Part shown: positions 1 through 64,000 of the stretch, piece after piece
Layout of the letters: every line of letters starts with the position of its first letter
Numbering within the stretch: position 1 is the stretch's first letter
Origin: an uncultured Lacinutrix sp.
GTDB lineage: Bacteria > Bacteroidota > Bacteroidia > Flavobacteriales > Flavobacteriaceae
Assembly (NCBI RefSeq): GCF_947500325.1
Contig: NZ_CANMRQ010000001.1
Location: 1 to 64,000 of the forward strand
Direction: 5' to 3'
Length of the DNA stretch: 64,000 nucleotides
The notes under the pieces: model-generated
Told to the model about the DNA's origin: nothing
Databases searched by the model: none
The model's input: the letters and a program-made list of their open reading frames with translations, nothing else
Translations under genes and position numbers: made by a program

Positions 1-315
1 GCAAAAGCAGCTTTTGAATTAGATAACTTAGTACAGGTAATGAATAAATATCCTGATATGGTAATTTATGCAACCTCACACACAGATATTAGAGCAACAA
101 ATAGATATAACGATGCTTTATCAGACAGAAGAGCAAAAACAACAGTACAATACATTATCTCTAAAGGTATAGATGCTACAAGAATATCTGGAGCAGGAAA
201 AGGAGAAAATGAATTAGTGGTAGACTGTGGTGATAATTGTACAGAAGAAGAACACCAACTTAATCGTAGAAGTGAATTTGTAATTATGAGTGGTGGCCCT
301 AATACGAATAACTAG
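1..315 (+). CDS. OmpA-family protein, C-terminal peptidoglycan-binding domain (5' partial; reading frame is open from position 1, so the gene starts upstream of the window)
   Basis: OmpA_C-like motif TSHTD...NxxLSxRRAxxV...G...RI...G.GE..P, ends NRRSEFVIM; frame open from nt 1. Confidence 0.7.
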   Translation, partial: AKAAFELDNLVQVMNKYPDMVIYATSHTDIRATNRYNDALSDRRAKTTVQYIISKGIDATRISGAGKGENELVVDCGDNCTEEEHQLNRRSEFVIMSGGPNTNN

Positions 316-358
316 AACACACTAAACTTAGAAATAAATAACCAACCAAAACAAAAAA

Positions 359-385
359 GCCGCAACTTATGTTGCGGCTTTTTTA
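359..385 (+). terminator. rho-independent terminator (GCCGCAAC-loop-GTTGCGGC + T6)
   Basis: perfect 8-bp stem followed by TTTTTT directly after the OmpA-like stop. Confidence 0.65.
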
Positions 386-424
386 ATACTCTAAAGTCAT
401 AAGATAAAATAGTAACTTCGTAAC

Positions 425-1537
425 ATGAATTTATCATATTGGGAAATAAAAACTTGGTTATATAACATTGACTATACTATCGTTGGTAGTGGTATAGTAG
501 GTTTAAACTGCGCTTTAAGTTTAAGACAACGCTTTCCTAAAGCTAAAATTCTTGTCCTAGAAAAAGGTATTCTTCCACAAGGAGCAAGTACAAAAAATGC
601 AGGTTTTGCATGCTTTGGTAGTCTTAGTGAAATTGTAAAGGATCTTAATTCCCACTCGGAAGAAGAAGTCTTTCATCTTGTAAAAAATCGTATAGAAGGT
701 CTCAATTTATTAAGAGAAACTCTTGGTGATAAGACCATAGATTATCAAAATAACGGTGGTTACGAGTTGTTTTTAAAGAAAAACGAATCTTTATTTAGTA
801 ATTGTTTAGACAAAAAAAACGCTGTTAACACATTACTTCAGCCTTTATTTAAACAAGATATTTTCAAATTGCAGGATAATCTTTTTGGTTTTAAAACTAT
901 AAAAGAGCAATCTATATTTAATTCTTTTGAAGGCCAAATAGATACTGGAAAAATGATGAATGCTTTACTTAATAAAGTACAAGCGCAAAACATTAAAATA
1001 TTAAATAATATAACAGTTGAAGCATTTTTAAATGAAGGACACTCTGTAAAACTAAAAACAAATGCATTTGAATTATCGACTTCAAAATTATTAATAGCTA
1101 CAAATGGTTTTGCTAAACAATTATTAAATGAAATTGTTGAACCAGCAAGAGCACAAGTATTAATTACAAAGCCAATTAAAAACTTACATATTAAAGGCAC
1201 TTTTCATTTAGATGAAGGCTATTATTATTTTAGAAATATTAATAATCAAATATTATTTGGAGGCGGAAGGCATTTAGCTTTTAAAACCGAAAACACAACA
1301 AATTTTGGTGAAACAGAGCTCATTCAGAATACATTAGAAATGCTTCTAAAAACAACCATCTTACCAGAAACCTCTTTCGAAATAGAGCATCGTTGGAGTG
1401 GTATTATGGGTGTTGGAAAACAGAAAAAACCAATAGTAAAACAAATAGACGACAATGTCTTTTGCGGTGTACGATTAGGTGGTATGGGAGTTGCTATAGG
1501 TAGTCTGGTTGGAAAACAATTAGCAGATTTAATATAA
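425..1537 (+). CDS. FAD-dependent oxidoreductase (DAO/glycine-oxidase-like)
   Basis: N-terminal Rossmann dinucleotide motif IVGSGIVGLNCAL; 370 aa. Confidence 0.65.
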   Translation: MNLSYWEIKTWLYNIDYTIVGSGIVGLNCALSLRQRFPKAKILVLEKGILPQGASTKNAGFACFGSLSEIVKDLNSHSEEEVFHLVKNRIEGLNLLRETLGDKTIDYQNNGGYELFLKKNESLFSNCLDKKNAVNTLLQPLFKQDIFKLQDNLFGFKTIKEQSIFNSFEGQIDTGKMMNALLNKVQAQNIKILNNITVEAFLNEGHSVKLKTNAFELSTSKLLIATNGFAKQLLNEIVEPARAQVLITKPIKNLHIKGTFHLDEGYYYFRNINNQILFGGGRHLAFKTENTTNFGETELIQNTLEMLLKTTILPETSFEIEHRWSGIMGVGKQKKPIVKQIDDNVFCGVRLGGMGVAIGSLVGKQLADLI

Positions 1538-1543
1538 TAAATT

Positions 1544-2227
1544 ATGAAAAAGCTCTTTCGTTTTTTATTAAAATCTTGCTTTTGGAGCATTGTGTTTTCT
1601 ATAAGCTTAGTAGTATTATTTAAATACATCCCTGTACCAATTACACCTTTAATGGTTATTCGCTATTACCAAGACGATGCTAATCGTAAGCTTTGGAAAC
1701 ATGATTGGACTCCAATAGAAAAAATCTCTAAAAACTTACAGTTAGCTGTTATTTCTAGTGAAGATCAAAAATTTATATCTCATAGTGGTTTCGACATAGA
1801 AGCTATAGAAAAAGCGTACGAGAATAATAAAAAAGGGAAACGTATAAAAGGCGCAAGTACTATTAGCCAACAAACGGCCAAAAATGTGTTTTTATGGCCA
1901 GAACGCAGTTGGCTTCGTAAAGGATTAGAAACGTATTTCACTTTTTTAATTGAGAAAATATGGAGTAAAGAACGCATTTTGGAAGTCTATTTAAATAGCA
2001 TAGAAATGGGAAACGGCATATATGGTGCTGAAGCTGCTACACAGTATTGGTTTAAAAAATCTTCAGCTAGTCTAACAGAATATGAAGCAGCTGCAATTGC
2101 TGCTATATTACCAAATCCAAAACAATACAAGGCTAATCCTGCATCTTCATATATTCAGAAAAGAAAGACATGGATTGTTAGACAAATGCATTTTTACGGA
2201 AAACTAGAATTTAAAGCTCAAAAATGA
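1544..2227 (+). CDS. mtgA: monofunctional biosynthetic peptidoglycan transglycosylase
   Basis: N-terminal TM helix plus GT51 motifs ISSEDQKFxxHxGxD and GASTISQQ; 227 aa. Confidence 0.8.
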   Translation: MKKLFRFLLKSCFWSIVFSISLVVLFKYIPVPITPLMVIRYYQDDANRKLWKHDWTPIEKISKNLQLAVISSEDQKFISHSGFDIEAIEKAYENNKKGKRIKGASTISQQTAKNVFLWPERSWLRKGLETYFTFLIEKIWSKERILEVYLNSIEMGNGIYGAEAATQYWFKKSSASLTEYEAAAIAAILPNPKQYKANPASSYIQKRKTWIVRQMHFYGKLEFKAQK

Positions 2228-2673
2228 ATTTAAAGGAAGAATTATATAATCAATGTTTAGTATTTATAGACAATCGGCTTATAACGGTTCAAAATACAAT
2301 GCAAGAAATTCAAGAGTCTTTGCTTTCAGAAACAAAAAGCTCTGCTGGAGACAAACATGAAACTGGTAGAGCTATGTTACAACTGGAGCGTGAAAAGGCC
2401 GGAAATCAGTTAGCAGAAATTAATAAAACAAAAGCTAACTTAGTAAAAATAAATATAGAAACTACTTCACAAAAAATACACCTTGGCAGCATTGTCTATA
2501 CAACGCAAGCGAATTATTTTATTGCAATAAGTGCTGGTATACTAACAGTTAAAAATGAAGTGTTTTATGCTATCTCTCCAAGTACTCCAATTGCTCAACT
2601 ACTATTATCTAAAACAAAAGGAGATAAAATAACCTTTAGAACAAATAACTTTAGCATTACTAAAGTTATTTAG
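2224..2673 (+). CDS. GreA/GreB-family-like factor (C-terminal FKBP-like domain)
   Basis: C-terminal SPSTPIAQLLLSKTKGDKITF resembles GreA SPLAxALLGKxxGD; 4-bp overlap with mtgA stop. Confidence 0.4.
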   Translation: MNLKEELYNQCLVFIDNRLITVQNTMQEIQESLLSETKSSAGDKHETGRAMLQLEREKAGNQLAEINKTKANLVKINIETTSQKIHLGSIVYTTQANYFIAISAGILTVKNEVFYAISPSTPIAQLLLSKTKGDKITFRTNNFSITKVI

Positions 2674-2693
2674 AATATAATTATCTTTAAAAG

Positions 2694-3239
2694 ATGATAA
2701 AGACTAAAAGTATATTCTTCTTTTTTACATTTTTATTTTTGATAGCAAACTATAGTTATTCCCAAAGTAATAATGATGTTAATACACATGTTACCGTAGA
2801 TTTTAAAATTAGAAACCTAGGGTTTAATGTAGATGGCTATTTTAAAGATACCAAAATGAATGTTCTATTTAACAAAAATGATTTAGCAAATAGTTCAATT
2901 TCTGGCAAAGTATCTGTAAAATCGATAAATACTGATATAGAAAAAAGAGACGAACATTTAAAACAAGAGGACTATTTTGATGCTAAAAAGTATCCATATA
3001 TTTTATTTAAATCTTCAAAAATCATATTTAAATCTGGAGACACTTATAATGTTACTGGAGAATTAACCATAAAAAATACTACTAAAGAAATCACCATTCC
3101 TTTTAAGATAAAAAACACAACATCTGGTCTTGAATTATCAACTTACTTTGAAATTAACAGACGAGATTATAAAGTAGGTGGTAGTAGTTTTGCTCTTTCT
3201 AACACAGCAAAAATATCGATTACCTATCTTAAAAAATAA
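2694..3239 (+). CDS. YceI-family periplasmic protein
   Basis: signal peptide plus YceI-like beta-barrel motifs (GELTIKNTTKEITIPFKI); 181 aa. Confidence 0.6.
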   Translation: MIKTKSIFFFFTFLFLIANYSYSQSNNDVNTHVTVDFKIRNLGFNVDGYFKDTKMNVLFNKNDLANSSISGKVSVKSINTDIEKRDEHLKQEDYFDAKKYPYILFKSSKIIFKSGDTYNVTGELTIKNTTKEITIPFKIKNTTSGLELSTYFEINRRDYKVGGSSFALSNTAKISITYLKK

Positions 3240-3244
3240 ATGTC

Positions 3245-4384
3245 TTGAATACTGAAGACTCATACTTTGATGTTATAATAGTTGGTGGTGGTTTAGCTGG
3301 ATTATCTTCAGCAATTCACTTATCAAAATTTAAGATTAAGGTATTAGTCATTGAAAAAAACACCTATCCAAAACATAAAGTCTGTGGCGAGTATATTTCT
3401 AATGAAGTATTGCCCTATTTAAAATTTCTAGATATTGATGTTTTTAAATATGATGCTCATAAAATCAACTCATTTGAATTAACAACAATAAAAAATAAAA
3501 TAATAAAAGTAAGGCTACCACTTGGTGGTTTTGGTATTAGTAGATATTGTTTAGATAATATACTAGCAAAAAAAGTATTAGAAAGTAATGTTGAAATATT
3601 AAAAGACGCTGTTGAAGATATTACATTTATTAATAAAACATTTTCAGTAAAAACAAAAAGCGACACAACATATAAAGCTAAACTAGTTATTGGTGCTTAT
3701 GGAAAACGTGCCAATCTTGATACAAAATTAAATCGTCAATTTATAAAAGAGAAATCACCCTTTCTAGCTGTAAAAATACATGCTACTGGAAACTTCCCTG
3801 ATAATCTAGTAGCATTACATAATTTTAAAGGCGGTTATTGTGGTGTTTCAAAAGTTGAAAATAATAAAATCAACATCTGTTATATTACTAACTATAATAC
3901 TTTCAAAAAACACAAAAACATTCAAGCATTTCAAAAAGAAATTCTTTATAAAAACGAGCATTTAAAATCTATTTTCAAAAACTCCACGTCGGTTTTTGAT
4001 GTCCCTTTAACAATAAGTCAGATTTCTTTTTTAAATAAAAAACCTGTAGAAAACCATGTGCTTATGTGTGGTGACACGGCAGGAATGATTCATCCGCTAG
4101 CAGGAAACGGCATGAGCATGGCTATTAGAAGTGCCCAAATAGTTTCATCCTTAATAATTGATTACCTTGATGGTAATATAAAATCAAGATATTTATTAGA
4201 AAAGCAGTACTCAATGCTTTGGAATAAAGAGTTTAAGAACAGAATAAATACTGGGAAATTTATTGCCTATTTGTTTAGCTTAAATATAGTATCGGAAATA
4301 ATTGTACTAATATTAAAGCCATTTCCAAAAGTATTGCAGTACATTATTAAACGTACGCATGGCAAAATCATGACTACATCATGA
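3245..4384 (+). CDS. FAD-dependent oxidoreductase/hydroxylase (geranylgeranyl-reductase / halogenase-like; SrsC-like position in cluster)
   Basis: DVIIVGGGLAGLSSA Rossmann motif, 379 aa, translationally coupled to methyltransferase. Confidence 0.65.
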   Translation: MNTEDSYFDVIIVGGGLAGLSSAIHLSKFKIKVLVIEKNTYPKHKVCGEYISNEVLPYLKFLDIDVFKYDAHKINSFELTTIKNKIIKVRLPLGGFGISRYCLDNILAKKVLESNVEILKDAVEDITFINKTFSVKTKSDTTYKAKLVIGAYGKRANLDTKLNRQFIKEKSPFLAVKIHATGNFPDNLVALHNFKGGYCGVSKVENNKINICYITNYNTFKKHKNIQAFQKEILYKNEHLKSIFKNSTSVFDVPLTISQISFLNKKPVENHVLMCGDTAGMIHPLAGNGMSMAIRSAQIVSSLIIDYLDGNIKSRYLLEKQYSMLWNKEFKNRINTGKFIAYLFSLNIVSEIIVLILKPFPKVLQYIIKRTHGKIMTTS

Positions 4385-5094
4385 GTTTATTAGTGAATAC
4401 AAAATATAGGACTAATGCAACAGAAATTATGGATGATTTCTCAATTAGCGGTACTATTTTACGAGACACTTTAAATAAAATCGATAATATTAATGCTTTT
4501 TTAGGTGGTAATAATGTTACTATTAATGGGCTTAAAAAGCTATTAAAAAACCATCCAAAAGAAAAACCAATAACCATTATAGATTTAGGTTCTGGTAGTG
4601 GTGATATATTAAGAAACGTAGCAAAACTGGGCAAAAGAGAAGGCTATGCTTTTAATTTAATTGGCATAGATGCCAATAAAGATACTACTGCTTATGCCAA
4701 CGAATTGTCTATTAACTATCCAGAAATTCAATTTCTAGATTATAATATTTTTTCAGAAACATTTAAATCATTAGAATTTGACATCGTATTGTCAACCTTA
4801 TTTTTACACCATTTTAAAGAAAATGAATTACATTCACTCTTATCTTATTTAATAAAAAAAGCAACAATAGGAATAGTTGTTAACGATTTACAAAGACATA
4901 AACTAGCCTATTATTTATTTAAATTACTATGCATACCTATAACAAACAAAATGGTTATTGAAGATGGATTAACTTCTATATTAAGAGGTTTTAAACGTAA
5001 AGAATTAGAATCTATTTCGACAAAAATAAATGCCAATTATGCAATAAAATGGAAATGGGCTTTTCGTTTTCAATGGATTCTTAAAAGAAAATAA
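4381..5094 (+). CDS. class I SAM-dependent methyltransferase
   Basis: motif I IDLGSGSGD; 237 aa; overlaps upstream stop by 4 nt and abuts the PKS start. Confidence 0.7.
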   Translation: MSLLVNTKYRTNATEIMDDFSISGTILRDTLNKIDNINAFLGGNNVTINGLKKLLKNHPKEKPITIIDLGSGSGDILRNVAKLGKREGYAFNLIGIDANKDTTAYANELSINYPEIQFLDYNIFSETFKSLEFDIVLSTLFLHHFKENELHSLLSYLIKKATIGIVVNDLQRHKLAYYLFKLLCIPITNKMVIEDGLTSILRGFKRKELESISTKINANYAIKWKWAFRFQWILKRK

Positions 5095-6147
5095 ATGAGT
5101 GTAAAAATAACAGCAGTAGCAAAACAATTACCTCAATATACTAGAGAAACTAAAGATATTATACCATATTTAAATAATTGGTTATCTGGGCAAGACGATC
5201 GTTTTAAAAGAAAGGTAATAAAGCTTTTTGAAAATGCAGGCGTAGAAAGACGTTACTCTATTATGGACGCTAAAGACGTTTTTACTAAAACATCATTTGA
5301 AGAGAAAAACGACATTTATTCTCGAGAAACCATTAAGCTAGCTGAAAAATCCCTAATAAAAGCACTAGATAAAGCAAAACTACAACCAACAGATATAGAC
5401 TATATTATTACGGTAAGCTGTACAGGTATTATGATTCCATCTGTAGATGCTTATTTAATAAATAGATTAAAAATGAAGCGTGATATTGTGAGACTACCTG
5501 TTACAGAAATGGGCTGTGCAGCTGGAGTTTCAGGAATTATTTACGCTAAGAATTTCTTAAAAGCAAACCCTAATAAACGTGCAGCCGTTATTGCTGTAGA
5601 ATCTCCAACAGCGACGTTTCAACTAGATGATTTTTCTATGGTAAATATTGTAAGTGCCGCTATTTTTGGAGATGGTGCTTCTAGCGTTATACTATCATCG
5701 TATAAAAGCGATAATGGACCAAAAATTATAGATGAAGCAATGTACCATTTTTACAATGCAGAGACTATGATGGGTTTTAAATTAGTAAATACTGGCTTAC
5801 AAATGATTTTAGATAAAGCTGTACCAGAAACTATTGCTGAACATTTTCCAAAAATAGTCCACCCTTTTTTAGAAAAAAACAATCTTACAATAGAAGCTAT
5901 AAATCATCTTATTTTTCATCCTGGCGGTAAAAAAATTGTACAAACTGTAGAAGCTCTTTTTGGAGTTTTAGGTAAAAACATTGACGATACAAAAGAAGTT
6001 CTTAAATTGTATGGAAATATGAGTAGCGCTACTGTTTTATATGTTTTAGAGCGTTTTATGGACAAACAATTACCAAAAGGAGATAAAGGATTAATGTTAA
6101 GTTTTGGCCCAGGTTTTTCTGCACAACGCATACTTTTAGAATGGTAA
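5095..6147 (+). CDS. type III polyketide synthase (chalcone/stilbene synthase family; SrsA/ArsB-like)
   Basis: N-terminal LFENAGVERRYSIMD (type III PKS signature not found in FabH), active-site MGCAAG, C-terminal GFGPGFSAQRILLEW; 350 aa. Confidence 0.75.
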   Translation: MSVKITAVAKQLPQYTRETKDIIPYLNNWLSGQDDRFKRKVIKLFENAGVERRYSIMDAKDVFTKTSFEEKNDIYSRETIKLAEKSLIKALDKAKLQPTDIDYIITVSCTGIMIPSVDAYLINRLKMKRDIVRLPVTEMGCAAGVSGIIYAKNFLKANPNKRAAVIAVESPTATFQLDDFSMVNIVSAAIFGDGASSVILSSYKSDNGPKIIDEAMYHFYNAETMMGFKLVNTGLQMILDKAVPETIAEHFPKIVHPFLEKNNLTIEAINHLIFHPGGKKIVQTVEALFGVLGKNIDDTKEVLKLYGNMSSATVLYVLERFMDKQLPKGDKGLMLSFGPGFSAQRILLEW

Positions 6148-6254
6148 AATCTCGATTAACTTTACACTGTTAAAGCTCTGGACTAAACAGGAACTAAATA
6201 TCATATTGAGCTAGCAGGAACTTTAAACAATCGAAGTGTCATTAAAATAAATAT

Positions 6255-7061
6255 TTGAATAAAGTAATGAAAGAATTTCAAGATAAAAACTATTGGGCAA
6301 TTATTTTAGGCGGTTCTAGCGGATTAGGTTTAGCTACTGCAAAAAAATTGGCAAAGCACGGTATGAATATTTGTGTTGTCCATCGTAATGCCAGAGCACA
6401 TTCTGAAATATTTAATGCAGAATTTGATAAAATTAAAGCTGAAGGCATACTATTTAAATCTTATAACATTGATGCTTTTAAAGTTGAAAAACGAAACCGA
6501 ATTATTTCAGAATTAAAAGAGGTTTTAGGAACTAAAGGTAAAGTAAGAACACTTATTCATAGTGTTGCTAAAGGCAATTTGAAACCTATGGTAGATACCG
6601 AAAACCCAACTCTTACTAACGACGATTTTCATTTAACACTTAACGCAATGGCTATTAGTTTGTACGATTGGACTAAAGCGGTTTTTGAGGCCCAATTATT
6701 TGCGGAAGATGCAAGAGTACTCTGTTTTACAAGTGAAGGAAGTTCAAGAGCATGGAAAAGTTATGCTGCCGTTTCTGCCGCAAAAGTAACCTTAGAAGCC
6801 CTTTCAAGAAATATAGCACTAGAGTTTGCTCCTTTTGGTATTAGAGCAAATTGTATACAAGCTGGTGTTACAGACACCTTATCTTTTCGAATGATCCCTG
6901 GAAGCGATAAACTTAAAGAACATGCATTATCGCGAAGTCCCTTTAATCGTTTAACACAGCCTGAAGATGTTGCTAATGCTGTGTATTTATTAAATAAAGA
7001 TGAAGCCAGCTGGATTAACGGTTGTGTAATTCCTGTTGATGGCGGCGAACATATTAGTTAA
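6255..7061 (+). CDS. SDR-family ketoreductase (FabG-like)
   Basis: ILGGSSGLGLATAKKLAKHG cofactor motif, 268 aa. Confidence 0.75.
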   Translation: MNKVMKEFQDKNYWAIILGGSSGLGLATAKKLAKHGMNICVVHRNARAHSEIFNAEFDKIKAEGILFKSYNIDAFKVEKRNRIISELKEVLGTKGKVRTLIHSVAKGNLKPMVDTENPTLTNDDFHLTLNAMAISLYDWTKAVFEAQLFAEDARVLCFTSEGSSRAWKSYAAVSAAKVTLEALSRNIALEFAPFGIRANCIQAGVTDTLSFRMIPGSDKLKEHALSRSPFNRLTQPEDVANAVYLLNKDEASWINGCVIPVDGGEHIS

Positions 7062-7063
7062 AC

Positions 7064-7516
7064 ATGACTGGAAAACAAATCATAAAACTATTACCTTATC
7101 AACAACCTTTTCTATTCGTTGACGAGCTAACGACTATCTCAAACGAAAGTATTACTGGGCATTACACCTTTAAAAAAGATGAGTATTTTTACCAAGGTCA
7201 TTTTAAAGATAATCCTATTACACCTGGTGTTATTTTAACAGAATGTATGGCACAAATTGGTGTTGTTTGTTTAGGAGTTTTCATGCTAAAAGATGAACTT
7301 TCTGAAGTTAATCTTCCACAAATAGTATTAACGTCTAGTCAAATAGATTTCTTTTTACCGGTTTATCCAGAAGAAAAAGTAACAGTTATTTCTGAAAAAG
7401 AAGTCTTTCGTTTTAATAAATTGAAATGCAACGTAAAGCTTTTTAATGAAAGAAAAGAATTGGTTTGTCGTGGAAAAATTTCCGGAATGATGAAGATAGG
7501 ACAAAGCGATATATAA
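7064..7516 (+). CDS. hotdog-fold 3-hydroxyacyl-ACP dehydratase (FabZ/FabA-like)
   Basis: 150 aa, HFKDNPITPGVILTE hotdog catalytic motif. Confidence 0.65.
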   Translation: MTGKQIIKLLPYQQPFLFVDELTTISNESITGHYTFKKDEYFYQGHFKDNPITPGVILTECMAQIGVVCLGVFMLKDELSEVNLPQIVLTSSQIDFFLPVYPEEKVTVISEKEVFRFNKLKCNVKLFNERKELVCRGKISGMMKIGQSDI

Positions 7517-7596
7517 TAGTTAATTTGTCACACTGAGTTTGTTGAAGTGTTATATTAAAAATAATTAATAAGATTCCCGCTTTCGCGGGAAATGCT
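7517..7596. repeat. composite intergenic element: TGTCAC-ACTGAG...TTGAAG motif plus CCCGC-TTTC-GCGGG hairpin immediately before the start codon
   Basis: same two-part architecture recurs at 8869-8950; related motif at 57941-58030 and (minus orientation) 43729-43760. Confidence 0.5.
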
Positions 7597-8868
7597 ATGA
7601 AAAATAGAGTCGTCATCACAGGTTTAGGAGTTGTAGCACCAAATGGTGTTGAAATCGATGCGTTTTTAAAAGCCATTAAAAATGGAGATTCTGGTATTAC
7701 GTTTCATCAAAATTTAAAAGATTTAGAATTCTCCTGTTGCATTGGTGGTATTCCAGAAATTTCTGAAGAAAAAAAACTAAACTATCTAACACCTTTACAA
7801 CTTCGCAATTTTAACAGTAATGGTATTTTATACGGCTGTATTGCAGGAATAGACGCTTGGAAAGATGCTGGATTAAGCATAGATAAAGACAGTGAGTTAG
7901 ATTTTAATAGTGGAACTATATTTGGCACCGGAACATCCGGAGTAGAAAAATTTAGAGAAGCTATTTACAAACTAGACGATAAACAAGTGAAGCGTTTAGG
8001 AAGCACCGTTGTTGTTCAAACTATGGCCAGCGGGATTAGTGCATTTTTAGGAGGAATATTGGGTTTAGGTAATCAAGTGACAACGAATTCTTCTGCCTGT
8101 ACAACAGGCACCGAAGCTATCTTAATGGGTTATGAACGCATAAAAAACGGACACGCAAAACGTATGCTGGTTGGTAGTTGTAGTGACGATGGCCCATACA
8201 TTTGGGGCGGATTTGATACTATGCGAGTCATGACCTATAAACATAATAATACTCCAAAAAAAGGCTCCAGACCAATGAGTGTTTCTGCTAGTGGATTTGT
8301 TCCTGGAAGTGGCGCAGGTGCTTTAGTTTTAGAAAGTTTAGAAAGTGCTTTAGATCGTAAAGCTACCATTTATGCCGAAATTATTGGAGGTAATATAAAC
8401 TCTGGCGGACAACGCAATAATGGTACCATGACAGCGCCAAATCCAGAAGCTGTACAACATTGCATAAAAAACGCTATTAAAGATGCTCAAATTAAAGCTA
8501 AAGATATAGATACTATAAATGGGCATTTAACTGCTACATCAAAAGATACTTTAGAAATTGAAAATTGGTCAAAAGCTTTAAACCTAAACAGAAACGATTT
8601 TCCATACATAAATTCATTAAAATCTATGGTTGGTCACTGTTTAGCAGCAGCCGGTAGTATTGAAAGCGTAGCTACAGTATTGCAAATTAAAAATCAGTTT
8701 TTGTTTCCCAATATAAATTGTGAAGATTTACATCCTGGAATTTCGGCATTAATTTCTGAAGAAAAAGTAGTTAAACAATTAATGCATACAACAATAAACA
8801 TAGCAGCAAAAGCTAGTTTTGGTTTTGGTGATGTTAATGCTTGTGTTATCTTTAAAAAGTATAATTGA
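7597..8868 (+). CDS. beta-ketoacyl-ACP synthase (KAS I/II family)
   Basis: active-site SSACTTGTEAI, 423 aa, thiolase fold. Confidence 0.8.
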   Translation: MKNRVVITGLGVVAPNGVEIDAFLKAIKNGDSGITFHQNLKDLEFSCCIGGIPEISEEKKLNYLTPLQLRNFNSNGILYGCIAGIDAWKDAGLSIDKDSELDFNSGTIFGTGTSGVEKFREAIYKLDDKQVKRLGSTVVVQTMASGISAFLGGILGLGNQVTTNSSACTTGTEAILMGYERIKNGHAKRMLVGSCSDDGPYIWGGFDTMRVMTYKHNNTPKKGSRPMSVSASGFVPGSGAGALVLESLESALDRKATIYAEIIGGNINSGGQRNNGTMTAPNPEAVQHCIKNAIKDAQIKAKDIDTINGHLTATSKDTLEIENWSKALNLNRNDFPYINSLKSMVGHCLAAAGSIESVATVLQIKNQFLFPNINCEDLHPGISALISEEKVVKQLMHTTINIAAKASFGFGDVNACVIFKKYN

Positions 8869-8950
8869 GATGTCATGCTGAGCGCAGTCGAAGCATCTCA
8901 ACAAAAAATAAGTTTAATTAAAAAGATTTCCACTTTCGCGGAAAGTAAAC
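8869..8950. repeat. composite intergenic element: TGTCATGCTGAGCGCAGTCGAAGCAT motif plus TTCCAC-TTTC-GCGGAA hairpin before the ACP start
   Basis: paralogous to 7517-7596. Confidence 0.5.
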
Positions 8951-9205
8951 ATGACAAAAGACCAATTAATAGCCAAACTAAAAAGTATTGTAGAACCCTA
9001 TATACAGAACGAAGAAGCATTTAATAATTTATCGGAAAACACAGATTTTATTAATGACTTAAAAATAAACTCTGCTAATTTAGTTGATGTTGTATTAGAT
9101 GTTGAAGATGAGTTTGATATTCGTATAGAAAACGATGATATGGAAAAAATGATATCTGTAAAAACAGCAATGGACATTATTAATGAAAAATTGAATGCTA
9201 AATGA
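8951..9205 (+). CDS. acyl carrier protein (dedicated, cluster-associated)
   Basis: 84 aa acidic four-helix protein with phosphopantetheine-attachment serine region DLKINSANLVDVV. Confidence 0.7.
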   Translation: MTKDQLIAKLKSIVEPYIQNEEAFNNLSENTDFINDLKINSANLVDVVLDVEDEFDIRIENDDMEKMISVKTAMDIINEKLNAK

Positions 9206-9786
9206 TTGGCAACGACATTGTCGATTTAAACTATGCCGCTAAACATTCTCCCTATAGTAATAGTAAAAGATACCAACGTTTTCTAGATAAAGTTTTCACT
9301 AAAAAAGAACAACTACTTATTTTTAATGCTGAAGATAAACACCAAATGGTTTGGCTGCTTTGGAGTATGAAAGAAGCTGCCTATAAAGTAAATGTACAAC
9401 AGTTTGGGAAGCAGTTTTATAACCCAAAACGCATTGATTGCAAATTGCTTAATGACAAAAAAGGGCAAGTTATTATTGATGAAAACCTATATTTTACTGA
9501 GTCAATAATTACTGATGATTTTAGTCACTCTATTGCGACCTTAGAAGGTGAAACTGACTTTAAAAGCGAATGGTTTAAAGTTGAAAAATTGGATTATAAA
9601 ACACAAAGTAAAATGCTAAAATATTCTTTTCTAAAATTAATATCTGAAACCAAAGGATTTAATATTCAAACTTTGAGCATTAAAAAAACAGAGGTAGGTA
9701 TTCCTAAATTATTTAATGAATCTAAAAAACTGTGTATTGATTTTTCTTTGTCACATTGTGGCGAGTTTTCCGGGTTTGTTTTTTAA
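9202..9786 (+). CDS. 4'-phosphopantetheinyl transferase
   Basis: MIGNDIVDL N-terminus, 194 aa, overlaps ACP stop by 4 nt. Confidence 0.6.
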   Translation: MIGNDIVDLNYAAKHSPYSNSKRYQRFLDKVFTKKEQLLIFNAEDKHQMVWLLWSMKEAAYKVNVQQFGKQFYNPKRIDCKLLNDKKGQVIIDENLYFTESIITDDFSHSIATLEGETDFKSEWFKVEKLDYKTQSKMLKYSFLKLISETKGFNIQTLSIKKTEVGIPKLFNESKKLCIDFSLSHCGEFSGFVF

Positions 9787-10350
9787 TAAAAAATCAATAA
9801 TAAATGTGAGAAGTCAATCAAACAAATCAACTAGCTAATAAATTGCCCTTTAAATTTTATTAGAATTCTACTTTGTTATTTTTCCTTCTATTTTTAGTAA
9901 CTACTCTAAACATGAATAAGTTTTCTGTCAATTAAAGCTTAACATCACTACTTTCTGTTAAATTATTATAGCACTGCTGATGGCTTCCGTTTTCCCTTAA
10001 TGAGGATTAAACACTGTTCTTAGCCGATTAGACTTACTTACAATTTAGTTTAACAGATACAAACTGAATAGGAAAACCCTTCTGAATTTTCATAATAGCA
10101 ATTAATCTTATACGTTGTTAGGAGGCATTTATTAAGTGATTATTTTTAAGATATCCTTTTTAGTAACCTTTCTTTTTAGTTTCTTTTTTAATTTTCTATT
10201 TACTCTTTTGGCAATTCCAATTTTAGTATAACGTATTTATAAAAGTTGGCAAATAAAACGTAGATAGAAAATCCGCAATGACTTTCGTAAACTGGCTAAA
10301 ACCAACAATTAATTTTATACGGTGTTGTAAAACGTTTTTTTGTCGTCTAT

Positions 10351-10986
10351 TTATTTCAAATAATTAACGAAATTTTTTTCAGTTTTTTTTCCAACTAATC
10401 TTTTGTTTTTATAGAAAAGAGTTATTTTTTTTCTTGAAGGAAGCGTTCTGACAACTTTGACTATCTTCCTCTTTGAGAATTTAGTTTTTCTATTCCTTGG
10501 TGTATATCTTCTATATTTTACAACATAGTTTTTCCAATATTTCATTTCAGACATATGTGAAACTCTGTCATTTTTTTCAAGTCTTAAATAATTATAATTT
10601 GTACTTGACAAACTACTTCTACCACCTAAATTCAAATTTTTTATTCTTTTCTTTTTTGGTTTTCCCTCAACTTTAAATTTATGGTCGTTAAACATTTTTC
10701 TCCCAACTTTTTTACCTATCAATTTACCTCCTTGATAGAAATAAAAGGTTAAAGCACCTGAAGAACTTTTAGTAGCGTAAACTTTAATTAAATGATCAGT
10801 AAACGAAACAGTTCCATTTAGGTTTCTGTATAATCTATCTGTTCTTTTTACGTATTCTTCCCAGTAAGCTTTCTCTGTAATAGTTTTAATATATTCTTTC
10901 TTATTCTGATTATTTCTATTTTGCGCTATTGAACTCGTGGCATTTAATAAAAAAATAAAAAGTAAAAAATAGATGATCTTTTTCAT
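10351..10986 (-). CDS. secreted lysine-rich hypothetical protein
   Basis: signal peptide, 211 aa, no recognisable domain. Confidence 0.45.
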   Translation of the reverse strand: MKKIIYFLLFIFLLNATSSIAQNRNNQNKKEYIKTITEKAYWEEYVKRTDRLYRNLNGTVSFTDHLIKVYATKSSSGALTFYFYQGGKLIGKKVGRKMFNDHKFKVEGKPKKKRIKNLNLGGRSSLSSTNYNYLRLEKNDRVSHMSEMKYWKNYVVKYRRYTPRNRKTKFSKRKIVKVVRTLPSRKKITLFYKNKRLVGKKTEKNFVNYLK

Positions 10987-10992
10987 AGTAAT

Positions 10993-11736
10993 TTAGTTAT
11001 AATGGTTTCTAGTTAATTTTTTAGAAGTTTCTTCGTCAGAACTTATTCTAATGTTATATTGTTCAATCATTTTTTTACTGAAGGTTGTAAATACTTGACA
11101 AGTATAAATACCTATTGAGATATCATAAGCACATGAGTTTGTATTTTTACCATGATTTGCCTTTCCAACTAGAATAGTTTGTTGTTTACCATTAGTCCTA
11201 TTTGTTAAAACTATTTTACGAGAATAATAATTTGGATTTAAAAAACAAATGGAACCAACATTACTATTTGTCTCACTCTCAATTTCTTCCTCTTCTATTT
11301 CATCATATTCCTCTAAATCAGTTGATTCTTCATTAGAATCTTTGTTTTTTACATTTTCTGCGGTTTTATTTAAAGTTGCAACAGCAATATTACCAAGAGC
11401 TTTCCAAAATTTTCCTTTTTTCTTTTTTGACTTAATCTCCTCTTCAACTTCCTCAATAATTTCATCATCATCTTCTTCTGTCGTTTTAACAGCTATATTC
11501 TTGTTATTTTCTAATTTTTCTGAAGTTTCTTTAATCACTTTTTTAACATCAGACATTTTAATTTTAATTATTGAACCATTATCCATTTCCACAGTTAAAC
11601 TTTCATTAACTATCATTTCTGTAATTACCCCTTTAAGAATACTCCCATTATTTAAGTGAACAACATCAATTTGTTTACTTTGTGCTGCCAAAAATATCGG
11701 TATGCAGATAGTTAAAATGTAAATTAATTTTTTCAT
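10993..11736 (-). CDS. secreted hypothetical protein with acidic low-complexity region
   Basis: signal peptide, E/D-rich linker, 247 aa. Confidence 0.45.
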   Translation of the reverse strand: MKKLIYILTICIPIFLAAQSKQIDVVHLNNGSILKGVITEMIVNESLTVEMDNGSIIKIKMSDVKKVIKETSEKLENNKNIAVKTTEEDDDEIIEEVEEEIKSKKKKGKFWKALGNIAVATLNKTAENVKNKDSNEESTDLEEYDEIEEEEIESETNSNVGSICFLNPNYYSRKIVLTNRTNGKQQTILVGKANHGKNTNSCAYDISIGIYTCQVFTTFSKKMIEQYNIRISSDEETSKKLTRNHYN

Positions 11737-11880
11737 AATATTTCTAATGCTGCCTAACTATTAATAAAAAGAAAACTTAATGCTAAGAATAGTAGGTATA
11801 TTTTTTTCATTTTATTGAAATTTATTTGAAACAAATCTCAATAGAAACATATGAATTGACAACAACCACTTCGGTTGTTT

Positions 11881-13563
11881 TTACTTATTTATCTGATAAT
11901 CAACAAATAAGTCGTTAAAAATTTTAACAGAATGACTTTTAGTCATCTGAGTATCGATACTTATATCTATAAATATCTTAAGTGCTTCGTAGAGTTTTAC
12001 GATTCGAGTTTTTGCACCACTTAAGCTTAGGTTGATACTTTTAGCTATTTCATTATAACTTTTACCTTTTACAAGTTCAAGATAAACTACTAATAGGTCA
12101 TTATTAATACCTGTTTGCTCTTTAATAAATTTGTGAAATTTAGAATCTTCAATACCCTCAATATCTTGAGGTCTGTTTTCAAGATTTTGTACCATTTCTC
12201 GTAAACGCTTTCCTCTATTTAATTCTTGATTGTATTTATATTGTTCTATTTTTAATTGTTTTTGACGCTTATGAAGATAATACACTAACAATAAAGAGAA
12301 TAATGCAACAATTGAAACAATGTATATTAATTGATCTTTTTTATTACTTTCTTTGGCTAATAGTTCGGCTTGTTTAGCTTTATCTGTTCTAAGTTGTAAA
12401 TTTTCTTTTTCTTTTTCAAAGGTTTCAAATTCAATTTTATCAATAGTCGATTTTAGTTTAGTTTTAGCTCTATTTACACTGTCAACTAAACGCTTGAATA
12501 GTCTTGCCTCTTTATTATTGTTTTTCTTAATATCTATTAAAAACCCTAAACTTTCTATTTTAGAATCTGCACTATTTAATTTATTTGCAATTTTATAAGC
12601 TGCTTCTGCTTTTATTTTTGCTTGGTTGTAATTATTTAGTTTTAAATGCAGTTTCGTTAAGTGAATGTTACTAGCATAAGCGTCTATATAATAATTAAGC
12701 TTAAGCTTTTCATTTTTAATAGAATCAATTTTATTAATTGCATTTTTATTATTTAAGAGTCCTTTTGTAAATGCTTTATTGTCTTCAATTTTTAATTTAA
12801 GTTTTGGCTTTAAACTATCTTTTAAGGCTAAGTCAAAAAACTGTAATGCTTTATTATAGTTTTTTTTCTTTTGAGACATGACTCCAAAACTATTGTATGT
12901 ATTAGCACTATCTTTTTTGTTTTTTGCTATTTTCAATGCATCGGAATACCATTTTTTTGCTGACTCATAATCCCCTAAATTATTAGAACAAATACCTAAT
13001 TGCATGTATAATTTATAGCTAAGTTCTTGGTTTTTTGCACCTATTAATTTTAATCCATCTACCGCTAATTTTTCCGCAGTATAAAAATCCCCATTAATTC
13101 TAGTGATATCTGATAAATTTTTAAGGGACTTTACGACATTTAAAGTGTCTTTAATAGATAAAAAATACTTTTTAGAATTATAAAAATTAACATATGCAGA
13201 ATCTTTAATCTCAATATTGTTATAATTTAACCCTAGTTTGTAATAGGCTTTGGCAATGTAAAGCGTGTCTTTTATAGCTTTAGCGTTTTTTAATAATTTA
13301 TAAGCTTCAAGAATTGCATTTTTTTCATCATCAGCACTATAAAAAATAGCAACTTTACGCGATTGGTATTTTAACTTTTTAGAAGCATTTTCATTACTAA
13401 GCAATGCTTGGTTAATATAATTTAATTGCTGTTTTATATGCAGGCTATCGTTCTTACTTAAAATATATAAAGAGTCCGTCGAAATATTAGATTTTTTTTG
13501 AGCAAAAAGAGGAGTAATACTTAAAATAAAAAACAATAAAAAAAAGGGGAATGTTTTTTCCAT
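11881..13563 (-). CDS. TPR-repeat regulator with one TM helix and C-terminal LuxR-type HTH
   Basis: signal peptide, TPR-like repeats, TM (IYIVSIVALFSLLLVYYL), C-terminal YNEIAKSINLSLSGAKTRI HTH. Confidence 0.55.
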   Translation of the reverse strand: MEKTFPFFLLFFILSITPLFAQKKSNISTDSLYILSKNDSLHIKQQLNYINQALLSNENASKKLKYQSRKVAIFYSADDEKNAILEAYKLLKNAKAIKDTLYIAKAYYKLGLNYNNIEIKDSAYVNFYNSKKYFLSIKDTLNVVKSLKNLSDITRINGDFYTAEKLAVDGLKLIGAKNQELSYKLYMQLGICSNNLGDYESAKKWYSDALKIAKNKKDSANTYNSFGVMSQKKKNYNKALQFFDLALKDSLKPKLKLKIEDNKAFTKGLLNNKNAINKIDSIKNEKLKLNYYIDAYASNIHLTKLHLKLNNYNQAKIKAEAAYKIANKLNSADSKIESLGFLIDIKKNNNKEARLFKRLVDSVNRAKTKLKSTIDKIEFETFEKEKENLQLRTDKAKQAELLAKESNKKDQLIYIVSIVALFSLLLVYYLHKRQKQLKIEQYKYNQELNRGKRLREMVQNLENRPQDIEGIEDSKFHKFIKEQTGINNDLLVVYLELVKGKSYNEIAKSINLSLSGAKTRIVKLYEALKIFIDISIDTQMTKSHSVKIFNDLFVDYQINK

Positions 13564-13581
13564 TCCCCTAAAATACTAAAT

Positions 13582-13737
13582 TTAATCGTCGTCTTTTTCT
13601 TTTTCAGACTCAATAGACTCTTCTCCATTGGTACTTTGTTCTGTTAGATTTTTATCATCTTCCATGTTCTGCGGTGTGCAATTATATAAACTAACACTCA
13701 TTAAAATTATGGCTACTGCCAACACTGCTTTTTTCAT
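13582..13737 (-). CDS. small predicted lipoprotein (51 aa), not in ORF track
   Basis: MKKAVLAVAIILMSVSLYNC lipobox followed by acidic tail; my own translation. Confidence 0.35.
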   Translation of the reverse strand: MKKAVLAVAIILMSVSLYNCTPQNMEDDKNLTEQSTNGEESIESEKEKDDD

Positions 13738-13932
13738 CTCTTTTAAGTTTTAGAGGTTAAACAAATGTTATCCAGTTGCCGATCGGCTTTTATGTGAGTA
13801 GTATATTAAAACAGGATAGTAGCATCTCACATTGCTGTGCTTTAATACACTATTATGATGTAAATTTAAGATGGAGTTAAATGAAAAAAGTTCCAATAAT
13901 GGAACTTTGATAAAAAAGATGAAAAAAATAAA

Positions 13933-14631
13933 TTACAGTAAGCCCAATTCTTGTAGTTTTAAAACCAATTCTTTTTGATTACTAACATCTAGCAACTGGC
14001 TTAACTTGTCTATTCTTTTTTTTATACCTCTATAACTGTATGCTTTGCCTTTTTTAAAAACTTGATTTTTCCAACTTTCTATGCTTTGGTTGGTTGGTAA
14101 TAATTTAATAATCTGCATATCTACATCATCTAGTTTTAAATCATAGGTTACTCGCTTATTCAGTAATTGTTGCACTTCTTTACTATAATAGGTGTTGCCT
14201 TCTAATACTTCCTTTATAGCAAATAATAATTCTTTATTACTAGTACTAGTTTTAAGAACGTAACTTTTGGTTTTATAACTATTAATTACTGTATGTATGC
14301 GCTGCATATCATTATGAGAGCTATAAACAATAGTAGGTAATGTAATTTGTTTTGCCTTTAAAGCAGAAAGCACTTGAATACCATCTTTAAGCTGTGCATT
14401 AAAAGGTTCTATTGTAAAAGTTAAATCTAATATTAATAGAGAGTATGGCTGTGTTAATAAGCTTTTTTTTATTAGAGTAAAACCTTCGTCGCAAGTAGAG
14501 GCTATTGTTATTTTCGCTAATGGAAACTCTCGAAGAATTTTACGCTCTAAGTTTTCAAATACGTCTTCGTGATCTTCAATAATTAAAAAATTAGAATTCA
14601 TACTATTATATAATAACAAATTGAATGGCAA
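13933..14631 (-). CDS. response regulator (receiver + LuxR/NarL-type HTH)
   Basis: receiver motifs (acidic pocket, LILDLTF), 232 aa; overlaps kinase stop. Confidence 0.6.
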   Translation of the reverse strand: MPFNLLLYNSMNSNFLIIEDHEDVFENLERKILREFPLAKITIASTCDEGFTLIKKSLLTQPYSLLILDLTFTIEPFNAQLKDGIQVLSALKAKQITLPTIVYSSHNDMQRIHTVINSYKTKSYVLKTSTSNKELLFAIKEVLEGNTYYSKEVQQLLNKRVTYDLKLDDVDMQIIKLLPTNQSIESWKNQVFKKGKAYSYRGIKKRIDKLSQLLDVSNQKELVLKLQELGLL

Positions 14632-16459
14632 TAATAGTTCCTCTATTTTTTTCGCTTATTATTTTTAAATCACCATTGATATCTTTAACTCTAACTTTCA
14701 TGTTTCTAAAACCGCTTCCTATATTTGTACTTTTTTTATCAAAACCAATACCATCATCTTTAATATTAACACTAATATTTTTAATGTTTTTATTAAAATG
14801 GACATCTATATTATTCGCTTTAGCATAATTACTGCTATTAGAAACTGCTTCTCTAATTACTAAAAACAAATTGTATTTAATAGGTTGTGCTATTTTTTTC
14901 CAATCAATATTTTCTATACCAGATATATTAATTCTAGTGTTTTCTGTTTGGTATGTAGCAGCTAAAGTCGTTAACTGTTCTTGAAAAGGACTTTCCTGAA
15001 AAGACATTACACTTAATTCTTTAGAAATTTTTTTGATGTTATCTTTAATTTGTGTGGTTTGTCTCGCTAAATCACCATCTCCCTTTTTTGTTAACTTATA
15101 TGCAATTGCCTCTAGTTTTTTTGAAATACTATCATGCAATTCTTTACCTATTTCATCCTGCTCATTCTGTCTAGCTTTTATAATATTAAGTTTTGCATTA
15201 TATAAAAGTTCTGCTTTTTTATTTCTAGCATATTTATAAAATAAAATTATACCAAAAAGCAATAGCGTTAAAATAAATAACAATAGTAAATTTTGATTTT
15301 TTCGTTTTTCAGCTAAAATGATTTTTTCTGCCGTATCTGCTCTAAGTTTTTGGTTTTGTTTCTCTGTTTTTTCTGTTTGGAACTTTGTTTCAAACTCTAA
15401 ATACTTACTATTTAGCACAGTATAGTAGATACTATCTTTTAGTTTTATAATACGGTCTATGGTTTCTCTTATGTCTTTTTCACTGTTTATTTTTAGATTA
15501 GCATCTATAGCCTTTTTGCTTCCTTTTAAATATTCTAAATAAGCATTTTCTTTTTCTAATTGAATACGTTTATCTATGATACTATCTCTTTCTTTTAAAA
15601 ACGCTTCGGTATTATTAATTGATTCATTTTTGCCATTTAATTTTGCTAACTGATTCGTTTTCTCAATTTCTGCTTTTAATTTATTTGCTGTTTCAAAACT
15701 ACTATAAAGACCTAAACTTATAAATGCATGTTTCTTTGCTTTATCAAGTTTTCCTGTATATAAGTATATTTTAGCCAAATTCGAATTAGCCAAAACTACA
15801 TTTTTATTTAATTGGTTTGCTTCTGAAAATTTAATAATGTCCTTATACTTTTTCTCTGCATCATTATATTTTTTTTGAAGCTCATTAAGTTGTGCTAAAC
15901 AAATTAAAGTTTCAATAATAGTAACACTGTCTTTACTTTTTTTAGCATAAGTCATTGCTATATCTAAATATTTTTTTGCTTTCTTTTTGTTTTTTTCTTG
16001 AATAAAAATGCGTCCTAAATTAGAATTAGTAGCATTCAATAAATAATTATTATTCGTTAACTCTGCCGTTTCTATAGCTTTTAAGCCAAATACAACCGCG
16101 CTATCCATTTGGTTTTTGGTATAAAATACTGAAGATTTATAATTGTATTTTTTTACTAAAAGAGTATTTGTTTTTAATTTATCTGCAATTTCATCTCCTT
16201 TCCCATAATAAATTTGTGCCGAGTCTAAAAGAGTAAGGTTTTGAAAAGCATAACCTATTTTATAAAAAGCTTTACCTCTTTCTTGTTCCGAAATTTGAGG
16301 GTTTGCTGCTACATTTCTTAGTAGCTTAATACTAGAAAAATACAACCCATTATTAGCTAGACTATCTGATGTTTTAATTTGTTTATAAAAATAAGCGTCT
16401 TTTTCTTTACAAGAATTTAGTCCGAATATTAAAAATAGAAAAATTAGAATTCGTATCAT
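14606..16459 (-). CDS. TPR-containing sensor histidine kinase (HisKA_3/HATPase_c)
   Basis: signal peptide, TPRs, TM, ELHDSI H-box, DDGIGF and GSGFRNM ATP-lid motifs; 617 aa. Confidence 0.75.
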   Translation of the reverse strand: MIRILIFLFLIFGLNSCKEKDAYFYKQIKTSDSLANNGLYFSSIKLLRNVAANPQISEQERGKAFYKIGYAFQNLTLLDSAQIYYGKGDEIADKLKTNTLLVKKYNYKSSVFYTKNQMDSAVVFGLKAIETAELTNNNYLLNATNSNLGRIFIQEKNKKKAKKYLDIAMTYAKKSKDSVTIIETLICLAQLNELQKKYNDAEKKYKDIIKFSEANQLNKNVVLANSNLAKIYLYTGKLDKAKKHAFISLGLYSSFETANKLKAEIEKTNQLAKLNGKNESINNTEAFLKERDSIIDKRIQLEKENAYLEYLKGSKKAIDANLKINSEKDIRETIDRIIKLKDSIYYTVLNSKYLEFETKFQTEKTEKQNQKLRADTAEKIILAEKRKNQNLLLLFILTLLLFGIILFYKYARNKKAELLYNAKLNIIKARQNEQDEIGKELHDSISKKLEAIAYKLTKKGDGDLARQTTQIKDNIKKISKELSVMSFQESPFQEQLTTLAATYQTENTRINISGIENIDWKKIAQPIKYNLFLVIREAVSNSSNYAKANNIDVHFNKNIKNISVNIKDDGIGFDKKSTNIGSGFRNMKVRVKDINGDLKIISEKNRGTIIAIQFVII

Positions 16460-16641
16460 TTACAAGAAATTTAGAGTACTTCTAAAATATAGCAATAGTA
16501 ACTAATAATCTGCTTATTAATAGAGAAAATAAGAGTTTAAAAAACAACATATATATTAAAAAAGAGCCATAAATTCTTCTAAACTGTTTTTTTTGACATA
16601 AGAACGAATTAACGATATTTACAATCTAAACAACTTTCGCT

Positions 16642-18129
16642 ATGCTTAAAAACATCTTATTTAAAATCATCAAATTTTCTAAAAACTTATTTTTTATTAA
16701 ACGATTAGTGGCTCTAGCTATACTTGCTTTTATTATTTATATGTTTAGTGGCGATTTACTATTTATGTCTAAAGCTAAAAAATTAGAACCTGTAAAAGCA
16801 AAAAATATTTTAAATACTAAAGAAACACAAAAATACATGTTGCTTTCAGATTATAAAATAGATTGTAACTATCCATTTATGGTAAAAAAGGTATTTAAAA
16901 AAGATAAAATAAGTCACTTTTATTTGCCGCTTGTTAGTCTAGATAAGCCAAAAGAGATTATTGCTCTAATTAGTGAAAATGCAATAAAAGATAGTACAAT
17001 ATTAAAAACAGAAAGTTATGCTGCTAAAGTGAATTTAGCGCAAAACTATTTTGAAAAAGACATCGAGACTAAATTGTTAAATGGAGAAAAAGAGTTTTAC
17101 ATAAAAAACGGTTTTCAATTTTCAGATACTTTTATGCAGTTAAAAATAGATGCGCCACCAACAGCTTTTGGTAGATATTTAATAGCTGTTATTATAGCTT
17201 CACTTTTATTCTTACTACTTTTAATATCATTCATTCCTAATAAAATTTTAAGTAAATGGTTTAATCAGTATACTGGAATTGATTATAGTTTTGGAAATAA
17301 AACCATTAAAAAAATCGTAAAAAATGTTGAGTATGGTAAATACAATACTGCATTAGAACAAATAAAAGCGTTAACAGCAGACCAAAAAACGCAAGCCATA
17401 GATGCTTTAGCTTTAATGCTAAAAGAGAAGCAGATGCAAAAGTGGAAAAAAGCTGAAGGTAATTCTGCTTTTTTCAAATTAGTTGATGGCAGCAGACAGA
17501 TCTATGACGCATGGGAAAAACGCGGTTACGCTTATGCAACTGAAACAGATGAAGATAGTGCTTTAGGTTTTCTTGAATTACTTGAAAAAGGAAAAAGAAC
17601 ACTTAGTCAAGTACAAGGTTTTTTAAAGGTCGATGCCAATAATTTATTAATAAGCGTTAATAAAGGCTTAAGTGAAAAAGAAGTTTGTAAAAGAGCGTTT
17701 CAAGACTGTATATCTGCCGAGCCTAAACATACTATGGCACATTTAAATTATTTAGATGTAATATTACCTAAATGGCTTGGAAGTGAAGAAGAAGTCGATG
17801 CTTTTATTATAGAACATTCTAAAAAATCTACTTTTTTAGAATGTATATTAAAGGCAAAATGGCTTCATGAGAAAGTAAATTATAACGAAGAAGAAAATTA
17901 TACAAACGAGATTGAATCTTATTTAAATACCTTCGAGCCTCAAATACATCAATTAAAAACCGATAGTCCAAATAAATATATTCTTTATAATTACTTATAC
18001 TTTTTAGCAGATGAAGTTGGAAATAAAAAACTATCTAAACGCTACGAGAAAAAATTAAAAGAGTATTTGTCACCAACACTATATTCTCCCTTACGTTCTG
18101 CTGAAGAGATAAAACGTAAGTTAGGTTAA
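16642..18129 (+). CDS. hypothetical membrane protein
   Basis: 495 aa, two TM segments, no recognisable domain. Confidence 0.45.
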   Translation: MLKNILFKIIKFSKNLFFIKRLVALAILAFIIYMFSGDLLFMSKAKKLEPVKAKNILNTKETQKYMLLSDYKIDCNYPFMVKKVFKKDKISHFYLPLVSLDKPKEIIALISENAIKDSTILKTESYAAKVNLAQNYFEKDIETKLLNGEKEFYIKNGFQFSDTFMQLKIDAPPTAFGRYLIAVIIASLLFLLLLISFIPNKILSKWFNQYTGIDYSFGNKTIKKIVKNVEYGKYNTALEQIKALTADQKTQAIDALALMLKEKQMQKWKKAEGNSAFFKLVDGSRQIYDAWEKRGYAYATETDEDSALGFLELLEKGKRTLSQVQGFLKVDANNLLISVNKGLSEKEVCKRAFQDCISAEPKHTMAHLNYLDVILPKWLGSEEEVDAFIIEHSKKSTFLECILKAKWLHEKVNYNEEENYTNEIESYLNTFEPQIHQLKTDSPNKYILYNYLYFLADEVGNKKLSKRYEKKLKEYLSPTLYSPLRSAEEIKRKLG

Positions 18130-18362
18130 TAGCTTATTTAACTTTCTTTATAATTAGTTCAAAATAGTATAAAGTATTGCCTTACTAAGGAAAATTATTA
18201 ATGCACAGTATAAATAAATATCAGATTATTCTGTAACATTTATATCTACAGTGACACATATCTATAGTTAGCATTAATAATGATAGTAAAATTAAAAACT
18301 TTACCAATATTGTTTCTACATAACTGCTATTAAAAATCTATAATCTAAAAACACTAAATCTA

Positions 18363-19106
18363 TTGAGAGCTATTATTGACATTGCTTTTTCTTCTGTAAA
18401 TATTATACTAAGCCTGTTAGTTATTTTATTAATACTATACTGGCTATTTACAATGATTTCTGGAATTGATTTCGATTTAGATATCGACGTAGATGTAGAT
18501 ATTGATGTTGATGCAGATGTTGACGTAGATATTGATACTGCTACTTCTATTACAGACCTTGCTAATGCAGAAATTAATAAAGAGGATGTTCTTAAATACA
18601 ATAGAAAAAACCTAGAATGGTGGCAAATAGTATTACTCTATTTTAACTTTGTAGGCTTACCATTTATGTTCACATTTACATGCTGGATTTTTATATGGTG
18701 GTTATGTACTGTAATTTCTACAAGCATTACAGAATCGTATAACACTAGTTTTGGTTATACATTACTTTTAATAGGTATCGTTCCCTCGTTATTTTTAACT
18801 AAAATTTTTACAACACCATTTAAAGGCTTTTTTAAGAATTTGAATCCCGATGGAGATTTACCAATAAATTTAGCAGGTAGAAAAGGAGTTATGCTATCAA
18901 AAATTTCTGGTGATAAAATGGGATCTGCAGAAGTTGTAGCGAAAGGAAACCCCATGTCTGTCTATGCAAAATCATTTGGAGGTGAAACAATTAATTATAA
19001 ACAAACTATTATTGTTGTTAAACAGTCTGATGACAAAAATTTTTACTGGGTTTTCCCTTATGTAGAAGATGAAGAAAATCCCACTAGACTAGATGAAACC
19101 AATTAA
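18363..19106 (+). CDS. NfeD-like membrane protein (YqiJ-like) with acidic DVDID repeat
   Basis: TM helices plus C-terminal OB-fold-like region; immediately upstream of flotillin, as in yqiJ-yqiK. Confidence 0.6.
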   Translation: MRAIIDIAFSSVNIILSLLVILLILYWLFTMISGIDFDLDIDVDVDIDVDADVDVDIDTATSITDLANAEINKEDVLKYNRKNLEWWQIVLLYFNFVGLPFMFTFTCWIFIWWLCTVISTSITESYNTSFGYTLLLIGIVPSLFLTKIFTTPFKGFFKNLNPDGDLPINLAGRKGVMLSKISGDKMGSAEVVAKGNPMSVYAKSFGGETINYKQTIIVVKQSDDKNFYWVFPYVEDEENPTRLDETN

Positions 19107-19151
19107 AAAACATTATAAACATTAACTTAAATAAAAACTAAATAGTAATTT

Positions 19152-21218
19152 ATGGAAAACGTCACGCAATTTATTGGAATAGGAATAGGGCTTATTCTTT
19201 TTTTAATCGTAATTTATTTTGCAATTATTGCCCTATTTTATAAAAAAGTCCCTCAAGGAGAAGCTTTAGTAAGAACGGGATTTAAAGGTACAAAAGTAGC
19301 AACAGATAAAGGTTTGTATGTAGTCCCTGTATTTCATAAAGTAGAAATCATGGATATTTCTGTAAAGAAAATTCAAATTGAGCGTATTGCAGAAAATGGC
19401 TTATTATGTAAAGATAACATGCGTGCCGATATTAAAGTGGCTTTTTTTGTACGCGTAAATAATGAAGTAGATTTTATTAAAAAAGTAGCACAAACAGTAG
19501 GTTGTGAACGTGCTTCAGATATTTCAACTTTAGAAGAACTTTTCGAGGCTAAATTCTCTGAAGCTCTAAAAACGGTTGGAAAAAAATTCAACTTTGTAGA
19601 GTTATATGAAGCGCGTAGAGAATTTCGTGATGAAATTGTTGATATTATTGGTACCGATCTTAATGGTTATACACTTGAAGATTGTGCCATCGATTATTTA
19701 GAGCAAACCGCTGTTCAATTTTTAAAGTCTGATAATATTCTTGATGCAGAAGGTATCAAAAAAATTACCGAATTGACTGCTGAACAAAACATGAAAGCAA
19801 ACCTTATTAAGCGTGATGAAGAAAAAGTAATTCGTAAGCAAGATGTAGAAGCACGTGAAGCTATTTTAGAGTTAGATAAACAATTAGCCGAAAAAGAAGA
19901 ACAACAAAAAAGAGAGATTGCAAACATAAAAGCACGTGAAGGAGCAGAAACATTAAAAGTTGCCGAAGAAGAACGCCTAAAATCTGAAAGTGCTAGAATA
20001 GCTACTGAAGAAAAAGTAAAAGTAGCCGAAGAGAATATGGCACGTCAAATTATAGTCGCTGCTAAAAACAAGCAACGTACAGATGCCGTAGAAACAGAAC
20101 GTGTAGAAAAAGACAGAATGTTAGAAGCTACAGAAAGAGAACGCATAGTTACTTTAGCTCAAATTGAAAAAGAAAAGGTCGTTGAAGTTGAAAAGAAAAA
20201 CATTCAAGATGTTATTCGCGATAGAGTAATGCTGGAAAAAGGTGTTATAGAAGAGCAAGAAAACATGAAGGATATTCAAGCTTTTAAAACAGCCGATAGA
20301 GATAAACAAGTAAAAATAACGGTTGCAGAAGCTAATGCACAGGAAGACTTAATAAAAACTATAAAAGCTGCGGAAGCCGAAAAAGAAGCAGCAAAACAAA
20401 AAGCAGAAGAAATAAATATAGAAGCAGAAGCAAAGAAACAAGCCAGTCAAAAAGAAGCAGAAGCAAGAAAAACATTGGCAGAAGCTACAGCTAAGGAAGA
20501 AGCTACAAAAGGTTTATCTGAAGCTCAAGTATTACATGCTAAAGCTGAGGCTAATGAGCGTCAAGGTAAAGTAGAGGCTTTAATTATTGAGGAAAAAGCA
20601 AAAGCTGAGGCAGCAGGTATTTTAGCAAAAGCGGAAGCTATAAAAGAACAAGGTATCGCAGAAGCAGAAGTAATAAAAGAGCAGGCTTTAGCAGAAGCTA
20701 TAGGTATTGAAGAAAAAGCTAATGCCATGAAAAAACTAGATGGTGTAGGTAAAGAGCATGAAGAATTCAAACTACGTTTAGATAAAGAATTACAAGTAGA
20801 TTTAGCCGAAATTAATATTCAAAAAGAGATTGCAGATGCTCAAGCAAATGTAATTGGAGAAGCACTTAAAGCAGCTAATATTGATATTGTTGGTGGAGAA
20901 ACCATGTTCTTCGATCAAATTATTGGACAAATCACTAAATCTAAAGGTATAGATCGTTTGGTGAATCATTCAGATAATATTACTCAGGTAAAAGATGCTA
21001 TTCTGGGAAGTGACGATGTTAAGGGTAATCTTTTAGATAAAGTAAAAGAGTTTGCAACTAAATATGGGATCACTTCAGAAGATATTAAAAACCTAACTGT
21101 AGCTAACTTATTAATAGATTTAAAATCTAAAACTACAGATGCTAGTGAATCAAATCTATTTGATAATCTTGCAAACCTTGCAAAAGGATTAGGCTTATCT
21201 GATAAAAAATTAGGGTAA
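19152..21218 (+). CDS. flotillin / SPFH (band-7) family protein (YqiK-like) with long E/A/K coiled-coil
   Basis: N-terminal TM, SPFH domain, about 300 aa of EAxAK coiled-coil repeats; 688 aa. Confidence 0.8.
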   Translation: MENVTQFIGIGIGLILFLIVIYFAIIALFYKKVPQGEALVRTGFKGTKVATDKGLYVVPVFHKVEIMDISVKKIQIERIAENGLLCKDNMRADIKVAFFVRVNNEVDFIKKVAQTVGCERASDISTLEELFEAKFSEALKTVGKKFNFVELYEARREFRDEIVDIIGTDLNGYTLEDCAIDYLEQTAVQFLKSDNILDAEGIKKITELTAEQNMKANLIKRDEEKVIRKQDVEAREAILELDKQLAEKEEQQKREIANIKAREGAETLKVAEEERLKSESARIATEEKVKVAEENMARQIIVAAKNKQRTDAVETERVEKDRMLEATERERIVTLAQIEKEKVVEVEKKNIQDVIRDRVMLEKGVIEEQENMKDIQAFKTADRDKQVKITVAEANAQEDLIKTIKAAEAEKEAAKQKAEEINIEAEAKKQASQKEAEARKTLAEATAKEEATKGLSEAQVLHAKAEANERQGKVEALIIEEKAKAEAAGILAKAEAIKEQGIAEAEVIKEQALAEAIGIEEKANAMKKLDGVGKEHEEFKLRLDKELQVDLAEINIQKEIADAQANVIGEALKAANIDIVGGETMFFDQIIGQITKSKGIDRLVNHSDNITQVKDAILGSDDVKGNLLDKVKEFATKYGITSEDIKNLTVANLLIDLKSKTTDASESNLFDNLANLAKGLGLSDKKLG

Positions 21219-21280
21219 TTATATATAATTCACTTGCTTGTTTAAGTAACAGGTGAGTGAATTAAATCTTTTAATAATTA

Positions 21281-21748
21281 GTGTCAAAATTTAAGGTCAT
21301 TTTAATTGTTATTCTATCTGCAATAGTAATCTATTTAGTAGATAATATATTCTTAAAAGAAGAATACCTAAAGGGAGTTGTTATAGAAAAAAGGTACCAA
21401 GATAAAATGATTATTACTGGGACAAGTAATAATACTCGAACAGGACATTCTGTTGTAAATACTCCAACTTATGATCCTAATGGCTATAGATTAATTATTA
21501 AAGATAAAAATGATAATCAAATAGTGATAAGGAGTAACTCTGATATTTATACCAAAGCTTACAAAGGTGACTCTGTAAAATATCGTGTATCAAAAGGGCT
21601 TTTTTCTAGAAAAATATGGAAAGCTTCCATTGTTGAAATAATACCAAATTTTGAATACAGAAAACAATTTTTAAATAAAAAACTATCACCACTAGAAAAG
21701 CTCCTTAAAACAAAAGGTGATTTTAACAAAAAAGAATATGACAAGTAA
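21281..21748 (+). CDS. small membrane-anchored hypothetical protein
   Basis: N-terminal TM, 155 aa, between flotillin and giant ATPase gene. Confidence 0.4.
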   Translation: MSKFKVILIVILSAIVIYLVDNIFLKEEYLKGVVIEKRYQDKMIITGTSNNTRTGHSVVNTPTYDPNGYRLIIKDKNDNQIVIRSNSDIYTKAYKGDSVKYRVSKGLFSRKIWKASIVEIIPNFEYRKQFLNKKLSPLEKLLKTKGDFNKKEYDK

Positions 21749-21768
21749 TTTCCCTAAAAGGAAAAACT

Positions 21769-24700
21769 ATGGAAAAAACTAATATAGATAACAACATTCA
21801 GCTAGACGGCGGCACCTATGAGATTATTCAAGGGCGTTTACAAAAACAAAAAAGTGAACTGCTTTCAAGGCTTTCTCAATTAAACGATGCTCGTAAAAAC
21901 GTTTTTGGTAGTGTTGAAACCAAGCTTATTGCTAACAACCGTATTAATACAGAAAATAACTGTATAGCAAGAGATATTGTTACCATAGGTGATACCTGTT
22001 TTTTTGGATATAATGTACACTTTGGGTTGCGAACCGATATCACACTTGCAGATGTGTTTAGTGTGTATACATACGATAACGACCATTTTACCATTCAGTC
22101 TTTAGGCCTAATAGAAGACCCTACGTTTATAAACGATTTTACTAATTTATATAAGTATTATAGAAATACCATTTTCTCAAAATTTGCCATAGTTGGCAAT
22201 TACTTACATATGGTATTTCAGTTAAGCGACAGTATTACTGATATAAAAACCTTTAAATGGCTTATCAACGATGGTGCACTTCAGTATATTGATAACCGTA
22301 GCGAACATGAATTTAAATTCCCTAATCAGCATGAATTTAATTGGGTAGAATCTACCAGAGATAATCATGTGTATGGAAAACACTCGCACATATCAATATT
22401 AGACAAAGTTTTTGTAGAAACCATTGGTGGAGATTTAACTATTAAAATAGAAGATAATACAGATGATGGTAAAGGCATTTACGATGAATCTGTACTACAT
22501 CCAGACCAAACCCTAGATGATGGACAATATAAGTACGCAGACCTAGGTAATTTAATAGCTCTAGAAATTAAACCCTTTCAAGAGCAATCAAGATATTTTG
22601 TATACAATCATAAAATACAAGAAGTAAAAAAAATAGATAGTATTGGAGATGCCTGTATACTATTACCAGACGATCAAGGTATTATTTTTGCAGATGGTTA
22701 TTACTTACAATCTGGTGATTTTAAGTTATTTGATAATAGTGTTTCTAACGTTAAATTCAAAAAAAAGGTAAGCTCTCCTAATGGTGAAGATTTCCTATAT
22801 GTGTTTTACGAAAGTAAAAAAGGCTTGTATGTATTGATGTCTTATAATGTTATAGACCAGCAAGTAAAAACACCTATTATTTGTAACGGTTACACTATTC
22901 TTAATGATGGAGAATTATGCTACTTTAAAACCGAAGACGAACAAACAAAACACCATGTTATTCAAATATGGCAAACACCATTTATTAAAGGCGATGTTAT
23001 TCCTTCAGAACATACAGACAGTCTATTATATAAAATAGGAAATAAAGATATTGTAAAAGCAATGGCAGAATGCCAAGCTTTAATAACACTTTTAAATAAA
23101 GAAGATAGTTACGACGGCTTATATGATGATATTGCTAAATCCTCAAGCGATATTTTAAATAGTTACTATTGGATAACAGAACCAGAAACATTTCTTGTTA
23201 ACCAACCCTTAACAGAATTAAATGAAGCAGCCAATGCAGCTATTGATGAATTTGAAAAAGTAGTACAACTACGTAAAACAGCTGCAAATATTACTAAAGA
23301 TACACAAGCTAAAGCAGATGGTGTTTTTGGAAAAATTAAAAGTAGTACGTTTAAATCTATTGAAGATTTTGTACTTGTTTTATCACAGTTACGAACACTT
23401 AGAGGAGAAGTTATTGGTTTAAATGACATTCGCTATGTCGATACTGCATTTATAAGTGCATTAGAAGCCGAAATTATAGCGCAAAACGATAAAATTTCTG
23501 AACGTTGCGTACAGTTTTTACTAAATGATAAAGCACTTCTACCTTACCATAATCGTGTTGCTGAAAAAGAGACAGAATTAGAAGGCATAAAGAAAGTTGT
23601 TGCAGCTAAAAAATTAGAAGAAGAAGTCAATCAAATTGCTGCCGATTTAGAAATGCTCATCGATATCGTTTCTAATTTAGAAATTGAAGATGCCTCGCAT
23701 TCCACACAAATTATTGATAATATTTCATTGATTTTTGCAACCATTAATCAACTAAAGGCAGGCTTAAAAAACAAGTTAAAGTCCTTAGGTGAAAAAGAAG
23801 CTTCTGCAGAGTTTGCTTCACAATTAAAGCTAGTAGATCAAAGCATTATCAATTACTTAGATATTGCTGCTACACCAGAAAAAACAGATGAGCTCTTAAA
23901 TAAAGTCTCTGTACAATTAGAAGATTTAGAAGCTAGGTTTGCAGATTTTGAAGATTTCATTACTCAAATTATTGAAAAAAGAGAAGAAGTATATAATGCT
24001 TTCGAAGCCAGAAAAAATAGTCTAGTTGAAGCCAGAAACAAAAAAACAATAACTTTAGAAGCAGCTGCAAATCGCATTCTTAAAGGTGTTACTAAAAAAG
24101 CACTAAGCTTTAAAACTACAGCTGAAATTAACGGTTATTTTGCATCCGATTTAATGATTAATAAGCTTCGCGATATTATCACTAATCTTAAGGATTTAGA
24201 TGATGCAGGGAAAGCTGAAGCTATTGAAACAGGATTAAAAGTAGCTAAAGAAGATGCGGTTAGAAAATTAAAAGATACCCAAGATTTATACGAAGATGGC
24301 GAAAATATTATCAAACTTGGTAAGCACAGGTTTGGCGTTAATAAACAACCATTAGATCTTACCATTGTTTATAAAGATAATACTTTAAAGTACCATCTAA
24401 CTGGTACAGATTTTTATCAGTCTATTGAAAATGATACTTTAATTAAGTCTCAAAAATATTGGAATCAAGAATTGGTATCAGAGAATAAAGAGATCTATAG
24501 ATCTTCATATCTTGCCTATAAACTATTTATAAATGCCTCTAATAATCTAAAGCAACTAAGCGATACAGAATTACTTAAACTTGTAAAAAGTGAAAGTAGT
24601 AAAAACTATTCCGAAGGTTATATTAAAGGAGTTCATGATGAAGATGCTACCAAAATTTTAAAAACGTTAGTTAGCAAACATCATGATTTAGGATTATTGC

Positions 24701-26658
24701 GTTATCAATCTATAGTGAGAGCATTTGGGCAATTTTTTTGGAACACTTTAGACAATGAAAACAGAGCGTCTTGGAATCAAAAAATAAAAGCTTCAGGTGA
24801 AGTGCTATCTGCTTTTCCAGATAGCAAAGAATATGAAATTTTTGTAGAGATCTTAAGTCAAGAATTGCAAGATTCTGTGTTTTATGATGTCATTTCTAAA
24901 CACTATAAAGGGCAAAAAAATACACTTGAATTTGAAACAGCATCCTATTTATTTGATGAATTACAAAACAACGATACGTTTTGTAGTAGCAAAACAGCCC
25001 AAGAGTTATTTGATAACTTTACAAAAGCCTTAAAAAATAAAAAAGCAATTACCGCTTTTAAAACCTCTCTTAAAACCGCTTTAGGAGATAAAAATATTAC
25101 AATCAATGCGGTGCAATTAGCTGTACAATGGGTAAGCTCTTTTATAAAATCACAGGCTCCAGAGTATATAGATTACATTTATGAAGTTGTTGCACTTATG
25201 CTATTTAAAAGTGACACAAAACTAGAAACTATTCAAGTAAATGCTACTTTAATTATTAAAGATTTAAAAGGAAGTCATACCACAATTAGTGAAGGCGATT
25301 TTCAATTTAATTACCATAATTTTATAAATCAATTACAACACTTTGCTTCTGTAGAAGTACCAGCATATAATGCCTATCGTGAAGCAAAACACACAGTTAC
25401 CGAAACTCTAAAAGAAGAACTAAAATTGGAAGAGTTTAAACCTAGAGTACTCTCTTCTTTTGTGAGGAATAAGCTTATAGATCAAGTGTATTTACCTTTG
25501 TTTGGCGATAATTTATCCAAACAATTAGGAAGTGTAGGTGATAACAAGCGTACAGATCGTATGGGTATGCTATTGCTTATATCGCCTCCTGGTTATGGTA
25601 AAACAACCTTAATGGAATATATGGCAAATCGTTTAGGACTCATATTTATGAAAATAAATGGTCCAGCAATAGGTCATGACGTCACTTCTGTAGACCCGCT
25701 AACAGCAAAAAATTCTGCAGCCCGAGAAGAATTGAACAAGCTTAATCTTGCTTTTGAAATGGGTAATAATGTGATGTTATATTTAGATGACATACAACAT
25801 TGTAACCCAGAGTTTTTACAAAAATTTATATCACTTGCAGATGGTACACGTAAAATAGAAGGGATTTATAATGGTAAACCAAAAACTTACGATTTACGTA
25901 GTAAGAAGTTTTGTGTGATTATGGCAGGGAATCCATATACAGAAAGTGGTGATAAGTTTCAAATTCCTGATATGTTAGCAAACCGTGCCGATATTTATAA
26001 TTTAGGTGATATTATTGGAGATACAGCAGATTTATTTAAGCTAAGCTTAATTGAAAACTCACTAACTTCTAATCCTATTCTTCATCAATTGAGTAGCAAA
26101 TATTTTGAAGATATTTATCAATTAATAGAAGTTGTAGAATCTGGAAATCCTGCTAATTTAGAACTTAAAGGCAACCATACCAAACAAGAAGTTCAAGATT
26201 ATTTGGCAGTATTAGATAAAGTAGTTGCCATTCGCAATACGGTATTAAAGGTAAACGAAACTTATATTAAATCTGCTGCTATGGATGATAGTTACCGTAT
26301 AGAACCTTCATTTAAATTGCAAGGATCTTATCGTGATATGAACAAATTGGTGGCCAAAATAGTGCCAATAATGAATGATAAAGAGCTACAAACTCTTTTG
26401 CTATCACATTATGAAAACGAATCGCAAACCCTTACCAGTGCTGCCGAAGCCAATTTATTAAAATATAAGGAGCTTACAAGTTCTATAGATACTATTGAAA
26501 TTGAGCGTTGGCAAACCATTAAAGATACGTTTGTAAAAAACAATAAGCTTAAAGGTTTTGGAAATGAAAATGAAATGGCGCAAGTACTAAATCAAATGAT
26601 GCAATTTAGCGAGCATTTAGAAGGGATCCAGAATGTTTTAAAGAAAGGTTTAAAATAA
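21769..26658 (+). CDS. giant (1629 aa) protein with C-terminal AAA+ ATPase domain (AAA_5/MoxR/dynein-like)
   Basis: Walker A ISPPGYGKTT (about aa 1267), Walker B MLYLDD, sensor region VIMAGNPYTE...ANRADIYNLG; coiled-coil mid-region. Confidence 0.7.
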   Translation: MEKTNIDNNIQLDGGTYEIIQGRLQKQKSELLSRLSQLNDARKNVFGSVETKLIANNRINTENNCIARDIVTIGDTCFFGYNVHFGLRTDITLADVFSVYTYDNDHFTIQSLGLIEDPTFINDFTNLYKYYRNTIFSKFAIVGNYLHMVFQLSDSITDIKTFKWLINDGALQYIDNRSEHEFKFPNQHEFNWVESTRDNHVYGKHSHISILDKVFVETIGGDLTIKIEDNTDDGKGIYDESVLHPDQTLDDGQYKYADLGNLIALEIKPFQEQSRYFVYNHKIQEVKKIDSIGDACILLPDDQGIIFADGYYLQSGDFKLFDNSVSNVKFKKKVSSPNGEDFLYVFYESKKGLYVLMSYNVIDQQVKTPIICNGYTILNDGELCYFKTEDEQTKHHVIQIWQTPFIKGDVIPSEHTDSLLYKIGNKDIVKAMAECQALITLLNKEDSYDGLYDDIAKSSSDILNSYYWITEPETFLVNQPLTELNEAANAAIDEFEKVVQLRKTAANITKDTQAKADGVFGKIKSSTFKSIEDFVLVLSQLRTLRGEVIGLNDIRYVDTAFISALEAEIIAQNDKISERCVQFLLNDKALLPYHNRVAEKETELEGIKKVVAAKKLEEEVNQIAADLEMLIDIVSNLEIEDASHSTQIIDNISLIFATINQLKAGLKNKLKSLGEKEASAEFASQLKLVDQSIINYLDIAATPEKTDELLNKVSVQLEDLEARFADFEDFITQIIEKREEVYNAFEARKNSLVEARNKKTITLEAAANRILKGVTKKALSFKTTAEINGYFASDLMINKLRDIITNLKDLDDAGKAEAIETGLKVAKEDAVRKLKDTQDLYEDGENIIKLGKHRFGVNKQPLDLTIVYKDNTLKYHLTGTDFYQSIENDTLIKSQKYWNQELVSENKEIYRSSYLAYKLFINASNNLKQLSDTELLKLVKSESSKNYSEGYIKGVHDEDATKILKTLVSKHHDLGLLRYQSIVRAFGQFFWNTLDNENRASWNQKIKASGEVLSAFPDSKEYEIFVEILSQELQDSVFYDVISKHYKGQKNTLEFETASYLFDELQNNDTFCSSKTAQELFDNFTKALKNKKAITAFKTSLKTALGDKNITINAVQLAVQWVSSFIKSQAPEYIDYIYEVVALMLFKSDTKLETIQVNATLIIKDLKGSHTTISEGDFQFNYHNFINQLQHFASVEVPAYNAYREAKHTVTETLKEELKLEEFKPRVLSSFVRNKLIDQVYLPLFGDNLSKQLGSVGDNKRTDRMGMLLLISPPGYGKTTLMEYMANRLGLIFMKINGPAIGHDVTSVDPLTAKNSAAREELNKLNLAFEMGNNVMLYLDDIQHCNPEFLQKFISLADGTRKIEGIYNGKPKTYDLRSKKFCVIMAGNPYTESGDKFQIPDMLANRADIYNLGDIIGDTADLFKLSLIENSLTSNPILHQLSSKYFEDIYQLIEVVESGNPANLELKGNHTKQEVQDYLAVLDKVVAIRNTVLKVNETYIKSAAMDDSYRIEPSFKLQGSYRDMNKLVAKIVPIMNDKELQTLLLSHYENESQTLTSAAEANLLKYKELTSSIDTIEIERWQTIKDTFVKNNKLKGFGNENEMAQVLNQMMQFSEHLEGIQNVLKKGLK

Positions 26659-26790
26659 AAACGTCTGTTCGAGTGATTTTGAGTTATTGAAATTCACTCG
26701 AATTGACGAATTTTATCTAAGTTAAGATAATCAGATTTGTTTTTTAATAGACCTGTTAGGTTAGATTACTCTATGATATTTTATTTTGAT

Positions 26791-27399
26791 TCAACTATAT
26801 ACTACTGAAGTATTCGTTATATGATTTTCTATAATATGTGCGCCTAAATTTAACCAAAGTTCTGCTCTATCTAAAACCCAAGCATCTGCACTTACAACAA
26901 TGTGATTGCTTTCTGCTAAGATTTTATCTGGATTGTTTTCTAAAATAATGTCCCAATTAAAACTATGTTTTATGGCGATGTCTCTAAGTATGGTTTTAAG
27001 ACGACCACTATTAGACACAGGTCTATCAAACACCCAAATAACCTCATTTTCTTTTAAAAGATTACCCACTATAAGCAATGCGTTTTCTGTTTGTTGTACG
27101 CGTTTATAGGTACCATGAACACCAGACAAATCTCTATATGCAGCATCTAATCCTTTAAATAAGTAAGCACCAGAAAGTGCACTTTCTAAAATAATAAGCA
27201 AATTAAACCCATCTATAATAATGGTTTCAGAAGTTATATTCTTAAAAGGGATGACGTGGTTTTCTCGTCTTTCTATTTGTTGTTGCGAAGCACTCATACC
27301 TCTAACGGCTTGTTGTTGCCTTACGTTTAAACGATGCTTATTTCCAACGAGTTGCAATGATGATTTCTCGGCATAACCCCTAGAGAGCAAATAGTGCAT
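26791..27399 (-). CDS. hypothetical protein (possible PIN/NYN-like fold, very tentative)
   Basis: 202 aa; no confident motif. Confidence 0.35.
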   Translation of the reverse strand: MHYLLSRGYAEKSSLQLVGNKHRLNVRQQQAVRGMSASQQQIERRENHVIPFKNITSETIIIDGFNLLIILESALSGAYLFKGLDAAYRDLSGVHGTYKRVQQTENALLIVGNLLKENEVIWVFDRPVSNSGRLKTILRDIAIKHSFNWDIILENNPDKILAESNHIVVSADAWVLDRAELWLNLGAHIIENHITNTSVVYS

Positions 27400-27499
27400 A
27401 TCTATTATAGCTTCTTTTAGTTTTTCTGAATTTTTTCTGAACCAAATAAGACATCATCATTACTGTCTTTTCCTCTGTTTCTATAAATAGTCATACAAA

Positions 27500-28126
27500 T
27501 TACCTCCAGAAGGGTTTCTTTTTAGGTTTTAAATCCGCAACGTTTCCTGAAAAATATTTAACCTGAAAAACATTTGTATCTTCATATTGTACCTCCATAA
27601 GTTCTACTGGAAAAATACAACAATTTGTTTCTGAATTTACAACTTTTAAACACCTAAGTTTATAATTATTCGTCCTATTTATTTTTGCTCTATTAGCAAT
27701 TTTTACAATTAGACTAATAAGCTGTTTATGGTTACTTATTATTAATGGATTAAAACATATAAGATATAAAAATTCGGCTAAAGCTTCATTTTTATCTTTA
27801 GATTTAAATAAGTTAGTATTATCATGGAAATAAAAATACCATTTCAAAGGATTGTTATCAATAGCAATATTTTTTTCAATTATAATCGGATCAAGTATAG
27901 AGTTATTATAAATACTAATTATTGCATTATTTTTTAAATGTAATAACTGATTTTGCTCAACCTTATGTCTTTTTAAATTCCGATTTAACTTTTTATATCT
28001 CCATTGAATAATTATACATAAATCTAATAATTCAATAGGCAAGTTATAATTATTATTCTTTTTATTCTCTTTTAATTTATGAGATAAAAATTGAAATAAA
28101 ATATCACTACAAGTAGATGTTTTCAT
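27500..28126 (-). CDS. hypothetical protein
   Basis: 208 aa, AT-rich, adjacent to tRNA cluster. Confidence 0.4.
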   Translation of the reverse strand: MKTSTCSDILFQFLSHKLKENKKNNNYNLPIELLDLCIIIQWRYKKLNRNLKRHKVEQNQLLHLKNNAIISIYNNSILDPIIIEKNIAIDNNPLKWYFYFHDNTNLFKSKDKNEALAEFLYLICFNPLIISNHKQLISLIVKIANRAKINRTNNYKLRCLKVVNSETNCCIFPVELMEVQYEDTNVFQVKYFSGNVADLKPKKKPFWR

Positions 28127-28143
28127 GGTATTAATTTTAAAAA

Positions 28144-28215
28144 GAGAGCAAGCAGGATTTGAACCTACAACCTCGGGTTTGCAACCCGCTATTTTTCCAG
28201 TTAAACTATTACTCC
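28144..28215 (-). tRNA. tRNA-Cys (GCA)
   Basis: manual cloverleaf: acceptor GGAGTAA/TTGCTCT (GU pairs), D GTTT/AAAT, anticodon loop TTGCAAA, T-loop TTCAAAT. Confidence 0.65.
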
Positions 28216-28229
28216 CCTATTTATATAAG

Positions 28230-28302
28230 TTGGATGCATGAGACTTGAACTCACAACCTCCTGCTTGAGAGGCAGGCGCTCTTCCAATTGAGCTAGCATC
28301 CA
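28230..28302 (-). tRNA. tRNA-Glu (CTC)
   Basis: acceptor TGGATGC/GCATCCA, D GCTC/GAGC, anticodon stem CCTGC/GCAGG loop CTCTCAA, T-loop TTCAAGT. Confidence 0.6.
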
Positions 28303-28309
28303 ATAAAAA

Positions 28310-28381
28310 TCACGTAAGTAGGACTCGAACCTACAAATTTAGAAATGTTGCCTAATGTTTTTCCAATTAAACTATTACGTG
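28310..28381 (-). tRNA. tRNA-like gene with non-canonical anticodon loop (CAACATT; paralog of the tRNA-Cys unit)
   Basis: perfect 7-bp acceptor CACGTAA/TTACGTG, D GTTT/AAAC, T arm GTAGG-TTCGAGT-CCTAC; position 33 is A, anticodon ambiguous. Confidence 0.45.
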
Positions 28382-28394
28382 TTTTAAAAAAGTA

Positions 28395-28467
28395 AAGAAC
28401 GTATGAGATTCGAACTCACAACCTCAGGATTGTATGTCAAGCGCTCTTCCAGTTGAGCTAACGTTCT
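28395..28467 (-). tRNA. tRNA-like gene with disrupted anticodon stem (loop CATACAA; paralog of the tRNA-Glu unit)
   Basis: perfect acceptor AGAACGT/ACGTTCT, D GCTC/GAGC, T arm GTGAG-TTCGAAT-CTCAT; anticodon stem CTTGA/TCCTG pairs only 3 of 5. Confidence 0.4.
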
Positions 28468-28477
28468 TTACAATACT

Positions 28478-29833
28478 TTACCAATTTTCTTCTCTATAAT
28501 TCTTTAAAAGTTTACCAACAAATATATTATTATTAGTTAAAGATTCAATTATAGGATGAATAACTCTTGATGCTCCGTCTACAGGATCTAAAGGTGGAAT
28601 ATAACCTTGTTCATATTGCTTTTCTCTTAGCGATTCTATGGCTCCAGTTGATACCCAACCTACATCTACAGCATTCATGTAGATATTATAATCTTCATAT
28701 TGTTTCGCTGAAGTTCTGGTTAACATATTTAAAGCAGCTTTTGTCATATTTGTATGTGGATGAAAAACCGTTTTATTAGCATAACTAAATTGACCTTCAG
28801 ATGACGTGACATTAATAATAAATTTTTGTTCAAATCTTGATGCTTTGATAAGTGGTGTTAATTCTTTTATTAAAAAGTAAGGTGATATTTGATTAATTAA
28901 ATTAACTTCTACTAATTCATACATAGAAATTTCATCTAAAGTTGAATTCCAACTATTTTTAGTACTCAAGTCTACAGGCTGACCAAATCGATTAAGCTTC
29001 AAATCTATATCCTTTACAGATGCTAATGCTTTATCTTTTTGCATTAATGGTGTTTTGTTTTCAATAAGCTTTTGAGGCTCATTAAAATTTGACAATAGCA
29101 TTTGCTCTTTTTTAATTATTGGAATATAATATTGATCCGAATATTTAATAGTTTGAGCAGCATTATTTATTAATATATCTAAACTTTCATAATTAGATTT
29201 GTAATACTCTATAAATAATTCTACAGATTTTAAGTGTTTTAAATCTAGTCCATAAACTATTAAGTTTTTACTCCAAGTTTCATAATCCTTTTCTTCTTTA
29301 AATAGGTTCAAAGCAGAAGCAGGAAAACGTGTTGTCACCAAAACATTAGCATTACATCTTAAAAAACGCAATGCAGTGGCATAACCAATTTTAACACGAC
29401 CACCAGTAATAATTACATTTCTAGATGTTAAATCAGCCTTTTTAAAGCGATTTTCATAATTTATTTCTGAACAATCTGGACACAATCTACTATAAAAAGA
29501 ATGAACTTGATTATAAGATTTATTACACGAGTAACAGTTTTTAGGAATATTAATAGTTTGATAAAATTGTTCTTTTTGCTTTAAACCATCATACTCCGAA
29601 ACATTGTTTAATGCATTTTGAGCAATTTTAGAATTTTTCAGAATTTCTAAATCATGTCCTTTTTTAAATTTATAACTAGATGATCTATTCTGCTTTTTAG
29701 CTCTTTTATGAATTTTTGAAATCAAAGCCCCAAATTTTTGGTTATCTGGATTATCAAGAGGATTCTCTTTTAACTCAGTCAATACCTTTAGACAAGATTC
29801 CCATTCTTTAGATGTGAAATTATATTGGTCCAT
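28478..29833 (-). CDS. SDR-family oxidoreductase with N-terminal extension containing a CxxC...CxxC zinc-ribbon
   Basis: VIITGGRVKIGYATA Rossmann motif, NNAAQT, plus CYSCN...CPDC; 451 aa. Confidence 0.6.
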   Translation of the reverse strand: MDQYNFTSKEWESCLKVLTELKENPLDNPDNQKFGALISKIHKRAKKQNRSSSYKFKKGHDLEILKNSKIAQNALNNVSEYDGLKQKEQFYQTINIPKNCYSCNKSYNQVHSFYSRLCPDCSEINYENRFKKADLTSRNVIITGGRVKIGYATALRFLRCNANVLVTTRFPASALNLFKEEKDYETWSKNLIVYGLDLKHLKSVELFIEYYKSNYESLDILINNAAQTIKYSDQYYIPIIKKEQMLLSNFNEPQKLIENKTPLMQKDKALASVKDIDLKLNRFGQPVDLSTKNSWNSTLDEISMYELVEVNLINQISPYFLIKELTPLIKASRFEQKFIINVTSSEGQFSYANKTVFHPHTNMTKAALNMLTRTSAKQYEDYNIYMNAVDVGWVSTGAIESLREKQYEQGYIPPLDPVDGASRVIHPIIESLTNNNIFVGKLLKNYREENW

Positions 29834-29841
29834 AATTATAT

Positions 29842-30537
29842 TTACAAAAAAGGTTCTAAAAAACCTATTAGCGATTTATCGTATTTGGACCATCGTATAC
29901 CATGGCCACTTTTTATTCTTATTTCAAAAACAATTTCATGTTTGTAATGATAAAACGTATTCCACCATGTATGATTATCTATTATATTATTTATAATGCC
30001 TTTTACTTTATCTAATTTTTGTTGTGGAGAACCTTTAATTTCTCCCCAAAAGGAATCTTCTGTTCTATCAATATGTTTTTCCCAAGCACGAACACCAACA
30101 CTAATTTGCTTATTATAATGACTCAAGCTATTGTCTAGCATCTCTTTTTTGGTCATTGGCAAACCTTCTACAGTTTTTATTGTTGCGGGCGTTTGTCGTT
30201 GCCCCATTAATAAAAGAACATGCTCAAAAGACACGCTTTGTATTGTACTGCAAATTATGTTTTTATTTATTACGTCGGAGACAAAATCTCGTTTATTAAT
30301 TTCTGAAATTGCATGTTTAAAAAATGAAAAAGAACCTTCTAAATTAGGAGCTATTTCTTCTGAAAAATAAGGGAATTGTACATTTTTTGACACACCATAT
30401 TTATGAAAATTAATACAGTTCTTTGAAAAAACACGTAGATAGTCTTCATGAAAAAACATAGAATTAACTGTTAACCAATCTTTTGAAAAAAGATCTTTTG
30501 AATCTAATAGTAGTTGTGTTAATAGAGTTGCTTTCAC
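29842..30537 (-). CDS. hypothetical protein
   Basis: 231 aa, no motif recognised. Confidence 0.4.
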   Translation of the reverse strand: MKATLLTQLLLDSKDLFSKDWLTVNSMFFHEDYLRVFSKNCINFHKYGVSKNVQFPYFSEEIAPNLEGSFSFFKHAISEINKRDFVSDVINKNIICSTIQSVSFEHVLLLMGQRQTPATIKTVEGLPMTKKEMLDNSLSHYNKQISVGVRAWEKHIDRTEDSFWGEIKGSPQQKLDKVKGIINNIIDNHTWWNTFYHYKHEIVFEIRIKSGHGIRWSKYDKSLIGFLEPFL

Positions 30538-31592
30538 TTTTTTATATTATAAAAGTTATTTCTCATTTCATAAACGAGTTTATTTACTAAATCTAAATCA
30601 GGTCTATCTATTAATTGAGAATTATCATAAATAGCATCAAGTTCTTCTTTCATAGTTTCTGCGCGAGACACTAAATCGTCGTATTCAAATTCAGCATTTT
30701 TTATTGATAACAAAAAGTCTCTATCTGTTCTTCGAACATTAATTTCATTATGTAATCCTATTTCTTTAGCCATATGTAATAACCTAAACGTATGCATCAT
30801 GTTTTTTGCATCATAGTTTTTACTGTGAGAAATATTACTTTTATAACGTTCTTCATTTCTTTTTGCTACCCAATCCCAATATTCTTTATATTTTTTGCAA
30901 TAGGTTGAATACCCATCTACATTAAAATATAAAACGGCAATAGGTTTTTCAGATTTTGGTACAGAACTTAAACACACTTCATTTCCGTTTTCTCTAACTA
31001 TACCATTATAATTTAATTCTTCATTATAAAATAGATTATAACAATCTTTCATATGAGCTAGATTTACTAATCCACAATGTTTTGGATCTAAATTCTTTTT
31101 CTTTACAAAATCTTTAAACACTATAGATTCCTTTTCTTCTCTTACATAACAAAAATCTTCCACAGACTTTCTTTCTTTTTCAACAGGGTTTACAATTTTC
31201 TTGTTTAATCCTCTTGCTTTTTTTATTTGAGTAAATGCATAATTAGCAAAGGTGTTCTTACAAAGTTTAGATACAAAATCTTTCTTTTTAATAGTATCAA
31301 ATATTGGATCCTTATAAAGTATGCACTCCTTAGGAACATTTAATAGTTCCATAATATTTGGATTATTTTTAGAGAGTAATTCAATAAACTTTCCTAATTC
31401 ATAATAAGCGATATCGTTCGTTTCATTATTAATTTGACCTATATAATTAAGCGAGTAAAATTGTGCTTTTGGTAAAATAAAAACACCTCTTATATCAGTA
31501 TCAGAAGTGGCAGTATCTAAGCCATAAGCTCTACTGCCACTAATACTTTCTAATATTATCGATCCTGATTTTTTTAATTCTTCTATTGTCAT
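30534..31592 (-). CDS. Pol-beta-superfamily minimal nucleotidyltransferase (RNA-repair-associated type, tentative RlaP-like)
   Basis: GSRAYGLDTATSDTDIRGV (GS...DxD NTase motif); 352 aa; overlaps neighbours by 4 nt. Confidence 0.55.
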   Translation of the reverse strand: MTIEELKKSGSIILESISGSRAYGLDTATSDTDIRGVFILPKAQFYSLNYIGQINNETNDIAYYELGKFIELLSKNNPNIMELLNVPKECILYKDPIFDTIKKKDFVSKLCKNTFANYAFTQIKKARGLNKKIVNPVEKERKSVEDFCYVREEKESIVFKDFVKKKNLDPKHCGLVNLAHMKDCYNLFYNEELNYNGIVRENGNEVCLSSVPKSEKPIAVLYFNVDGYSTYCKKYKEYWDWVAKRNEERYKSNISHSKNYDAKNMMHTFRLLHMAKEIGLHNEINVRRTDRDFLLSIKNAEFEYDDLVSRAETMKEELDAIYDNSQLIDRPDLDLVNKLVYEMRNNFYNIKK

Positions 31593-32335
31593 TGTATTTC
31601 TTTTAAGAAGAATGCATTAAATTCTTCAGGATTCGGCTTTTTATTAATTAAGTCGTTTTTAATACTATTATTTTCTGTAACAATATCTCTAACTAATGTA
31701 ATTAAAGTGTTGCTAACAGGTTCTGTACTTTTTTCAATATGTTTACTTTTTAAATGAATTAAATCATTTAATATAGTATGGTATTTCTCATCAATTATTG
31801 GGTACAATTCCGTGAACAAAACTGGCGGAATAGTTTCGTTTTTATAAACCCAATTAGCACACAAAGCAGTTCTTATGGCGTAGAAAAAACTTTTTAGCGT
31901 CATTTTATCTGTATCTAGTGTTTCTTCAAAACGGTAGCTCATACTATGGTAATGATAAAAACCAGATACAGGATTAAAGTTGTTTTCTGCCAAAGTTCTA
32001 ATTTCTTTTAAAAAATCGCCATTCGCTCTATACACAATAGGAGAAAATAACCAGCCTAAAAAAGACGCATTAGATTTTGCTAATAATTTTAAAGCTTTGC
32101 GAAATTCCCAACCAGAGCCATCAAGATCGTCTTCTGTCATGAACTCAATAGTATCTTTTTGTTCCCAAAGGTTTAAATACCACTCTTTTTTATGTTTATA
32201 TACAAAACGGATATCGTAATCTGAATCTGGTGACTCAAATCCCCAAGCTCTACTTCCAGATTCTACCGCAAATAGTATGTCTATATTTTTGTCTTTCTCT
32301 ATTTCAGAAAGTTTTTCTAGTATTTTAGTTTTCAT
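31589..32335 (-). CDS. Pol-beta-superfamily minimal nucleotidyltransferase (paralog of 30534-31592)
   Basis: ESGSRAWGFESPDSDYDIRFV motif; 248 aa. Confidence 0.55.
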   Translation of the reverse strand: MKTKILEKLSEIEKDKNIDILFAVESGSRAWGFESPDSDYDIRFVYKHKKEWYLNLWEQKDTIEFMTEDDLDGSGWEFRKALKLLAKSNASFLGWLFSPIVYRANGDFLKEIRTLAENNFNPVSGFYHYHSMSYRFEETLDTDKMTLKSFFYAIRTALCANWVYKNETIPPVLFTELYPIIDEKYHTILNDLIHLKSKHIEKSTEPVSNTLITLVRDIVTENNSIKNDLINKKPNPEEFNAFFLKEIQ

Positions 32336-33779
32336 TTTTCTTTAAATTTTTAAGATCTAGCATAATAGCTTCTCTATTAAATCCATCCAACTGTTTTTCG
32401 TAACATTTATCTAAGATATTTTTAAATTTTTTAGATGGCTTTAATCCTAAATCGATTAAATCTCTACCTAAAACTACAGGTTCAATTTTTCTTTCTCCAA
32501 ACTTTTTAAATAGCTCAAAGCATTTTTCGGAAGTTTCATGTCTATCTAAAATAACATTCCTTCCTGTTCTACCTGCAGAATCTGCTTTACTTTGCCAGCC
32601 TAAGATATCCAGTCTACACTTATTATGTAATCGTTTCCATGCAGCATCTTTTGCTTGAGAACGAAATAACTGACCAGGCATCATATGTAAACCTACAATT
32701 GTTTTTACTTTATTAATTAAATCTTTATCATTAGTTAAACGCATTAAAAAAGCTTCAGCTATTTTAATACCCGCAACGTCATGTCCATGAGCTTTTAAAT
32801 CTGGAGTTGTTGTAGAAGGTTTTCCAACATCATGTAATAATGCTCCAAACATATAAGCAAGCTTCCATTTTTCAGGAATTAAATGTCTTAATTTAGCAGC
32901 ATTGTCCAGAACCATTTTTGTATGAATCCATACATCGCCTTCAGGGTGCCATACTGGGTTCTGAGGACAACCGATTAAATCCTTTAATTCAGGAAAGTGT
33001 ATTAACCATCTTGAATCTTTTAAAAAATCTAGACCTATTGATGGTTTATCTGCTTTTAATAATAATTTTTCCCACTCAACAAAAACACGTTCTCTAGGCA
33101 ATTCAGAAAATGTATTTACCATTGATTGACATAAAGTCATTGTTCTTTTTTCTACTTCTCTTCCCTTTCTTGGCAATAATTGCATAATACGCAAGACTCT
33201 TAATGGGTCTTCAATAAAAGTATTTTTATCTGTTGCTTTTATTATTCCTTTTTTTAAATCCTCTATACCATTAAAAGGATCAACAATTCTGCCATTATGT
33301 AAATTTAAATACATACTGTTAATTGTTAAATCTCTTCTTTTTCCGGCTTCTTTAGGTGTCATTTCTTGATCTAATTCAATTTCAAATCCTTTATGTCCAA
33401 TTCCAATTTTATTTTCTCGTCTTGGAATAGAAATATCTATTTCTATATTATCTATTGTTGTTTTAATGACACCAAATGATTTCCCTACTAAATTACATGG
33501 TATATTTAATTCTTCAATTAAAACAACTAATTGAGGATAAGACAAACCGTAAACTTCAATGTCGATATCTTTTAGAGGTAATTTTTTTATACTATCTATA
33601 ACTGCTCCTCCAATTAACATTGCAATTCCGCCTTGTTCTTCTATTTCTTTTAATAAGTTTTTAAAGTTTTCTTCTTTAAAGACTTTATTTCTAAGGCTTT
33701 CAATATTCTTCATAATTTTTTCGCTGTTAAATAATCTAAGATTTCTATATATACTTATTTTCAATAATAGAGTGAGCAA
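32325..33779 (-). CDS. CCA-adding tRNA nucleotidyltransferase-like protein with C-terminal HD phosphohydrolase domain
   Basis: head motif GGAVID...DIDIEV, HD motif LLHDVGKP; 484 aa. Confidence 0.7.
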   Translation of the reverse strand: MLTLLLKISIYRNLRLFNSEKIMKNIESLRNKVFKEENFKNLLKEIEEQGGIAMLIGGAVIDSIKKLPLKDIDIEVYGLSYPQLVVLIEELNIPCNLVGKSFGVIKTTIDNIEIDISIPRRENKIGIGHKGFEIELDQEMTPKEAGKRRDLTINSMYLNLHNGRIVDPFNGIEDLKKGIIKATDKNTFIEDPLRVLRIMQLLPRKGREVEKRTMTLCQSMVNTFSELPRERVFVEWEKLLLKADKPSIGLDFLKDSRWLIHFPELKDLIGCPQNPVWHPEGDVWIHTKMVLDNAAKLRHLIPEKWKLAYMFGALLHDVGKPSTTTPDLKAHGHDVAGIKIAEAFLMRLTNDKDLINKVKTIVGLHMMPGQLFRSQAKDAAWKRLHNKCRLDILGWQSKADSAGRTGRNVILDRHETSEKCFELFKKFGERKIEPVVLGRDLIDLGLKPSKKFKNILDKCYEKQLDGFNREAIMLDLKNLKKNEN

Positions 33780-34440
33780 TAGATAATGTACTCGCTAAAT
33801 CTTCATCTTTTGTATTAAAGAATTCTTTTTCAATTCTAAATAGTATAATGTCTTTATAAAACCAATATGTTAAATCACTAATAATTTCTTTGCTTATATA
33901 GTATTGCAAACCATTAACTATAGATTCTGCTATAAATAGAGTACTATTAGAAGACTCCTTATTTTTCCATATGCTTAAAGCTTTATTTAACCCTGTATAT
34001 TTAGAAACAATATTTAATACACAACCTATTTGATGAAAAGTTGCATTTTCATTTGTAATTACATCTTCCCAAAGTTTAAGCAAGTAGTTATCAATAGTAA
34101 TAATTTCATTTCTATCCCAAGTCTCCCATTCGCTATAATTCAACTTTTCAAATGTTGTGAAATCATCTAATGTATCACTATTTGGGTCTTGCATTAACTC
34201 TAATATTCTAGGCAAAAAATGCTTGAAATCTTCTACATGTCCAAAAGTTGATATTGCAGAACGAGAGAAATGTCCAATATCATCATCATTTAAATCTTTT
34301 AAAGGTTTAGATAACAACACCCTTATTTCTTCATCTGTAACACAACAGTCACAACTTCTATCTCTTAAATCTCCCTTAATTGAGTATTTACTAAAAGTAT
34401 TATAAAGTTGATTTGTTAATTTTTCAAGTTGCGGTTTCAT
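33745..34440 (-). CDS. hypothetical protein
   Basis: 231 aa. Confidence 0.4.
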   Translation of the reverse strand: MKPQLEKLTNQLYNTFSKYSIKGDLRDRSCDCCVTDEEIRVLLSKPLKDLNDDDIGHFSRSAISTFGHVEDFKHFLPRILELMQDPNSDTLDDFTTFEKLNYSEWETWDRNEIITIDNYLLKLWEDVITNENATFHQIGCVLNIVSKYTGLNKALSIWKNKESSNSTLFIAESIVNGLQYYISKEIISDLTYWFYKDIILFRIEKEFFNTKDEDLASTLSIAHSIIENKYI

Positions 34441-34558
34441 TTAATCTATGGTTTATTTCAATCCTTATTTTCGGATTAAAAATATTTGCATTACAAATGT
34501 CGAAACCTAATACGCGGTCTTTTTGCGTAGTTTATTTTTTAAGTAGGCCAACTTTAAG

Positions 34559-35053
34559 TTATTCTATTTCATTTTTTAAATTATTAATAGACCTTCTTAA
34601 CAATGAAAAAAAACTTTCAAGATCTTTATTCCTCTTCACATAATATTTAAAAGAATTGTAATGTTGTTTTGTAATTATATCTCCATCAATAATTTTCACT
34701 AAACATGGAAACCCTTTGGTTTGAGTATCTTTAGCCAAGTATTCTAATAAAGGATCGTTGAAAGTATATGTTTCAATCTTTAGGCAGTCAATTTTGAAAT
34801 TATTTTCCTTAAAATAATTATTGAAGTTAAATTGATTGTATTCTTTATATAAAAGGAATATTTCACCATTTTTTTTACCTAATATATTTTTTAACTTTTC
34901 TTTTCTTTTTTTCCTATCTATAGAACTTGTTACTATTAAATAGGGGATAAAAATTAATGCTAAAACAGTGAGTATAGGGATAAAAATAGCAAAAACTAAA
35001 ATGATTAGAATTGATAGGAAAAAGCCTGCTGGTTGATATTCTCTAGGGTGCAT
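34559..35053 (-). CDS. small membrane protein (start moved to the internal Met that avoids an 89-nt overlap with rtcB)
   Basis: TM segment FFLSILIILVFAIFIPILTVLALIFIPYLIV; ORF track gives 34559-35194. Confidence 0.4.
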   Translation of the reverse strand: MHPREYQPAGFFLSILIILVFAIFIPILTVLALIFIPYLIVTSSIDRKKRKEKLKNILGKKNGEIFLLYKEYNQFNFNNYFKENNFKIDCLKIETYTFNDPLLEYLAKDTQTKGFPCLVKIIDGDIITKQHYNSFKYYVKRNKDLESFFSLLRRSINNLKNEIE

Positions 35054-35105
35054 TTTTTTAGGTTTTGTAAAAACAGACCAACCTAAGTTAGCCTGTTTTC
35101 TATTT

Positions 35106-36568
<1,463 letters not shown>

Positions 36569-36573
36569 TTTTT

Positions 36574-37038
36574 TTATTTCAAAAGATTATACTCATTAGT
36601 TGGGAATTCATGTAAAACCCATTTTTCCTTATAAGCTTCTGGGTTCATTTTATTTAAAATTTTAATCAAAACTTCACGTACCTGATTAATATATTTAGCT
36701 ACGGTAGTTTTTCCTTCTAATTGTATTTGGTAATTATCAGTATTAATCATATTCCAACTATACCAATCTGGATACCATTTTAACTGATATATAATTAAAT
36801 TATCTTTTCGTGTTAATTCTAATATAAATTCCCCTGGCTCATCCATAAAGACAACCTTTGCATAATCCTTTGTTTGTATATTAATTGCTGATTCCGCTAG
36901 TTCTTTTAATGAATCATGTAAATAAGAAACCACAAAATCAATAGATTTTTCTAAATCACCAATTCTTCCTTTAGCCCAACCAGCATCTAATACATCGTAT
37001 TCAATAAAAAACATCTCTTTTATTTTTATAAAACCCAA
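36574..37038 (-). CDS. hypothetical protein
   Basis: 154 aa. Confidence 0.4.
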   Translation of the reverse strand: MGFIKIKEMFFIEYDVLDAGWAKGRIGDLEKSIDFVVSYLHDSLKELAESAINIQTKDYAKVVFMDEPGEFILELTRKDNLIIYQLKWYPDWYSWNMINTDNYQIQLEGKTTVAKYINQVREVLIKILNKMNPEAYKEKWVLHEFPTNEYNLLK

Positions 37039-37060
37039 AAGTTCTTTACTTGACTTGCAG

Positions 37061-37150
37061 GTTTTTCATTAATATACATCATAGCATCTTTCATCCATTT
37101 TCCTAGTCTATACTAGGGAGATTAAATCGTGTCCTGTTACTTTTGTTTTC
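37061..37150 (-). pseudogene. duplicated 5' fragment of rtcB ([14 protein letters not shown]-stop), about 85% identical to 36411-36510
   Basis: direct nucleotide comparison of the two segments; the copy carries an in-frame TAG. Confidence 0.6.
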
Positions 37151-37154
37151 ATTG

Positions 37155-37517
37155 TTATTTTACTTTAACATTTTCAACCTTAATTGCTACATAATCATAA
37201 GTATAGCATTCGTTTACTATAGTTGCTATCCCAATTTTGCAATTAGGACAAATTTGGTTTAAAAAATCAACTGGCTCATATCCACAACAACCAAAATAGT
37301 TTTTTATTAATTTGTGGTTTATTAGTTTCGAATCTCGCCAGTTTATTAATATTCTATCGTTATGAGAGATTGATACATCTTCATGTCCTTCACTCCAAAA
37401 TCCTCTTTCTATAATTTCTTCATCTTCTTCAAAAAGAGATAAGTCTAGTTTAATTTTCTTTAATTGATTTGTAAGAGATGCATCACAATTTTTACATGTT
37501 ATAATAATTTTTTCCAT
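37155..37517 (-). CDS. small Cys-rich hypothetical protein
   Basis: CKNC...CPNC pairs; 120 aa. Confidence 0.4.
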   Translation of the reverse strand: MEKIIITCKNCDASLTNQLKKIKLDLSLFEEDEEIIERGFWSEGHEDVSISHNDRILINWRDSKLINHKLIKNYFGCCGYEPVDFLNQICPNCKIGIATIVNECYTYDYVAIKVENVKVK

Positions 37518-37527
37518 TATTTCTTAA

Positions 37528-37572
37528 TTACACTACAAATATTATAGTGTATTGCGTAATCATTTTGCGTAG
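37528..37572 (-). promoter_or_regulatory. shared operator/promoter module (second copy)
   Basis: CTACGCAAAATGATTACGCAATACACTATAATATTTGTAGTGTAA on the minus strand. Confidence 0.55.
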
Positions 37573-37577
37573 ATAAT

Positions 37578-38360
37578 TTATTTTAAAGAAAAATAATTAT
37601 GTAAAGCTTTAAAAATGGATTTTACATTGGTATTTGGGTAGAACCCAGAACTGTTTATGCAATTAACTTCAACTATTTTCCATCCATTATTGGTTAAGCC
37701 TATATCCATAACAAAAGCATCAGCGATATTAAAAACAGCTATCATTTCTTTTGCAAAGGCAATGCCTTCAGGCGCTACATTTAATTCAAATAATACGTTT
37801 TCATTAAACTTATAATAACCAGCATCTACTATTTGTTTACCAACAATCCAAAGTCTAGCTTCCTTTAAAATTTCTTGTGGCTTTGAAATTTGGATAAGTG
37901 TATTTTTATTCAAATTTTCTGAAGCTTGACTTTCCAAAGCTTCGTATACATAATCAGACCAAGATGATTGATTAAAAACTTTACCCGTAAAAACCTTTGC
38001 ATCTCTATAAGGCTTAATAAATAGCTTAGAATTAGCTTTCCAATTAATCTTATCGGTCAATTTTAGAACTTGAAAATTATAATTAAGTGTATTACTCTTA
38101 TAGTGTTTAGAGTAAATTTCAAATAAGTGATTATTGCCATAAAATGAATTGGGCGACCAATCTTTATATTGTAGCGCCAAACGTGCTAATCGTACTGAAC
38201 CATAAACGAATATATCCTTACGGTTTGTTTTTAGTTCTAAATGTTTAGTTTCTTTTAGAACCTCAATAGTTTCATAAGGATAGTTTAACGTATCTAATGC
38301 TTCATATACTCTATCATGATCTGGATCTGAGTATATATTTGATTGAATTAAAAAATACAT
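37578..38360 (-). CDS. hypothetical protein, possible ATP-grasp-like C-terminal fold
   Basis: 260 aa; weak ATP-grasp-like C-terminal pattern (DIGLTNNGWKIVEVN). Confidence 0.35.
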   Translation of the reverse strand: MYFLIQSNIYSDPDHDRVYEALDTLNYPYETIEVLKETKHLELKTNRKDIFVYGSVRLARLALQYKDWSPNSFYGNNHLFEIYSKHYKSNTLNYNFQVLKLTDKINWKANSKLFIKPYRDAKVFTGKVFNQSSWSDYVYEALESQASENLNKNTLIQISKPQEILKEARLWIVGKQIVDAGYYKFNENVLFELNVAPEGIAFAKEMIAVFNIADAFVMDIGLTNNGWKIVEVNCINSSGFYPNTNVKSIFKALHNYFSLK

Positions 38361-38432
38361 GTTTTAAATATTAATTATTTTTAAATTAAGCCTACAAAAC
38401 TAATTTTGTAGGCTATTTAAAGAGGCTTCATT

Positions 38433-40265
38433 CTAGCTAAAGAGCTTTAAGAAACTATCTTTTTCTAAATTCTCCAAAGAGAAATCAAAGTCTGCTTCAT
38501 CTTTATAATCTGTAATCTCTGCACCTAAAGTTCTAACCAAATTATCAAATGATAACGGTTCGTTCCATTGCTGGTACAAGGCTTTAGTTGCTAATTTTGA
38601 TACTTCAGAATTACCAGAAACTCTGGTGTGACCTGCACCAAAATTTAATAACACAAAGCATTGCTTATCTTTTTTTGGAAGTAACATTCCTAAAATGGTT
38701 TGCTTCTGTACAGATTCACATTTAACATCTGCAAACAAATTGTTTGGATTCATCATATAATCTTTAGAGATTTTATCACCTTTACCAATAACAATTTTGT
38801 AACCACAATCTGTAGTCCCTGAGAACACGTTGTTTTGAACCAAAGTTGGTACATTTAAACCTTTATTAGCATACAAATACTCTACAGCTCCATTTGGAGC
38901 AGACGTAATATCTCCTGAATACATTAGGTTACCCTGTTGTTGGTTATATGTAGCATTCCAACCAATTTTACCAGCAATATTTAAACCAGATAAATCTAAG
39001 TCTCGCGCTCCCCATGCATCTTCCCAATAAATACCTACTGCCAATTTTTTACCATAAAAACGTGTCCCAGTAGGAATATTTCCTACATACATTTTTTCTG
39101 ATGTTGGCAAAGCATAGGTAATGTCCTCAGGAAAAAATAAACGCTTACCAGATAAATTAAAACGTTGTTTTAAATAGTTAAGTAAGAACTCATAATTTTC
39201 CTTAAACACTGTGTTTTCTATAACTGTACCCTTGTATTTACTAGCCTTACTTTTCTTTAAAAGATTAGCAAGGATATTATTTCTACTTACAACAGAAGTA
39301 GTATCAGATTTCACAAATGATTTACCGTTTCTAATTCTGTATAAAAAGGCATCTTGCCCTTGTTTTCTTGAATAGCAAGCAGACAAAGCCTTAAATAATG
39401 CAAAAGGCGTTGCGTTATCTAACCAATGTACATCTTTATCAGTTATCAATGTATTTGTAACATCATTTAACGGATTAGATACTAAAGGTTTGTGATACGT
39501 TTTAGATAGCTTACTAATTTTATTAATCGTTTTTGGAGCTTTGTTTTTAAATGCCAAAAACAAAGGTTTAAATCGATTAAATATCTCAGCAAGTTTTTCT
39601 AATCCAAAACTGTTAAACGCTTGTGTTGGATTGTATGAACTGTTTTTTATCAATTCAATTAACTCATCATTTTTGATTAATAAAGTAGAATCTGTAGCTC
39701 TATAGATAATGTATCTAAAAAACTCAACAGGATGCTCTGGATAAATATTATAATACTCTGCCAATTTTACAATCGCCTCTTTATTTCTAATATTTTCTTT
39801 ACCAGTAAATGTGTAACCTAATTCATCTACCAATACAATGATTAATTCGTCTACAGTATCTTCTTTTAAAGCCATACCAGATTTTAATAAAGCTAAACAT
39901 TTTTGCTTCATTATATCTGCAGAATATGCATTTATAACTTTATAGTTGAGCTTTACATTTGGAATATTTAAAATTTCTTCTGGAATATAAATGTCATCAT
40001 TAAAGTCACTTCCATAGGTTGACATATAGTGTTCTATTTGTCCTGCACACAATTCATATCTAGAGCTATTTTTTATTTTACTCCATGATTTGTGAAACGT
40101 TTTATTTAGATCATTACCATTTAATTTTTCAGCTTTAAAAAAAGTAATGATTCTGTCTTTTGCCCAAAGTGCATTTGGAGCTATGATATAGCCTTCATCT
40201 GAGATGTATGGCTTTTCGTTTGATGTTTTCGCTACTACAGCGTTAAATAATTTTAATGTATTCAT
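38433..40265 (-). CDS. large hypothetical protein
   Basis: 610 aa, no motif recognised. Confidence 0.45.
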   Translation of the reverse strand: MNTLKLFNAVVAKTSNEKPYISDEGYIIAPNALWAKDRIITFFKAEKLNGNDLNKTFHKSWSKIKNSSRYELCAGQIEHYMSTYGSDFNDDIYIPEEILNIPNVKLNYKVINAYSADIMKQKCLALLKSGMALKEDTVDELIIVLVDELGYTFTGKENIRNKEAIVKLAEYYNIYPEHPVEFFRYIIYRATDSTLLIKNDELIELIKNSSYNPTQAFNSFGLEKLAEIFNRFKPLFLAFKNKAPKTINKISKLSKTYHKPLVSNPLNDVTNTLITDKDVHWLDNATPFALFKALSACYSRKQGQDAFLYRIRNGKSFVKSDTTSVVSRNNILANLLKKSKASKYKGTVIENTVFKENYEFLLNYLKQRFNLSGKRLFFPEDITYALPTSEKMYVGNIPTGTRFYGKKLAVGIYWEDAWGARDLDLSGLNIAGKIGWNATYNQQQGNLMYSGDITSAPNGAVEYLYANKGLNVPTLVQNNVFSGTTDCGYKIVIGKGDKISKDYMMNPNNLFADVKCESVQKQTILGMLLPKKDKQCFVLLNFGAGHTRVSGNSEVSKLATKALYQQWNEPLSFDNLVRTLGAEITDYKDEADFDFSLENLEKDSFLKLFS

Positions 40266-40316
40266 GTTATTAATATTTAAATAAGTGAGGTGTATGGTTT
40301 TGATTATCGGTCAATG

Positions 40317-40560
40317 AAATAGGAACACCTTTTACCTATTATTTTTTTAAAGACGAAGAGTAATTATCTTGTACCCTTTCGGGCAGCAAGTCGTAAATTT
40401 ATAGGAACTCTATATGTCTTTTATGACGAAGCGTAAATTAACCTCAAGCTCTTTCGAGCTCTGGAATCGAACCAGATTATAGGAACGCTTTGTGTCTTTT
40501 ACTAACGGAAAGTAATTTCTCCAATGAATGTTATAGGAACTTTCTGTGTCAGTAATTTAA
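40317..40560 (-). repeat. four degenerate tandem units beginning ATAGGAAC (minus strand GTTCCTAT), some carrying tRNA T-arm remnants
   Basis: units start near 40320, 40400, 40477, 40532; unit 2 contains CTGGTTCGATTCCAG on the minus strand. Confidence 0.5.
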
Positions 40561-40563
40561 TTG

Positions 40564-40676
40564 TAGTCCAGGTGGGACTCGAACCCACGACACACGGATT
40601 ATGAATCTATACAGGAACTTTTTTTTGCTGAAGGCGAAAAGTATTTTCGTTGCTCTACCTTCTGAGCTACTGGACT
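40564..40676 (-). tRNA. aberrant tRNA-like gene (113 nt) with perfect acceptor/D/T arms but a 46-nt insertion in the variable region and a non-canonical anticodon arm
   Basis: acceptor AGTCCAG/CTGGACT, D GCTC-AGAAGGTA-GAGC, T GTGGG-TTCGAGT-CCCAC; anticodon region ACGAAAATACTTTTCGC. Confidence 0.4.
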
Positions 40677-40810
40677 ATTTTTTTATTATGTTAAAGAACG
40701 TTGTACCTCTTACCAGATTCGAACTGGTACTTTCACATAACGTGAACAGATTGACTCTAAATGCGCTTCCCTACTATAATTTCGGTGCTTCTGCAAATTC
40801 TATTCGATAG

Positions 40811-41933
40811 CAAGCTTGTCACTAACGACATATTCAATCACTCCGTGGCTACGATTAAAAGTCTTTTACCACAGCTCTTCCTTTTAAGCTAAAGAGGCCT
40901 AATATTTTAAAAAGCGTTCTGAGAATACCTCCGCTTATAAACAAGCTTTCCTAGAATTATAGTTTACACTTTCTCTAGTTTTCCACGTGCTTCTTATTGC
41001 TTAGAGAATTACGTACTTGTTCGATGCCTTAATACATTACAACTGTTCGGCAACTTAGACTTGACTTGCATAGTGACTTTTGTCACGCTTTGCAATTACA
41101 AGGGTTGGCTCCCTCACCATTTATAAGCGTCCTCTTTTGAGGCGGCTTATTAGAATGTTCACCGCAAGACAAAGGTTTGCGACCTCCATCTCCCCATATA
41201 TTACAATGGGTTTAGGCAACTACTAACTGCTGTAATGTTCGAAGTCTTTTGCTTTTTACTCACCAACTGAGCAGTATCAAATTATGGTTTAGATACTAGG
41301 AATCGAACCTAGAAATAAAGTTTTGACCTTGGAAAAGGGCTTCGAAAATGGCTTCGTAGATTTTAGCCTACAAAATACCAACCTTTTCCATGCGTGTTTC
41401 CCAACACACCGTATGTTTAGCTACCGAATAGTTTCCTATCGGGTACCTATAATACTGCAATACGCTCCGTTAAATTGGATGATCTATACGTAACCTATTA
41501 CTACAACTTTTCCTGTTAATGTCTCCATTTCAAGCCTAATTAAATGTTAGCTATAAACCCTTATTTACCTCAGCGGTTGCCCCTTGTAAATAGAAATTTA
41601 TGTTAGTTGCTTGCTTACCTGTACTATACTCAAAAGAATACAGTCTCCATTTGCAGTGTCTGCAAATAGATTTATCCTTGTTACCAAGTTTATCTATGGA
41701 CGATAAGCCGCCCCATTATTTATAATAAATAATGATTTCTTTATATATAGAAGCTATAAATTTTCAGCTTCTTTTAATTTCAATGAACGTTTTTATTAAA
41801 CTCCACCAGCTTCAAAATCTGGTGGAGTACTACTTATAAAGTCTGATTCCAAAAGACTTTTAATTAATTACTCTGCAAATATTTTACACTATTACGCAAT
41901 GTTTTTGCGTAGTTAAAATGATTTATGAAATTT
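40811..41933 (-). ncRNA. 1.1-kb ORF-free, GC-enriched, hairpin-rich block; candidate large structured RNA (strand uncertain), containing a tRNA-like T-arm/acceptor with encoded CCA near 41285-41318
   Basis: no ORF of 60 aa or more in six frames inside a gene-dense island; local GC visibly above flanks; many imperfect hairpins. Confidence 0.3.
41866..41906 (-). promoter_or_regulatory. shared operator/promoter module (third copy) upstream of RNA ligase
   Basis: ACTACGCAAAAACATTGCGTAATAGTGTAAAATATTTGCAG on the minus strand. Confidence 0.5.
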
Positions 41934-42929
41934 TCAATAAAGCTGTAAAATTTCTTGCCTAATAAGCTTAGCAGAGCATTGATTAAGTTGTTTTGTTAAT
42001 CGTTTTTGTTCTACTTTTTCAAGCAATTGAAACGATGTTCCAAATTCTTTTGTGAAATCTTCAAAAGCATCTTTAGAAAGAAAACCAATTAATTTACCAA
42101 TTTGGCAACTGTCTAAATTACTTTCTTTACTCATTACATTTGCCAAACGGTTTGGGTTGATATAACGCTCTAATTCAACCTGTAATAGATTAGCTTCTTT
42201 AGAAAGCTCAATTTGTAATACTGTTTTAGAATTGGCTTTGCTTTTTTCACTCCATTTCGCATTTTTATTTTTAATAATAACTCGATTTCCATTTGGTAAA
42301 AAATGAGGCTCTACAGGTTTAATAACTACACCTTCACAAATATTATCTTTAATTTCAGGTAGTTTTAACCATTTAGGAATTTTGCTTTCAAATGTATTTG
42401 AATACTCTAATGATTCTTTTAATTGACCTCTAAATAATGTTTTTGCATAGAAAAACCCATGTGCTTCTAATAATTGATTTACTTCAATTACATTTAGATA
42501 ATATGACTGGTTAAGCATAATATCAAAAGCATAAAACCCATTATATGGTGCATAAAACACTCCTTTTTGAACCTTCATAGCTCCTCTCGCTTGTTCTATA
42601 TCTGGATAACTCCCGCCAAATAATTCACCAAATACAGTAATAGATTTTGTATCTGAATATTTCTTTTTTATTGCTTCGAAAAGTAATAGCATTTTAGTGT
42701 AATACATCTCTTTAATTAAGGTATGATTGTAAAATGAATCTGAATCTTTTAAAAGACTTGTACGTTTTGCTGATTTTAAATCTTTACCATTAGTAATTAA
42801 ACTAAAATTTGCTCCATGCACTTTTTCCTGTACAACAAAATCATTATTGTTTACGGTAGCTATTGCTACACGTTCTATGAATTCTGTTCTATATGAGTTT
42901 TCAATTGAATTGTATTTTTTAAATTCCAT
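41934..42929 (-). CDS. RNA ligase, T4 Rnl2 family
   Basis: near-colinear with T4 Rnl2: FKKYxSxEN, motif I EKVHGANFSLI, EGVVIKP, NGNRVIIKNKNAKWSEK; 331 aa. Confidence 0.85.
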   Translation of the reverse strand: MEFKKYNSIENSYRTEFIERVAIATVNNNDFVVQEKVHGANFSLITNGKDLKSAKRTSLLKDSDSFYNHTLIKEMYYTKMLLLFEAIKKKYSDTKSITVFGELFGGSYPDIEQARGAMKVQKGVFYAPYNGFYAFDIMLNQSYYLNVIEVNQLLEAHGFFYAKTLFRGQLKESLEYSNTFESKIPKWLKLPEIKDNICEGVVIKPVEPHFLPNGNRVIIKNKNAKWSEKSKANSKTVLQIELSKEANLLQVELERYINPNRLANVMSKESNLDSCQIGKLIGFLSKDAFEDFTKEFGTSFQLLEKVEQKRLTKQLNQCSAKLIRQEILQLY

Positions 42930-43035
42930 GTTTTTGTGATTTTTAGGGTTAACAATTATTTTGAAATTCTACTTGGTTTCACCCAAAACCAAGTAGAATT
43001 GATTAAGTAGGAATATCTCTTTTTTAGAGGCGTTT

Positions 43036-43521
43036 TTAAACAACCTTATCTGCACAAGATGAACTTGCAAAAGCATAAGGCTTAGCTTTAAAAACGAATC
43101 CCATTCCTAAAATGTAGCCCATAGCATCTTTAAGAGCCACATTAGATTCAAACTTAGGATCTGTATTAATATCTGCGTGAACCTCTAAAGCAACATTATA
43201 TTTATCTAGTATATCACAAATAGCATATGCTACTTCTACAGACATAGTTACTTCTTTAAGCATACGTTCTTTAATACCAATTTGTTTTGTGCCTTTATAG
43301 TTTCTCATAAACATAAAACCTCCTTTTCCTTCACGAAGCACTACAATAACTGTCGCATATTCTACGTGAGAGTTGTAGGCTTGAGAATCTGAACCTACAC
43401 AAACCTTTAGACGATGTCCAGCCTTTTGCTCTCTTATAATGGCATCTTCTAGAATACCAGTAATAGGTTGATCAAAGAATTCACCACTAAAGCTTCTCCA
43501 TTTTTGCTGTTCATTTTTCAT
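43036..43521 (-). CDS. hypothetical protein (possible RNase H-like DUF458/YkuK-type fold, tentative)
   Basis: 161 aa. Confidence 0.3.
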   Translation of the reverse strand: MKNEQQKWRSFSGEFFDQPITGILEDAIIREQKAGHRLKVCVGSDSQAYNSHVEYATVIVVLREGKGGFMFMRNYKGTKQIGIKERMLKEVTMSVEVAYAICDILDKYNVALEVHADINTDPKFESNVALKDAMGYILGMGFVFKAKPYAFASSSCADKVV

Positions 43522-43779
43522 AATATTGACCGCGAAAGCGGTTATCTTTTTAGTTAAATAATTATGTTGTGGAATAAACTGGATTAGCTCGCTAATTTTT
43601 ATTTTTTTAGCTGTGCTCGTGAATGCAAAAGCATTTTAAACCAGTATCTTCCGGGCTTAACTCAATGAATTTTATTTCATTAAATAAGATTCGTTGAATT
43701 CGTAAACTCATTTCTACCGGACGTATAGACCTACCCTTCGACTCCGCTCAGGACATGCTTTGCTATTATTCCTTTTTTG

Positions 43780-43852
43780 GGGTGATTTCGGGACTCGAAC
43801 CCTATTCTTCTCATTCACAGTGAGACATTTTACCTGTTAAACTAAAACCACC
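43780..43852 (-). tRNA. tRNA-His (GTG)
   Basis: anticodon arm TCTCA-CTGTGAA-TGAGA; T-loop TTCGAGT; C73. Confidence 0.65.
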
Positions 43853-43883
43853 ATTTTTAATTCCCATGAAAATGGGAATCTTA

Positions 43884-43958
43884 GTTCTGACAAAAGGATT
43901 TGAACCTTTATCCACAAACGTATCAGGTTTGCACTTTACCAATTAAGCTATGTCAGAA
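43884..43958 (-). tRNA. tRNA-Ile (GAT)
   Basis: acceptor TTCTGAC/GTCAGAA; anticodon arm CAAAC-CTGATAC-GTTTG; T-loop TTCAAAT. Confidence 0.7.
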
Positions 43959-43963
43959 TGTTG

Positions 43964-44034
43964 TTAACCCAATAGGACTCGAACCTATACCTCAAGAGTC
44001 AAAGTCTTGAATGCTGCCATTACACCACAGGTTA
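43964..44034 (-). tRNA. tRNA-Gln (TTG)
   Basis: U1-A72; anticodon arm CAAGA-CTTTGAC-TCTTG; T-loop TTCGAGT. Confidence 0.65.
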
Positions 44035-44040
44035 ATTTTG

Positions 44041-44113
44041 TAAGCTTAATAGGACTCGAACCCATATTCCCAGAGTCGTATTCTGGAGTGTTATCCAATT
44101 ACACCATAAGCTT
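44041..44113 (-). tRNA. tRNA-Arg (ACG)
   Basis: acceptor AAGCTTA/TAAGCTT; D GTGT/ACAC; anticodon arm CCAGA-ATACGAC-TCTGG. Confidence 0.7.
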
Positions 44114-44118
44114 ATTTG

Positions 44119-44192
44119 TATCCTACCTCGGACTCGAACCGAGAAATCACAGCGCTTAAAACTGATGCCTTTTCCAATTTGGCCAGTAGGAC
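44119..44192 (-). tRNA. class-I-shaped tRNA with Leu-type anticodon TAA (short variable arm; T27-T43 mismatch)
   Basis: acceptor GTCCTAC/GTAGGAT; anticodon loop TTTAAGC; variable GATTT; A73. Confidence 0.5.
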
Positions 44193-44197
44193 ATTAG

Positions 44198-44271
44198 TAC
44201 AGGAAGAGAGATTTGAACTCTCAAAATCTTGTTTCTAAAACAAGCGCGTATGCCAGTTCCGCCATTCCTGC
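44198..44271 (-). tRNA. class-I-shaped tRNA with Leu-type anticodon TAG (short variable arm)
   Basis: acceptor GCAGGAA/TTCCTGT; anticodon arm CTTGT-TTTAGAA-ACAAG; variable ATTTT; A73. Confidence 0.5.
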
Positions 44272-44276
44272 ATTAG

Positions 44277-44350
44277 TTGAGATGTCAGGAATCGAACCTG
44301 AACCTTTCGCCTTATGAGAGCGATGCTCTACCTAGTTAAGCTACATCTCA
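44277..44350 (-). tRNA. tRNA with CAT anticodon (Met elongator or Ile-lysidine; not initiator-like)
   Basis: acceptor TGAGATG/CATCTCA; anticodon arm TCGCT-CTCATAA-GGCGA. Confidence 0.65.
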
Positions 44351-44355
44351 ATTTG

Positions 44356-44427
44356 TTGAGGCAATAGGGATCGAACCTATGACTGTCACGATGTAAGCGT
44401 GATGCTCTTCCGCTGAGCTATACCTCA
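44356..44427 (-). tRNA. tRNA-Val (TAC)
   Basis: D GCTC/GAGC; anticodon arm TCACG-CTTACAT-CGTGA; T-loop TTCGATC. Confidence 0.7.
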
Positions 44428-44432
44428 ATTTG

Positions 44433-44504
44433 TACTCTATAAGGGAATCGAACCCTTGTCTTCCGATAGAAAGTCGGATGCACTAACCACTATGCTAATA
44501 GAGC
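44433..44504 (-). tRNA. tRNA-Glu (TTC) with U at position 37
   Basis: anticodon arm TCCGA-CTTTCTA-TCGGA. Confidence 0.6.
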
Positions 44505-44510
44505 ATTTTG

Positions 44511-44582
44511 CGGTTCATACGAGAGTCGAACTCGTATCTCCCGAGAGACAGTCGGGAAGGATAGCCATTACCCCAATGAACC
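44511..44582 (-). tRNA. tRNA-Asp (GTC) with U at position 37, G73
   Basis: acceptor GGTTCAT/ATGAACC; anticodon arm CCCGA-CTGTCTC-TCGGG. Confidence 0.6.
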
Positions 44583-44589
44583 TTTAAAA

Positions 44590-44743
44590 ATTGAAGCTGA
44601 AATCGAAGTCGAACCTGAACTTATATAGCTTCGTTTTTATCTTCATTTTGTACATCTACCTGGATTAGTTCGTATCACACATATTTTTTTAAATGAGTGA
44701 GCTAAATCTTTAGTGCTATCCATTACACCATAAATGCTAATTG
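44590..44743 (-). pseudogene. decayed tRNA remnant(s): intact-looking 5' half (GCATTTA-TG-GTGT-AATGGATA-GCAC) with degenerate anticodon/T region and an unrelated GAAGCT...AGCTTC hairpin
   Basis: 5' half resembles the Arg/Gln genes of the array; no complete cloverleaf can be drawn. Confidence 0.35.
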
Positions 44744-44826
44744 TGGAAGTAGTAGGACTCGAACCTACATGCTCCGAAGAGACCAGATTTACAGTCTGGC
44801 GAGCCAACCAATTGCTCAATACTTCC
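44744..44826 (-). tRNA. tRNA-Tyr (GTA), type II with 14-nt variable arm
   Basis: acceptor GGAAGTA/TACTTCC; anticodon arm CCAGA-CTGTAAA-TCTGG. Confidence 0.7.
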
Positions 44827-44920
44827 AATTTTGAGACAAGGATGAGATTGTTACACGTTCTCATCAAGTCACAAATTGAATGTCACATTTTTAAACAGGT
44901 TTAAAATGTTTTCATCATTG

Positions 44921-44993
44921 AGACAAGGATGAGATTCGAACTCATAAAAAACAGTTTTGCAGACTGTTACTTTAACCATTCAGCCACCTTGTC
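44921..44993 (-). tRNA. tRNA-Cys (GCA), second copy
   Basis: acceptor GACAAGG/CCTTGTC; anticodon arm ACAGT-CTGCAAA-ACTGT; preceded by a 19-bp direct repeat of its own 3' end. Confidence 0.6.
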
Positions 44994-44997
44994 TTTG

Positions 44998-45070
44998 CGA
45001 TAGTGATAGGATTCGAACCTATAACCAAGGACTTAACAGATCCACGCTCTGCCATTGAGCTACACTATCA
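44998..45070 (-). tRNA. tRNA-Asn (GTT), G73
   Basis: acceptor GATAGTG/CACTATC; anticodon loop CTGTTAA. Confidence 0.65.
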
Positions 45071-45075
45071 TTTTG

Positions 45076-45148
45076 AGGAGTTACGGAGACTTGCACTCCA
45101 TTCTGCACATTGCAAACGTGCTGTTTTGGCTTGGTAAACTATAACCCC
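45076..45148 (-). tRNA. tRNA-Ala (TGC) with G3:U70 identity pair and unusual T-loop TGCAAGT
   Basis: acceptor GGGGTTA/TAACTCC; anticodon arm GCACG-TTTGCAA-TGTGC. Confidence 0.6.
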
Positions 45149-45159
45149 ATAATTTTTTG

Positions 45160-45246
45160 CGGAGAGCAAAGGAATCGAACCTTCACCGCCATAAAGCGGA
45201 CTTGTTTAGCAGACAAGCGCAACAAACCAGTATTTGCCTACTCTCC
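45160..45246 (-). tRNA. tRNA-Ser (GCT), type II
   Basis: anticodon arm CTTGT-CTGCTAA-ACAAG; long variable arm; G73. Confidence 0.65.
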
Positions 45247-45259
45247 ATTTATTTATATC

Positions 45260-45333
45260 GTCTAAGAGACAGGATTCGAACCTGCAACCTCTCGCTTCCA
45301 AAGCGAGTAAACTATCCATCGTTCTCCTCTTAG
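45260..45333 (-). tRNA. tRNA-Pro (TGG), C1-G72, A73
   Basis: acceptor CTAAGAG/CTCTTAG; anticodon arm CTCGC-TTTGGAA-GCGAG. Confidence 0.7.
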
Positions 45334-45338
45334 TTTTG

Positions 45339-45425
45339 CGGAAGGAGTGGGAATCGAACCCACACGAGTCGTTATCTCCGAACAGTTTTCAAAACTGTGG
45401 CCACCACCTATTGGCTTGCCCTTCC
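45339..45425 (-). tRNA. tRNA-Ser (TGA), type II
   Basis: anticodon arm ACAGT-TTTGAAA-ACTGT; long variable arm; G73. Confidence 0.65.
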
Positions 45426-45434
45426 ATTTTTTTG

Positions 45435-45508
45435 TTGACGTAGTGAGAGTCGAACTCACATAACCTCGATTAAAAGTCGAGTGCTTTAGCCAGTTAAGCT
45501 ACACGTCA
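45435..45508 (-). tRNA. tRNA-Lys (TTT)
   Basis: acceptor TGACGTG/TACGTCA; D GCTT/AAGC; anticodon arm CTCGA-CTTTTAA-TCGAG. Confidence 0.7.
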
Positions 45509-45794
45509 CTATTTTATTTCAATGAACACCATAAAAAAAGCACCTCATTTTTATGGAAGGTGCTTTCTTTAAATCTATAAATACATCAACTCATGTATCT
45601 ATAACCTTCCTATTATATTTTATAAATCTCTCATCACAACTAGATGCGACCATATTATGCTTCGGCGAGCGAAACCAGAGATTTTGTTTAATTATATGTT
45701 GTAAATAATTTTCCATTATTGTTTTATTTGTTTTTGACGATGCAAAGATGAAACGCTTTTTTGAATTACACAAGAAAAATTTCATTTTAATTTA

Positions 45795-45992
45795 CTGATA
45801 ATCAATTAATTATGTTGTTTTTAGGCAATAGAATTCCTGTCCGTTTTTTAACGGATATTCAACATGTTATACAATAGTCTGTCTCCCAATTGTTTTGCTG
45901 TTTCAATGCTCTATTTTAATCTTTTTACTGTTCTATAATCATTTCAAAAAAAATTAAAAAAAAACGTCCAACTTTTAGGTTGGACGCTTAAT
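45795..45992 (-). repeat. repeat block 1 (upstream of the tRNA array): conserved core TTTTAGGCAATAGAATTCCTG(T/C)CCG plus GCGTCCAAC hairpin/terminator
   Basis: shares an about 48-bp core and a terminal hairpin with 53262-53447. Confidence 0.5.
45955..45990 (-). terminator. rho-independent terminator for the minus-strand gene 46229-47176
   Basis: minus strand reads GCGTCCAACC-TAAAA-GTTGGACG followed by T-run. Confidence 0.6.
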
Positions 45993-46176
45993 ATTCTATT
46001 TTTATTAGAGTTTAAATCATAATCTACTCTTTAAAAAAGATACAAAACGTCCTTCTTGGGGATTCAGTAAAATAACTGCTCCTCTATAATCGCATTCACT
46101 AAAGCGCGATATTGCTTGTTTATGTATTTCTTGTTTTATCATAATTATTTCCCACGAAAGTGGGAATCTGTTTTAT

Positions 46177-46222
46177 TTACACTACAAATATAATTGCAGT
46201 AAGACGCAATCTTTTTACGTAG
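46177..46222 (-). promoter_or_regulatory. shared operator/promoter module (fourth copy)
   Basis: ACTACGTAAAAAGATTGCGTCTTACTGCAATTATATTTGTAGTGTAA on the minus strand. Confidence 0.5.
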
Positions 46223-46228
46223 TTAAAA

Positions 46229-47176
46229 TTATTTTTTTGTTTTTAAATGAATCTCTCCTCTTTTTGGATTAAAAATCATTTGTTGAACAGTAATATCCAT
46301 TTTTACATTACCATCTGAAAGAATATCAAAATGATCTTGAATTGATTCTGGCGATTTAAACTTAATCATTTCGTTCACCCTTTTGTGCCTACCAGATGCT
46401 GTTAATTGCAAGGTGTCATTAGTTTGTTTATTTTCAGTTAACGATAAATATTCGTTAGTTACAATTAAGCTGTTACCCGCAGCTTTTCTTATAGAAAAAG
46501 TTGTTGGGGTTCGTTCTATAACTACATTTTCATCTTTATTTACGCCCACAACCATTAATAAACAATCTGAGGCAATAGTTGTTTCAGAAAGCATTACAAC
46601 CGCTTCATCAAATGTTTTTGCTTTTTCTAAAACATCCCTAATTAAAAACGTAATAGGAATAGCAAACTGAGGCGATTCATTACTTAATACAGCATTTAAA
46701 GTTATTGAAAATAATCTTGGTTTTACTCCTGATAACGCTCCAATAAAACCTGGCCAACTTACTAAAGAATATTGAGTTTCATTATCCTTCTTAAAGTCAA
46801 ATATTTTAGTAAACTTTCCCAGCATATTATTCTCTGACCACCAATCTAGATTTCTAGCATGAAGCTTTTCATTTTGATTAGTAACACAAAACGAAGTACA
46901 ACCAAAAACAAACTTTAATGCATCGTAATATAAGTTTGTAATTAATATTTCATTTTCTGAAAAATCACTATATCTTGAAACAGATTTAATTTCTTCTTGA
47001 TACTCTTTATTAATAAATAGTGTTTTATAGGTTTCTATATAGTCTTGGAAAATACCAGCACTACTCAAATCTTCTAAATAGTATTTGAAAAGACTATTCA
47101 TCTCTTTCCTATAGTCTTTAAGCCAATGCCACCTTTCTGATGGCTTAGCATTTAAATTTATTATAATTCGTTCCAT
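46229..47176 (-). CDS. Ntn-hydrolase, acid-ceramidase / choloylglycine-hydrolase-like (linear amide C-N hydrolase)
   Basis: candidate nucleophile in FGCTSFCVTNQ, 315 aa. Confidence 0.5.
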   Translation of the reverse strand: MERIIINLNAKPSERWHWLKDYRKEMNSLFKYYLEDLSSAGIFQDYIETYKTLFINKEYQEEIKSVSRYSDFSENEILITNLYYDALKFVFGCTSFCVTNQNEKLHARNLDWWSENNMLGKFTKIFDFKKDNETQYSLVSWPGFIGALSGVKPRLFSITLNAVLSNESPQFAIPITFLIRDVLEKAKTFDEAVVMLSETTIASDCLLMVVGVNKDENVVIERTPTTFSIRKAAGNSLIVTNEYLSLTENKQTNDTLQLTASGRHKRVNEMIKFKSPESIQDHFDILSDGNVKMDITVQQMIFNPKRGEIHLKTKK

Positions 47177-47211
47177 TTTAATTCCTTTTTCTAATAAGTA
47201 AAATCACAGGT

Positions 47212-47787
47212 TTAGTTTTGCTGTTGCAAACACCAATGTAAAATTTTTGCAATATTTTTTGCGTCATCTACACCTCGGTGATGCGTCCCTTCTAGAGGTA
47301 TTTTTAAAATATTAAGAGCGCCTTTCATCCCTACTTTTTTATTTAAATCTTTTACCCAACTAAAATGAGTTTTTACATTAATATGTTTTTGAGATAATGG
47401 GTATTCCACACCTCGCAACTTACATTGTTTTTTCATCATATTTAAATCGTAAGCGCCATAGCTTGCCCAAGTGTAATGATTAGCACTGTAATCTTCTCTT
47501 AATTTTACACAAGCTTCTTTAAAAGTAATACCTTCTTTATCTAAAAGATCTTGAGTTATTGTTGTTAGCTCTGTACAAAACGAACTTACCTTAGAGCGTT
47601 CTGGCTTAATTAATATCCCTTCACTTTTTGTAATACTTCCTGTAATTATGTCTAAAACACAAATACCTATTTCTATTATTTCATTTACTTGACCATTTGG
47701 AATTTCCCCATTCCAACACGTAGCCTCTAAATCTATTATAATTATATTTTTATTGTAATTCATTATCTTATTTTTAAAAGTAGACAA
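47212..47787 (-). CDS. DEDD-family 3'-5' exonuclease (DnaQ/KapD-like)
   Basis: Exo I motif IIIDLEATC, downstream acidic motifs, conserved H near C-terminus; 191 aa. Confidence 0.65.
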   Translation of the reverse strand: MSTFKNKIMNYNKNIIIIDLEATCWNGEIPNGQVNEIIEIGICVLDIITGSITKSEGILIKPERSKVSSFCTELTTITQDLLDKEGITFKEACVKLREDYSANHYTWASYGAYDLNMMKKQCKLRGVEYPLSQKHINVKTHFSWVKDLNKKVGMKGALNILKIPLEGTHHRGVDDAKNIAKILHWCLQQQN

Positions 47788-47813
47788 ACCTAAGCATGCC
47801 TACTTTTCTTTAT

Positions 47814-48173
47814 TTATTGAGATGCATATATTTTATCTCTCCTATCTATTTCGCCTAAGGGACTTCCTTTGAAGGTTAAAATATTTACAAACCCATTATC
47901 TTTTGTAATTAAAGAGTCTTTTTCTTTAACAGCTCCAATAGCTTTATTTCCATAATCGCCAGTTAATTTTTTGGTTGCAGGATCTAAATCTCCCCAAAGT
48001 ATATCTGGCTTACCATTATCTATTGGTTCAACGAAATAAGTAATCCCAGTAATTTTAGAACTTACTATAAATCGTCCTGTTCTATCTGTTCTTGTAAGGA
48101 ATCGCTTTAGTAATTCTTGTCGTTTCATAAAGGTTTGTTTTTTATTGTGAACTCCTACCTTCGCAGGAATCAC
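47814..48173 (-). CDS. hypothetical protein
   Basis: 119 aa. Confidence 0.4.
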   Translation of the reverse strand: MIPAKVGVHNKKQTFMKRQELLKRFLTRTDRTGRFIVSSKITGITYFVEPIDNGKPDILWGDLDPATKKLTGDYGNKAIGAVKEKDSLITKDNGFVNILTFKGSPLGEIDRRDKIYASQ

Positions 48174-48179
48174 AAATAG

Positions 48180-48707
48180 TTATTTCTTTTTTTTCTTCTT
48201 CTTTTTGGATGTTTTCTTCTTATTAGGTTTCATTTTAGTTTTCACTCTTGATATTTCTGAGTTGATATAGCTTATAAAACCATCATTATATCCAAATTGT
48301 TTTGCTTTTTTTAGCGCTTTAATTGCTTTTTTGTAGTCTTGTGTTATTTCAAAAAGCTGGCCTTGATTTTTCCAAATAACCCCTTTATCAATACCTTTTA
48401 CTGTTAAAGCAAAATCAATTAATTTTTGAGCTTCATCAAAATCGTCATTATCCAATAACACTTGAATATATCTTGGATAAACACGTTGATAATCCATTTT
48501 GTTTGCTAATGCTTCTGCATAATATTGCTTCGCCTTTTCATAATCTCCAAACTGTTCTGCTTGTAAACGCGCCATGAGATACAATGCGTAAGCATTATTA
48601 CTTTCGTAAGACAAGGCATAGTTTAGATTCTCTACAGTTTCTTCTAACTCATATGGATAAGCATCAATAGCTTTTAGCACGTAATTATTTAATAAATTAG
48701 TTTCCAT
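48180..48707 (-). CDS. TPR-like helical protein with poly-Lys C-terminus
   Basis: 175 aa; KKKKKKK tail. Confidence 0.45.
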   Translation of the reverse strand: METNLLNNYVLKAIDAYPYELEETVENLNYALSYESNNAYALYLMARLQAEQFGDYEKAKQYYAEALANKMDYQRVYPRYIQVLLDNDDFDEAQKLIDFALTVKGIDKGVIWKNQGQLFEITQDYKKAIKALKKAKQFGYNDGFISYINSEISRVKTKMKPNKKKTSKKKKKKKK

Positions 48708-48711
48708 TGTT

Positions 48712-49407
48712 TTAGTTATTTAATTCATTGCGTAAATCATTTTTTAATGCGCAACGTTGTTTTTTATATTTTTTTACAACTGTATTCTTTTTAAAATTTG
48801 AGCCTTTAAAAACTTGTATAGGATTACCTCTTTCTAATTTTAAATGGTTTCCCCATTGGTTTTTAATACTCATTTGTAAAGCTTCTAATTGTATTGCGCT
48901 TACTTTTTCTTGCAAGCGTATTTTTGCTATTTTTTTATTTTGATGTTGTGAGCGGCTATCCATAACTAATACTTGTGTTTTAGTTAGTTTATGAATAGCC
49001 CTAATAGCGGAGCTCACTTTATTTACATGCTGTCCTCCAGGTCCAGAACTACGAGTTGCTTGATATGTAATATCTTTGTCATGAATTTGAAATTCTTGAC
49101 TTTGTTCTATCTCATATAAACCCACAAACCAATTTTTACGTTTATGATTTGGCCTAAAAGCCGAAACGCCTATCCACTGTATTGTTCCTTTCCATTGACT
49201 TAAAAACACCTCTAGGTTTTCTCCTTTTAATTGAACAGTAACCGACTGCAATGTCAAATTCTCTATTCCTTTTTCCCTTTGTAATATTTTATAATCAATA
49301 GCATTGCGTTTTACAGCTTCTAAAAATTGCTTTAAAACTTGAGCCACAACCCAACAACATTCTGCTGGTCCTCGACCTGAGGTTATTTGTATTATTTTAG
49401 TATTCAT
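48712..49407 (-). CDS. prfH: peptide chain release factor homologue PrfH (GGQ-containing; RtcB2-associated)
   Basis: matches E. coli PrfH block-by-block: GPAECC, WKGTIQWIGVSAFRPNHKRKNWFVG, RSSGPGGQHVNK, ERGNP; 231 aa. Confidence 0.85.
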   Translation of the reverse strand: MNTKIIQITSGRGPAECCWVVAQVLKQFLEAVKRNAIDYKILQREKGIENLTLQSVTVQLKGENLEVFLSQWKGTIQWIGVSAFRPNHKRKNWFVGLYEIEQSQEFQIHDKDITYQATRSSGPGGQHVNKVSSAIRAIHKLTKTQVLVMDSRSQHQNKKIAKIRLQEKVSAIQLEALQMSIKNQWGNHLKLERGNPIQVFKGSNFKKNTVVKKYKKQRCALKNDLRNELNN

Positions 49408-49966
49408 TTTTATATACTTTTTCTAAAGGATTTTTAGACAGTAATACATTACCAACAGGATTTTCACCTTTCGCAATTAATTGTAACGCTGCTTTTACTG
49501 CCCAGCATTTATCGCTAGAATGAATGTTAGAGTAGAAGCTTAATAACGTTTTTGGCTCAACTAATGTCCAACCATTTACTTTTATAACTTCTACTGTCGC
49601 AGATTCAAAAAAATCTATAGTTACTCTTACTTGTTTTCCTGTTTCTAGCCAATCTATTTTCTCGTAACGTCTAAAATTTTCGTTACTTGGCATATGGTCA
49701 TATCGTGTCCACACTTTTTCGAAACCATTGGCTGCTAGTACTACCATCACTTCTGCAACATCTTTTGGATGTACAAAAATGTCTATATCCTTATGATCAT
49801 GCGCATGTTTGTATTCTGTATGGTCTTCTGGTGACATAAAATGCCATGCCCAACCTCCTGAAATAATAATCCATGCTTTTAATTTATTTAAAATGTCCAA
49901 ACCCTTTTCTATTCTATAGTTTGGCCATTGCTCTCCGTATCTTTTTATGTTATGATTTGCTCCCAT
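49397..49966 (-). CDS. hypothetical protein, possible minimal nucleotidyltransferase (GG...DIDI motif)
   Basis: ISGGWAW...DHKDIDIFV; 189 aa; overlaps prfH start. Confidence 0.35.
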   Translation of the reverse strand: MGANHNIKRYGEQWPNYRIEKGLDILNKLKAWIIISGGWAWHFMSPEDHTEYKHAHDHKDIDIFVHPKDVAEVMVVLAANGFEKVWTRYDHMPSNENFRRYEKIDWLETGKQVRVTIDFFESATVEVIKVNGWTLVEPKTLLSFYSNIHSSDKCWAVKAALQLIAKGENPVGNVLLSKNPLEKVYKNEY

Positions 49967-49992
49967 AATTCCTTTGTTTTTAAAGCAAAAAT

Positions 49993-51384
49993 TTACCTAG
50001 CCATTCTCACTATTTTTGGTGTAAACTTGCCAACAACCTCAACTAATTCTAATTGATTTTGCATCACTTTTTCAATGTTTTTATATGCCATTGGCGCCTC
50101 GTCAATACCGCCTCCAATTAAAGAGACGTCATGCTTTTGCAATTCTTTTTTTATTGCACTTTGCGTTAATGTCATTTTACATTGTCGTCTTGACAATAAA
50201 CGTCCTGCACCGTGAGATGCCGATTGTAAACTCTCTGTATTACCTAATCCTCTAACTATAAATCCTGGCGCCGTCATAGATCCAGGAATAATACCTAGCT
50301 CTCCTTTTTTTGCTGGTGTCGCTCCTTTTCTATGTACTATACATTCTTGACCATTTACGTCTTGTTTCCAAGCGAAATTGTGATGATTTTCTATTTTGGC
50401 AATTGGTCTTTCTCCTAATAATTTACCTATGCGTTTATGAATATCATCATGGCAAGCTTTTGCATAATCTCCAGCCAAATTCATAGCTAGCCAATATTCT
50501 TGTCCGTCGTGAGTATTTAAATCTAACCATGCTAAATGCTGTACATGTTTTGGTAACGGACATTGCTTTGTTGCCAAATATGTATAATGCTTAGCGATGT
50601 TAGCACCCAAACCTCTTGAACCACTATGTGATAAAACACCTAAGTATTCTCCTATTGGTAAATCCCATTCGTTATTTACATCTAGAATACTTACTTGACC
50701 AAATTCGACAAAATGATTGCCGCCACCCGAAGTTCCTAATTGCTTATAAGCTTTATCTTTTAAGCGTTTTACTAACGGAATCGTTTTAAACTCTTCACGT
50801 TCAAAAACTGGATCATCATGTTTTATTTTGTGCGTTTCGTACATCCCAAATTTGGTGTGCTCCGACAAAATATTTTCCAATTGATGCTTCTTTCCTTTTA
50901 AATAAGAGGCTTTAACGGGATATATAGTTAAACACATTCTGCACCCAATATCTACGCCTACACCATAAGGAATAACAGCATCTTTTGTTGCTAATACGCC
51001 TCCAATTGGCAATCCATATCCTACATGTGCATCTGGCATTAAAGCACCAGCAACTGCAATTGGTAGTTTTAAAGCATCGAATAATTGATACTTTGCTTTA
51101 TCGTCGATTTCATTGTCTCCATAGATTTGAAATGGTGCGCGATGTGTATTTAATACTTGCTTTTTTACCACTACAGGATCTAATAAACTTTCGGCTATTT
51201 TACCCCAAACACCATCACCTTTATAAGCCTCAGGATTTAATAATACTTTCTTTGCTTCTATTAATATTTTTTCTTTTTTTATTCTTTTCTGGTAACGATT
51301 AATTTGACCTAAAGTCACATTAATACTATTGTTTTTCGGAAAGCCTAACTTGATTAAGTCTTTCCCGCTTAATTTCTTTCCCAT
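49993..51384 (-). CDS. rtcB: RtcB-family RNA ligase, PrfH-associated paralog (RtcB2-type)
   Basis: RtcB motifs PDAHVGYG, GCRMC, GGGNHF, HSGSRGLG, HHN; 463 aa; same operon as prfH. Confidence 0.8.
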   Translation of the reverse strand: MGKKLSGKDLIKLGFPKNNSINVTLGQINRYQKRIKKEKILIEAKKVLLNPEAYKGDGVWGKIAESLLDPVVVKKQVLNTHRAPFQIYGDNEIDDKAKYQLFDALKLPIAVAGALMPDAHVGYGLPIGGVLATKDAVIPYGVGVDIGCRMCLTIYPVKASYLKGKKHQLENILSEHTKFGMYETHKIKHDDPVFEREEFKTIPLVKRLKDKAYKQLGTSGGGNHFVEFGQVSILDVNNEWDLPIGEYLGVLSHSGSRGLGANIAKHYTYLATKQCPLPKHVQHLAWLDLNTHDGQEYWLAMNLAGDYAKACHDDIHKRIGKLLGERPIAKIENHHNFAWKQDVNGQECIVHRKGATPAKKGELGIIPGSMTAPGFIVRGLGNTESLQSASHGAGRLLSRRQCKMTLTQSAIKKELQKHDVSLIGGGIDEAPMAYKNIEKVMQNQLELVEVVGKFTPKIVRMAR

Positions 51385-51432
51385 TGTTTTAGTTTTTAAT
51401 GAGAAGGTGAAAATTAAATCACCTTCTCTTTT

Positions 51433-52806
51433 TTAATTCATCATTGTTTTCAAAATGAAATACATAATCCAAAAGATTATTTTCAATACCAAAGTAGAAT
51501 CATAATTTTGCTTCTCAGTCATTTGTCTACGTTCAACTAGCCTAGCATATGCTTGCTGTTGACCATGAGCTTGGTATGGTCTTTCGTATTCCATCTCTTT
51601 TTTTCGCCTAACTTGTGAATTGTTAATCCAGTGATTTATTAATTCAACAGATTTACTGTCAGGATCTTGATTACACTTTGCTTTAGCTTGAACAATTGTA
51701 TAGCTTGGTAATTCTATTTCTAAAGTAACCAAGCGTTTCATTGGTTTACCTTCAATTTCTTGTCTTAAAGAAAAAATTGAACACCTTCCTTCATCACAAT
51801 CGTCATCGTATTCAGAAACACAGTGTTGCATTTCATTTCCTTCATCATAAAGCTCCCCTGAACTTAAAAGCTCTTCAGTTTTATAAATAACTTTTTTATT
51901 ATCTAAAGTTTCTTCAAAGTATAAAGGCTTAATTCCTGATGAGCTCCAAGAAAATTCCTCCCCTTTTTCTTTTAAGTAAACACTACGATGCCATTCTTGC
52001 GTTTGATTCAACAATGAGCTGAATGTTCTATTTTTCATTGAAAGCGACTGATTATCACGATATTTATATGCTAAATAATCAACAACTTCATCTAATTCAT
52101 TAACATTTAAATTTTCTTCTTTTGAAAAAAACTGAACAACTGATGCCCAAAAACATTCTTGCTCTTCTCTTATAATTGATAACCTTGAAAATGCAATCAT
52201 TTTAGAGGTTTTTGTTGAAGCTCCATAACCTAATGCTTGTGCGTAACGTAAAGCTTCATTAACCGACAAAAATGAAGGAGCATTTCTAAACTCATGCGCC
52301 ATTTTATCTGTTAGCTTTATTGGCATATTAGATAAGCTTTTTACACTTTTTCCTTTTCCCAACTGAACGTACCAAAACATGTGTTTTTTTTCACTTATAT
52401 AAAATGAGTTTTCTAAAAACGTTGGTGTTACATATAATGCAAAACAGTGTTTTATTACTGCGCTTAGTTGTTTTTCTTCTTGCAAACATTCGTTTTGCCA
52501 ATCTTCAATATTTCTTACTATTTTATTACCAAAACCACTTATATTATGAAGAACACTAACACTGTTATAATTTCTTAATAATGCATAACACTTTTGGTTG
52601 TACAAGTGAATTAATAACCTCTTAAAAGTTTCTCTTTTCCATGTGTATTTTCTCTTGCTGGTTTTAGAAAAAAATTCACGAAGCATTGATTCTATAGAGC
52701 CTTTATAACGAGTAGGCTTATTATTTTCGTTATATATTTTTTCAACTAATTTTATATAACTCCCTTTATGTAAGTGTTTGTTCTCTACATTCTTATTTGT
52801 TTTCAT
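51433..52806 (-). CDS. hypothetical protein, possibly PcfJ-like (tentative)
   Basis: 457 aa; C-terminal MQHCVSEY...C.EGRCSIF Cys/His cluster. Confidence 0.35.
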   Translation of the reverse strand: MKTNKNVENKHLHKGSYIKLVEKIYNENNKPTRYKGSIESMLREFFSKTSKRKYTWKRETFKRLLIHLYNQKCYALLRNYNSVSVLHNISGFGNKIVRNIEDWQNECLQEEKQLSAVIKHCFALYVTPTFLENSFYISEKKHMFWYVQLGKGKSVKSLSNMPIKLTDKMAHEFRNAPSFLSVNEALRYAQALGYGASTKTSKMIAFSRLSIIREEQECFWASVVQFFSKEENLNVNELDEVVDYLAYKYRDNQSLSMKNRTFSSLLNQTQEWHRSVYLKEKGEEFSWSSSGIKPLYFEETLDNKKVIYKTEELLSSGELYDEGNEMQHCVSEYDDDCDEGRCSIFSLRQEIEGKPMKRLVTLEIELPSYTIVQAKAKCNQDPDSKSVELINHWINNSQVRRKKEMEYERPYQAHGQQQAYARLVERRQMTEKQNYDSTLVLKIIFWIMYFILKTMMN

Positions 52807-53261
52807 TTTAAAGTTCTTTACTAGATTATTTTCTATGTAAAGCCACTCAAATTTTTAATACACATTGTTAAATTGTATGCATTTATAATCATATCTTAAT
52901 TTGGCTTTTACTATTTAATGAGAAGCTGCATTTTATATTAGCTTTCGTTTCAACATCCCTTAAAAGGGTTCACTTCGAACAATTGATATCCGGAATTTTT
53001 AAGCCTAAACTACTTTTGAAAAAAAGGCATACAAAAAAGTCCGAAACTTTTGGCTTCGGACTCTTTGTATGATAAAAATAGATCTCTATTTATCTGGAAA
53101 GAAGTCTCGAAGCGAGTATACTAAAGAACCTAGTTCTTCAATTATACTTTTGTTTACATTGGTATTAAACATTTTACTTCGTTTTAATATTTATTTTGTT
53201 GCAGTATTGCGGTGCAAATATAGAATGTAATTTTTGAAAAATCCAAATAAAAAATAAAATT

Positions 53262-53447
53262 AATTTGCTGAAAATCAATTAGTTAAATTGATTTTAGGCA
53301 ATAGAATTCCTGCCCGAATTTCTTCAGATATGTAATTCCTTGACAGTGTGCTATGTAATTAATCAATACACAATTTTTAGGCATTTACAGGTTTTTATTT
53401 TTTTTATAAAAAAAAAGCGTCCAAATTAAATTATTTGGACGCTTTCA
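53262..53447 (-). repeat. repeat block 2, paralogous to 45795-45992
   Basis: TTTTAGGCAATAGAATTCCTGCCCG core and GCGTCCAAATAATTTAATTTGGACGC hairpin. Confidence 0.5.
53409..53447 (-). terminator. rho-independent terminator for the minus-strand gene 53615-54676
   Basis: minus strand: GCGTCCAAATAATTTAATTTGGACGC followed by T9. Confidence 0.6.
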
Positions 53448-53614
53448 CTATTTTTTATTTATATATACCTACTAAATATATCTACAATAGCGCAATTTTG
53501 CGTCCTTATTATGTGATTTAAATAGATTCATATAGGTGTGTTTATTTTTTTATGCTGTACAAATATGTGAATTTTATTTGAAATATTCACAATAAGTATA
53601 AATGTATTTATTTT

Positions 53615-54676
53615 CTATTCCAAGATCTTATTAATGTATTTGAAACCCAAAAGATCTAATGCTTTTAACTTATCTAAAGTTATCTTATCAAGAAAAGAAA
53701 GTATTACCTCTCCATTTTTTAATCGAATGTGAGTAATAAACTCAGAAACATCTATTACATCTCCAAACATTTCAGATTTAAATTTTATAAAAGATTCCTC
53801 ATTCTCGAAAACATAGATATCTACATCCGAAAGAAAAGTAATTAGGCCATATTTTAAACTAAATTTTTTTTCTTTAAAAAGACCAACTTTGCTTACATAG
53901 ATTTCACTTGGGTTTGCTTTAAATTTTTGTAACCATATTTCATTTTGAATTACATCTTTATTTAAGACAAAAGCCTCTTCTATAAAACTTAAGTCTATAT
54001 TAACAGACTCTTTAGATATTTCATAAACTGTATTCTCTAAAGGAATTTCTTTTTCCCAGTCTAAACAGTAAGTATTAAGAGGAATTCTTGATGTGTTTGA
54101 AGGTATTAACGCTTCGGCTTCTCCAGTATAACTAGCTTCTAATTGAAATTCGGAATTAAACTTTATATTATGTAAAAAGGAAAACAATGTTTTTAGCGTT
54201 TTTGGAACAGATATTAAATTTTGAGGATTTCCTACTAAAGGCTTTAGTTTCATTGCTTTATTGTCTAACCAATTAACACAAAACTCTGTTCCCAAATCGA
54301 TACTTGTGTTAAAGTTTGTATTTAAAACAGCTTCAGAAGCTGTGCCTCTTGTTGTTTTAAGTTGAAATGCTCCTAAATCAATTCCATCAGAAAGATTCAT
54401 ATAAAAACATGTTTCACCTAAAGGTTTTATAGCAAAACCAGCACTTAGCTCAATATCTTCATATAACTTAGTACCAATACTAACATCTAAAGATTTTCCA
54501 TCGAATTTAAAATCCATAGACATTCCTTTTGTTAATTCAATAGAATTATTGAGACTTAGACCATCTTTAGTAGCAATTATTTTACCTGAAAGTATTTTTT
54601 TTTCTGTTTTATCTTGTTGAGCATAATTACTAAGAAGGCTACATGAAATAAAGAAAAGAGTAAATAATGATTTCAT
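53615..54676 (-). CDS. secreted hypothetical protein
   Basis: signal peptide, 353 aa. Confidence 0.45.
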   Translation of the reverse strand: MKSLFTLFFISCSLLSNYAQQDKTEKKILSGKIIATKDGLSLNNSIELTKGMSMDFKFDGKSLDVSIGTKLYEDIELSAGFAIKPLGETCFYMNLSDGIDLGAFQLKTTRGTASEAVLNTNFNTSIDLGTEFCVNWLDNKAMKLKPLVGNPQNLISVPKTLKTLFSFLHNIKFNSEFQLEASYTGEAEALIPSNTSRIPLNTYCLDWEKEIPLENTVYEISKESVNIDLSFIEEAFVLNKDVIQNEIWLQKFKANPSEIYVSKVGLFKEKKFSLKYGLITFLSDVDIYVFENEESFIKFKSEMFGDVIDVSEFITHIRLKNGEVILSFLDKITLDKLKALDLLGFKYINKILE

Positions 54677-54856
54677 ATTATATTGTTTTTTAATGAGTTA
54701 AATCAAAAATAAATGTTTTACTATATTCATATTATCCCCAGTATCGGGTATTTTAGTCTCTTTTATTTAAGTTTCACTTTTATTTTTTAATATTTACTAC
54801 GCAAATTATTTACGTTGTAAGTATTATTTTTAAATTTTGTAATAAAGAGAATTAAC

Positions 54857-56578
54857 ATGGCAGTAAATAAAAACGCATTAATTCGTTATAAAACTATAGA
54901 TAAATGTCTTCAAAATAATTTTAGACAATGGACACTTAATGACTTAATAGAAGCTGTATCTGATGCGCTTTACGAATACGAAGGCAAAGATATAGATGTA
55001 AGTAAACGTACAGTGCAATTAGACCTTCAAATGATGCGTAGCGATAAACTAGGTTATAATGCTCCTATTGTGGTTTATAATAGAAAATATTATAAGTACG
55101 ATGATGACAATTATAGTATTACAAATAGCCCTATTTCTAATCAAGATTTAACAAAATTATCTGAAGCTGTTTCTTTTTTAAAACAATTCCAAGGATTTTC
55201 CCATTTTAAAGAACTAGGAAGCATGGTTCAAAAACTAGAAGACCATGTATACACCCAAAAAACACAAGAAAAATCGTTAATTGATTTTGAAAAAAATGAA
55301 AACTTGAAAGGTCTAGAGTTTCTAGATGAATTATATCAATTTATTCTTAAAAAACAAGCTATTGAAATTACATACCAGTCTTTTAAAGCAAGACAAGAAA
55401 ATACATTTACATATTATCCTTATTTATTAAAAGAATATAGAAATCGATGGTTTGTTATTGGTAAAAGAAAGAAAAATGAAGGCATAATGAACTTAGCTTT
55501 AGACCGCATTATTTCAATTAATAAAAGCTCTAAAACTTATACAATTGACAGCTCTTTTGATTCTAAAACATACTATAAAGATGTTATAGGCGTATCTGTA
55601 AGTCCAAATATGGCTGCAGAAGATGTTGTGTTTTATGTTAACCATAAACACGCTCCTTATGTTATTACAAAACCTTTTCATAAATCTCAAAAAATTATAG
55701 ATCGTGATAATTATGGTGTTACTTTCTCTATGCAAGTGCAACTTAATTTTGAATTAGAAAAGGAAATTTTAGGGCTTGGGGAATCTATTAAAATTATAGC
55801 TCCAGAGCGTTTAAAACGGAATATTAAAGAACGTTTATATGATGCTATTGACACTTATGAAACAGAGATTAGTGATAAAAATTTACGAACTATAGCAAAA
55901 CGATTAGAATATAAAGGGTTCGGTATTTTAAATCACATATATTCAAAGCGTGATATTAGAAAACTTAAAGCACGATTTGATAGTTATATAAAACAGAACA
56001 ATGAACAAGCTTATGGTATGCGAGAAGTCTTATTAAAAATGCCTGAACTTAAGGGTATTCTTTTTAATAAAAACTTTAGAAAACTTATTAAGTCTATTGA
56101 TAAAAATGTGTTTTTAACTAAAGCTATTTATTTTGACAAATCTCCAAATGAAAATTGGTATGTTAATTGGCACCAAGATGTCCCTATTAATGTTAGTAAA
56201 AAAATAGAAACTAATAATTTCTCGTCTTGGACAAATAAAAAAGGTGTTATTAGTGTTTGTCCTCCGCAAAAAATTTCTCAGAATACTTTTTCTATGCGCA
56301 TTCATTTAGATGATACCTCCATAAAAAATGGAGCCTTAAAGGTTATTCCTGGTTCGCATAACAAGCGTTTAAAAGACGATGAGATACAATTAATAAGCTC
56401 AAATTCAATACCTTTTATATGTGAAGTTGCTTCAGGTGGTGTTCAATTATTAAAACCGTTACTTCTTCACGCTTCTTCTAAAACTACTACTCAAAAAAGG
56501 CGCCGTGTACTACATTTAGAATTTTCTTCTATTGCGTTACCAAATGGCTTAGAATATGCTGAAAAAGAAGTGTTATAA
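54857..56578 (+). CDS. HTH-WYL domain regulator fused to a PhyH-type Fe(II)/2-oxoglutarate dioxygenase domain
   Basis: N-terminal HTH (SKRTVQLDLQMM), WYL-like core YYPYLLKEYRNRWFVIG, C-terminal WHQDVP (HxD) and VIPGSH motifs; 573 aa. Confidence 0.55.
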   Translation: MAVNKNALIRYKTIDKCLQNNFRQWTLNDLIEAVSDALYEYEGKDIDVSKRTVQLDLQMMRSDKLGYNAPIVVYNRKYYKYDDDNYSITNSPISNQDLTKLSEAVSFLKQFQGFSHFKELGSMVQKLEDHVYTQKTQEKSLIDFEKNENLKGLEFLDELYQFILKKQAIEITYQSFKARQENTFTYYPYLLKEYRNRWFVIGKRKKNEGIMNLALDRIISINKSSKTYTIDSSFDSKTYYKDVIGVSVSPNMAAEDVVFYVNHKHAPYVITKPFHKSQKIIDRDNYGVTFSMQVQLNFELEKEILGLGESIKIIAPERLKRNIKERLYDAIDTYETEISDKNLRTIAKRLEYKGFGILNHIYSKRDIRKLKARFDSYIKQNNEQAYGMREVLLKMPELKGILFNKNFRKLIKSIDKNVFLTKAIYFDKSPNENWYVNWHQDVPINVSKKIETNNFSSWTNKKGVISVCPPQKISQNTFSMRIHLDDTSIKNGALKVIPGSHNKRLKDDEIQLISSNSIPFICEVASGGVQLLKPLLLHASSKTTTQKRRRVLHLEFSSIALPNGLEYAEKEVL

Positions 56579-56614
56579 TCTCTATTTAGAGTGTTTCTTA
56601 TATATAATTAATGT

Positions 56615-56911
56615 CTATGACATTGGTAATATCTCTATTACTTTTCCATAAACATTTTTTGTCCATCCATTAATTCTACCGTGATTATTACCAATTAATA
56701 ATCCCCGTTTGTTATTTTTCCCTTTTACAAGGTGTGTAAAACAATTGCCTCTCACTTTACAGTAAACAATATCTCCTGTTTCACAATCTTCCCATTGAAT
56801 AGGTTTAAGCTTAACAGGTTGCTTTGACTTAAGTCGTGGTAGCATAGAATTTCCTGGTTCTTTTGAAATAATGGTCTCGCCATTTTGTAGTTTTTGAATT
56901 TTCCAATTCAT
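56615..56911 (-). CDS. S24-family (LexA/UmuD-like) peptidase domain protein
   Basis: GNSMLP serine motif and downstream KG.. lysine region; 98 aa. Confidence 0.5.
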   Translation of the reverse strand: MNWKIQKLQNGETIISKEPGNSMLPRLKSKQPVKLKPIQWEDCETGDIVYCKVRGNCFTHLVKGKNNKRGLLIGNNHGRINGWTKNVYGKVIEILPMS

Positions 56912-57021
56912 AATATTTAATTTTAAATGTTATATAAGCCACTATTGACTTATATATCCTTCAAAATTGTTTCAAAAGCATTTTTCAATGAACTAATGCA
57001 AAGATATATAAATTATTGTAT

Positions 57022-57930
57022 TTACTTTATAAAGACTTCTTCTCCTTTTTTAATTGCAGAATGGTGCTCGAAAAAAATAACCTCATCATTTAAACTCGCT
57101 TCAATTAAGTAGTAATTACCTTTAAAATAACATTGTACTACCTTTACTTTTAAATTAGAATGCGCTACTATTTTTAGTTGATAAGAATACACAATCTCAT
57201 TATTTATAATATTAAATTCTCCAAAAAAAGAAGCTATTAAAGGAGTCTCTGGATTGCTATATAATTCTTGAGGCGTATTATTTGCAACTATCATGTTATT
57301 ATCTAAAACAAGCATCTTATCTGCATAACCTAACACATCTTCTTTATCGTGTGTTGCTACAATGCAGGTAATTTTTTTCTTTTTTAAGTAGCTAAAAATA
57401 TTACGCCTTAAGGACTGTTTCTTAAAATTATCTATATGACTAAATGGCTCATCAAGTAATAAAATTTCTGGCTGCTTAGCTAATGCTCTTGCTAATGCTA
57501 CACGTTGTTTTTGTCCCCCAGAAAGGAGTTTTACTTTTGTTTTAGTAAAAGACTGTAATTCTACTACATCTAATAATTCTGCAACACGCTGTTTTTTTTC
57601 TTCTGGATAAAAATTAGATAGAAATTGACCTATATTTTCTTCAACCGATATATAAGGCTCTAATTCAAATTCTTGAGCAACATATTTCATAAAGTCATAA
57701 CCAACAACAAGATTGAATTTAGGTCCTAGTATGTCTTCGTCTTTCCATAAGACCTGACCTTTATTTAAATCGTATTCACCGCGAAGCACTTTTAATAGTG
57801 TGCTTTTTCCAGAGCCACTTTCTCCAATAATAGCTATATATTCTCCAGCTTCAGCTTTAAAGGAAATATCTTTTAAGACAGTTTTCTTTTTATAACTAAA
57901 GTGAATGTTTTTTACTTGAAGCATGAACAA
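57022..57930 (-). CDS. ABC transporter ATP-binding protein
   Basis: Walker A GESGSGKST, signature LSGGQKQR, Walker B ILLLDE; 302 aa. Confidence 0.8.
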   Translation of the reverse strand: MFMLQVKNIHFSYKKKTVLKDISFKAEAGEYIAIIGESGSGKSTLLKVLRGEYDLNKGQVLWKDEDILGPKFNLVVGYDFMKYVAQEFELEPYISVEENIGQFLSNFYPEEKKQRVAELLDVVELQSFTKTKVKLLSGGQKQRVALARALAKQPEILLLDEPFSHIDNFKKQSLRRNIFSYLKKKKITCIVATHDKEDVLGYADKMLVLDNNMIVANNTPQELYSNPETPLIASFFGEFNIINNEIVYSYQLKIVAHSNLKVKVVQCYFKGNYYLIEASLNDEVIFFEHHSAIKKGEEVFIK

Positions 57931-57940
57931 AAACAGGTTG

Positions 57941-58030
57941 CCAAAAATCTAGTGCAATGTCATATTGAGCTTGTCGAAACATTTAGTCTTCACTACTAAC
58001 TAAAATAGGTTTCGACAGGCTTAACCTGAC
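57941..58030. repeat. intergenic element related to the TGTCAT-CTGAGC...TCGAA motif family, with GCTTGTCGAAAC / GTTTCGACAGGC inverted repeat
   Basis: sequence similarity to 8869-8895 and 7517-7545. Confidence 0.4.
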
Positions 58031-58087
58031 AAATTAAAATTATCATGATTTTTGGTAATCTTTAAAATTTAATAGTTAAAAATAAAA

Positions 58088-60253
58088 TTAGTCTTTAAAC
58101 TCGTCTTTCATTTTACTTGGTAAAACATCAAACCCCATATTATATAGTGTAAAGCCGTAAATATCTGCAGCTTGTTCAATGGTTTTACTTACTGGTGTTC
58201 CTGCACCATGTCCTGCATCTGTTTCTATACGAATAAGTGTTGGATTATTTCCTGCTTGTTTGCTTTGTAACTCTGCTGCAAATTTAAAGCTATGCGCTGG
58301 CACTACACGATCATCATGATCTCCAGTAGTTACCATAGTTGCAGGATATTCTACACCTTTTTTTACATTGTGAAGAGGTGAATACCCTTTTAGGTAATCG
58401 AACATTTCCTTACTATCTTCTGCGGTACCATAATCGTAAGCCCAGCCAGCCCCTGCAGTAAACGTATGATAACGTAACATATCTAACACACCAACTGCTG
58501 GTAAAGCAACCTTCATTAAATCTGGACGCTGTGTCATAGTTGCTCCTACCAGTAAACCACCATTAGATCCTCCTCGAATTGCTAAATAATCACTAGATGT
58601 GTACTTCTTTTCTATTAAGTATTCTGCAGCTGCTATAAAATCGTCAAATACATTCTGCTTTTTTAATTGCGTTCCTGCATCATGCCATTTTTTACCATAT
58701 TCACCACCACCACGAAGGTTTGGAACTGCAAAAATACCACCTTGTTCCATCCATACAGCATTAGTGATACTAAAACCAGGTGTTAAACTAATATTAAACC
58801 CTCCGTAACCATAAAGAATTGTTGGATTTTTTCCATTAAGCTCTGTCCCTTTTTTATATGTAATAATCATAGGTACTTTTGTGCCATCTTTAGAACTATA
58901 AAAGACTTGTTTACTTTCATAATCTTCCGGATTAAAATCAATATCTGGTTTACGAAAAAGTTCTGAAGTTCCTTCTGCAATATTATATTTATATATATTT
59001 CCTGGTGTTACATAATTAGTAAACGAATAATACAATTCCTTATCTTCTTTTTTAGCTCCAAAACGTCCTACACTTCCAACACCTGGTAATTTAACCTCAC
59101 GTATTAATTTACCATCATAATCATATTGTAATGTTTTTGATACAGCGTCTACCATATATTCTGCAAAAAAATTACCTCCTGCCGTAGATGCGCTTAAAAC
59201 ATTTTCGGTTTCTGGAATTAGATCTTTCCAATTCTCAGGCGTTGGACTTGATGCATCAACAGTCACAATTTTTTTATTTGGCGCATCTAAATTAGTCACC
59301 AAATAAAGTTTACTCCCTGCATTTTCTATAATATTAGTATCGCTATTTGTATGATCCAATATTGTAACTAAAGGACTATCTGGGTTTGTTAAGTCTTTAA
59401 TAAATAATTTATTCCCAGAGGTAGAAACACTAGCAGAAATCATTAAATAATTATCATCTTCTGTTACTCTTGCTCCAGCATATCTATGTTTTTCTTCAGG
59501 CTTAGCTCCAAAAATAATTTTATCTTCTTTTTGAGATGTTCCTAATTTATGGTAATATACTTTATGTTGATCCGTCTTTGCTGATAATTCACTTCCTTTA
59601 GGTTTATCGTAACTTGAATAATAAAACCCTTCGTTTTTATACCAAGACATACCACTAAATTTAACATCTACAATAGTGTCTTCTATAATTTCTTTAGTTT
59701 CTGTATTCATTACTAAAATTTTACGCCAATCACTTCCTCCTTCAGAAATTGCGTATGCTAACGTTTTTCCATCTTTAGAAAAGCTTGCGCCTCCAAGTGA
59801 AATTGTTCCATCCTCTTTAAACGTATTAGGGTCTAAAAAAACTGTTGCTGTCTTAGAATCTTCTCCTGTTTTATACCTATAGATTACATATTGATTTTGA
59901 AGACCATTATTTTTATAAAAGTAAGTATAATCACCTTCTTTAAAAGGAGATCCTATTTTTTCATAATTCCATAATTTTTCTAATCTAGATTTCAACTCTT
60001 CACGAAAAGGTATGTTATCTAAATAGCCATATGTTGCTTTATTTTGATCTTTCACCCAAGCTTGAGTTGCTTCACTTCTATCATCTTCTAACCATCGATA
60101 AGGGTCTTTTACTTCTGTTCCAAAGTAATTAGTAATAGTATCTACTGTATTTGTTTTAGGGTAGTTTACTGTAACTTCCTTTCGAGAAGTTTGCTCTTCT
60201 TTGCAAGACATAATTATTGAAAGTGTTAAAAAGCAAAATGCTATTTTTTTCAT
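58088..60253 (-). CDS. prolyl oligopeptidase (S9A family)
   Basis: lipoprotein signal, beta-propeller, catalytic GGSNGG serine motif and C-terminal D/H; 721 aa. Confidence 0.8.
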
Positions 60254-60334
60254 ATTCTTAAGTTTAAGACATAAAAATAAACAAAAAAGCTCTTGTGATA
60301 ATACACAAGAGCTTTTTTAAGTTTATTTTAAAAT

Positions 60335-62770
60335 TTACTTTTTTATAAATTTCTGTGTTTTCACACTTCTATTTGCTGAAATTTGAAGGATATAATTTCC
60401 AGACTGTAATTTAGAAATATCAATACTATTAGAATTAAAATTCCCATTGGCAACCATTCTTCCGACCATATCAAATATTGAATATTTAGTGTTATCAAAC
60501 AAGTAGTCTGTTCCATTTAAATTTAATACTGTAGTTGCTGGGTTAGGGTATAGAATTAAATCTTCAACAGAAAACGCTGCAACACTTAAAGGACTTGATC
60601 CTTCGACAACTTCAAGAGGTTCATTAATATTAGGATTCTCTATAAAATCTGTCATTCCAGATGGCCAGTGTATTGTTATAGATGTTATTGCTGTATCTGC
60701 CCCAATACCAAAATGAGCATTTAGAGTGTTCATAAATCTAAATCCATCACCACTTCTTACATCTCTAATTTGAGTTCCAGAAGCTGTTTCTAATATAATT
60801 CTTGCCCCAATGCCATCTAAATTACTTGCCGTACCTACAGTATTAATCTTAATCCAGTTATTTGAGTTGGTATTGTTTGTATATAGCGTTCCTGTTTCAG
60901 AAAAATTATCTATAAATCCATCATTATTTAAGTCACCAAATGAGCCTCTTGCTGCAACAACGTTTTCATAAGATGTAAATGTTAAATCTCCATTTCCAAA
61001 TAATATATTACCATTAGAAGCAATGTCTAGGTTTCCATCATTATCAAAATCGAAAGTCACATTTTCAATACCTGTCGCAGTTAAAGAAGAAACACCTGAA
61101 GTTCCTGTAACTTCGGTAAATGTAACCGATACTAGATCTCCATTTGTATCTAAAACTAAATCATTACGCATTAATTTATGAGTACCAGAACTTGCACCTA
61201 CAAAAACATCCATATCACCATCATTATCAAAATCTCCCCAAGCAGAAGACCAAGTTTGCATTGGGTCTGCAAGGTTTAAAGCTACTCCATTTTCTGTAAA
61301 ACTAGTAGTGATTCCGTTAGCATCAAGTCCATTATTGGTATGCATTTGGTTTGTTCTTCGCGCAACTTCACCGCCACATTTTGCTATAAACATATCTTGA
61401 TCTCTATCGTTATCATAATCTATCCAAATAGACCCATAGTTTCCTCCAGAAACATAATCTCCTAAATTATAAGGAGCACCAGCATTAGTTGTTTGGTGGA
61501 ATGTTAAATTCCCACTACCATCATTTATATAATACACATTTGGAGCAACATCATGGCAAACAAAAGCATCTAGATTACCATCATTATTAATATCTATAAA
61601 GTTAGAACGTTGAGAAAACACATTTTGAGATCCCGAAATTTCTGTAAAAGATGTTCCTGTTGCATTATCGGCTTTCATAAAAGTCACCCCAGAACCAGCA
61701 CCGTAAAGTAAATCGGTATATCCATTACCATCCCAATCTGCTGCAGCTAAACTCCATGATGGTGTGAAATCTGCATTAGTAGTCGTAATATTTTTAACAG
61801 CAAATCCACCTCCAACTTGTTGTTCTTGAATATGGATATTTGTAGAATTAACAGCCACAATATCATCTAAATGATCTCCATTCATATCTACTACTGCTCT
61901 TATAGTTCCAGTAGTAGTAATTGGAGATTGTGTAAAAGAAATTGGAGCAGGAATAGAAGCTGTTTCAAATTGTCTTGCAGCTCCCCATGTACTATAGCCA
62001 TCATCAACACCACAATAGCTTCTTACATATACATCATAGCTAGTTCCTGCTATTAATCCCGTAACGTTATATGTCGTTGTAGTTACTACTGTTCCAGTAT
62101 CAGTATCTAAAGGTTGAGGCTGACCAGTTAATTGCACTATAATTTCCCAAGACGTTTCACTACCACCAGCGGTCCAATCTATAGTAGCTGTATTTTGTGT
62201 AATATTCGTCACGATAGTGTTTGTTGGTCCTGCACATGAAGTATTATAAATACTAACATTATCAATAAGCCAATACCATGCCCAAACATCATTATCATTA
62301 TAAATAAAACGTACTTGCATATTTGCATTCTTATATGCAGTAATATCTATTTGTTGTATATCTGGATTATTAAAAGCTCCAGCATCAGCAGTTTGATTTA
62401 AAATCTCTACCCAGTTAGTTCCATCGTAAACTTCAACAATAGCGACATCTGCTCCAAAATTATTAAAAAACTGATGGAATTCTAAATATAATGCAGTAGC
62501 TCCAGAAGTATCAACAATTGGACTTGTTAATGTCTCAAATAAAATTGTTCCATCTCCAACACCATCACTATCTACAATAGCTGCATTTGTACCGTTTAAA
62601 GCATTTCCATTTTTCATACCAGACGTCCAAGAATCTCCAGTTGCCTCGCCGGCATCAGTAATGATCCAACTACTAGGAATAGTAGTATCAAAGTTTTCAC
62701 TTAAATATGTTTGTGCTTTTACAGTTAATGCAAAAACAAAACACAATGTTAATAATGTAATTTTTTTCAT
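60335..62770 (-). CDS. T9SS-secreted VCBS/FG-GAP repeat protein (C-terminal Por sorting domain)
   Basis: signal peptide, repeated DxDxDGxxD FG-GAP/VCBS units, C-terminal LILYPNPA...sorting domain; 811 aa. Confidence 0.7.
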   Translation of the reverse strand: MKKITLLTLCFVFALTVKAQTYLSENFDTTIPSSWIITDAGEATGDSWTSGMKNGNALNGTNAAIVDSDGVGDGTILFETLTSPIVDTSGATALYLEFHQFFNNFGADVAIVEVYDGTNWVEILNQTADAGAFNNPDIQQIDITAYKNANMQVRFIYNDNDVWAWYWLIDNVSIYNTSCAGPTNTIVTNITQNTATIDWTAGGSETSWEIIVQLTGQPQPLDTDTGTVVTTTTYNVTGLIAGTSYDVYVRSYCGVDDGYSTWGAARQFETASIPAPISFTQSPITTTGTIRAVVDMNGDHLDDIVAVNSTNIHIQEQQVGGGFAVKNITTTNADFTPSWSLAAADWDGNGYTDLLYGAGSGVTFMKADNATGTSFTEISGSQNVFSQRSNFIDINNDGNLDAFVCHDVAPNVYYINDGSGNLTFHQTTNAGAPYNLGDYVSGGNYGSIWIDYDNDRDQDMFIAKCGGEVARRTNQMHTNNGLDANGITTSFTENGVALNLADPMQTWSSAWGDFDNDGDMDVFVGASSGTHKLMRNDLVLDTNGDLVSVTFTEVTGTSGVSSLTATGIENVTFDFDNDGNLDIASNGNILFGNGDLTFTSYENVVAARGSFGDLNNDGFIDNFSETGTLYTNNTNSNNWIKINTVGTASNLDGIGARIILETASGTQIRDVRSGDGFRFMNTLNAHFGIGADTAITSITIHWPSGMTDFIENPNINEPLEVVEGSSPLSVAAFSVEDLILYPNPATTVLNLNGTDYLFDNTKYSIFDMVGRMVANGNFNSNSIDISKLQSGNYILQISANRSVKTQKFIKK

Positions 62771-62792
62771 AGCTTTATTGGTTTTTTTTTAG

Positions 62793-63890
62793 TTATTGGC
62801 AAGGCTGAGTTAAAGACTCGATCCATTCTTCAACTAATCTAATACCTTGTGTATGTTTTAATGTCCTCCCTATAAGAGGCATTCTATATTCTTCTAATGT
62901 TGAACTCATTCTAAAAAAAGCAACAGATTCATTTGGGCTATTGGGTTTTATAATATGTGTCAAACTACTATTTACATTAGTATCTGGTTCTACACAAACA
63001 CCCATATTTATTAAATCATCATTCTCATTAAATGCAAAACGCATAGGTCTATATTCACAATAACTTTCTTCACTATGACAATGTGCACAATTAATATCTA
63101 TATATGACCTAGCTCTGAGATCTAGAGACAGACTAGTATCTTTCCAATTTACTGTTGCAATAATATTTGAAGGGTAATTAGGTTCTAGATAATCCATCTC
63201 AACCCATTTTTGCATTTGATTTTTTAGACCGTCACTATATTGTAAGTCTTTAAATATATTTTGTGGTTTGGGACCAATTGGAACTGGCGTTCCAAATTTA
63301 TTATGACATGTAAAGCATTCTGCTGCTGCAGGTACTCTATAATTTACATTTTTAATCTCGTTGTCTTGAATCCACTCTATATTAACAACACTTCCTTCAC
63401 TAGTTAAAGTTGCTTCAGATTGTGCTTCATTCCAAAGGTACTCTGCGAATATCCATTGATCTGCTTTTTTAATCATTAAGCGTGTCTCTATTATTCTTTT
63501 AGTGTTATTGGGTTGAATATTTTCAAAATAGAAATTTTTAATGAGTACCGTTCCTATTGGAAAATTAAAAGGCAAATGATCACTAACATATGTGGCCTTA
63601 ACATTTTCAGGCATCCATACAAATCGTTTTTTCTTAGCATAATCACTAAATAAACTTGAGTTTAATTCATACGGTAATACTCCAAAAACAGGTTCTAAAT
63701 CTTTAAGTTCCTCTTTAAAGAAATTATATTCTGATAACGTTTGATAAGGTACATTTTCAATATTAAAAATCACAGGAGATTCCTGTTCCTCTTGATTAGG
63801 AATCGTTTCATAATTTTCTTCTTTAGTACAGGAAGATATACTAAAAAAAAAGAGGGAAATTATTAAAAATAGAGCGTAGTTTTTTACCAT
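62793..63890 (-). CDS. lipoprotein with two CxxCH haem-binding motifs (di-haem cytochrome c-like)
   Basis: lipobox SISSC; CFTCH and CAHCH motifs; 365 aa. Confidence 0.5.
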   Translation of the reverse strand: MVKNYALFLIISLFFFSISSCTKEENYETIPNQEEQESPVIFNIENVPYQTLSEYNFFKEELKDLEPVFGVLPYELNSSLFSDYAKKKRFVWMPENVKATYVSDHLPFNFPIGTVLIKNFYFENIQPNNTKRIIETRLMIKKADQWIFAEYLWNEAQSEATLTSEGSVVNIEWIQDNEIKNVNYRVPAAAECFTCHNKFGTPVPIGPKPQNIFKDLQYSDGLKNQMQKWVEMDYLEPNYPSNIIATVNWKDTSLSLDLRARSYIDINCAHCHSEESYCEYRPMRFAFNENDDLINMGVCVEPDTNVNSSLTHIIKPNSPNESVAFFRMSSTLEEYRMPLIGRTLKHTQGIRLVEEWIESLTQPCQ

Positions 63891-64000
63891 AAATTCAATT
63901 CAATTCTACTAATATATAGAATTCTTTAAATTCTGGCAATTAAAGCGCTGAAATTAACGCTTTTAGCTATAAAACGACTAAACTAAATTATTATCGACTA

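Follow-up and report, generated by a model that had tools for sequence, protein, structure and literature searches.

Is the PrfH locus of this flavobacterium a two-gene ribosome-repair module, or an operon in which further genes take part in the repair? To our knowledge, no pathway other than PrfH and RtcB repairs ribosomes whose decoding centre has been cleaved, and we know of no experiments on this pathway that included partners other than these two proteins. The tailed Flavobacteriia type accounts for about a third of PrfH proteins. The DNA analyzed was a 64,000-nt stretch (the window) from an uncultured Lacinutrix sp., a marine flavobacterium. We consider it fairly likely that the locus encodes a Flavobacteriia version of the PrfH/RtcB rescue and RNA-repair system, whose core consists of RtcB, a nucleotidyltransferase (NT), a PrfH of the PrfH-CT subfamily and a TPR/poly-Lys protein, and which is gated by an attenuator and belongs, as one of several modules, to an island of ~30 kb.

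The gene run and its conserved core

A first-pass annotation had described a five-gene operon with rtcB2 immediately upstream of prfH, and its five open reading frames were indeed found on the minus strand at the coordinates it gave. RtcB (49993..51384, 463 aa), an RtcB-family 3'-phosphate/5'-OH RNA ligase, is not adjacent to prfH (48712..49407, 231 aa), because the 189-aa gene reported as inserted does sit between them; it encodes a minimal Pol-beta-fold nucleotidyltransferase (NT, 49397..49966). RtcB thus lies 586 nt upstream of PrfH on the same strand with one intervening gene. The NT stop and the prfH start overlap by 11 nt, and the gene for the TPR protein (48180..48707, 175 aa) starts 4 nt past the prfH stop. 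The next gene had been read as 119 aa and separated by a 5–7-nt spacer. That length rests on a GTG start at 48173; homologues of this orphan protein (p104, 47814..48128, 104 aa) have 104–106 aa, and a database entry of 104 aa with the identical sequence begins at the ATG at 48128, therefore the spacer after the TPR gene is 51 nt, not 6. Besides, the run extends beyond five genes. A PcfJ-like gene (51433..52806, 457 aa) is the first after the leader, and a DEDDh 3'-5' exonuclease (RNase T/KapD-like, 47212..47787, start codon uncertain) and a C45-family autoproteolytic Ntn amidohydrolase/acyltransferase (46229..47176, 315 aa) precede the first terminator-like hairpin 3' of the run, which carries a T-run (45962..45989); all are on the minus strand. 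The upstream counterpart of this hairpin (53413–53446) closes the gene preceding the PrfH operon, and no terminator-like site was found on the coding strand between the eight genes. The transcription unit probably comprises these eight genes, from the PcfJ-like gene to the C45 hydrolase, with terminators called by pattern matching.

The identity of prfH was borne out. The protein scored 221.7 bits against TIGR03072, above the curated equivalog cut-off of 166.65 (TIGR03072/IPR017509), and E. coli PrfH (7sa4_8) aligned at E 2.7e-42. A better match was PrfH of Capnocytophaga gingivalis (CgPrfH, 9mor_A, E 1.1e-73), whose alignment (residues 1–226) runs through the tail, including FK..YKK.R. The protein contains GPGGQHVNK with the GGQ motif, aligns to residues ~112–314 only of RF2, and ends in a basic C-terminal tail that is conserved in relatives. 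Its length falls within 225–250 aa and its tail is homologous to that of CgPrfH, as in the PrfH-CT subfamily defined in PMC12829566; within this subfamily, peptide release on damaged and on intact non-stop ribosomes has been shown for CgPrfH only. RtcB matched PF01139 (E 2.5e-81), has an N-terminal extension of ~90 aa, and its translation contains the metal-binding/His-GMP motifs MPDAH, DIGC, GGGNHF, SHSGSRG, NHHNF and SHGAGR. Assignment to TIGR03073 “release_rtcB”, the E. coli RtcB2 type, was rejected (146.2 bits, cut-off 271.8), so the protein may differ in function from RtcB2 of E. coli. The best full-length match was the phage family phrog_1075 (327 bits), and identity to the second RtcB of the window was 26%. 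By these comparisons, RtcB belongs to a lineage other than RtcB2, though it stands beside PrfH as RtcB2 does.

We found that NT and the TPR gene are co-conserved with prfH and rtcB, as the first-pass annotation had asked of all the extra genes, while the fifth gene is not. A metagenome scan yielded 41 loci with a close NT homologue (at least 59% identity) and enough flanking sequence; PrfH and an RtcB ligase were present in all 41 and the TPR gene in 39. The order RtcB-NT-PrfH-TPR, which recurs in Chryseobacterium and Flavobacterium, is a conserved four-gene unit. The 175-aa protein is, as had been proposed, a TPR protein (TPR_12, TPR_14, TPR_19 and TPR_16 matches) with a poly-Lys tail. Such a basic end, with 10 or more K/R in the 30 C-terminal residues, was counted in 40 of 46 homologues. 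Its presence goes with the PrfH C-terminal tail: both were found in 36 cases, the tail only in 7, the TPR gene only in 3 and neither in 29. In the loci examined, a tailed PrfH is usually accompanied by the TPR/poly-Lys protein and in many genomes also by a dedicated nucleotidyltransferase.

Genes flanking the core

The fifth gene, p104, is not specific to PrfH. It was present in 8 of 80 PrfH loci, at varying positions, and also occurred without PrfH in two loci and in 25 viral contigs; contigs of jumbo-phage size carry it, and elsewhere it directly follows tRNA arrays. The PcfJ-like protein matched PF14284 (E 4.9e-15) and phrog_3169. In other genomes its slot is occupied by unrelated proteins of 229 aa or ~200 aa, and no similarity was found between it and the 229-aa protein. 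PcfJ-like genes lie in or beside RtcB/PrfH operons in four loci, one of them from Sedimentisphaerales. The exonuclease matched PF00929 (E 5.8e-16) and NF005838 KapD (E 8.8e-21), and in six loci it directly follows NT. The C45 hydrolase scored 120 bits against NF040521 (cut-off 85); homologues are located between NT and PrfH in two loci and after NT in another.

These distributions bear on a narrower view of the locus, in which only RtcB-NT-PrfH-TPR is a functional unit. The four flanking genes, p104 and those for the PcfJ-like protein, the exonuclease and the C45 hydrolase, would then be independent cassettes that lie alongside the core because the island packs RNA-repair modules tightly. The occurrence of p104 away from PrfH fits such an arrangement, as do the strongly differing gene contents of PrfH neighbourhoods among related genomes and a 101-nt direct repeat that flanks the 7.5-kb cassette on both sides. 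However, each of these flanking genes other than p104 recurs in PrfH/RtcB operons at varied positions in distant lineages, which is the pattern predicted by functional linkage, and the uninterrupted coding strand of the eight genes also argues for one unit. We treat the narrower view as a real but lesser possibility. In the broader reading, the PcfJ-like gene stands before the core here, and p104, the exonuclease and the C45 amidohydrolase come after it, probably on one eight-gene transcript.

Leader, operator and the RNA-repair island

The promoter and leader of the operon were read from the sequence at 53031..53331 (minus strand). A 101-nt repeated region (53331–53231) is followed by a Bacteroidetes-type promoter (TTTG / TATATTTG, pattern match), a 28-aa leader ORF (53172–53086), a proposed anti-terminator segment (53113–53102) and an intrinsic terminator (about 53068–53031, pattern match and covariation). 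The leader was detected by nhmmer at 85 places, as a rule once in each PrfH locus. Of these copies 75 were distinct, and most of the distinct ones retain the ORF and the terminator, and in nearly all copies the stop codon of the ORF is 18–25 nt from the stem. In the terminator, 92.5% of cells were paired, with 4 compensatory pairs. For the anti-terminator the figures were 83.7% and 3, and its score was reached by none of 500 shuffles, among sequences that are related; at its two covarying pairs, 8–9 of 28 cells were unpaired, and four of these belong to a class of sequences in which the pairing register is shifted. The partial leader transcript was predicted to fold into the anti-terminator (−19.9 kcal/mol, z −5.4), and the full-length leader to favour the terminator thermodynamically. 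With a conserved short ORF followed by a covarying intrinsic terminator upstream of the operon, the region looks like an attenuator, and operon expression is probably gated by leader-peptide transcription attenuation. As to the direction of the switch, we infer that ribosomes translating the 28-aa leader normally would mask the anti-terminator segment and let the terminator form, and that failed or early stalled translation would allow the anti-terminator to form, with read-through into the operon.

The island around the operon also encodes a second RtcB, Rnl2, a CCA-adding enzyme and an R2K ATP-grasp protein, along with two RlaP genes (30534–32335), 22 tRNAs and a GOLLD-like RNA. An array of 18 tRNA genes (43778..45508, minus strand) lies directly 3' of the operon; similarly, tRNA arrays or single tRNA-Tyr/Pro genes are beside PrfH loci in many genomes. 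The large non-coding RNA (40913..41390, minus strand) matched RF02032 over the full model (1–416) with 131.9 bits (E 3.6e-36), below the gathering score of 150, and the same RNA was found in three other loci (124–135 bits). It is best called a GOLLD-like, divergent variant. The genera with GOLLD-like RNA include ones that have cultured isolates (Winogradskyella, Olleya). A divergent WYL-WCX-PhyH regulator-like protein (54857..56578, plus strand, 573 aa; PF13280, PF25583, PF05721) is a candidate regulator of the island; homologues adjoin PrfH loci in 27 of 80 genomes, and a variant palindrome ACGTAAATAATTTGCGT is located upstream of it (~54797–54815). A ~65-nt operator/promoter element, TACGCAA-N5-TTGCG plus ATATTTGCAG (pattern match), occurs at 46170..46234 (minus strand) and in four other copies (41767–41923, 37522–37578, 36518–36570 and 34483–34534), with nhmmer E-values from 6.9e-42 to 2.6e-05; the five pattern matches compare with 0.29 expected by chance. 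In front of the PrfH operon itself no copy of this element was detected, and a shorter-spaced palindrome alone is present there (~53491–53503). The repeated palindromic operator and the WYL regulator probably tie the island units together. Nothing suggests that the extra partners are sensors, as had been supposed; the conserved, probable leader-peptide attenuator upstream and the WYL regulator with its repeated operator are the likelier sensing devices.

A more far-reaching possibility, which we put forward tentatively, is that an undescribed leader attenuator reading translation capacity switches on the PrfH operon of Flavobacteriales and that, in marine Flavobacteriaceae, the operon belongs to a WYL regulon marked by TACGCAA-N5-TTGCG. 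Such a regulon would co-express ribosome rescue, RNA ligases, end-healing enzymes, spare tRNAs and the GOLLD-like nanocage RNA. The nanocage structure of GOLLD has been solved, and we know of no function for this RNA; a regulon of this kind would place it in the response to ribosome and tRNA damage.

It is unlikely, in our view, that the island is instead phage-derived cargo, a tRNA-array unit with GOLLD whose main role would be to help a mobile element, by counter-defence or by backing up its translation, and not to protect the host from ribotoxins of competitors. The phage family as best RtcB match and the p104 genes in contigs of jumbo-phage size are consistent with this origin; both GOLLD and arrays of tRNA genes are characteristic of phages and of horizontally acquired arrays (PMC12286853, PMC6582537), and the toolkit resembles that of jumbo phages (PMC7824862). 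However, no phage structural or integrase genes are among the annotated island genes, the same flanking genes (ABC ATPase, WYL regulator) surround the locus across several genera, and chromosomes of Flavobacterium and Chryseobacterium carry the compact module by itself.

Proposed roles and comparison with known systems

NT has the minimal NTase fold of Pol-beta enzymes, together with their G[GS] motif, DxD pair and third carboxylate. More specific assignments were rejected: to RlaP (no PF10127 match at E up to 0.1; two neighbouring genes match at E 7e-66 and 2e-23), and to the Lnu/ANT(2'') antibiotic nucleotidyltransferases (Lnu(C), 18.7 bits, cut-off 300; PF10706, 17.6 bits, cut-off 21). Distant NT homologues are found in RtcB-NT-RlaP clusters without PrfH. 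In the repair system proposed here, NT and the frequently adjoining DEDDh exonuclease would remodel damaged RNA 3' ends before ligation, with ends trimmed and one or a few nucleotides added back; this role is modelled on that of RlaP, although NT has no specific relationship to that family. It is counted against such a role that a clean cut of the colicin E3 type can be repaired without any nucleotidyltransferase, and that the solved structures nearest NT are antibiotic nucleotidyltransferases, not RNA enzymes. That NT is a small-molecule resistance enzyme, kin to lincosamide/aminoglycoside nucleotidyltransferases and inactivating a ribosome-stalling antibiotic, so that the operon would join drug inactivation with rescue of drug-stalled ribosomes, seems improbable. 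The TPR/poly-Lys protein may bind ribosomes or rRNA and act as a scaffold in concert with the tailed PrfH, and RtcB would reseal the 2',3'-cyclic-phosphate/5'-OH break as its close homologues do (PMC9304027, PMC9223846, PMC12829566). If the partners are needed in vivo, the two-step model of rescue and then ligation is incomplete, the missing step would be end-remodelling, and repairable damage may exceed clean colicin E3 cuts. The conserved leader, which could report translation failure, and a shared operator that would link ribosome rescue with the spare tRNAs are further leads.

Like E. coli RtcB2-PrfH (Tian et al. 2022, PMC9304027; Maviza et al. 2022, PMC9223846), the locus encodes a GGQ-containing PrfH without the N-terminal domain and an RtcB partner, and the presumed logic is rescue first and then ligation. 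In contrast to the two E. coli genes there are four to eight here, with NT between rtcB and prfH, a 463-aa RtcB variant below the TIGR03073 cut-off and a C-terminal tail on PrfH. The C. gingivalis PrfH (Tian et al. 2026, PMC12829566; PDB 9mor) is likewise a 231-aa Flavobacteriia protein with a basic tail; operon partners are not a topic of that paper, in whose text neither TPR nor nucleotidyltransferase occurs, and the link between TPR gene and PrfH tail seen here is not described in it. RlaP (PF10127, PMC12776372), shown to add one or two nucleotides to cleaved RNA 3' ends, is similar to NT as a Pol-beta NTase encoded beside RNA ligases, but it has roughly 250–350 aa against 189, and NT is without a PF10127 match and has Lnu/ANT(2'') and MenT as nearest folds. 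Published long tRNA arrays go with rtcB in cyanobacteria, and in mycobacteria and phages the link is with GOLLD (PMC8421152; PMC6582537; PMC12286853); the contiguous 18-tRNA array beside RtcB and the GOLLD-like RNA near tRNAs resemble these; the three papers do not mention PrfH, nor were they seen to report a Flavobacteriaceae island combining all these elements.

The first-pass statement that described systems are two-gene modules is incorrect; the two-gene treatment is confined to the experimental papers. Section 2.4 of Burroughs and Aravind 2019 (PMC6514570) makes no mention of a PcfJ-like gene, p104, exonuclease or C45 hydrolase, nor of a leader attenuator, WYL operator, tRNA arrays or GOLLD, and the neighbourhoods it presents include a zinc-ribbon protein that is not present here. 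That section does describe RFH-RtcB as having accreted charged-helix proteins, a TPR gene and a Pol-beta NTase that had not been characterised before, with charged tails proposed as ribosome binders. In the parts of that work considered here, comparative genomics had already noted RtcB-PrfH with extra partners, and its Fig. 4G–I shares with this locus a TPR gene and a Pol-beta NTase other than RlaP on RFH-RtcB.

Gene content and conservation of the PrfH operon

An unbroken run of minus-strand genes was present in the ORF listing of the window, encoding a PcfJ-like protein (51433-52806, 457 aa), RtcB (49993-51384, 463 aa), a minimal Pol-beta nucleotidyltransferase (NT; 49397-49966, 189 aa), PrfH (48712-49407, 231 aa), a TPR protein with a poly-Lys tail (48180-48707, 175 aa), a small ORF (47814-48173, 119 aa as called), a DEDD exonuclease (47212-47787, 191 aa) and a C45 hydrolase (46229-47176, 315 aa). 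The end of NT and the beginning of prfH share 11 nt, and a 4-nt spacer separates the prfH stop from the TPR start. PrfH scored 221.7 bits against TIGR03072 (curated cut-off 166.65) and aligned with E. coli PrfH (7sa4_8) at E 2.7e-42, which bears out the homology proposed in the first-pass annotation; a better alignment was obtained with PrfH of Capnocytophaga gingivalis (9mor_A, E 1.1e-73), and it extended through the basic C-terminal tail. RtcB had every catalytic motif and a strong PF01139 match; its score against the PrfH-partner model TIGR03073 was only 146 bits, under the 271.8-bit cut-off, and its top full-length match was the phage RtcB family phrog_1075. Comparison of NT with its homologues showed that D60 and D62 were invariant, D118 nearly so, and the GG motif kept. 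Absence of a PF10127 match ruled out its assignment as RlaP. The exonuclease is of the DEDDh type (RNase T/KapD-like) and the C45 protein belongs to the Ntn amidohydrolase/acyltransferase type. The operon genes did not correspond to a known defence system, as PADLOC matched only generic DEDDh and WYL models.

The co-occurrence of these genes was analyzed in a PrfH scan using one genome per species, in which ORFs were clustered around the best 80 loci, mostly from Bacteroidota; all counts rest on the best 80 loci per scan. TPR was located directly 3' of PrfH in 46 of 81 sets (the best 80 loci and the window), and 40 of these 46 TPR proteins kept the poly-Lys/Arg tail. Presence of TPR largely followed that of the PrfH C-terminal tail (both, 36; tail only, 7; TPR only, 3; neither, 29), in counts that ignore phylogeny. 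The NT family is small, with 112 representatives at 50% identity among 1.84 billion proteins and 607 homologues in a larger database. An independent scan of metagenomes, seeded with NT, yielded 41 loci in which the NT homologue was close (at least 59% identity) and the flank long enough. All 41 contained PrfH and the same RtcB type, and 39 contained TPR. In contrast, PrfH was never alongside distant NT homologues (49-58% identity) among the scan loci; some of these were within RtcB-NT-RlaP clusters and others were solitary. Gene order was RtcB-NT-PrfH-TPR in the window, Bizionia, Chryseobacterium and Flavobacterium sp. J27, and RtcB-PrfH-TPR-NT-exonuclease in Aquimarina, Kordia and Dokdonia. 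The first-pass annotation had described a five-gene expansion of the RtcB2-PrfH module, a claim open to refutation by extra genes that are not co-conserved. This expansion is real and conserved, and the observation was largely right: NT and TPR withstood the test, and NT is linked more generally to RtcB-type repair.

The fifth gene did not, since it was detected in only 8 of the best 80 PrfH loci, at varying positions. It had also been mis-called as 119 aa: all homologues measure 104-106 aa, as does a database entry of the same sequence ("uncultured Lacinutrix sp."), which places the start at the ATG at 48128, so that a 51-nt spacer follows TPR. Neither a family nor a structural neighbour of this 104-aa protein (p104) was found by family-model and structure searches. 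Cases of p104 in the absence of PrfH adjoin genes for RlaP, the exonuclease and an RNaseH-like protein; in six loci p104 lies just 3' of tRNA arrays, and 25 IMG/VR contigs encode it, many of them 100-435 kb long. Homologues of the exonuclease, C45 and PcfJ-like genes are all found within RtcB/PrfH operons elsewhere, at differing positions. For example, two Bizionia-like loci, L002 and L088, have the C45 gene between NT and PrfH, and its changing position inside PrfH operons hints at a functional link to the rescue system. The shifting gene lies at about 9051-10000 in L002 and about 2747-3690 in L088, and a further case is L141. Similarly, a genome of the Sedimentisphaerales (L057) has the PcfJ-like gene between RtcB and PrfH. 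PcfJ-like genes were also observed in or beside RtcB/PrfH or RtcB-NT-RlaP clusters of the distant phyla Planctomycetota and Desulfobacterota (L057, L060, L150 and L003). The possibility that the PcfJ-like protein is a long form of c4, a 229-aa protein that occupies the same slot elsewhere, was ruled out as the two proteins lack similarity.

Transcription unit and conserved leader

Terminator-like hairpins on the coding strand were found only after the preceding gene (53446-53413) and after the C45 gene (45989-45962). Their location at both ends alone suggests that the genes from PcfJ-like to C45 may be transcribed as one eight-gene unit. The ~500 nt preceding the first gene recur, conserved in nucleotide sequence, before RtcB/PrfH operons of many genera. 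This region includes, within 53031-53331 (minus strand), a Bacteroidetes-type promoter, a 28-aa leader ORF (53172-53086) and an intrinsic terminator (about 53068-53031). A profile of the ORF and terminator gave 85 matches (75 distinct), typically one per PrfH locus, that span Flavobacteriales PrfH loci including those of Flavobacterium and Chryseobacterium. An ORF of 24-29 codons, typically ending in L-R-(D/G)-(F/Y/L), was kept in most copies, and the distance from its stop codon to the stem was 18-25 nt in nearly all. In the terminator, pairing was 92.5% and four pairs were compensatory. Its 5' arm can pair instead with the L-R-(D/G) codons, leaving the wobble base of Arg as a bulge. For this second helix, a proposed anti-terminator, pairing was 83.7% with three compensatory pairs, and none of 500 shuffles reached its score; until the 3' arm has been transcribed, it is the fold of lowest energy for the transcript (-19.9 kcal/mol, z -5.4). 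Judged from these sequence features, the leader looks like a leader-peptide attenuator, in which failing leader translation would give more read-through, the direction of the switch being the one we infer. Codons read by the tRNAs that anticodon nucleases attack (those for Asn, Tyr, His, Asp, Lys, Gln and Glu) were not enriched in the leader (23% versus a background of 18.5%, and 41% versus 37.5%), nor did the leader match a known RNA family, as an Rfam search of 45400-54900 gave one tRNA and weak chance matches only.

Besides, the 7.5-kb cassette from PcfJ to C45 lies between two copies of a 101-nt direct repeat (53331-53231 and 45858-45758; 76% identity). A similar terminator hairpin precedes each copy, and a small ORF with a terminator-like hairpin follows it: the leader ORF (53172-53086) in the first case, and an ORF at 45785-45591 with a hairpin at about 45563-45530 in the second. 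A separate 10-bp hairpin in the PcfJ-RtcB spacer (51401-51428) carries a T-run on the opposite strand alone, and the 39 nt around it have a 77%-identical copy at 52906-52944.

RNA-repair island and its candidate operator

The PrfH operon is located inside an all-minus-strand island of approximately 30 kb (about 26.8 to 56.6 kb). A second RNA-repair set of the window (26791-43521) consists of a DUF434/DUF5616 protein (26791-27399), two RlaP (30534-32335), an HD-domain CCA-adding enzyme (32325-33779), a second RtcB that is 26% identical to the first (35106-36506), an R2K ATP-grasp protein (37578-38360), a 610-aa protein without family (38433-40265), an Rnl2 ligase (41934-42929) and an RNaseH-like PF04308 protein (43036-43521). 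The tRNA genes form two arrays, of four at 28143-28468 and of 18 at 43778-45508. In the four-tRNA cluster, ARAGORN called a "tRNA-Cys" (28310-28381, minus strand) with the anticodon ACA, an uncommon one among bacteria. The 22 tRNAs and 30% G+C prompted the idea that the window is a jumbo phage. This was ruled out: PrfH relatives (75-84% identity) in Bizionia, Winogradskyella, Lacinutrix and Olleya reside on large chromosomal contigs with shared flanking genes, and the sole match of a phage collection to the window was 100 nt. Arrays of tRNAs, or a lone tRNA-Tyr/Pro of the same orientation, were beside PrfH in marine Flavobacteriaceae, Crocinitomicaceae, Fluviicola and one Planctomycetota genome (Sedimentisphaerales, L057), and were absent from the scanned PrfH loci of Flavobacterium, Chryseobacterium and Mucilaginibacter.

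An ORF-free gap between the 610-aa protein and Rnl2 ligase genes (40266-41933) contains a GOLLD-like RNA (40913-41390, minus strand), which covered the full RF02032 model at 131.9 bits (E 3.6e-36), under the gathering score of 150. The same RNA was directly 3' of PrfH-TPR in Winogradskyella and Olleya and was also found in Bizionia. A 113-nt tRNA-like sequence in this gap (40564-40676, minus strand; 48.3 bits on the Rfam tRNA model) has a 51-nt insertion at the anticodon-loop position and no ARAGORN call; it may represent a pseudo-tRNA or a tRNA with an intron.

A ~65-nt element, composed of the palindrome TACGCAA-N5-TTGCG and a promoter-like ATATTTGCAG box, occurred five times in the island (0.29 expected by chance), all on the minus strand. 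The copies (46170-46234, 41767-41923, 37522-37578, 36518-36570 and 34483-34534) are each 5' of a unit: the stretch preceding the tRNA array, GOLLD, a 120-aa gene, the second RtcB and the CCA-enzyme operon. A variant palindrome (about 54797-54815) is upstream of a divergent regulator-like WYL-PhyH gene (54857-56578, plus strand), homologues of which flank PrfH in 27 of the best 80 loci. The repetition of this candidate operator before separate units, and its variant beside WYL-PhyH, suggest that these units may form one regulon. A full 155-nt version of the element, 5' of the GOLLD-like RNA in the window (41767-41923, minus strand) and at about 11240-11390 in L004-L018, forms two hairpins with compensatory changes (CTCCACCAG/CTGGTGGAG, CTCTGCCAG/CTGGCAGAG and CTCTGCTAG/CTAGCAGAG). 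In 13 genomes it was shortly 3' of TPR (in most, directly after the TPR stop) and 5' of tRNA-Tyr/Pro or other downstream genes.

Comparison with known systems

Several observations, all of them computational, are absent from the papers compared here: close NT homologues are strictly linked to PrfH and distant ones to RtcB/RlaP; TPR correlates with the PrfH tail; NT is paired with the exonuclease; an attenuator-like leader is conserved; a candidate operator is shared with the WYL regulator; and PrfH operons are embedded in islands with tRNA arrays and a GOLLD-like RNA. PrfH-CT was defined and its dual rescue activity shown by Tian et al. (2026, PMC12829566), who mentioned no operon partners. 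Long tRNA arrays have been linked to rtcB in cyanobacteria (PMC8421152), in a paper with 0 occurrences of PrfH, and GOLLD is found in tRNA arrays of mycobacteria and phages (PMC6582537; PMC12286853), with no mention of PrfH found in these reports. RlaP was recently demonstrated to extend cleaved RNA ends by 1-2 nucleotides (PMC12776372). The expansion is already known from the literature as a gene neighbourhood, and the earlier view that described RtcB2-PrfH systems are two-gene modules is incorrect. According to Burroughs and Aravind (2019, PMC6514570), a TPR gene, a new non-RlaP Pol-beta NTase and charged-helix proteins are accreted on RFH-RtcB, where TPR was proposed to serve as a scaffold and the NTase to restore nucleotides.

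Follow-up and report, generated by a model that had tools for sequence, protein, structure and literature searches.

A WYL-domain transcription factor fused to a PhyH-fold oxygenase and its predicted RNA-repair regulon in Bacteroidota

The window analysed here, a stretch of 64,000 nucleotides from an uncultured Lacinutrix sp., encodes a 573-aa protein that is a winged helix-turn-helix (wHTH)-WYL-WCX regulator joined to a PhyH-fold Fe(II)/2-oxoglutarate (2OG) oxygenase. The regulator is conserved across Bacteroidota and, judging from sequence comparison, appears to switch on an island of RNA-repair and spare-tRNA genes.

Domain architecture of the fused protein

The gene (54857..56578 on the + strand, including the stop codon) is an unbroken reading frame with an ATG start, identified from the ORF listing and corroborated by Pfam and by more than 100 full-length orthologues. 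The identical NCBI record is named 'WYL domain-containing protein [uncultured Lacinutrix sp.]'. Pfam placed a WYL domain, a predicted sensor of nucleic acids or nucleotides, at residues 154–220 (55316..55516, +; PF13280, E = 1.7e-11, 44.4 bits against a cut-off of 21.8) and a WCX domain at residues 255–327 (55619..55837, +; PF25583, E = 2e-7, 31.7 bits against a cut-off of 23.9). No HTH model exceeded its cut-off in the Pfam scan of the 573-aa protein; AF2 and Foldseek located a predicted DNA-binding wHTH at approximately residues 1–92 (54857..55132, +), in which helices at 5–19, 27–42 and 50–61 are followed by a beta-hairpin at 71–81 that forms the wing. The best Foldseek matches of the N-terminal half were DriD and PafBC, including their RNAP complexes (E values of 9e-14 to 3e-11), and the alignment to full-length DriD/PafBC spanned approximately 340–350 columns. 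A profile of the regulator family also aligned with the WYL-WCX region of DriD, the match being weak but specific (E = 0.002).

The first-pass annotation had described this module as a PafBC/defence-type HTH-WYL factor. The kinship with PafBC was borne out by Foldseek, and the defence assignment was rejected: no PADLOC model of the BrxR or CapW type matched, and the neighbours are RNA-repair genes, not a defence operon. PADLOC returned solely generic CRISPR-associated WYL models, as well as weak, partial hits of Cas3c and DpdJ in the WYL region; its generic WYL model matched the regulator at 5e-23.

The PhyH-fold Fe(II)/2OG oxygenase domain occupies residues ~340–573 (55874..56575, +), with a Pfam PhyH match above the curated cut-off at residues 422–551 (E = 7.7e-10). 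The full-length AF2 model had a pLDDT of 83.7, and the linker between the two halves was a continuous helix; modelled alone, the C-terminal domain gave a pLDDT of 92.2 and a pTM of 0.90. The fusion proposed in the first-pass annotation is thus upheld by Pfam, AF2, the conserved orthologues and the intact metal/2OG site described below.

The oxygenase active site

The C-terminal domain folds as a double-stranded beta-helix of the PhyH type. H439-Q-D441 (56171..56179, +), invariant in 50 orthologues, supplies the HxD half of the facial triad, and alignment placed the distal Fe ligand H538, within an LLHAS motif, and R549, the ligand of the 2OG C5-carboxylate, at the two ends of 56468..56503 (+). 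Across the 50 aligned orthologues H439, D441, H538 and R549 were all invariant. In AviO1 (4xaa) and human PhyH (2a1x) the residue aligned with H538 is the distal His, and the one aligned with R549, which lies 11 residues past H538, is the 2OG-binding Arg. The triad had earlier been read as WHQD plus the His of VIPGSH; the former motif stands as H439 and D441, but the distal ligand is H538 and not H501, the VIPGSH His. H501 is ~90% conserved, being replaced by Gln in P0092, P0116 and L006, and it aligns with the PGSH motif of AviO1, where it is not a metal ligand. Since the Fe(II)/2OG site is complete, the PhyH domain is predicted to be most likely a working oxygenase. In 27 of the 38 fused proteins drawn from genomes the catalytic residues were intact; in the other 11 they had decayed with the domain still present.

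An AlkB-type nucleic-acid demethylase was considered and rejected, as the fold scores gave no AlkB-type beta-helix with a nucleotide-recognition lid. We know of no PhyH-family member that acts on nucleic acids. AviO1/EvdO, SnoK/SnoN, proline hydroxylase H11, EctD, PHYHD1 and human PhyH share 14–22% identity with the domain, which differs from known PhyH-family oxygenases in being small (~235 aa) and fused to a transcription factor, and in having RNA repair as its context, whereas theirs is secondary or lipid metabolism.

Conservation and variants of the fusion

Among the best 120 homologues (60–87% identity, ~573 aa), 119 contained both PhyH and WYL domains, with WCX as well in all but three; the sole exception was a truncated entry of 437 aa. 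The fusion is kept at 51–87% identity over several orders of Bacteroidota, and a search of other genomes, as had been advised, recovered the same architecture in the complete genomes of Olleya sp. YS (CP121685.1) and Psychroserpens sp. NJDZ02 (CP039451.1). The worry that a frameshift, sequencing error or misassembly had joined two genes is dismissed, because architecture and length are identical in more than 100 independent sequences, including complete genomes of isolates, and the halves are bridged by the continuous helical linker of the AF2 model; we give an artefact practically no chance of being the explanation. As the first-pass annotation had supposed, no characterised WYL regulator-dioxygenase fusion was found in the literature, and the WYL fusions listed by Makarova et al. 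(2014; PMC4012209) include no dioxygenase; the likeliest source of an earlier account, whether of WYL regulators in RNA-repair operons or of this fusion, would be Burroughs and Aravind (2016; NAR 44:8525).

Unfused forms of the regulator (~338 aa) are also found, and both forms are encoded divergently from RtcB operons, with the same palindrome in common. Fused and unfused forms interleave in a neighbour-joining tree (computed without support values), which suggests that the PhyH domain is dispensable for core regulation. On the same scaffold, a Tpt1/KptA RNA 2'-phosphotransferase takes the place of PhyH in L060, L070 and L075 (Pfam E = 1.9e-47), a set limited to three independent, closely related assemblies. 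This sister fusion has 55–56% identity in its N-terminal module, the place behind WCX where the enzyme is joined on is unchanged, and RtcB adjoins in L070 and L075, as in the regulator's own family. Unlike the PhyH domain, Tpt1/KptA is an NAD+-dependent enzyme known to act on RNA. The canonical operator was absent from the stretch examined around the fusion at L060 and L075. Conversely, in P0159 and P0166 (the latter from the complete genome CP040106.1) the same wHTH is joined straight to PhyH with neither WYL nor WCX.

The PhyH domain also has a stand-alone family in Bacteroidota, comprising 188 clusters at E<=1e-30 with the same motif set; stand-alone homologues having the same active site were 35–49% identical. 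Their neighbourhoods in the five genomes inspected were variable, often consisting of small orphan-gene arrays, contained no RNA-repair genes and offered no hint of the substrate; no operator was found near the stand-alone PhyH genes at the two loci scanned (L081 and L085).

Operator and promoter geometry

A palindromic operator of 21 bp, CTRCGCAR-N5-TTGCGYAG, is common to the loci of fused and unfused regulators. It is positioned at approximately -58 of the regulator gene in 55 of 79 related loci, and the spacer was 5 nt in every case. A total of 110 operator sites were found in 1.19 Mb, and the genes downstream of them were the regulator (61), RtcB (39), Ro60 (11), c8 (5) and RlaP (4). The distance from the operator to the -7 promoter box was exactly 8 nt in 98 of 109 sites (~90%), and TTTG lay 12–13 nt from the operator, always on the repair-gene side, in 98 of 109. 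The operator overlaps the -33 region of these promoters, and a -33 element or TTTG at the normal spacing is absent from them. The sequence data thus point to a specific operator near both the family's own promoters and those of its predicted targets.

The promoters of PafBC are built in a similar, bipartite way: a factor-specific element keeps a set distance from the -10/-7 box, and there is no -35/-33 element (PMC8635444). The elements themselves differ, that of PafBC being a half-site-like -26 element and the operator described here a palindrome of 21 bp. Within the 64-kb window we counted 12 operator strand-matches against 0.61 expected, and none of 100 shuffles reached 12. The window has six operators, five of which form promoter modules (operator plus -7 box) inside an RNA-repair island of ~20 kb.

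The RNA-repair island

The copy nearest the regulator, CTACGCAAATTATTTACGTTG (54797..54817, two mismatches), lies 60 nt 5' of the regulator start codon and, by its position, is likely autoregulatory. This site is degenerate, and a flank check found no divergent -7 box. Beside the regulator is an RNA/ribosome-repair block (47212..52806, -; Pfam) encoding a PcfJ-like protein, RtcB, a 189-aa protein, a PrfH-like release factor, a TPR protein, a 119-aa protein and an RNase T-like exonuclease. No operator was detected for the PcfJ/RtcB/PrfH block in 52807–53614, even at 5 mismatches, and a composite-module scan was also negative. The first-pass annotation had named the genes at 56615 and 53615 as the place to look for the regulon, and neither was retained: no promoter module faces either of them, the operator adjacent to the secreted-protein gene at 53615 has no promoter box on that side, and the 98-aa product of the supposed S24 peptidase gene at 56615 can hardly be such a peptidase, its match to Peptidase_S24 (E = 0.05) falling short of the cut-off. 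The units that the conserved operator does mark are those of RtcB, Ro60/Band-7, RlaP, tRNA and GOLLD-like RNA.

All five promoter modules of the island are on the - strand. That at 46202..46222 (TATATTTG) reads into an array of 18 tRNA genes (43778..45508, -; ARAGORN and Rfam), a predicted member of the regulon whose tRNA-Tyr(GUA) has as its orthologue in related genomes a tRNA-Tyr driven by the operator; an Rfam scan of the 690 nt between this operator and the first tRNA returned nothing credible. The module at 41892..41912, orthologous to site 8509 of L091, reads into a GOLLD-like giant ncRNA, of which the Rfam-matched part is 40913..41390 (-; RF02032). The match covered model positions 1–416 of 416 with 131.9 bits against a gathering score of 150 (E = 3.8e-36); the fold z-score was -9.9 and the longest ORF on the same strand did not exceed 32 aa. 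The transcript probably starts near 41870, and the RNA is followed by a tRNA-like element of 113 nt (40564–40676). Further along, a module at 37552..37572 precedes small ORFs at 37155–37517 and 36574–37038, and another at 36548..36568 stands directly 5' of the second RtcB gene (35106..36506, -; Pfam RtcB 4e-37), an RNA 3'-P/5'-OH ligase paralogue predicted to belong to the regulon. The last, at 34510..34530, lies ahead of the gene at 33745–34440, the gene for a CCA-adding/HD enzyme (32325–33779; Pfam), two RlaP genes (30534–32335; Pfam) and those downstream.

A comparable gene content was seen when 80 related genomic loci were compared with this window: 52 of the 81 had RtcB, which as a rule was divergent to the regulator, and Band_7, TROVE/Ro60, RlaP and PrfH-like genes recurred nearby. 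The operator precedes the regulator gene and RtcB, Ro60/Band-7, RlaP, tRNA and Y-RNA-like genes, and is found ahead of GOLLD-like RNA in two genera.

Discussion

PafBC of mycobacteria and DriD of Caulobacter are wHTH-WYL-WCX activators with the same three-domain N-terminal architecture as the regulator described here, and their ligand is ssDNA. They control DNA-repair genes, whereas the predicted targets in this case are RNA-repair, tRNA and ncRNA genes, and the C-terminal oxygenase is an addition that PafBC and DriD do not have. In its gene content the system resembles that of RtcR, the CARF-AAA+-HTH sigma54 activator of rsr-yrlBA-rtcBA in Salmonella and E. coli, which is likewise divergent to an RtcB operon, has a regulon that likewise includes RtcB, Ro60 and Y-RNA-like RNAs, and senses damaged tRNA (PMC7790460). 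No CARF, AAA+ or sigma54 features were detected in the regulator with Pfam or NCBIfam; in Bacteroidota its N-terminal module would take the place of RtcR as a functional analogue only, the protein families being unrelated. The TrcR regulon of Anabaena has the same content, with rtcB, a Band-7/slipin protein and a long tRNA array (the 26-tRNA L-array) co-regulated (PMC10272220; PMC8421152). TrcR itself differs in that it is a ribbon-helix-helix protein, a different DNA-binding fold, has no sensor or enzyme domain, and has been proven to repress, from sites that overlap the -10 element.

We consider it rather probable that the protein is a one-component factor of the PafBC/DriD type which responds to damage and controls a regulon for RNA repair and translation rescue, and that the attached enzyme has an RNA-related substrate. 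The protein would bind as a dimer to the palindrome centred near -33, and its WYL domain would take up a damage signal, for which fragments or ends of RNA are the likeliest candidates. Transcription factors with WYL and CARF domains have been described by the Aravind laboratory as sensing RNA with cyclic-phosphate ends and as regulating RNA repair (PMC9503650). The ligand-bound protein would then activate transcription in the manner of PafBC and DriD. The substrate of the PhyH domain may be RNA-derived or part of the translation apparatus, and linked to the signal, because the same scaffold alternatively bears the RNA-end enzyme Tpt1/KptA; the domain would either repair that substrate or consume the inducer. 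Several observations weigh against this explanation. We know of no nucleic-acid-directed member of the PhyH family, stand-alone PhyH homologues occur in unrelated and variable contexts, 11 of the 38 fused proteins are catalytically decayed, and the interleaving of fused and unfused forms suggests that core regulation can do without the domain; in this genome, moreover, the operator beside the regulator is degenerate and the adjoining RtcB/PrfH block has no detectable operator.

The direction of control can also be read otherwise. CapW and BrxR are characterised WYL repressors, which counts against an activator model, and the overlap of the operator with the -33 region would suit a repressor of that kind, occluding promoters until a ligand frees the protein. 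Many WYL factors have been described in comparative genomics as negative regulators (PMC9503650), and the analogous TrcR represses. This reading is possible but rather unlikely in our estimation, as the operator keeps a constant distance of 8 nt from the -7 box in 90% of sites and a -33 TTTG at the normal spacing is lacking, which is the activator-dependent pattern of PafBC-type promoters, and as the proteins nearest in structure, DriD and PafBC (RNAP complexes included), are activators.

The role of the oxygenase admits other readings too. The first-pass annotation had offered two ideas, of which modification of the ligand by the enzyme is favoured by the Tpt1/KptA sister fusion, and coupling of transcription to O2/2OG is kept alive by the HTH-PhyH forms that have no WYL domain and by the catalytically decayed forms. 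On such a reading the PhyH domain would be a sensory input and not a repair enzyme: Fe(II)/O2/2OG occupancy or turnover would gate the regulator and couple the RNA-repair regulon to oxygen, iron, or oxidative and metabolic stress, comparable to the O2 sensing of prolyl hydroxylases. Small molecules are bound by PhyH enzymes, no domain other than PhyH is a candidate for the sensor in P0159 and P0166, and the retention of the PhyH domain in decayed versions implies a non-catalytic role. We nevertheless hold a sensory role to be unlikely, since the whole catalytic set is strictly conserved in the main clade, a sign that the domain truly carries out a reaction on a substrate. In the decayed forms, which have no capacity to bind Fe or 2OG, such an input could not work, and Tpt1/KptA, the enzyme of the parallel fusion, does not sense in this way. 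It is more doubtful still that the oxygenase is a passenger, that is, a housekeeping small-molecule enzyme of the stand-alone family with no allosteric or substrate link to RNA repair. The 188 stand-alone clusters with the same motifs in contexts unrelated to RNA repair, and the repeated loss or decay of the domain, would fit a passenger; such fusions rarely persist so widely, however, and this one is kept at 51–87% identity over several Bacteroidota orders with all catalytic residues retained, while a second, clearly RNA-directed enzyme, Tpt1, was captured at the same site.

Returning to the damage-responsive activator that we prefer, its furthest extension would be the first PhyH-family oxygenase to act on RNA, an RNA end or an RNA-derived nucleotide signal, housed within a damage-sensing factor whose regulon includes spare tRNAs and the GOLLD nanocage RNA; this we put forward as a long shot. 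If true, signal sensing and enzymatic resolution would be coupled within one transcription factor. To our knowledge Bacteroidota are a phylum without RtcR, and the present analysis names a candidate regulator of RtcB-centred RNA repair for them, with an operator and promoter architecture that can be tested directly. A sensor transcription factor that has captured an enzyme twice (PhyH and Tpt1/KptA) suggests that the RNA-damage responses of bacteria include an oxidative step yet to be explored, or that they are linked with oxygen, iron or 2OG. Long tRNA arrays, Y-RNA-like RNAs and the GOLLD giant RNA, all three of them poorly understood, also come together in the predicted regulon. GOLLD has had no function assigned to it since 2009, although its structure has been solved; if the predictions are true, it would gain its first functional setting, in the response to RNA or translational damage.

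Architecture of the fusion protein

The DNA of this flavobacterium is low in GC (about 30%), and the regulator gene at 54857-56578 (+) is an uninterrupted reading frame with a product of 573 aa, which is present as an exact NCBI entry from an uncultured Lacinutrix sp. Pfam identified WYL (residues 154-220), WCX (residues 255-327) and PhyH (residues 422-551) domains, all above the curated cut-offs. An AlphaFold2 model built with 50 orthologues had a pLDDT of 83.7 for the full chain; the C-terminal domain alone reached a pLDDT of 92.2 and a pTM of 0.90. Foldseek comparison with the PDB separated the model into two halves: residues ~1-340 matched DriD and PafBC, RNAP complexes included (E down to 9e-14), and residues ~340-573 matched PhyH-family oxygenases. 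The fusion of an HTH-WYL regulator to a PhyH domain, as proposed in the first-pass annotation, was thus borne out by domain searches, by the modelled structure of both halves and by the search for homologues elsewhere. A frameshift or other artefact could be ruled out, since WYL and PhyH occur together in 119 of the 120 best database matches (60-87% identity, about 573 aa), the sole exception being a truncated 437-aa entry, and the fusion gene is unbroken in complete genomes. We conclude with high confidence that this is a genuine, bifunctional-looking protein, and that its N-terminal part is the transcription factor whose regulon covers RNA repair, tRNAs and ncRNAs.

The N-terminal family and its linkage to RtcB

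Scanning one genome per species gave at least 589 relatives, of which the best 80 loci were compared. About half of these carry the full fusion; the remainder, stand-alone regulators about 338 aa long, match residues 1-335 only (55-62% identity). When the ORFs of these loci and the window were clustered together, RtcB was found in 52 of the 81 loci, typically divergent from the regulator gene. Recurrent Pfam families between the two genes or nearby were Band_7/SPFH, TROVE-vWA (Ro60), pairs of RlaP nucleotidyltransferases, PrfH-like RF-1 domain proteins and TPR proteins, all standard parts of bacterial RNA-repair systems. Because of this association, we infer that the wHTH-WYL-WCX family is an RtcB-linked regulator of the Bacteroidota, and by analogy it would correspond in function to RtcR, a CARF protein that detects damaged tRNA (PMC7790460). 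According to the Aravind laboratory, WYL and CARF factors may sense cyclic-phosphate-ended RNAs, and some regulate RNA-repair pathways (PMC9503650); the linkage of WYL to RNA repair as such is therefore probably not new.

Operator and promoter architecture

Counting of k-mers in the 250 nt upstream of regulator genes revealed the palindrome CTRCGCAR-N5-TTGCGYAG. At least 12 of its 14 specified positions were matched in 55 of 79 loci, always with a 5-nt spacer; the operator is common to fused and unfused forms and usually lies 57-62 nt ahead of the regulator start codon. Within the 1.19 Mb of the 81 loci, 110 sites with no more than two mismatches were located, and the genes behind them encode the regulator (61), RtcB (39), Ro60 (11), an uncharacterised family, c8 (5), and RlaP (4).

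The operator is asymmetric, with the spacer consensus TCTTT, and TTTG follows exactly 12-13 nt past it in 98 of 109 sites, always on the repair-gene side. This phased TTTG corresponds to TAnnTTTG, the -7 box of Bacteroidetes, set 8 nt away from the operator. The operator would therefore be centred near -33, and no -33 TTTG was present at the usual spacing in these promoters. PafBC-dependent promoters likewise have a factor-specific element at a fixed distance from the -10 box and lack a -35 (PMC8635444). Taken with the structural resemblance to DriD and PafBC, this layout inclines us modestly towards activation, in which the regulator would replace the -33 contact. Repression through promoter occlusion is a somewhat less probable reading of the same sites.

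The predicted regulon in the window

The operator pattern occurs at six places in the window (12 strand-matches against 0.61 expected), a count reached by none of 100 shuffles. The composite module, defined as the operator with up to five mismatches plus the phased TTTG, occurs exactly five times, in every case on the minus strand and within the block of RNA-repair genes. These modules read into a small ORF, a CCA-adding/HD enzyme and two RlaP genes (34510), the second RtcB (36548), two small ORFs (37552), a GOLLD-like RNA (41892) and an array of 18 tRNAs (46202). The sixth operator (54797-54817) is 60 nt upstream of the regulator, has two mismatches and is without the divergent -7 box; the usual divergent partner of the regulator is displaced here by genes for a secreted protein of 353 aa and a PcfJ-like product.

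The RNA-repair island itself (~28500-52800) is dense and confined to the minus strand. It encodes two RtcB paralogues (35106-36506 and 49993-51384), the PrfH-like factor paired with RtcB (48712-49407), two RlaP proteins (30534-32335) and the CCA-adding/polyA-polymerase-HD enzyme (32325-33779). Also encoded are an Rnl2-type RNA ligase (41934-42929), proteins of the RNase H-like PF04308 (43036-43521), R2K ATP-grasp (37578-38360) and PcfJ-like (51433-52806) types, and an RNase T-like exonuclease (47212-47787). Most of the island appears to be a lineage-specific expansion, since the versions in relatives are much shorter. In these relatives, the RtcB operon has homologues of window 425-2673 or 7597-9786 immediately beside it, and the 10-49 kb region is therefore taken to be mostly such an expansion.

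A DUF434/DUF5616 protein is found at the far end of the island both in the window (26791-27399, minus strand) and in Olleya sp. YS (locus L091, 1-245); it may be a conserved part of the island or mark its boundary. The interval from the conserved flank to the island holds a 1629-aa ORF, several large ORFs that matched nothing in Pfam, and a TPR-histidine kinase/response-regulator pair (21769-26658, plus; 16642-21218, plus; 11881-16459, minus), the pair lying in a stretch of 26% GC. The S24 peptidase annotated next to the regulator (56615-56911, minus strand, 98 aa) could not be substantiated, its family match having an E-value of only 0.05. Homologues of this ORF (cluster c15) occur in three other loci, in two of them between RtcB paralogues (L041 and L042).

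Predicted tRNA and non-coding RNA members

The 18 tRNA genes (43778-45508, minus strand) represent 16 amino acids and have the operator/-7 box module at 46202-46222 ahead of them. A four-tRNA cluster at 28143-28468 (minus strand) includes an unusual tRNA-Cys with the anticodon ACA and a tRNA-Glu(CUC). Array and cluster resemble the stress-induced L-arrays of Anabaena. The GOLLD-like RNA was matched at 40913-41390 on the minus strand (131.9 bits, E=3.8e-36), probably extending to ~41870, and in Olleya sp. YS at 7420-7915 of L091, also minus (124.9 bits, E=1.2e-32); both matches are under the Rfam gathering score of 150, yet span model positions 1-416. In both genomes it lies directly behind an operator-promoter module and is surrounded by genes for tRNA, Band_7, RtcB and Y-RNA-like RNA. 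In the window, the matched stretch folds with a z of -9.9, and none of its minus-strand ORFs exceeds 32 aa. Just past it, a 113-nt Rfam tRNA match (40564-40676, minus strand, 48.3 bits) without an ARAGORN call is perhaps a tRNA-like element, or else a tRNA that has been interrupted.

The corresponding unit of Olleya sp. YS comprises an operator, tRNA-Pro, the GOLLD-like RNA, tRNA-Tyr, a YrlA-like RNA (36.8 bits, E=1.4e-4; gathering score 69) and Band_7, followed by a further operator, RtcB, RNase T and two RlaP genes, and the whole adjoins the regulator. An operator precedes orthologous tRNA-Tyr(GUA) and Band_7 genes in Psychroserpens, Thalassobellus, Algibacter and Lacinutrix jangbogonensis, and an eight-tRNA array lies behind an operator in a Bacteroidia MAG. 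Weak YrlA-like matches (35-40 bits against the gathering score of 69) occur behind operators, beside Band_7 or Ro60, in three loci besides L091 (7096-7198), namely L001 (6046-6156), L006 (5543-5677 and 3774-3836) and L010 (6853-6921). In Psychroserpens sp. NJDZ02 (L092) a Flavo-1 RNA match at 1405-1547 (+), scoring 41.9 bits where the gathering score is 42, sits between an operator at 1308 and Band_7. At the level of sequence, the orthologous loci confirm the RNA members of the predicted regulon. The regulon mirrors rsr-yrlBA-rtcBA of Salmonella, to which the YrlA-like arrangement is akin, and also the TrcR regulon that translational stress induces in Anabaena (rtcB, slipin and a 26-tRNA L-array; PMC10272220, PMC8421152).

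The oxygenase domain and its variants

Alignment of orthologues showed H439, D441, H538 (within LLHAS), S540 and R549 to be invariant, with H538 aligning to the distal His and R549 to the 2OG-binding Arg of AviO1 and human PhyH. The His of VIPGSH (H501), previously assigned to the triad, is Gln in several orthologues and aligns with a non-ligand motif of AviO1, so that assignment had to be abandoned. Among 38 PhyH-fused genome proteins, 27 retain W434, W438, H439, D441, R481, H483, D485, H538, S540, R549, R550 and H553; the triad is lost in the other 11, all more divergent. Fused, decayed and unfused forms are intermixed in a neighbour-joining tree of the N-terminal module, computed without support values. 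We predict with moderate confidence, from these residues, that the domain is catalytically competent in the window genome; confidence is low as to which substrate it would oxidise.

A search with residues 335-573 against 1.84 billion cluster representatives matched 2406 clusters (188 at E<=1e-30), mostly stand-alone Bacteroidota proteins of 230-250 aa that are 35-49% identical and have the same motif set. Their genomic contexts are variable and unrelated to RNA repair, and the operator was not found near them in the two loci scanned. The fused domain thus appears to have been recruited from a free-standing enzyme family.

Three independent Sphingobacteriia-like assemblies carry a Tpt1/KptA RNA 2'-phosphotransferase (Pfam 1.9e-47) at the same fusion point on the same scaffold (L060, 8001-9608; L075, 1750-3354; L070, 8001-9320), adjoining RtcB in two of the three. 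The L070 copy is truncated; L060 shares its MAG with L068, an unfused paralogue adjoining RtcB. In some proteins the family wHTH is joined straight to PhyH without WYL or WCX, the triad being kept in one and absent in one: P0159 (L090, 587-1750) and P0166 (L089, 6001-7258, genome CP040106.1), the translation of the gene called in L089 differing from the query. P0159 is without the metal ligands, having HQN, and Gln for the distal His. At L089 the operator, at about -60, is degenerate, and there is no RtcB close by.

Interpretation

The C-terminal position, to judge by the Tpt1 sister fusion, may be a site for enzymes acting on RNA ends or RNA-derived molecules. This agrees with a model in which the C-terminal enzyme would repair or consume the signal that the WYL domain senses. 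The WYL-less forms and the decayed ones indicate that the PhyH domain may in addition act as an input, ligand-binding or structural, that possibly reports Fe, O2 or 2OG. The null hypothesis against which both are set is a passenger oxygenase fused to the regulator.

One-component WYL regulators of damage responses are already known as a type of system. The fusion partners catalogued for WYL in 2014 are nucleases, helicases, a nucleotidyltransferase, BRCT and TerB, with no dioxygenase, and our literature searches found no paper on a WYL-PhyH fusion. As far as we have checked, novelty extends to the enzyme fusion, to the operator/promoter architecture and to a regulon that takes in tRNA arrays and a GOLLD-like RNA. 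A recent cryo-EM paper calls the function of GOLLD unknown and describes its proximity to tRNA islands, mentioning neither RtcB nor repair (PMC12286853); the predicted co-regulation of GOLLD with RNA repair appears to be reported here for the first time.
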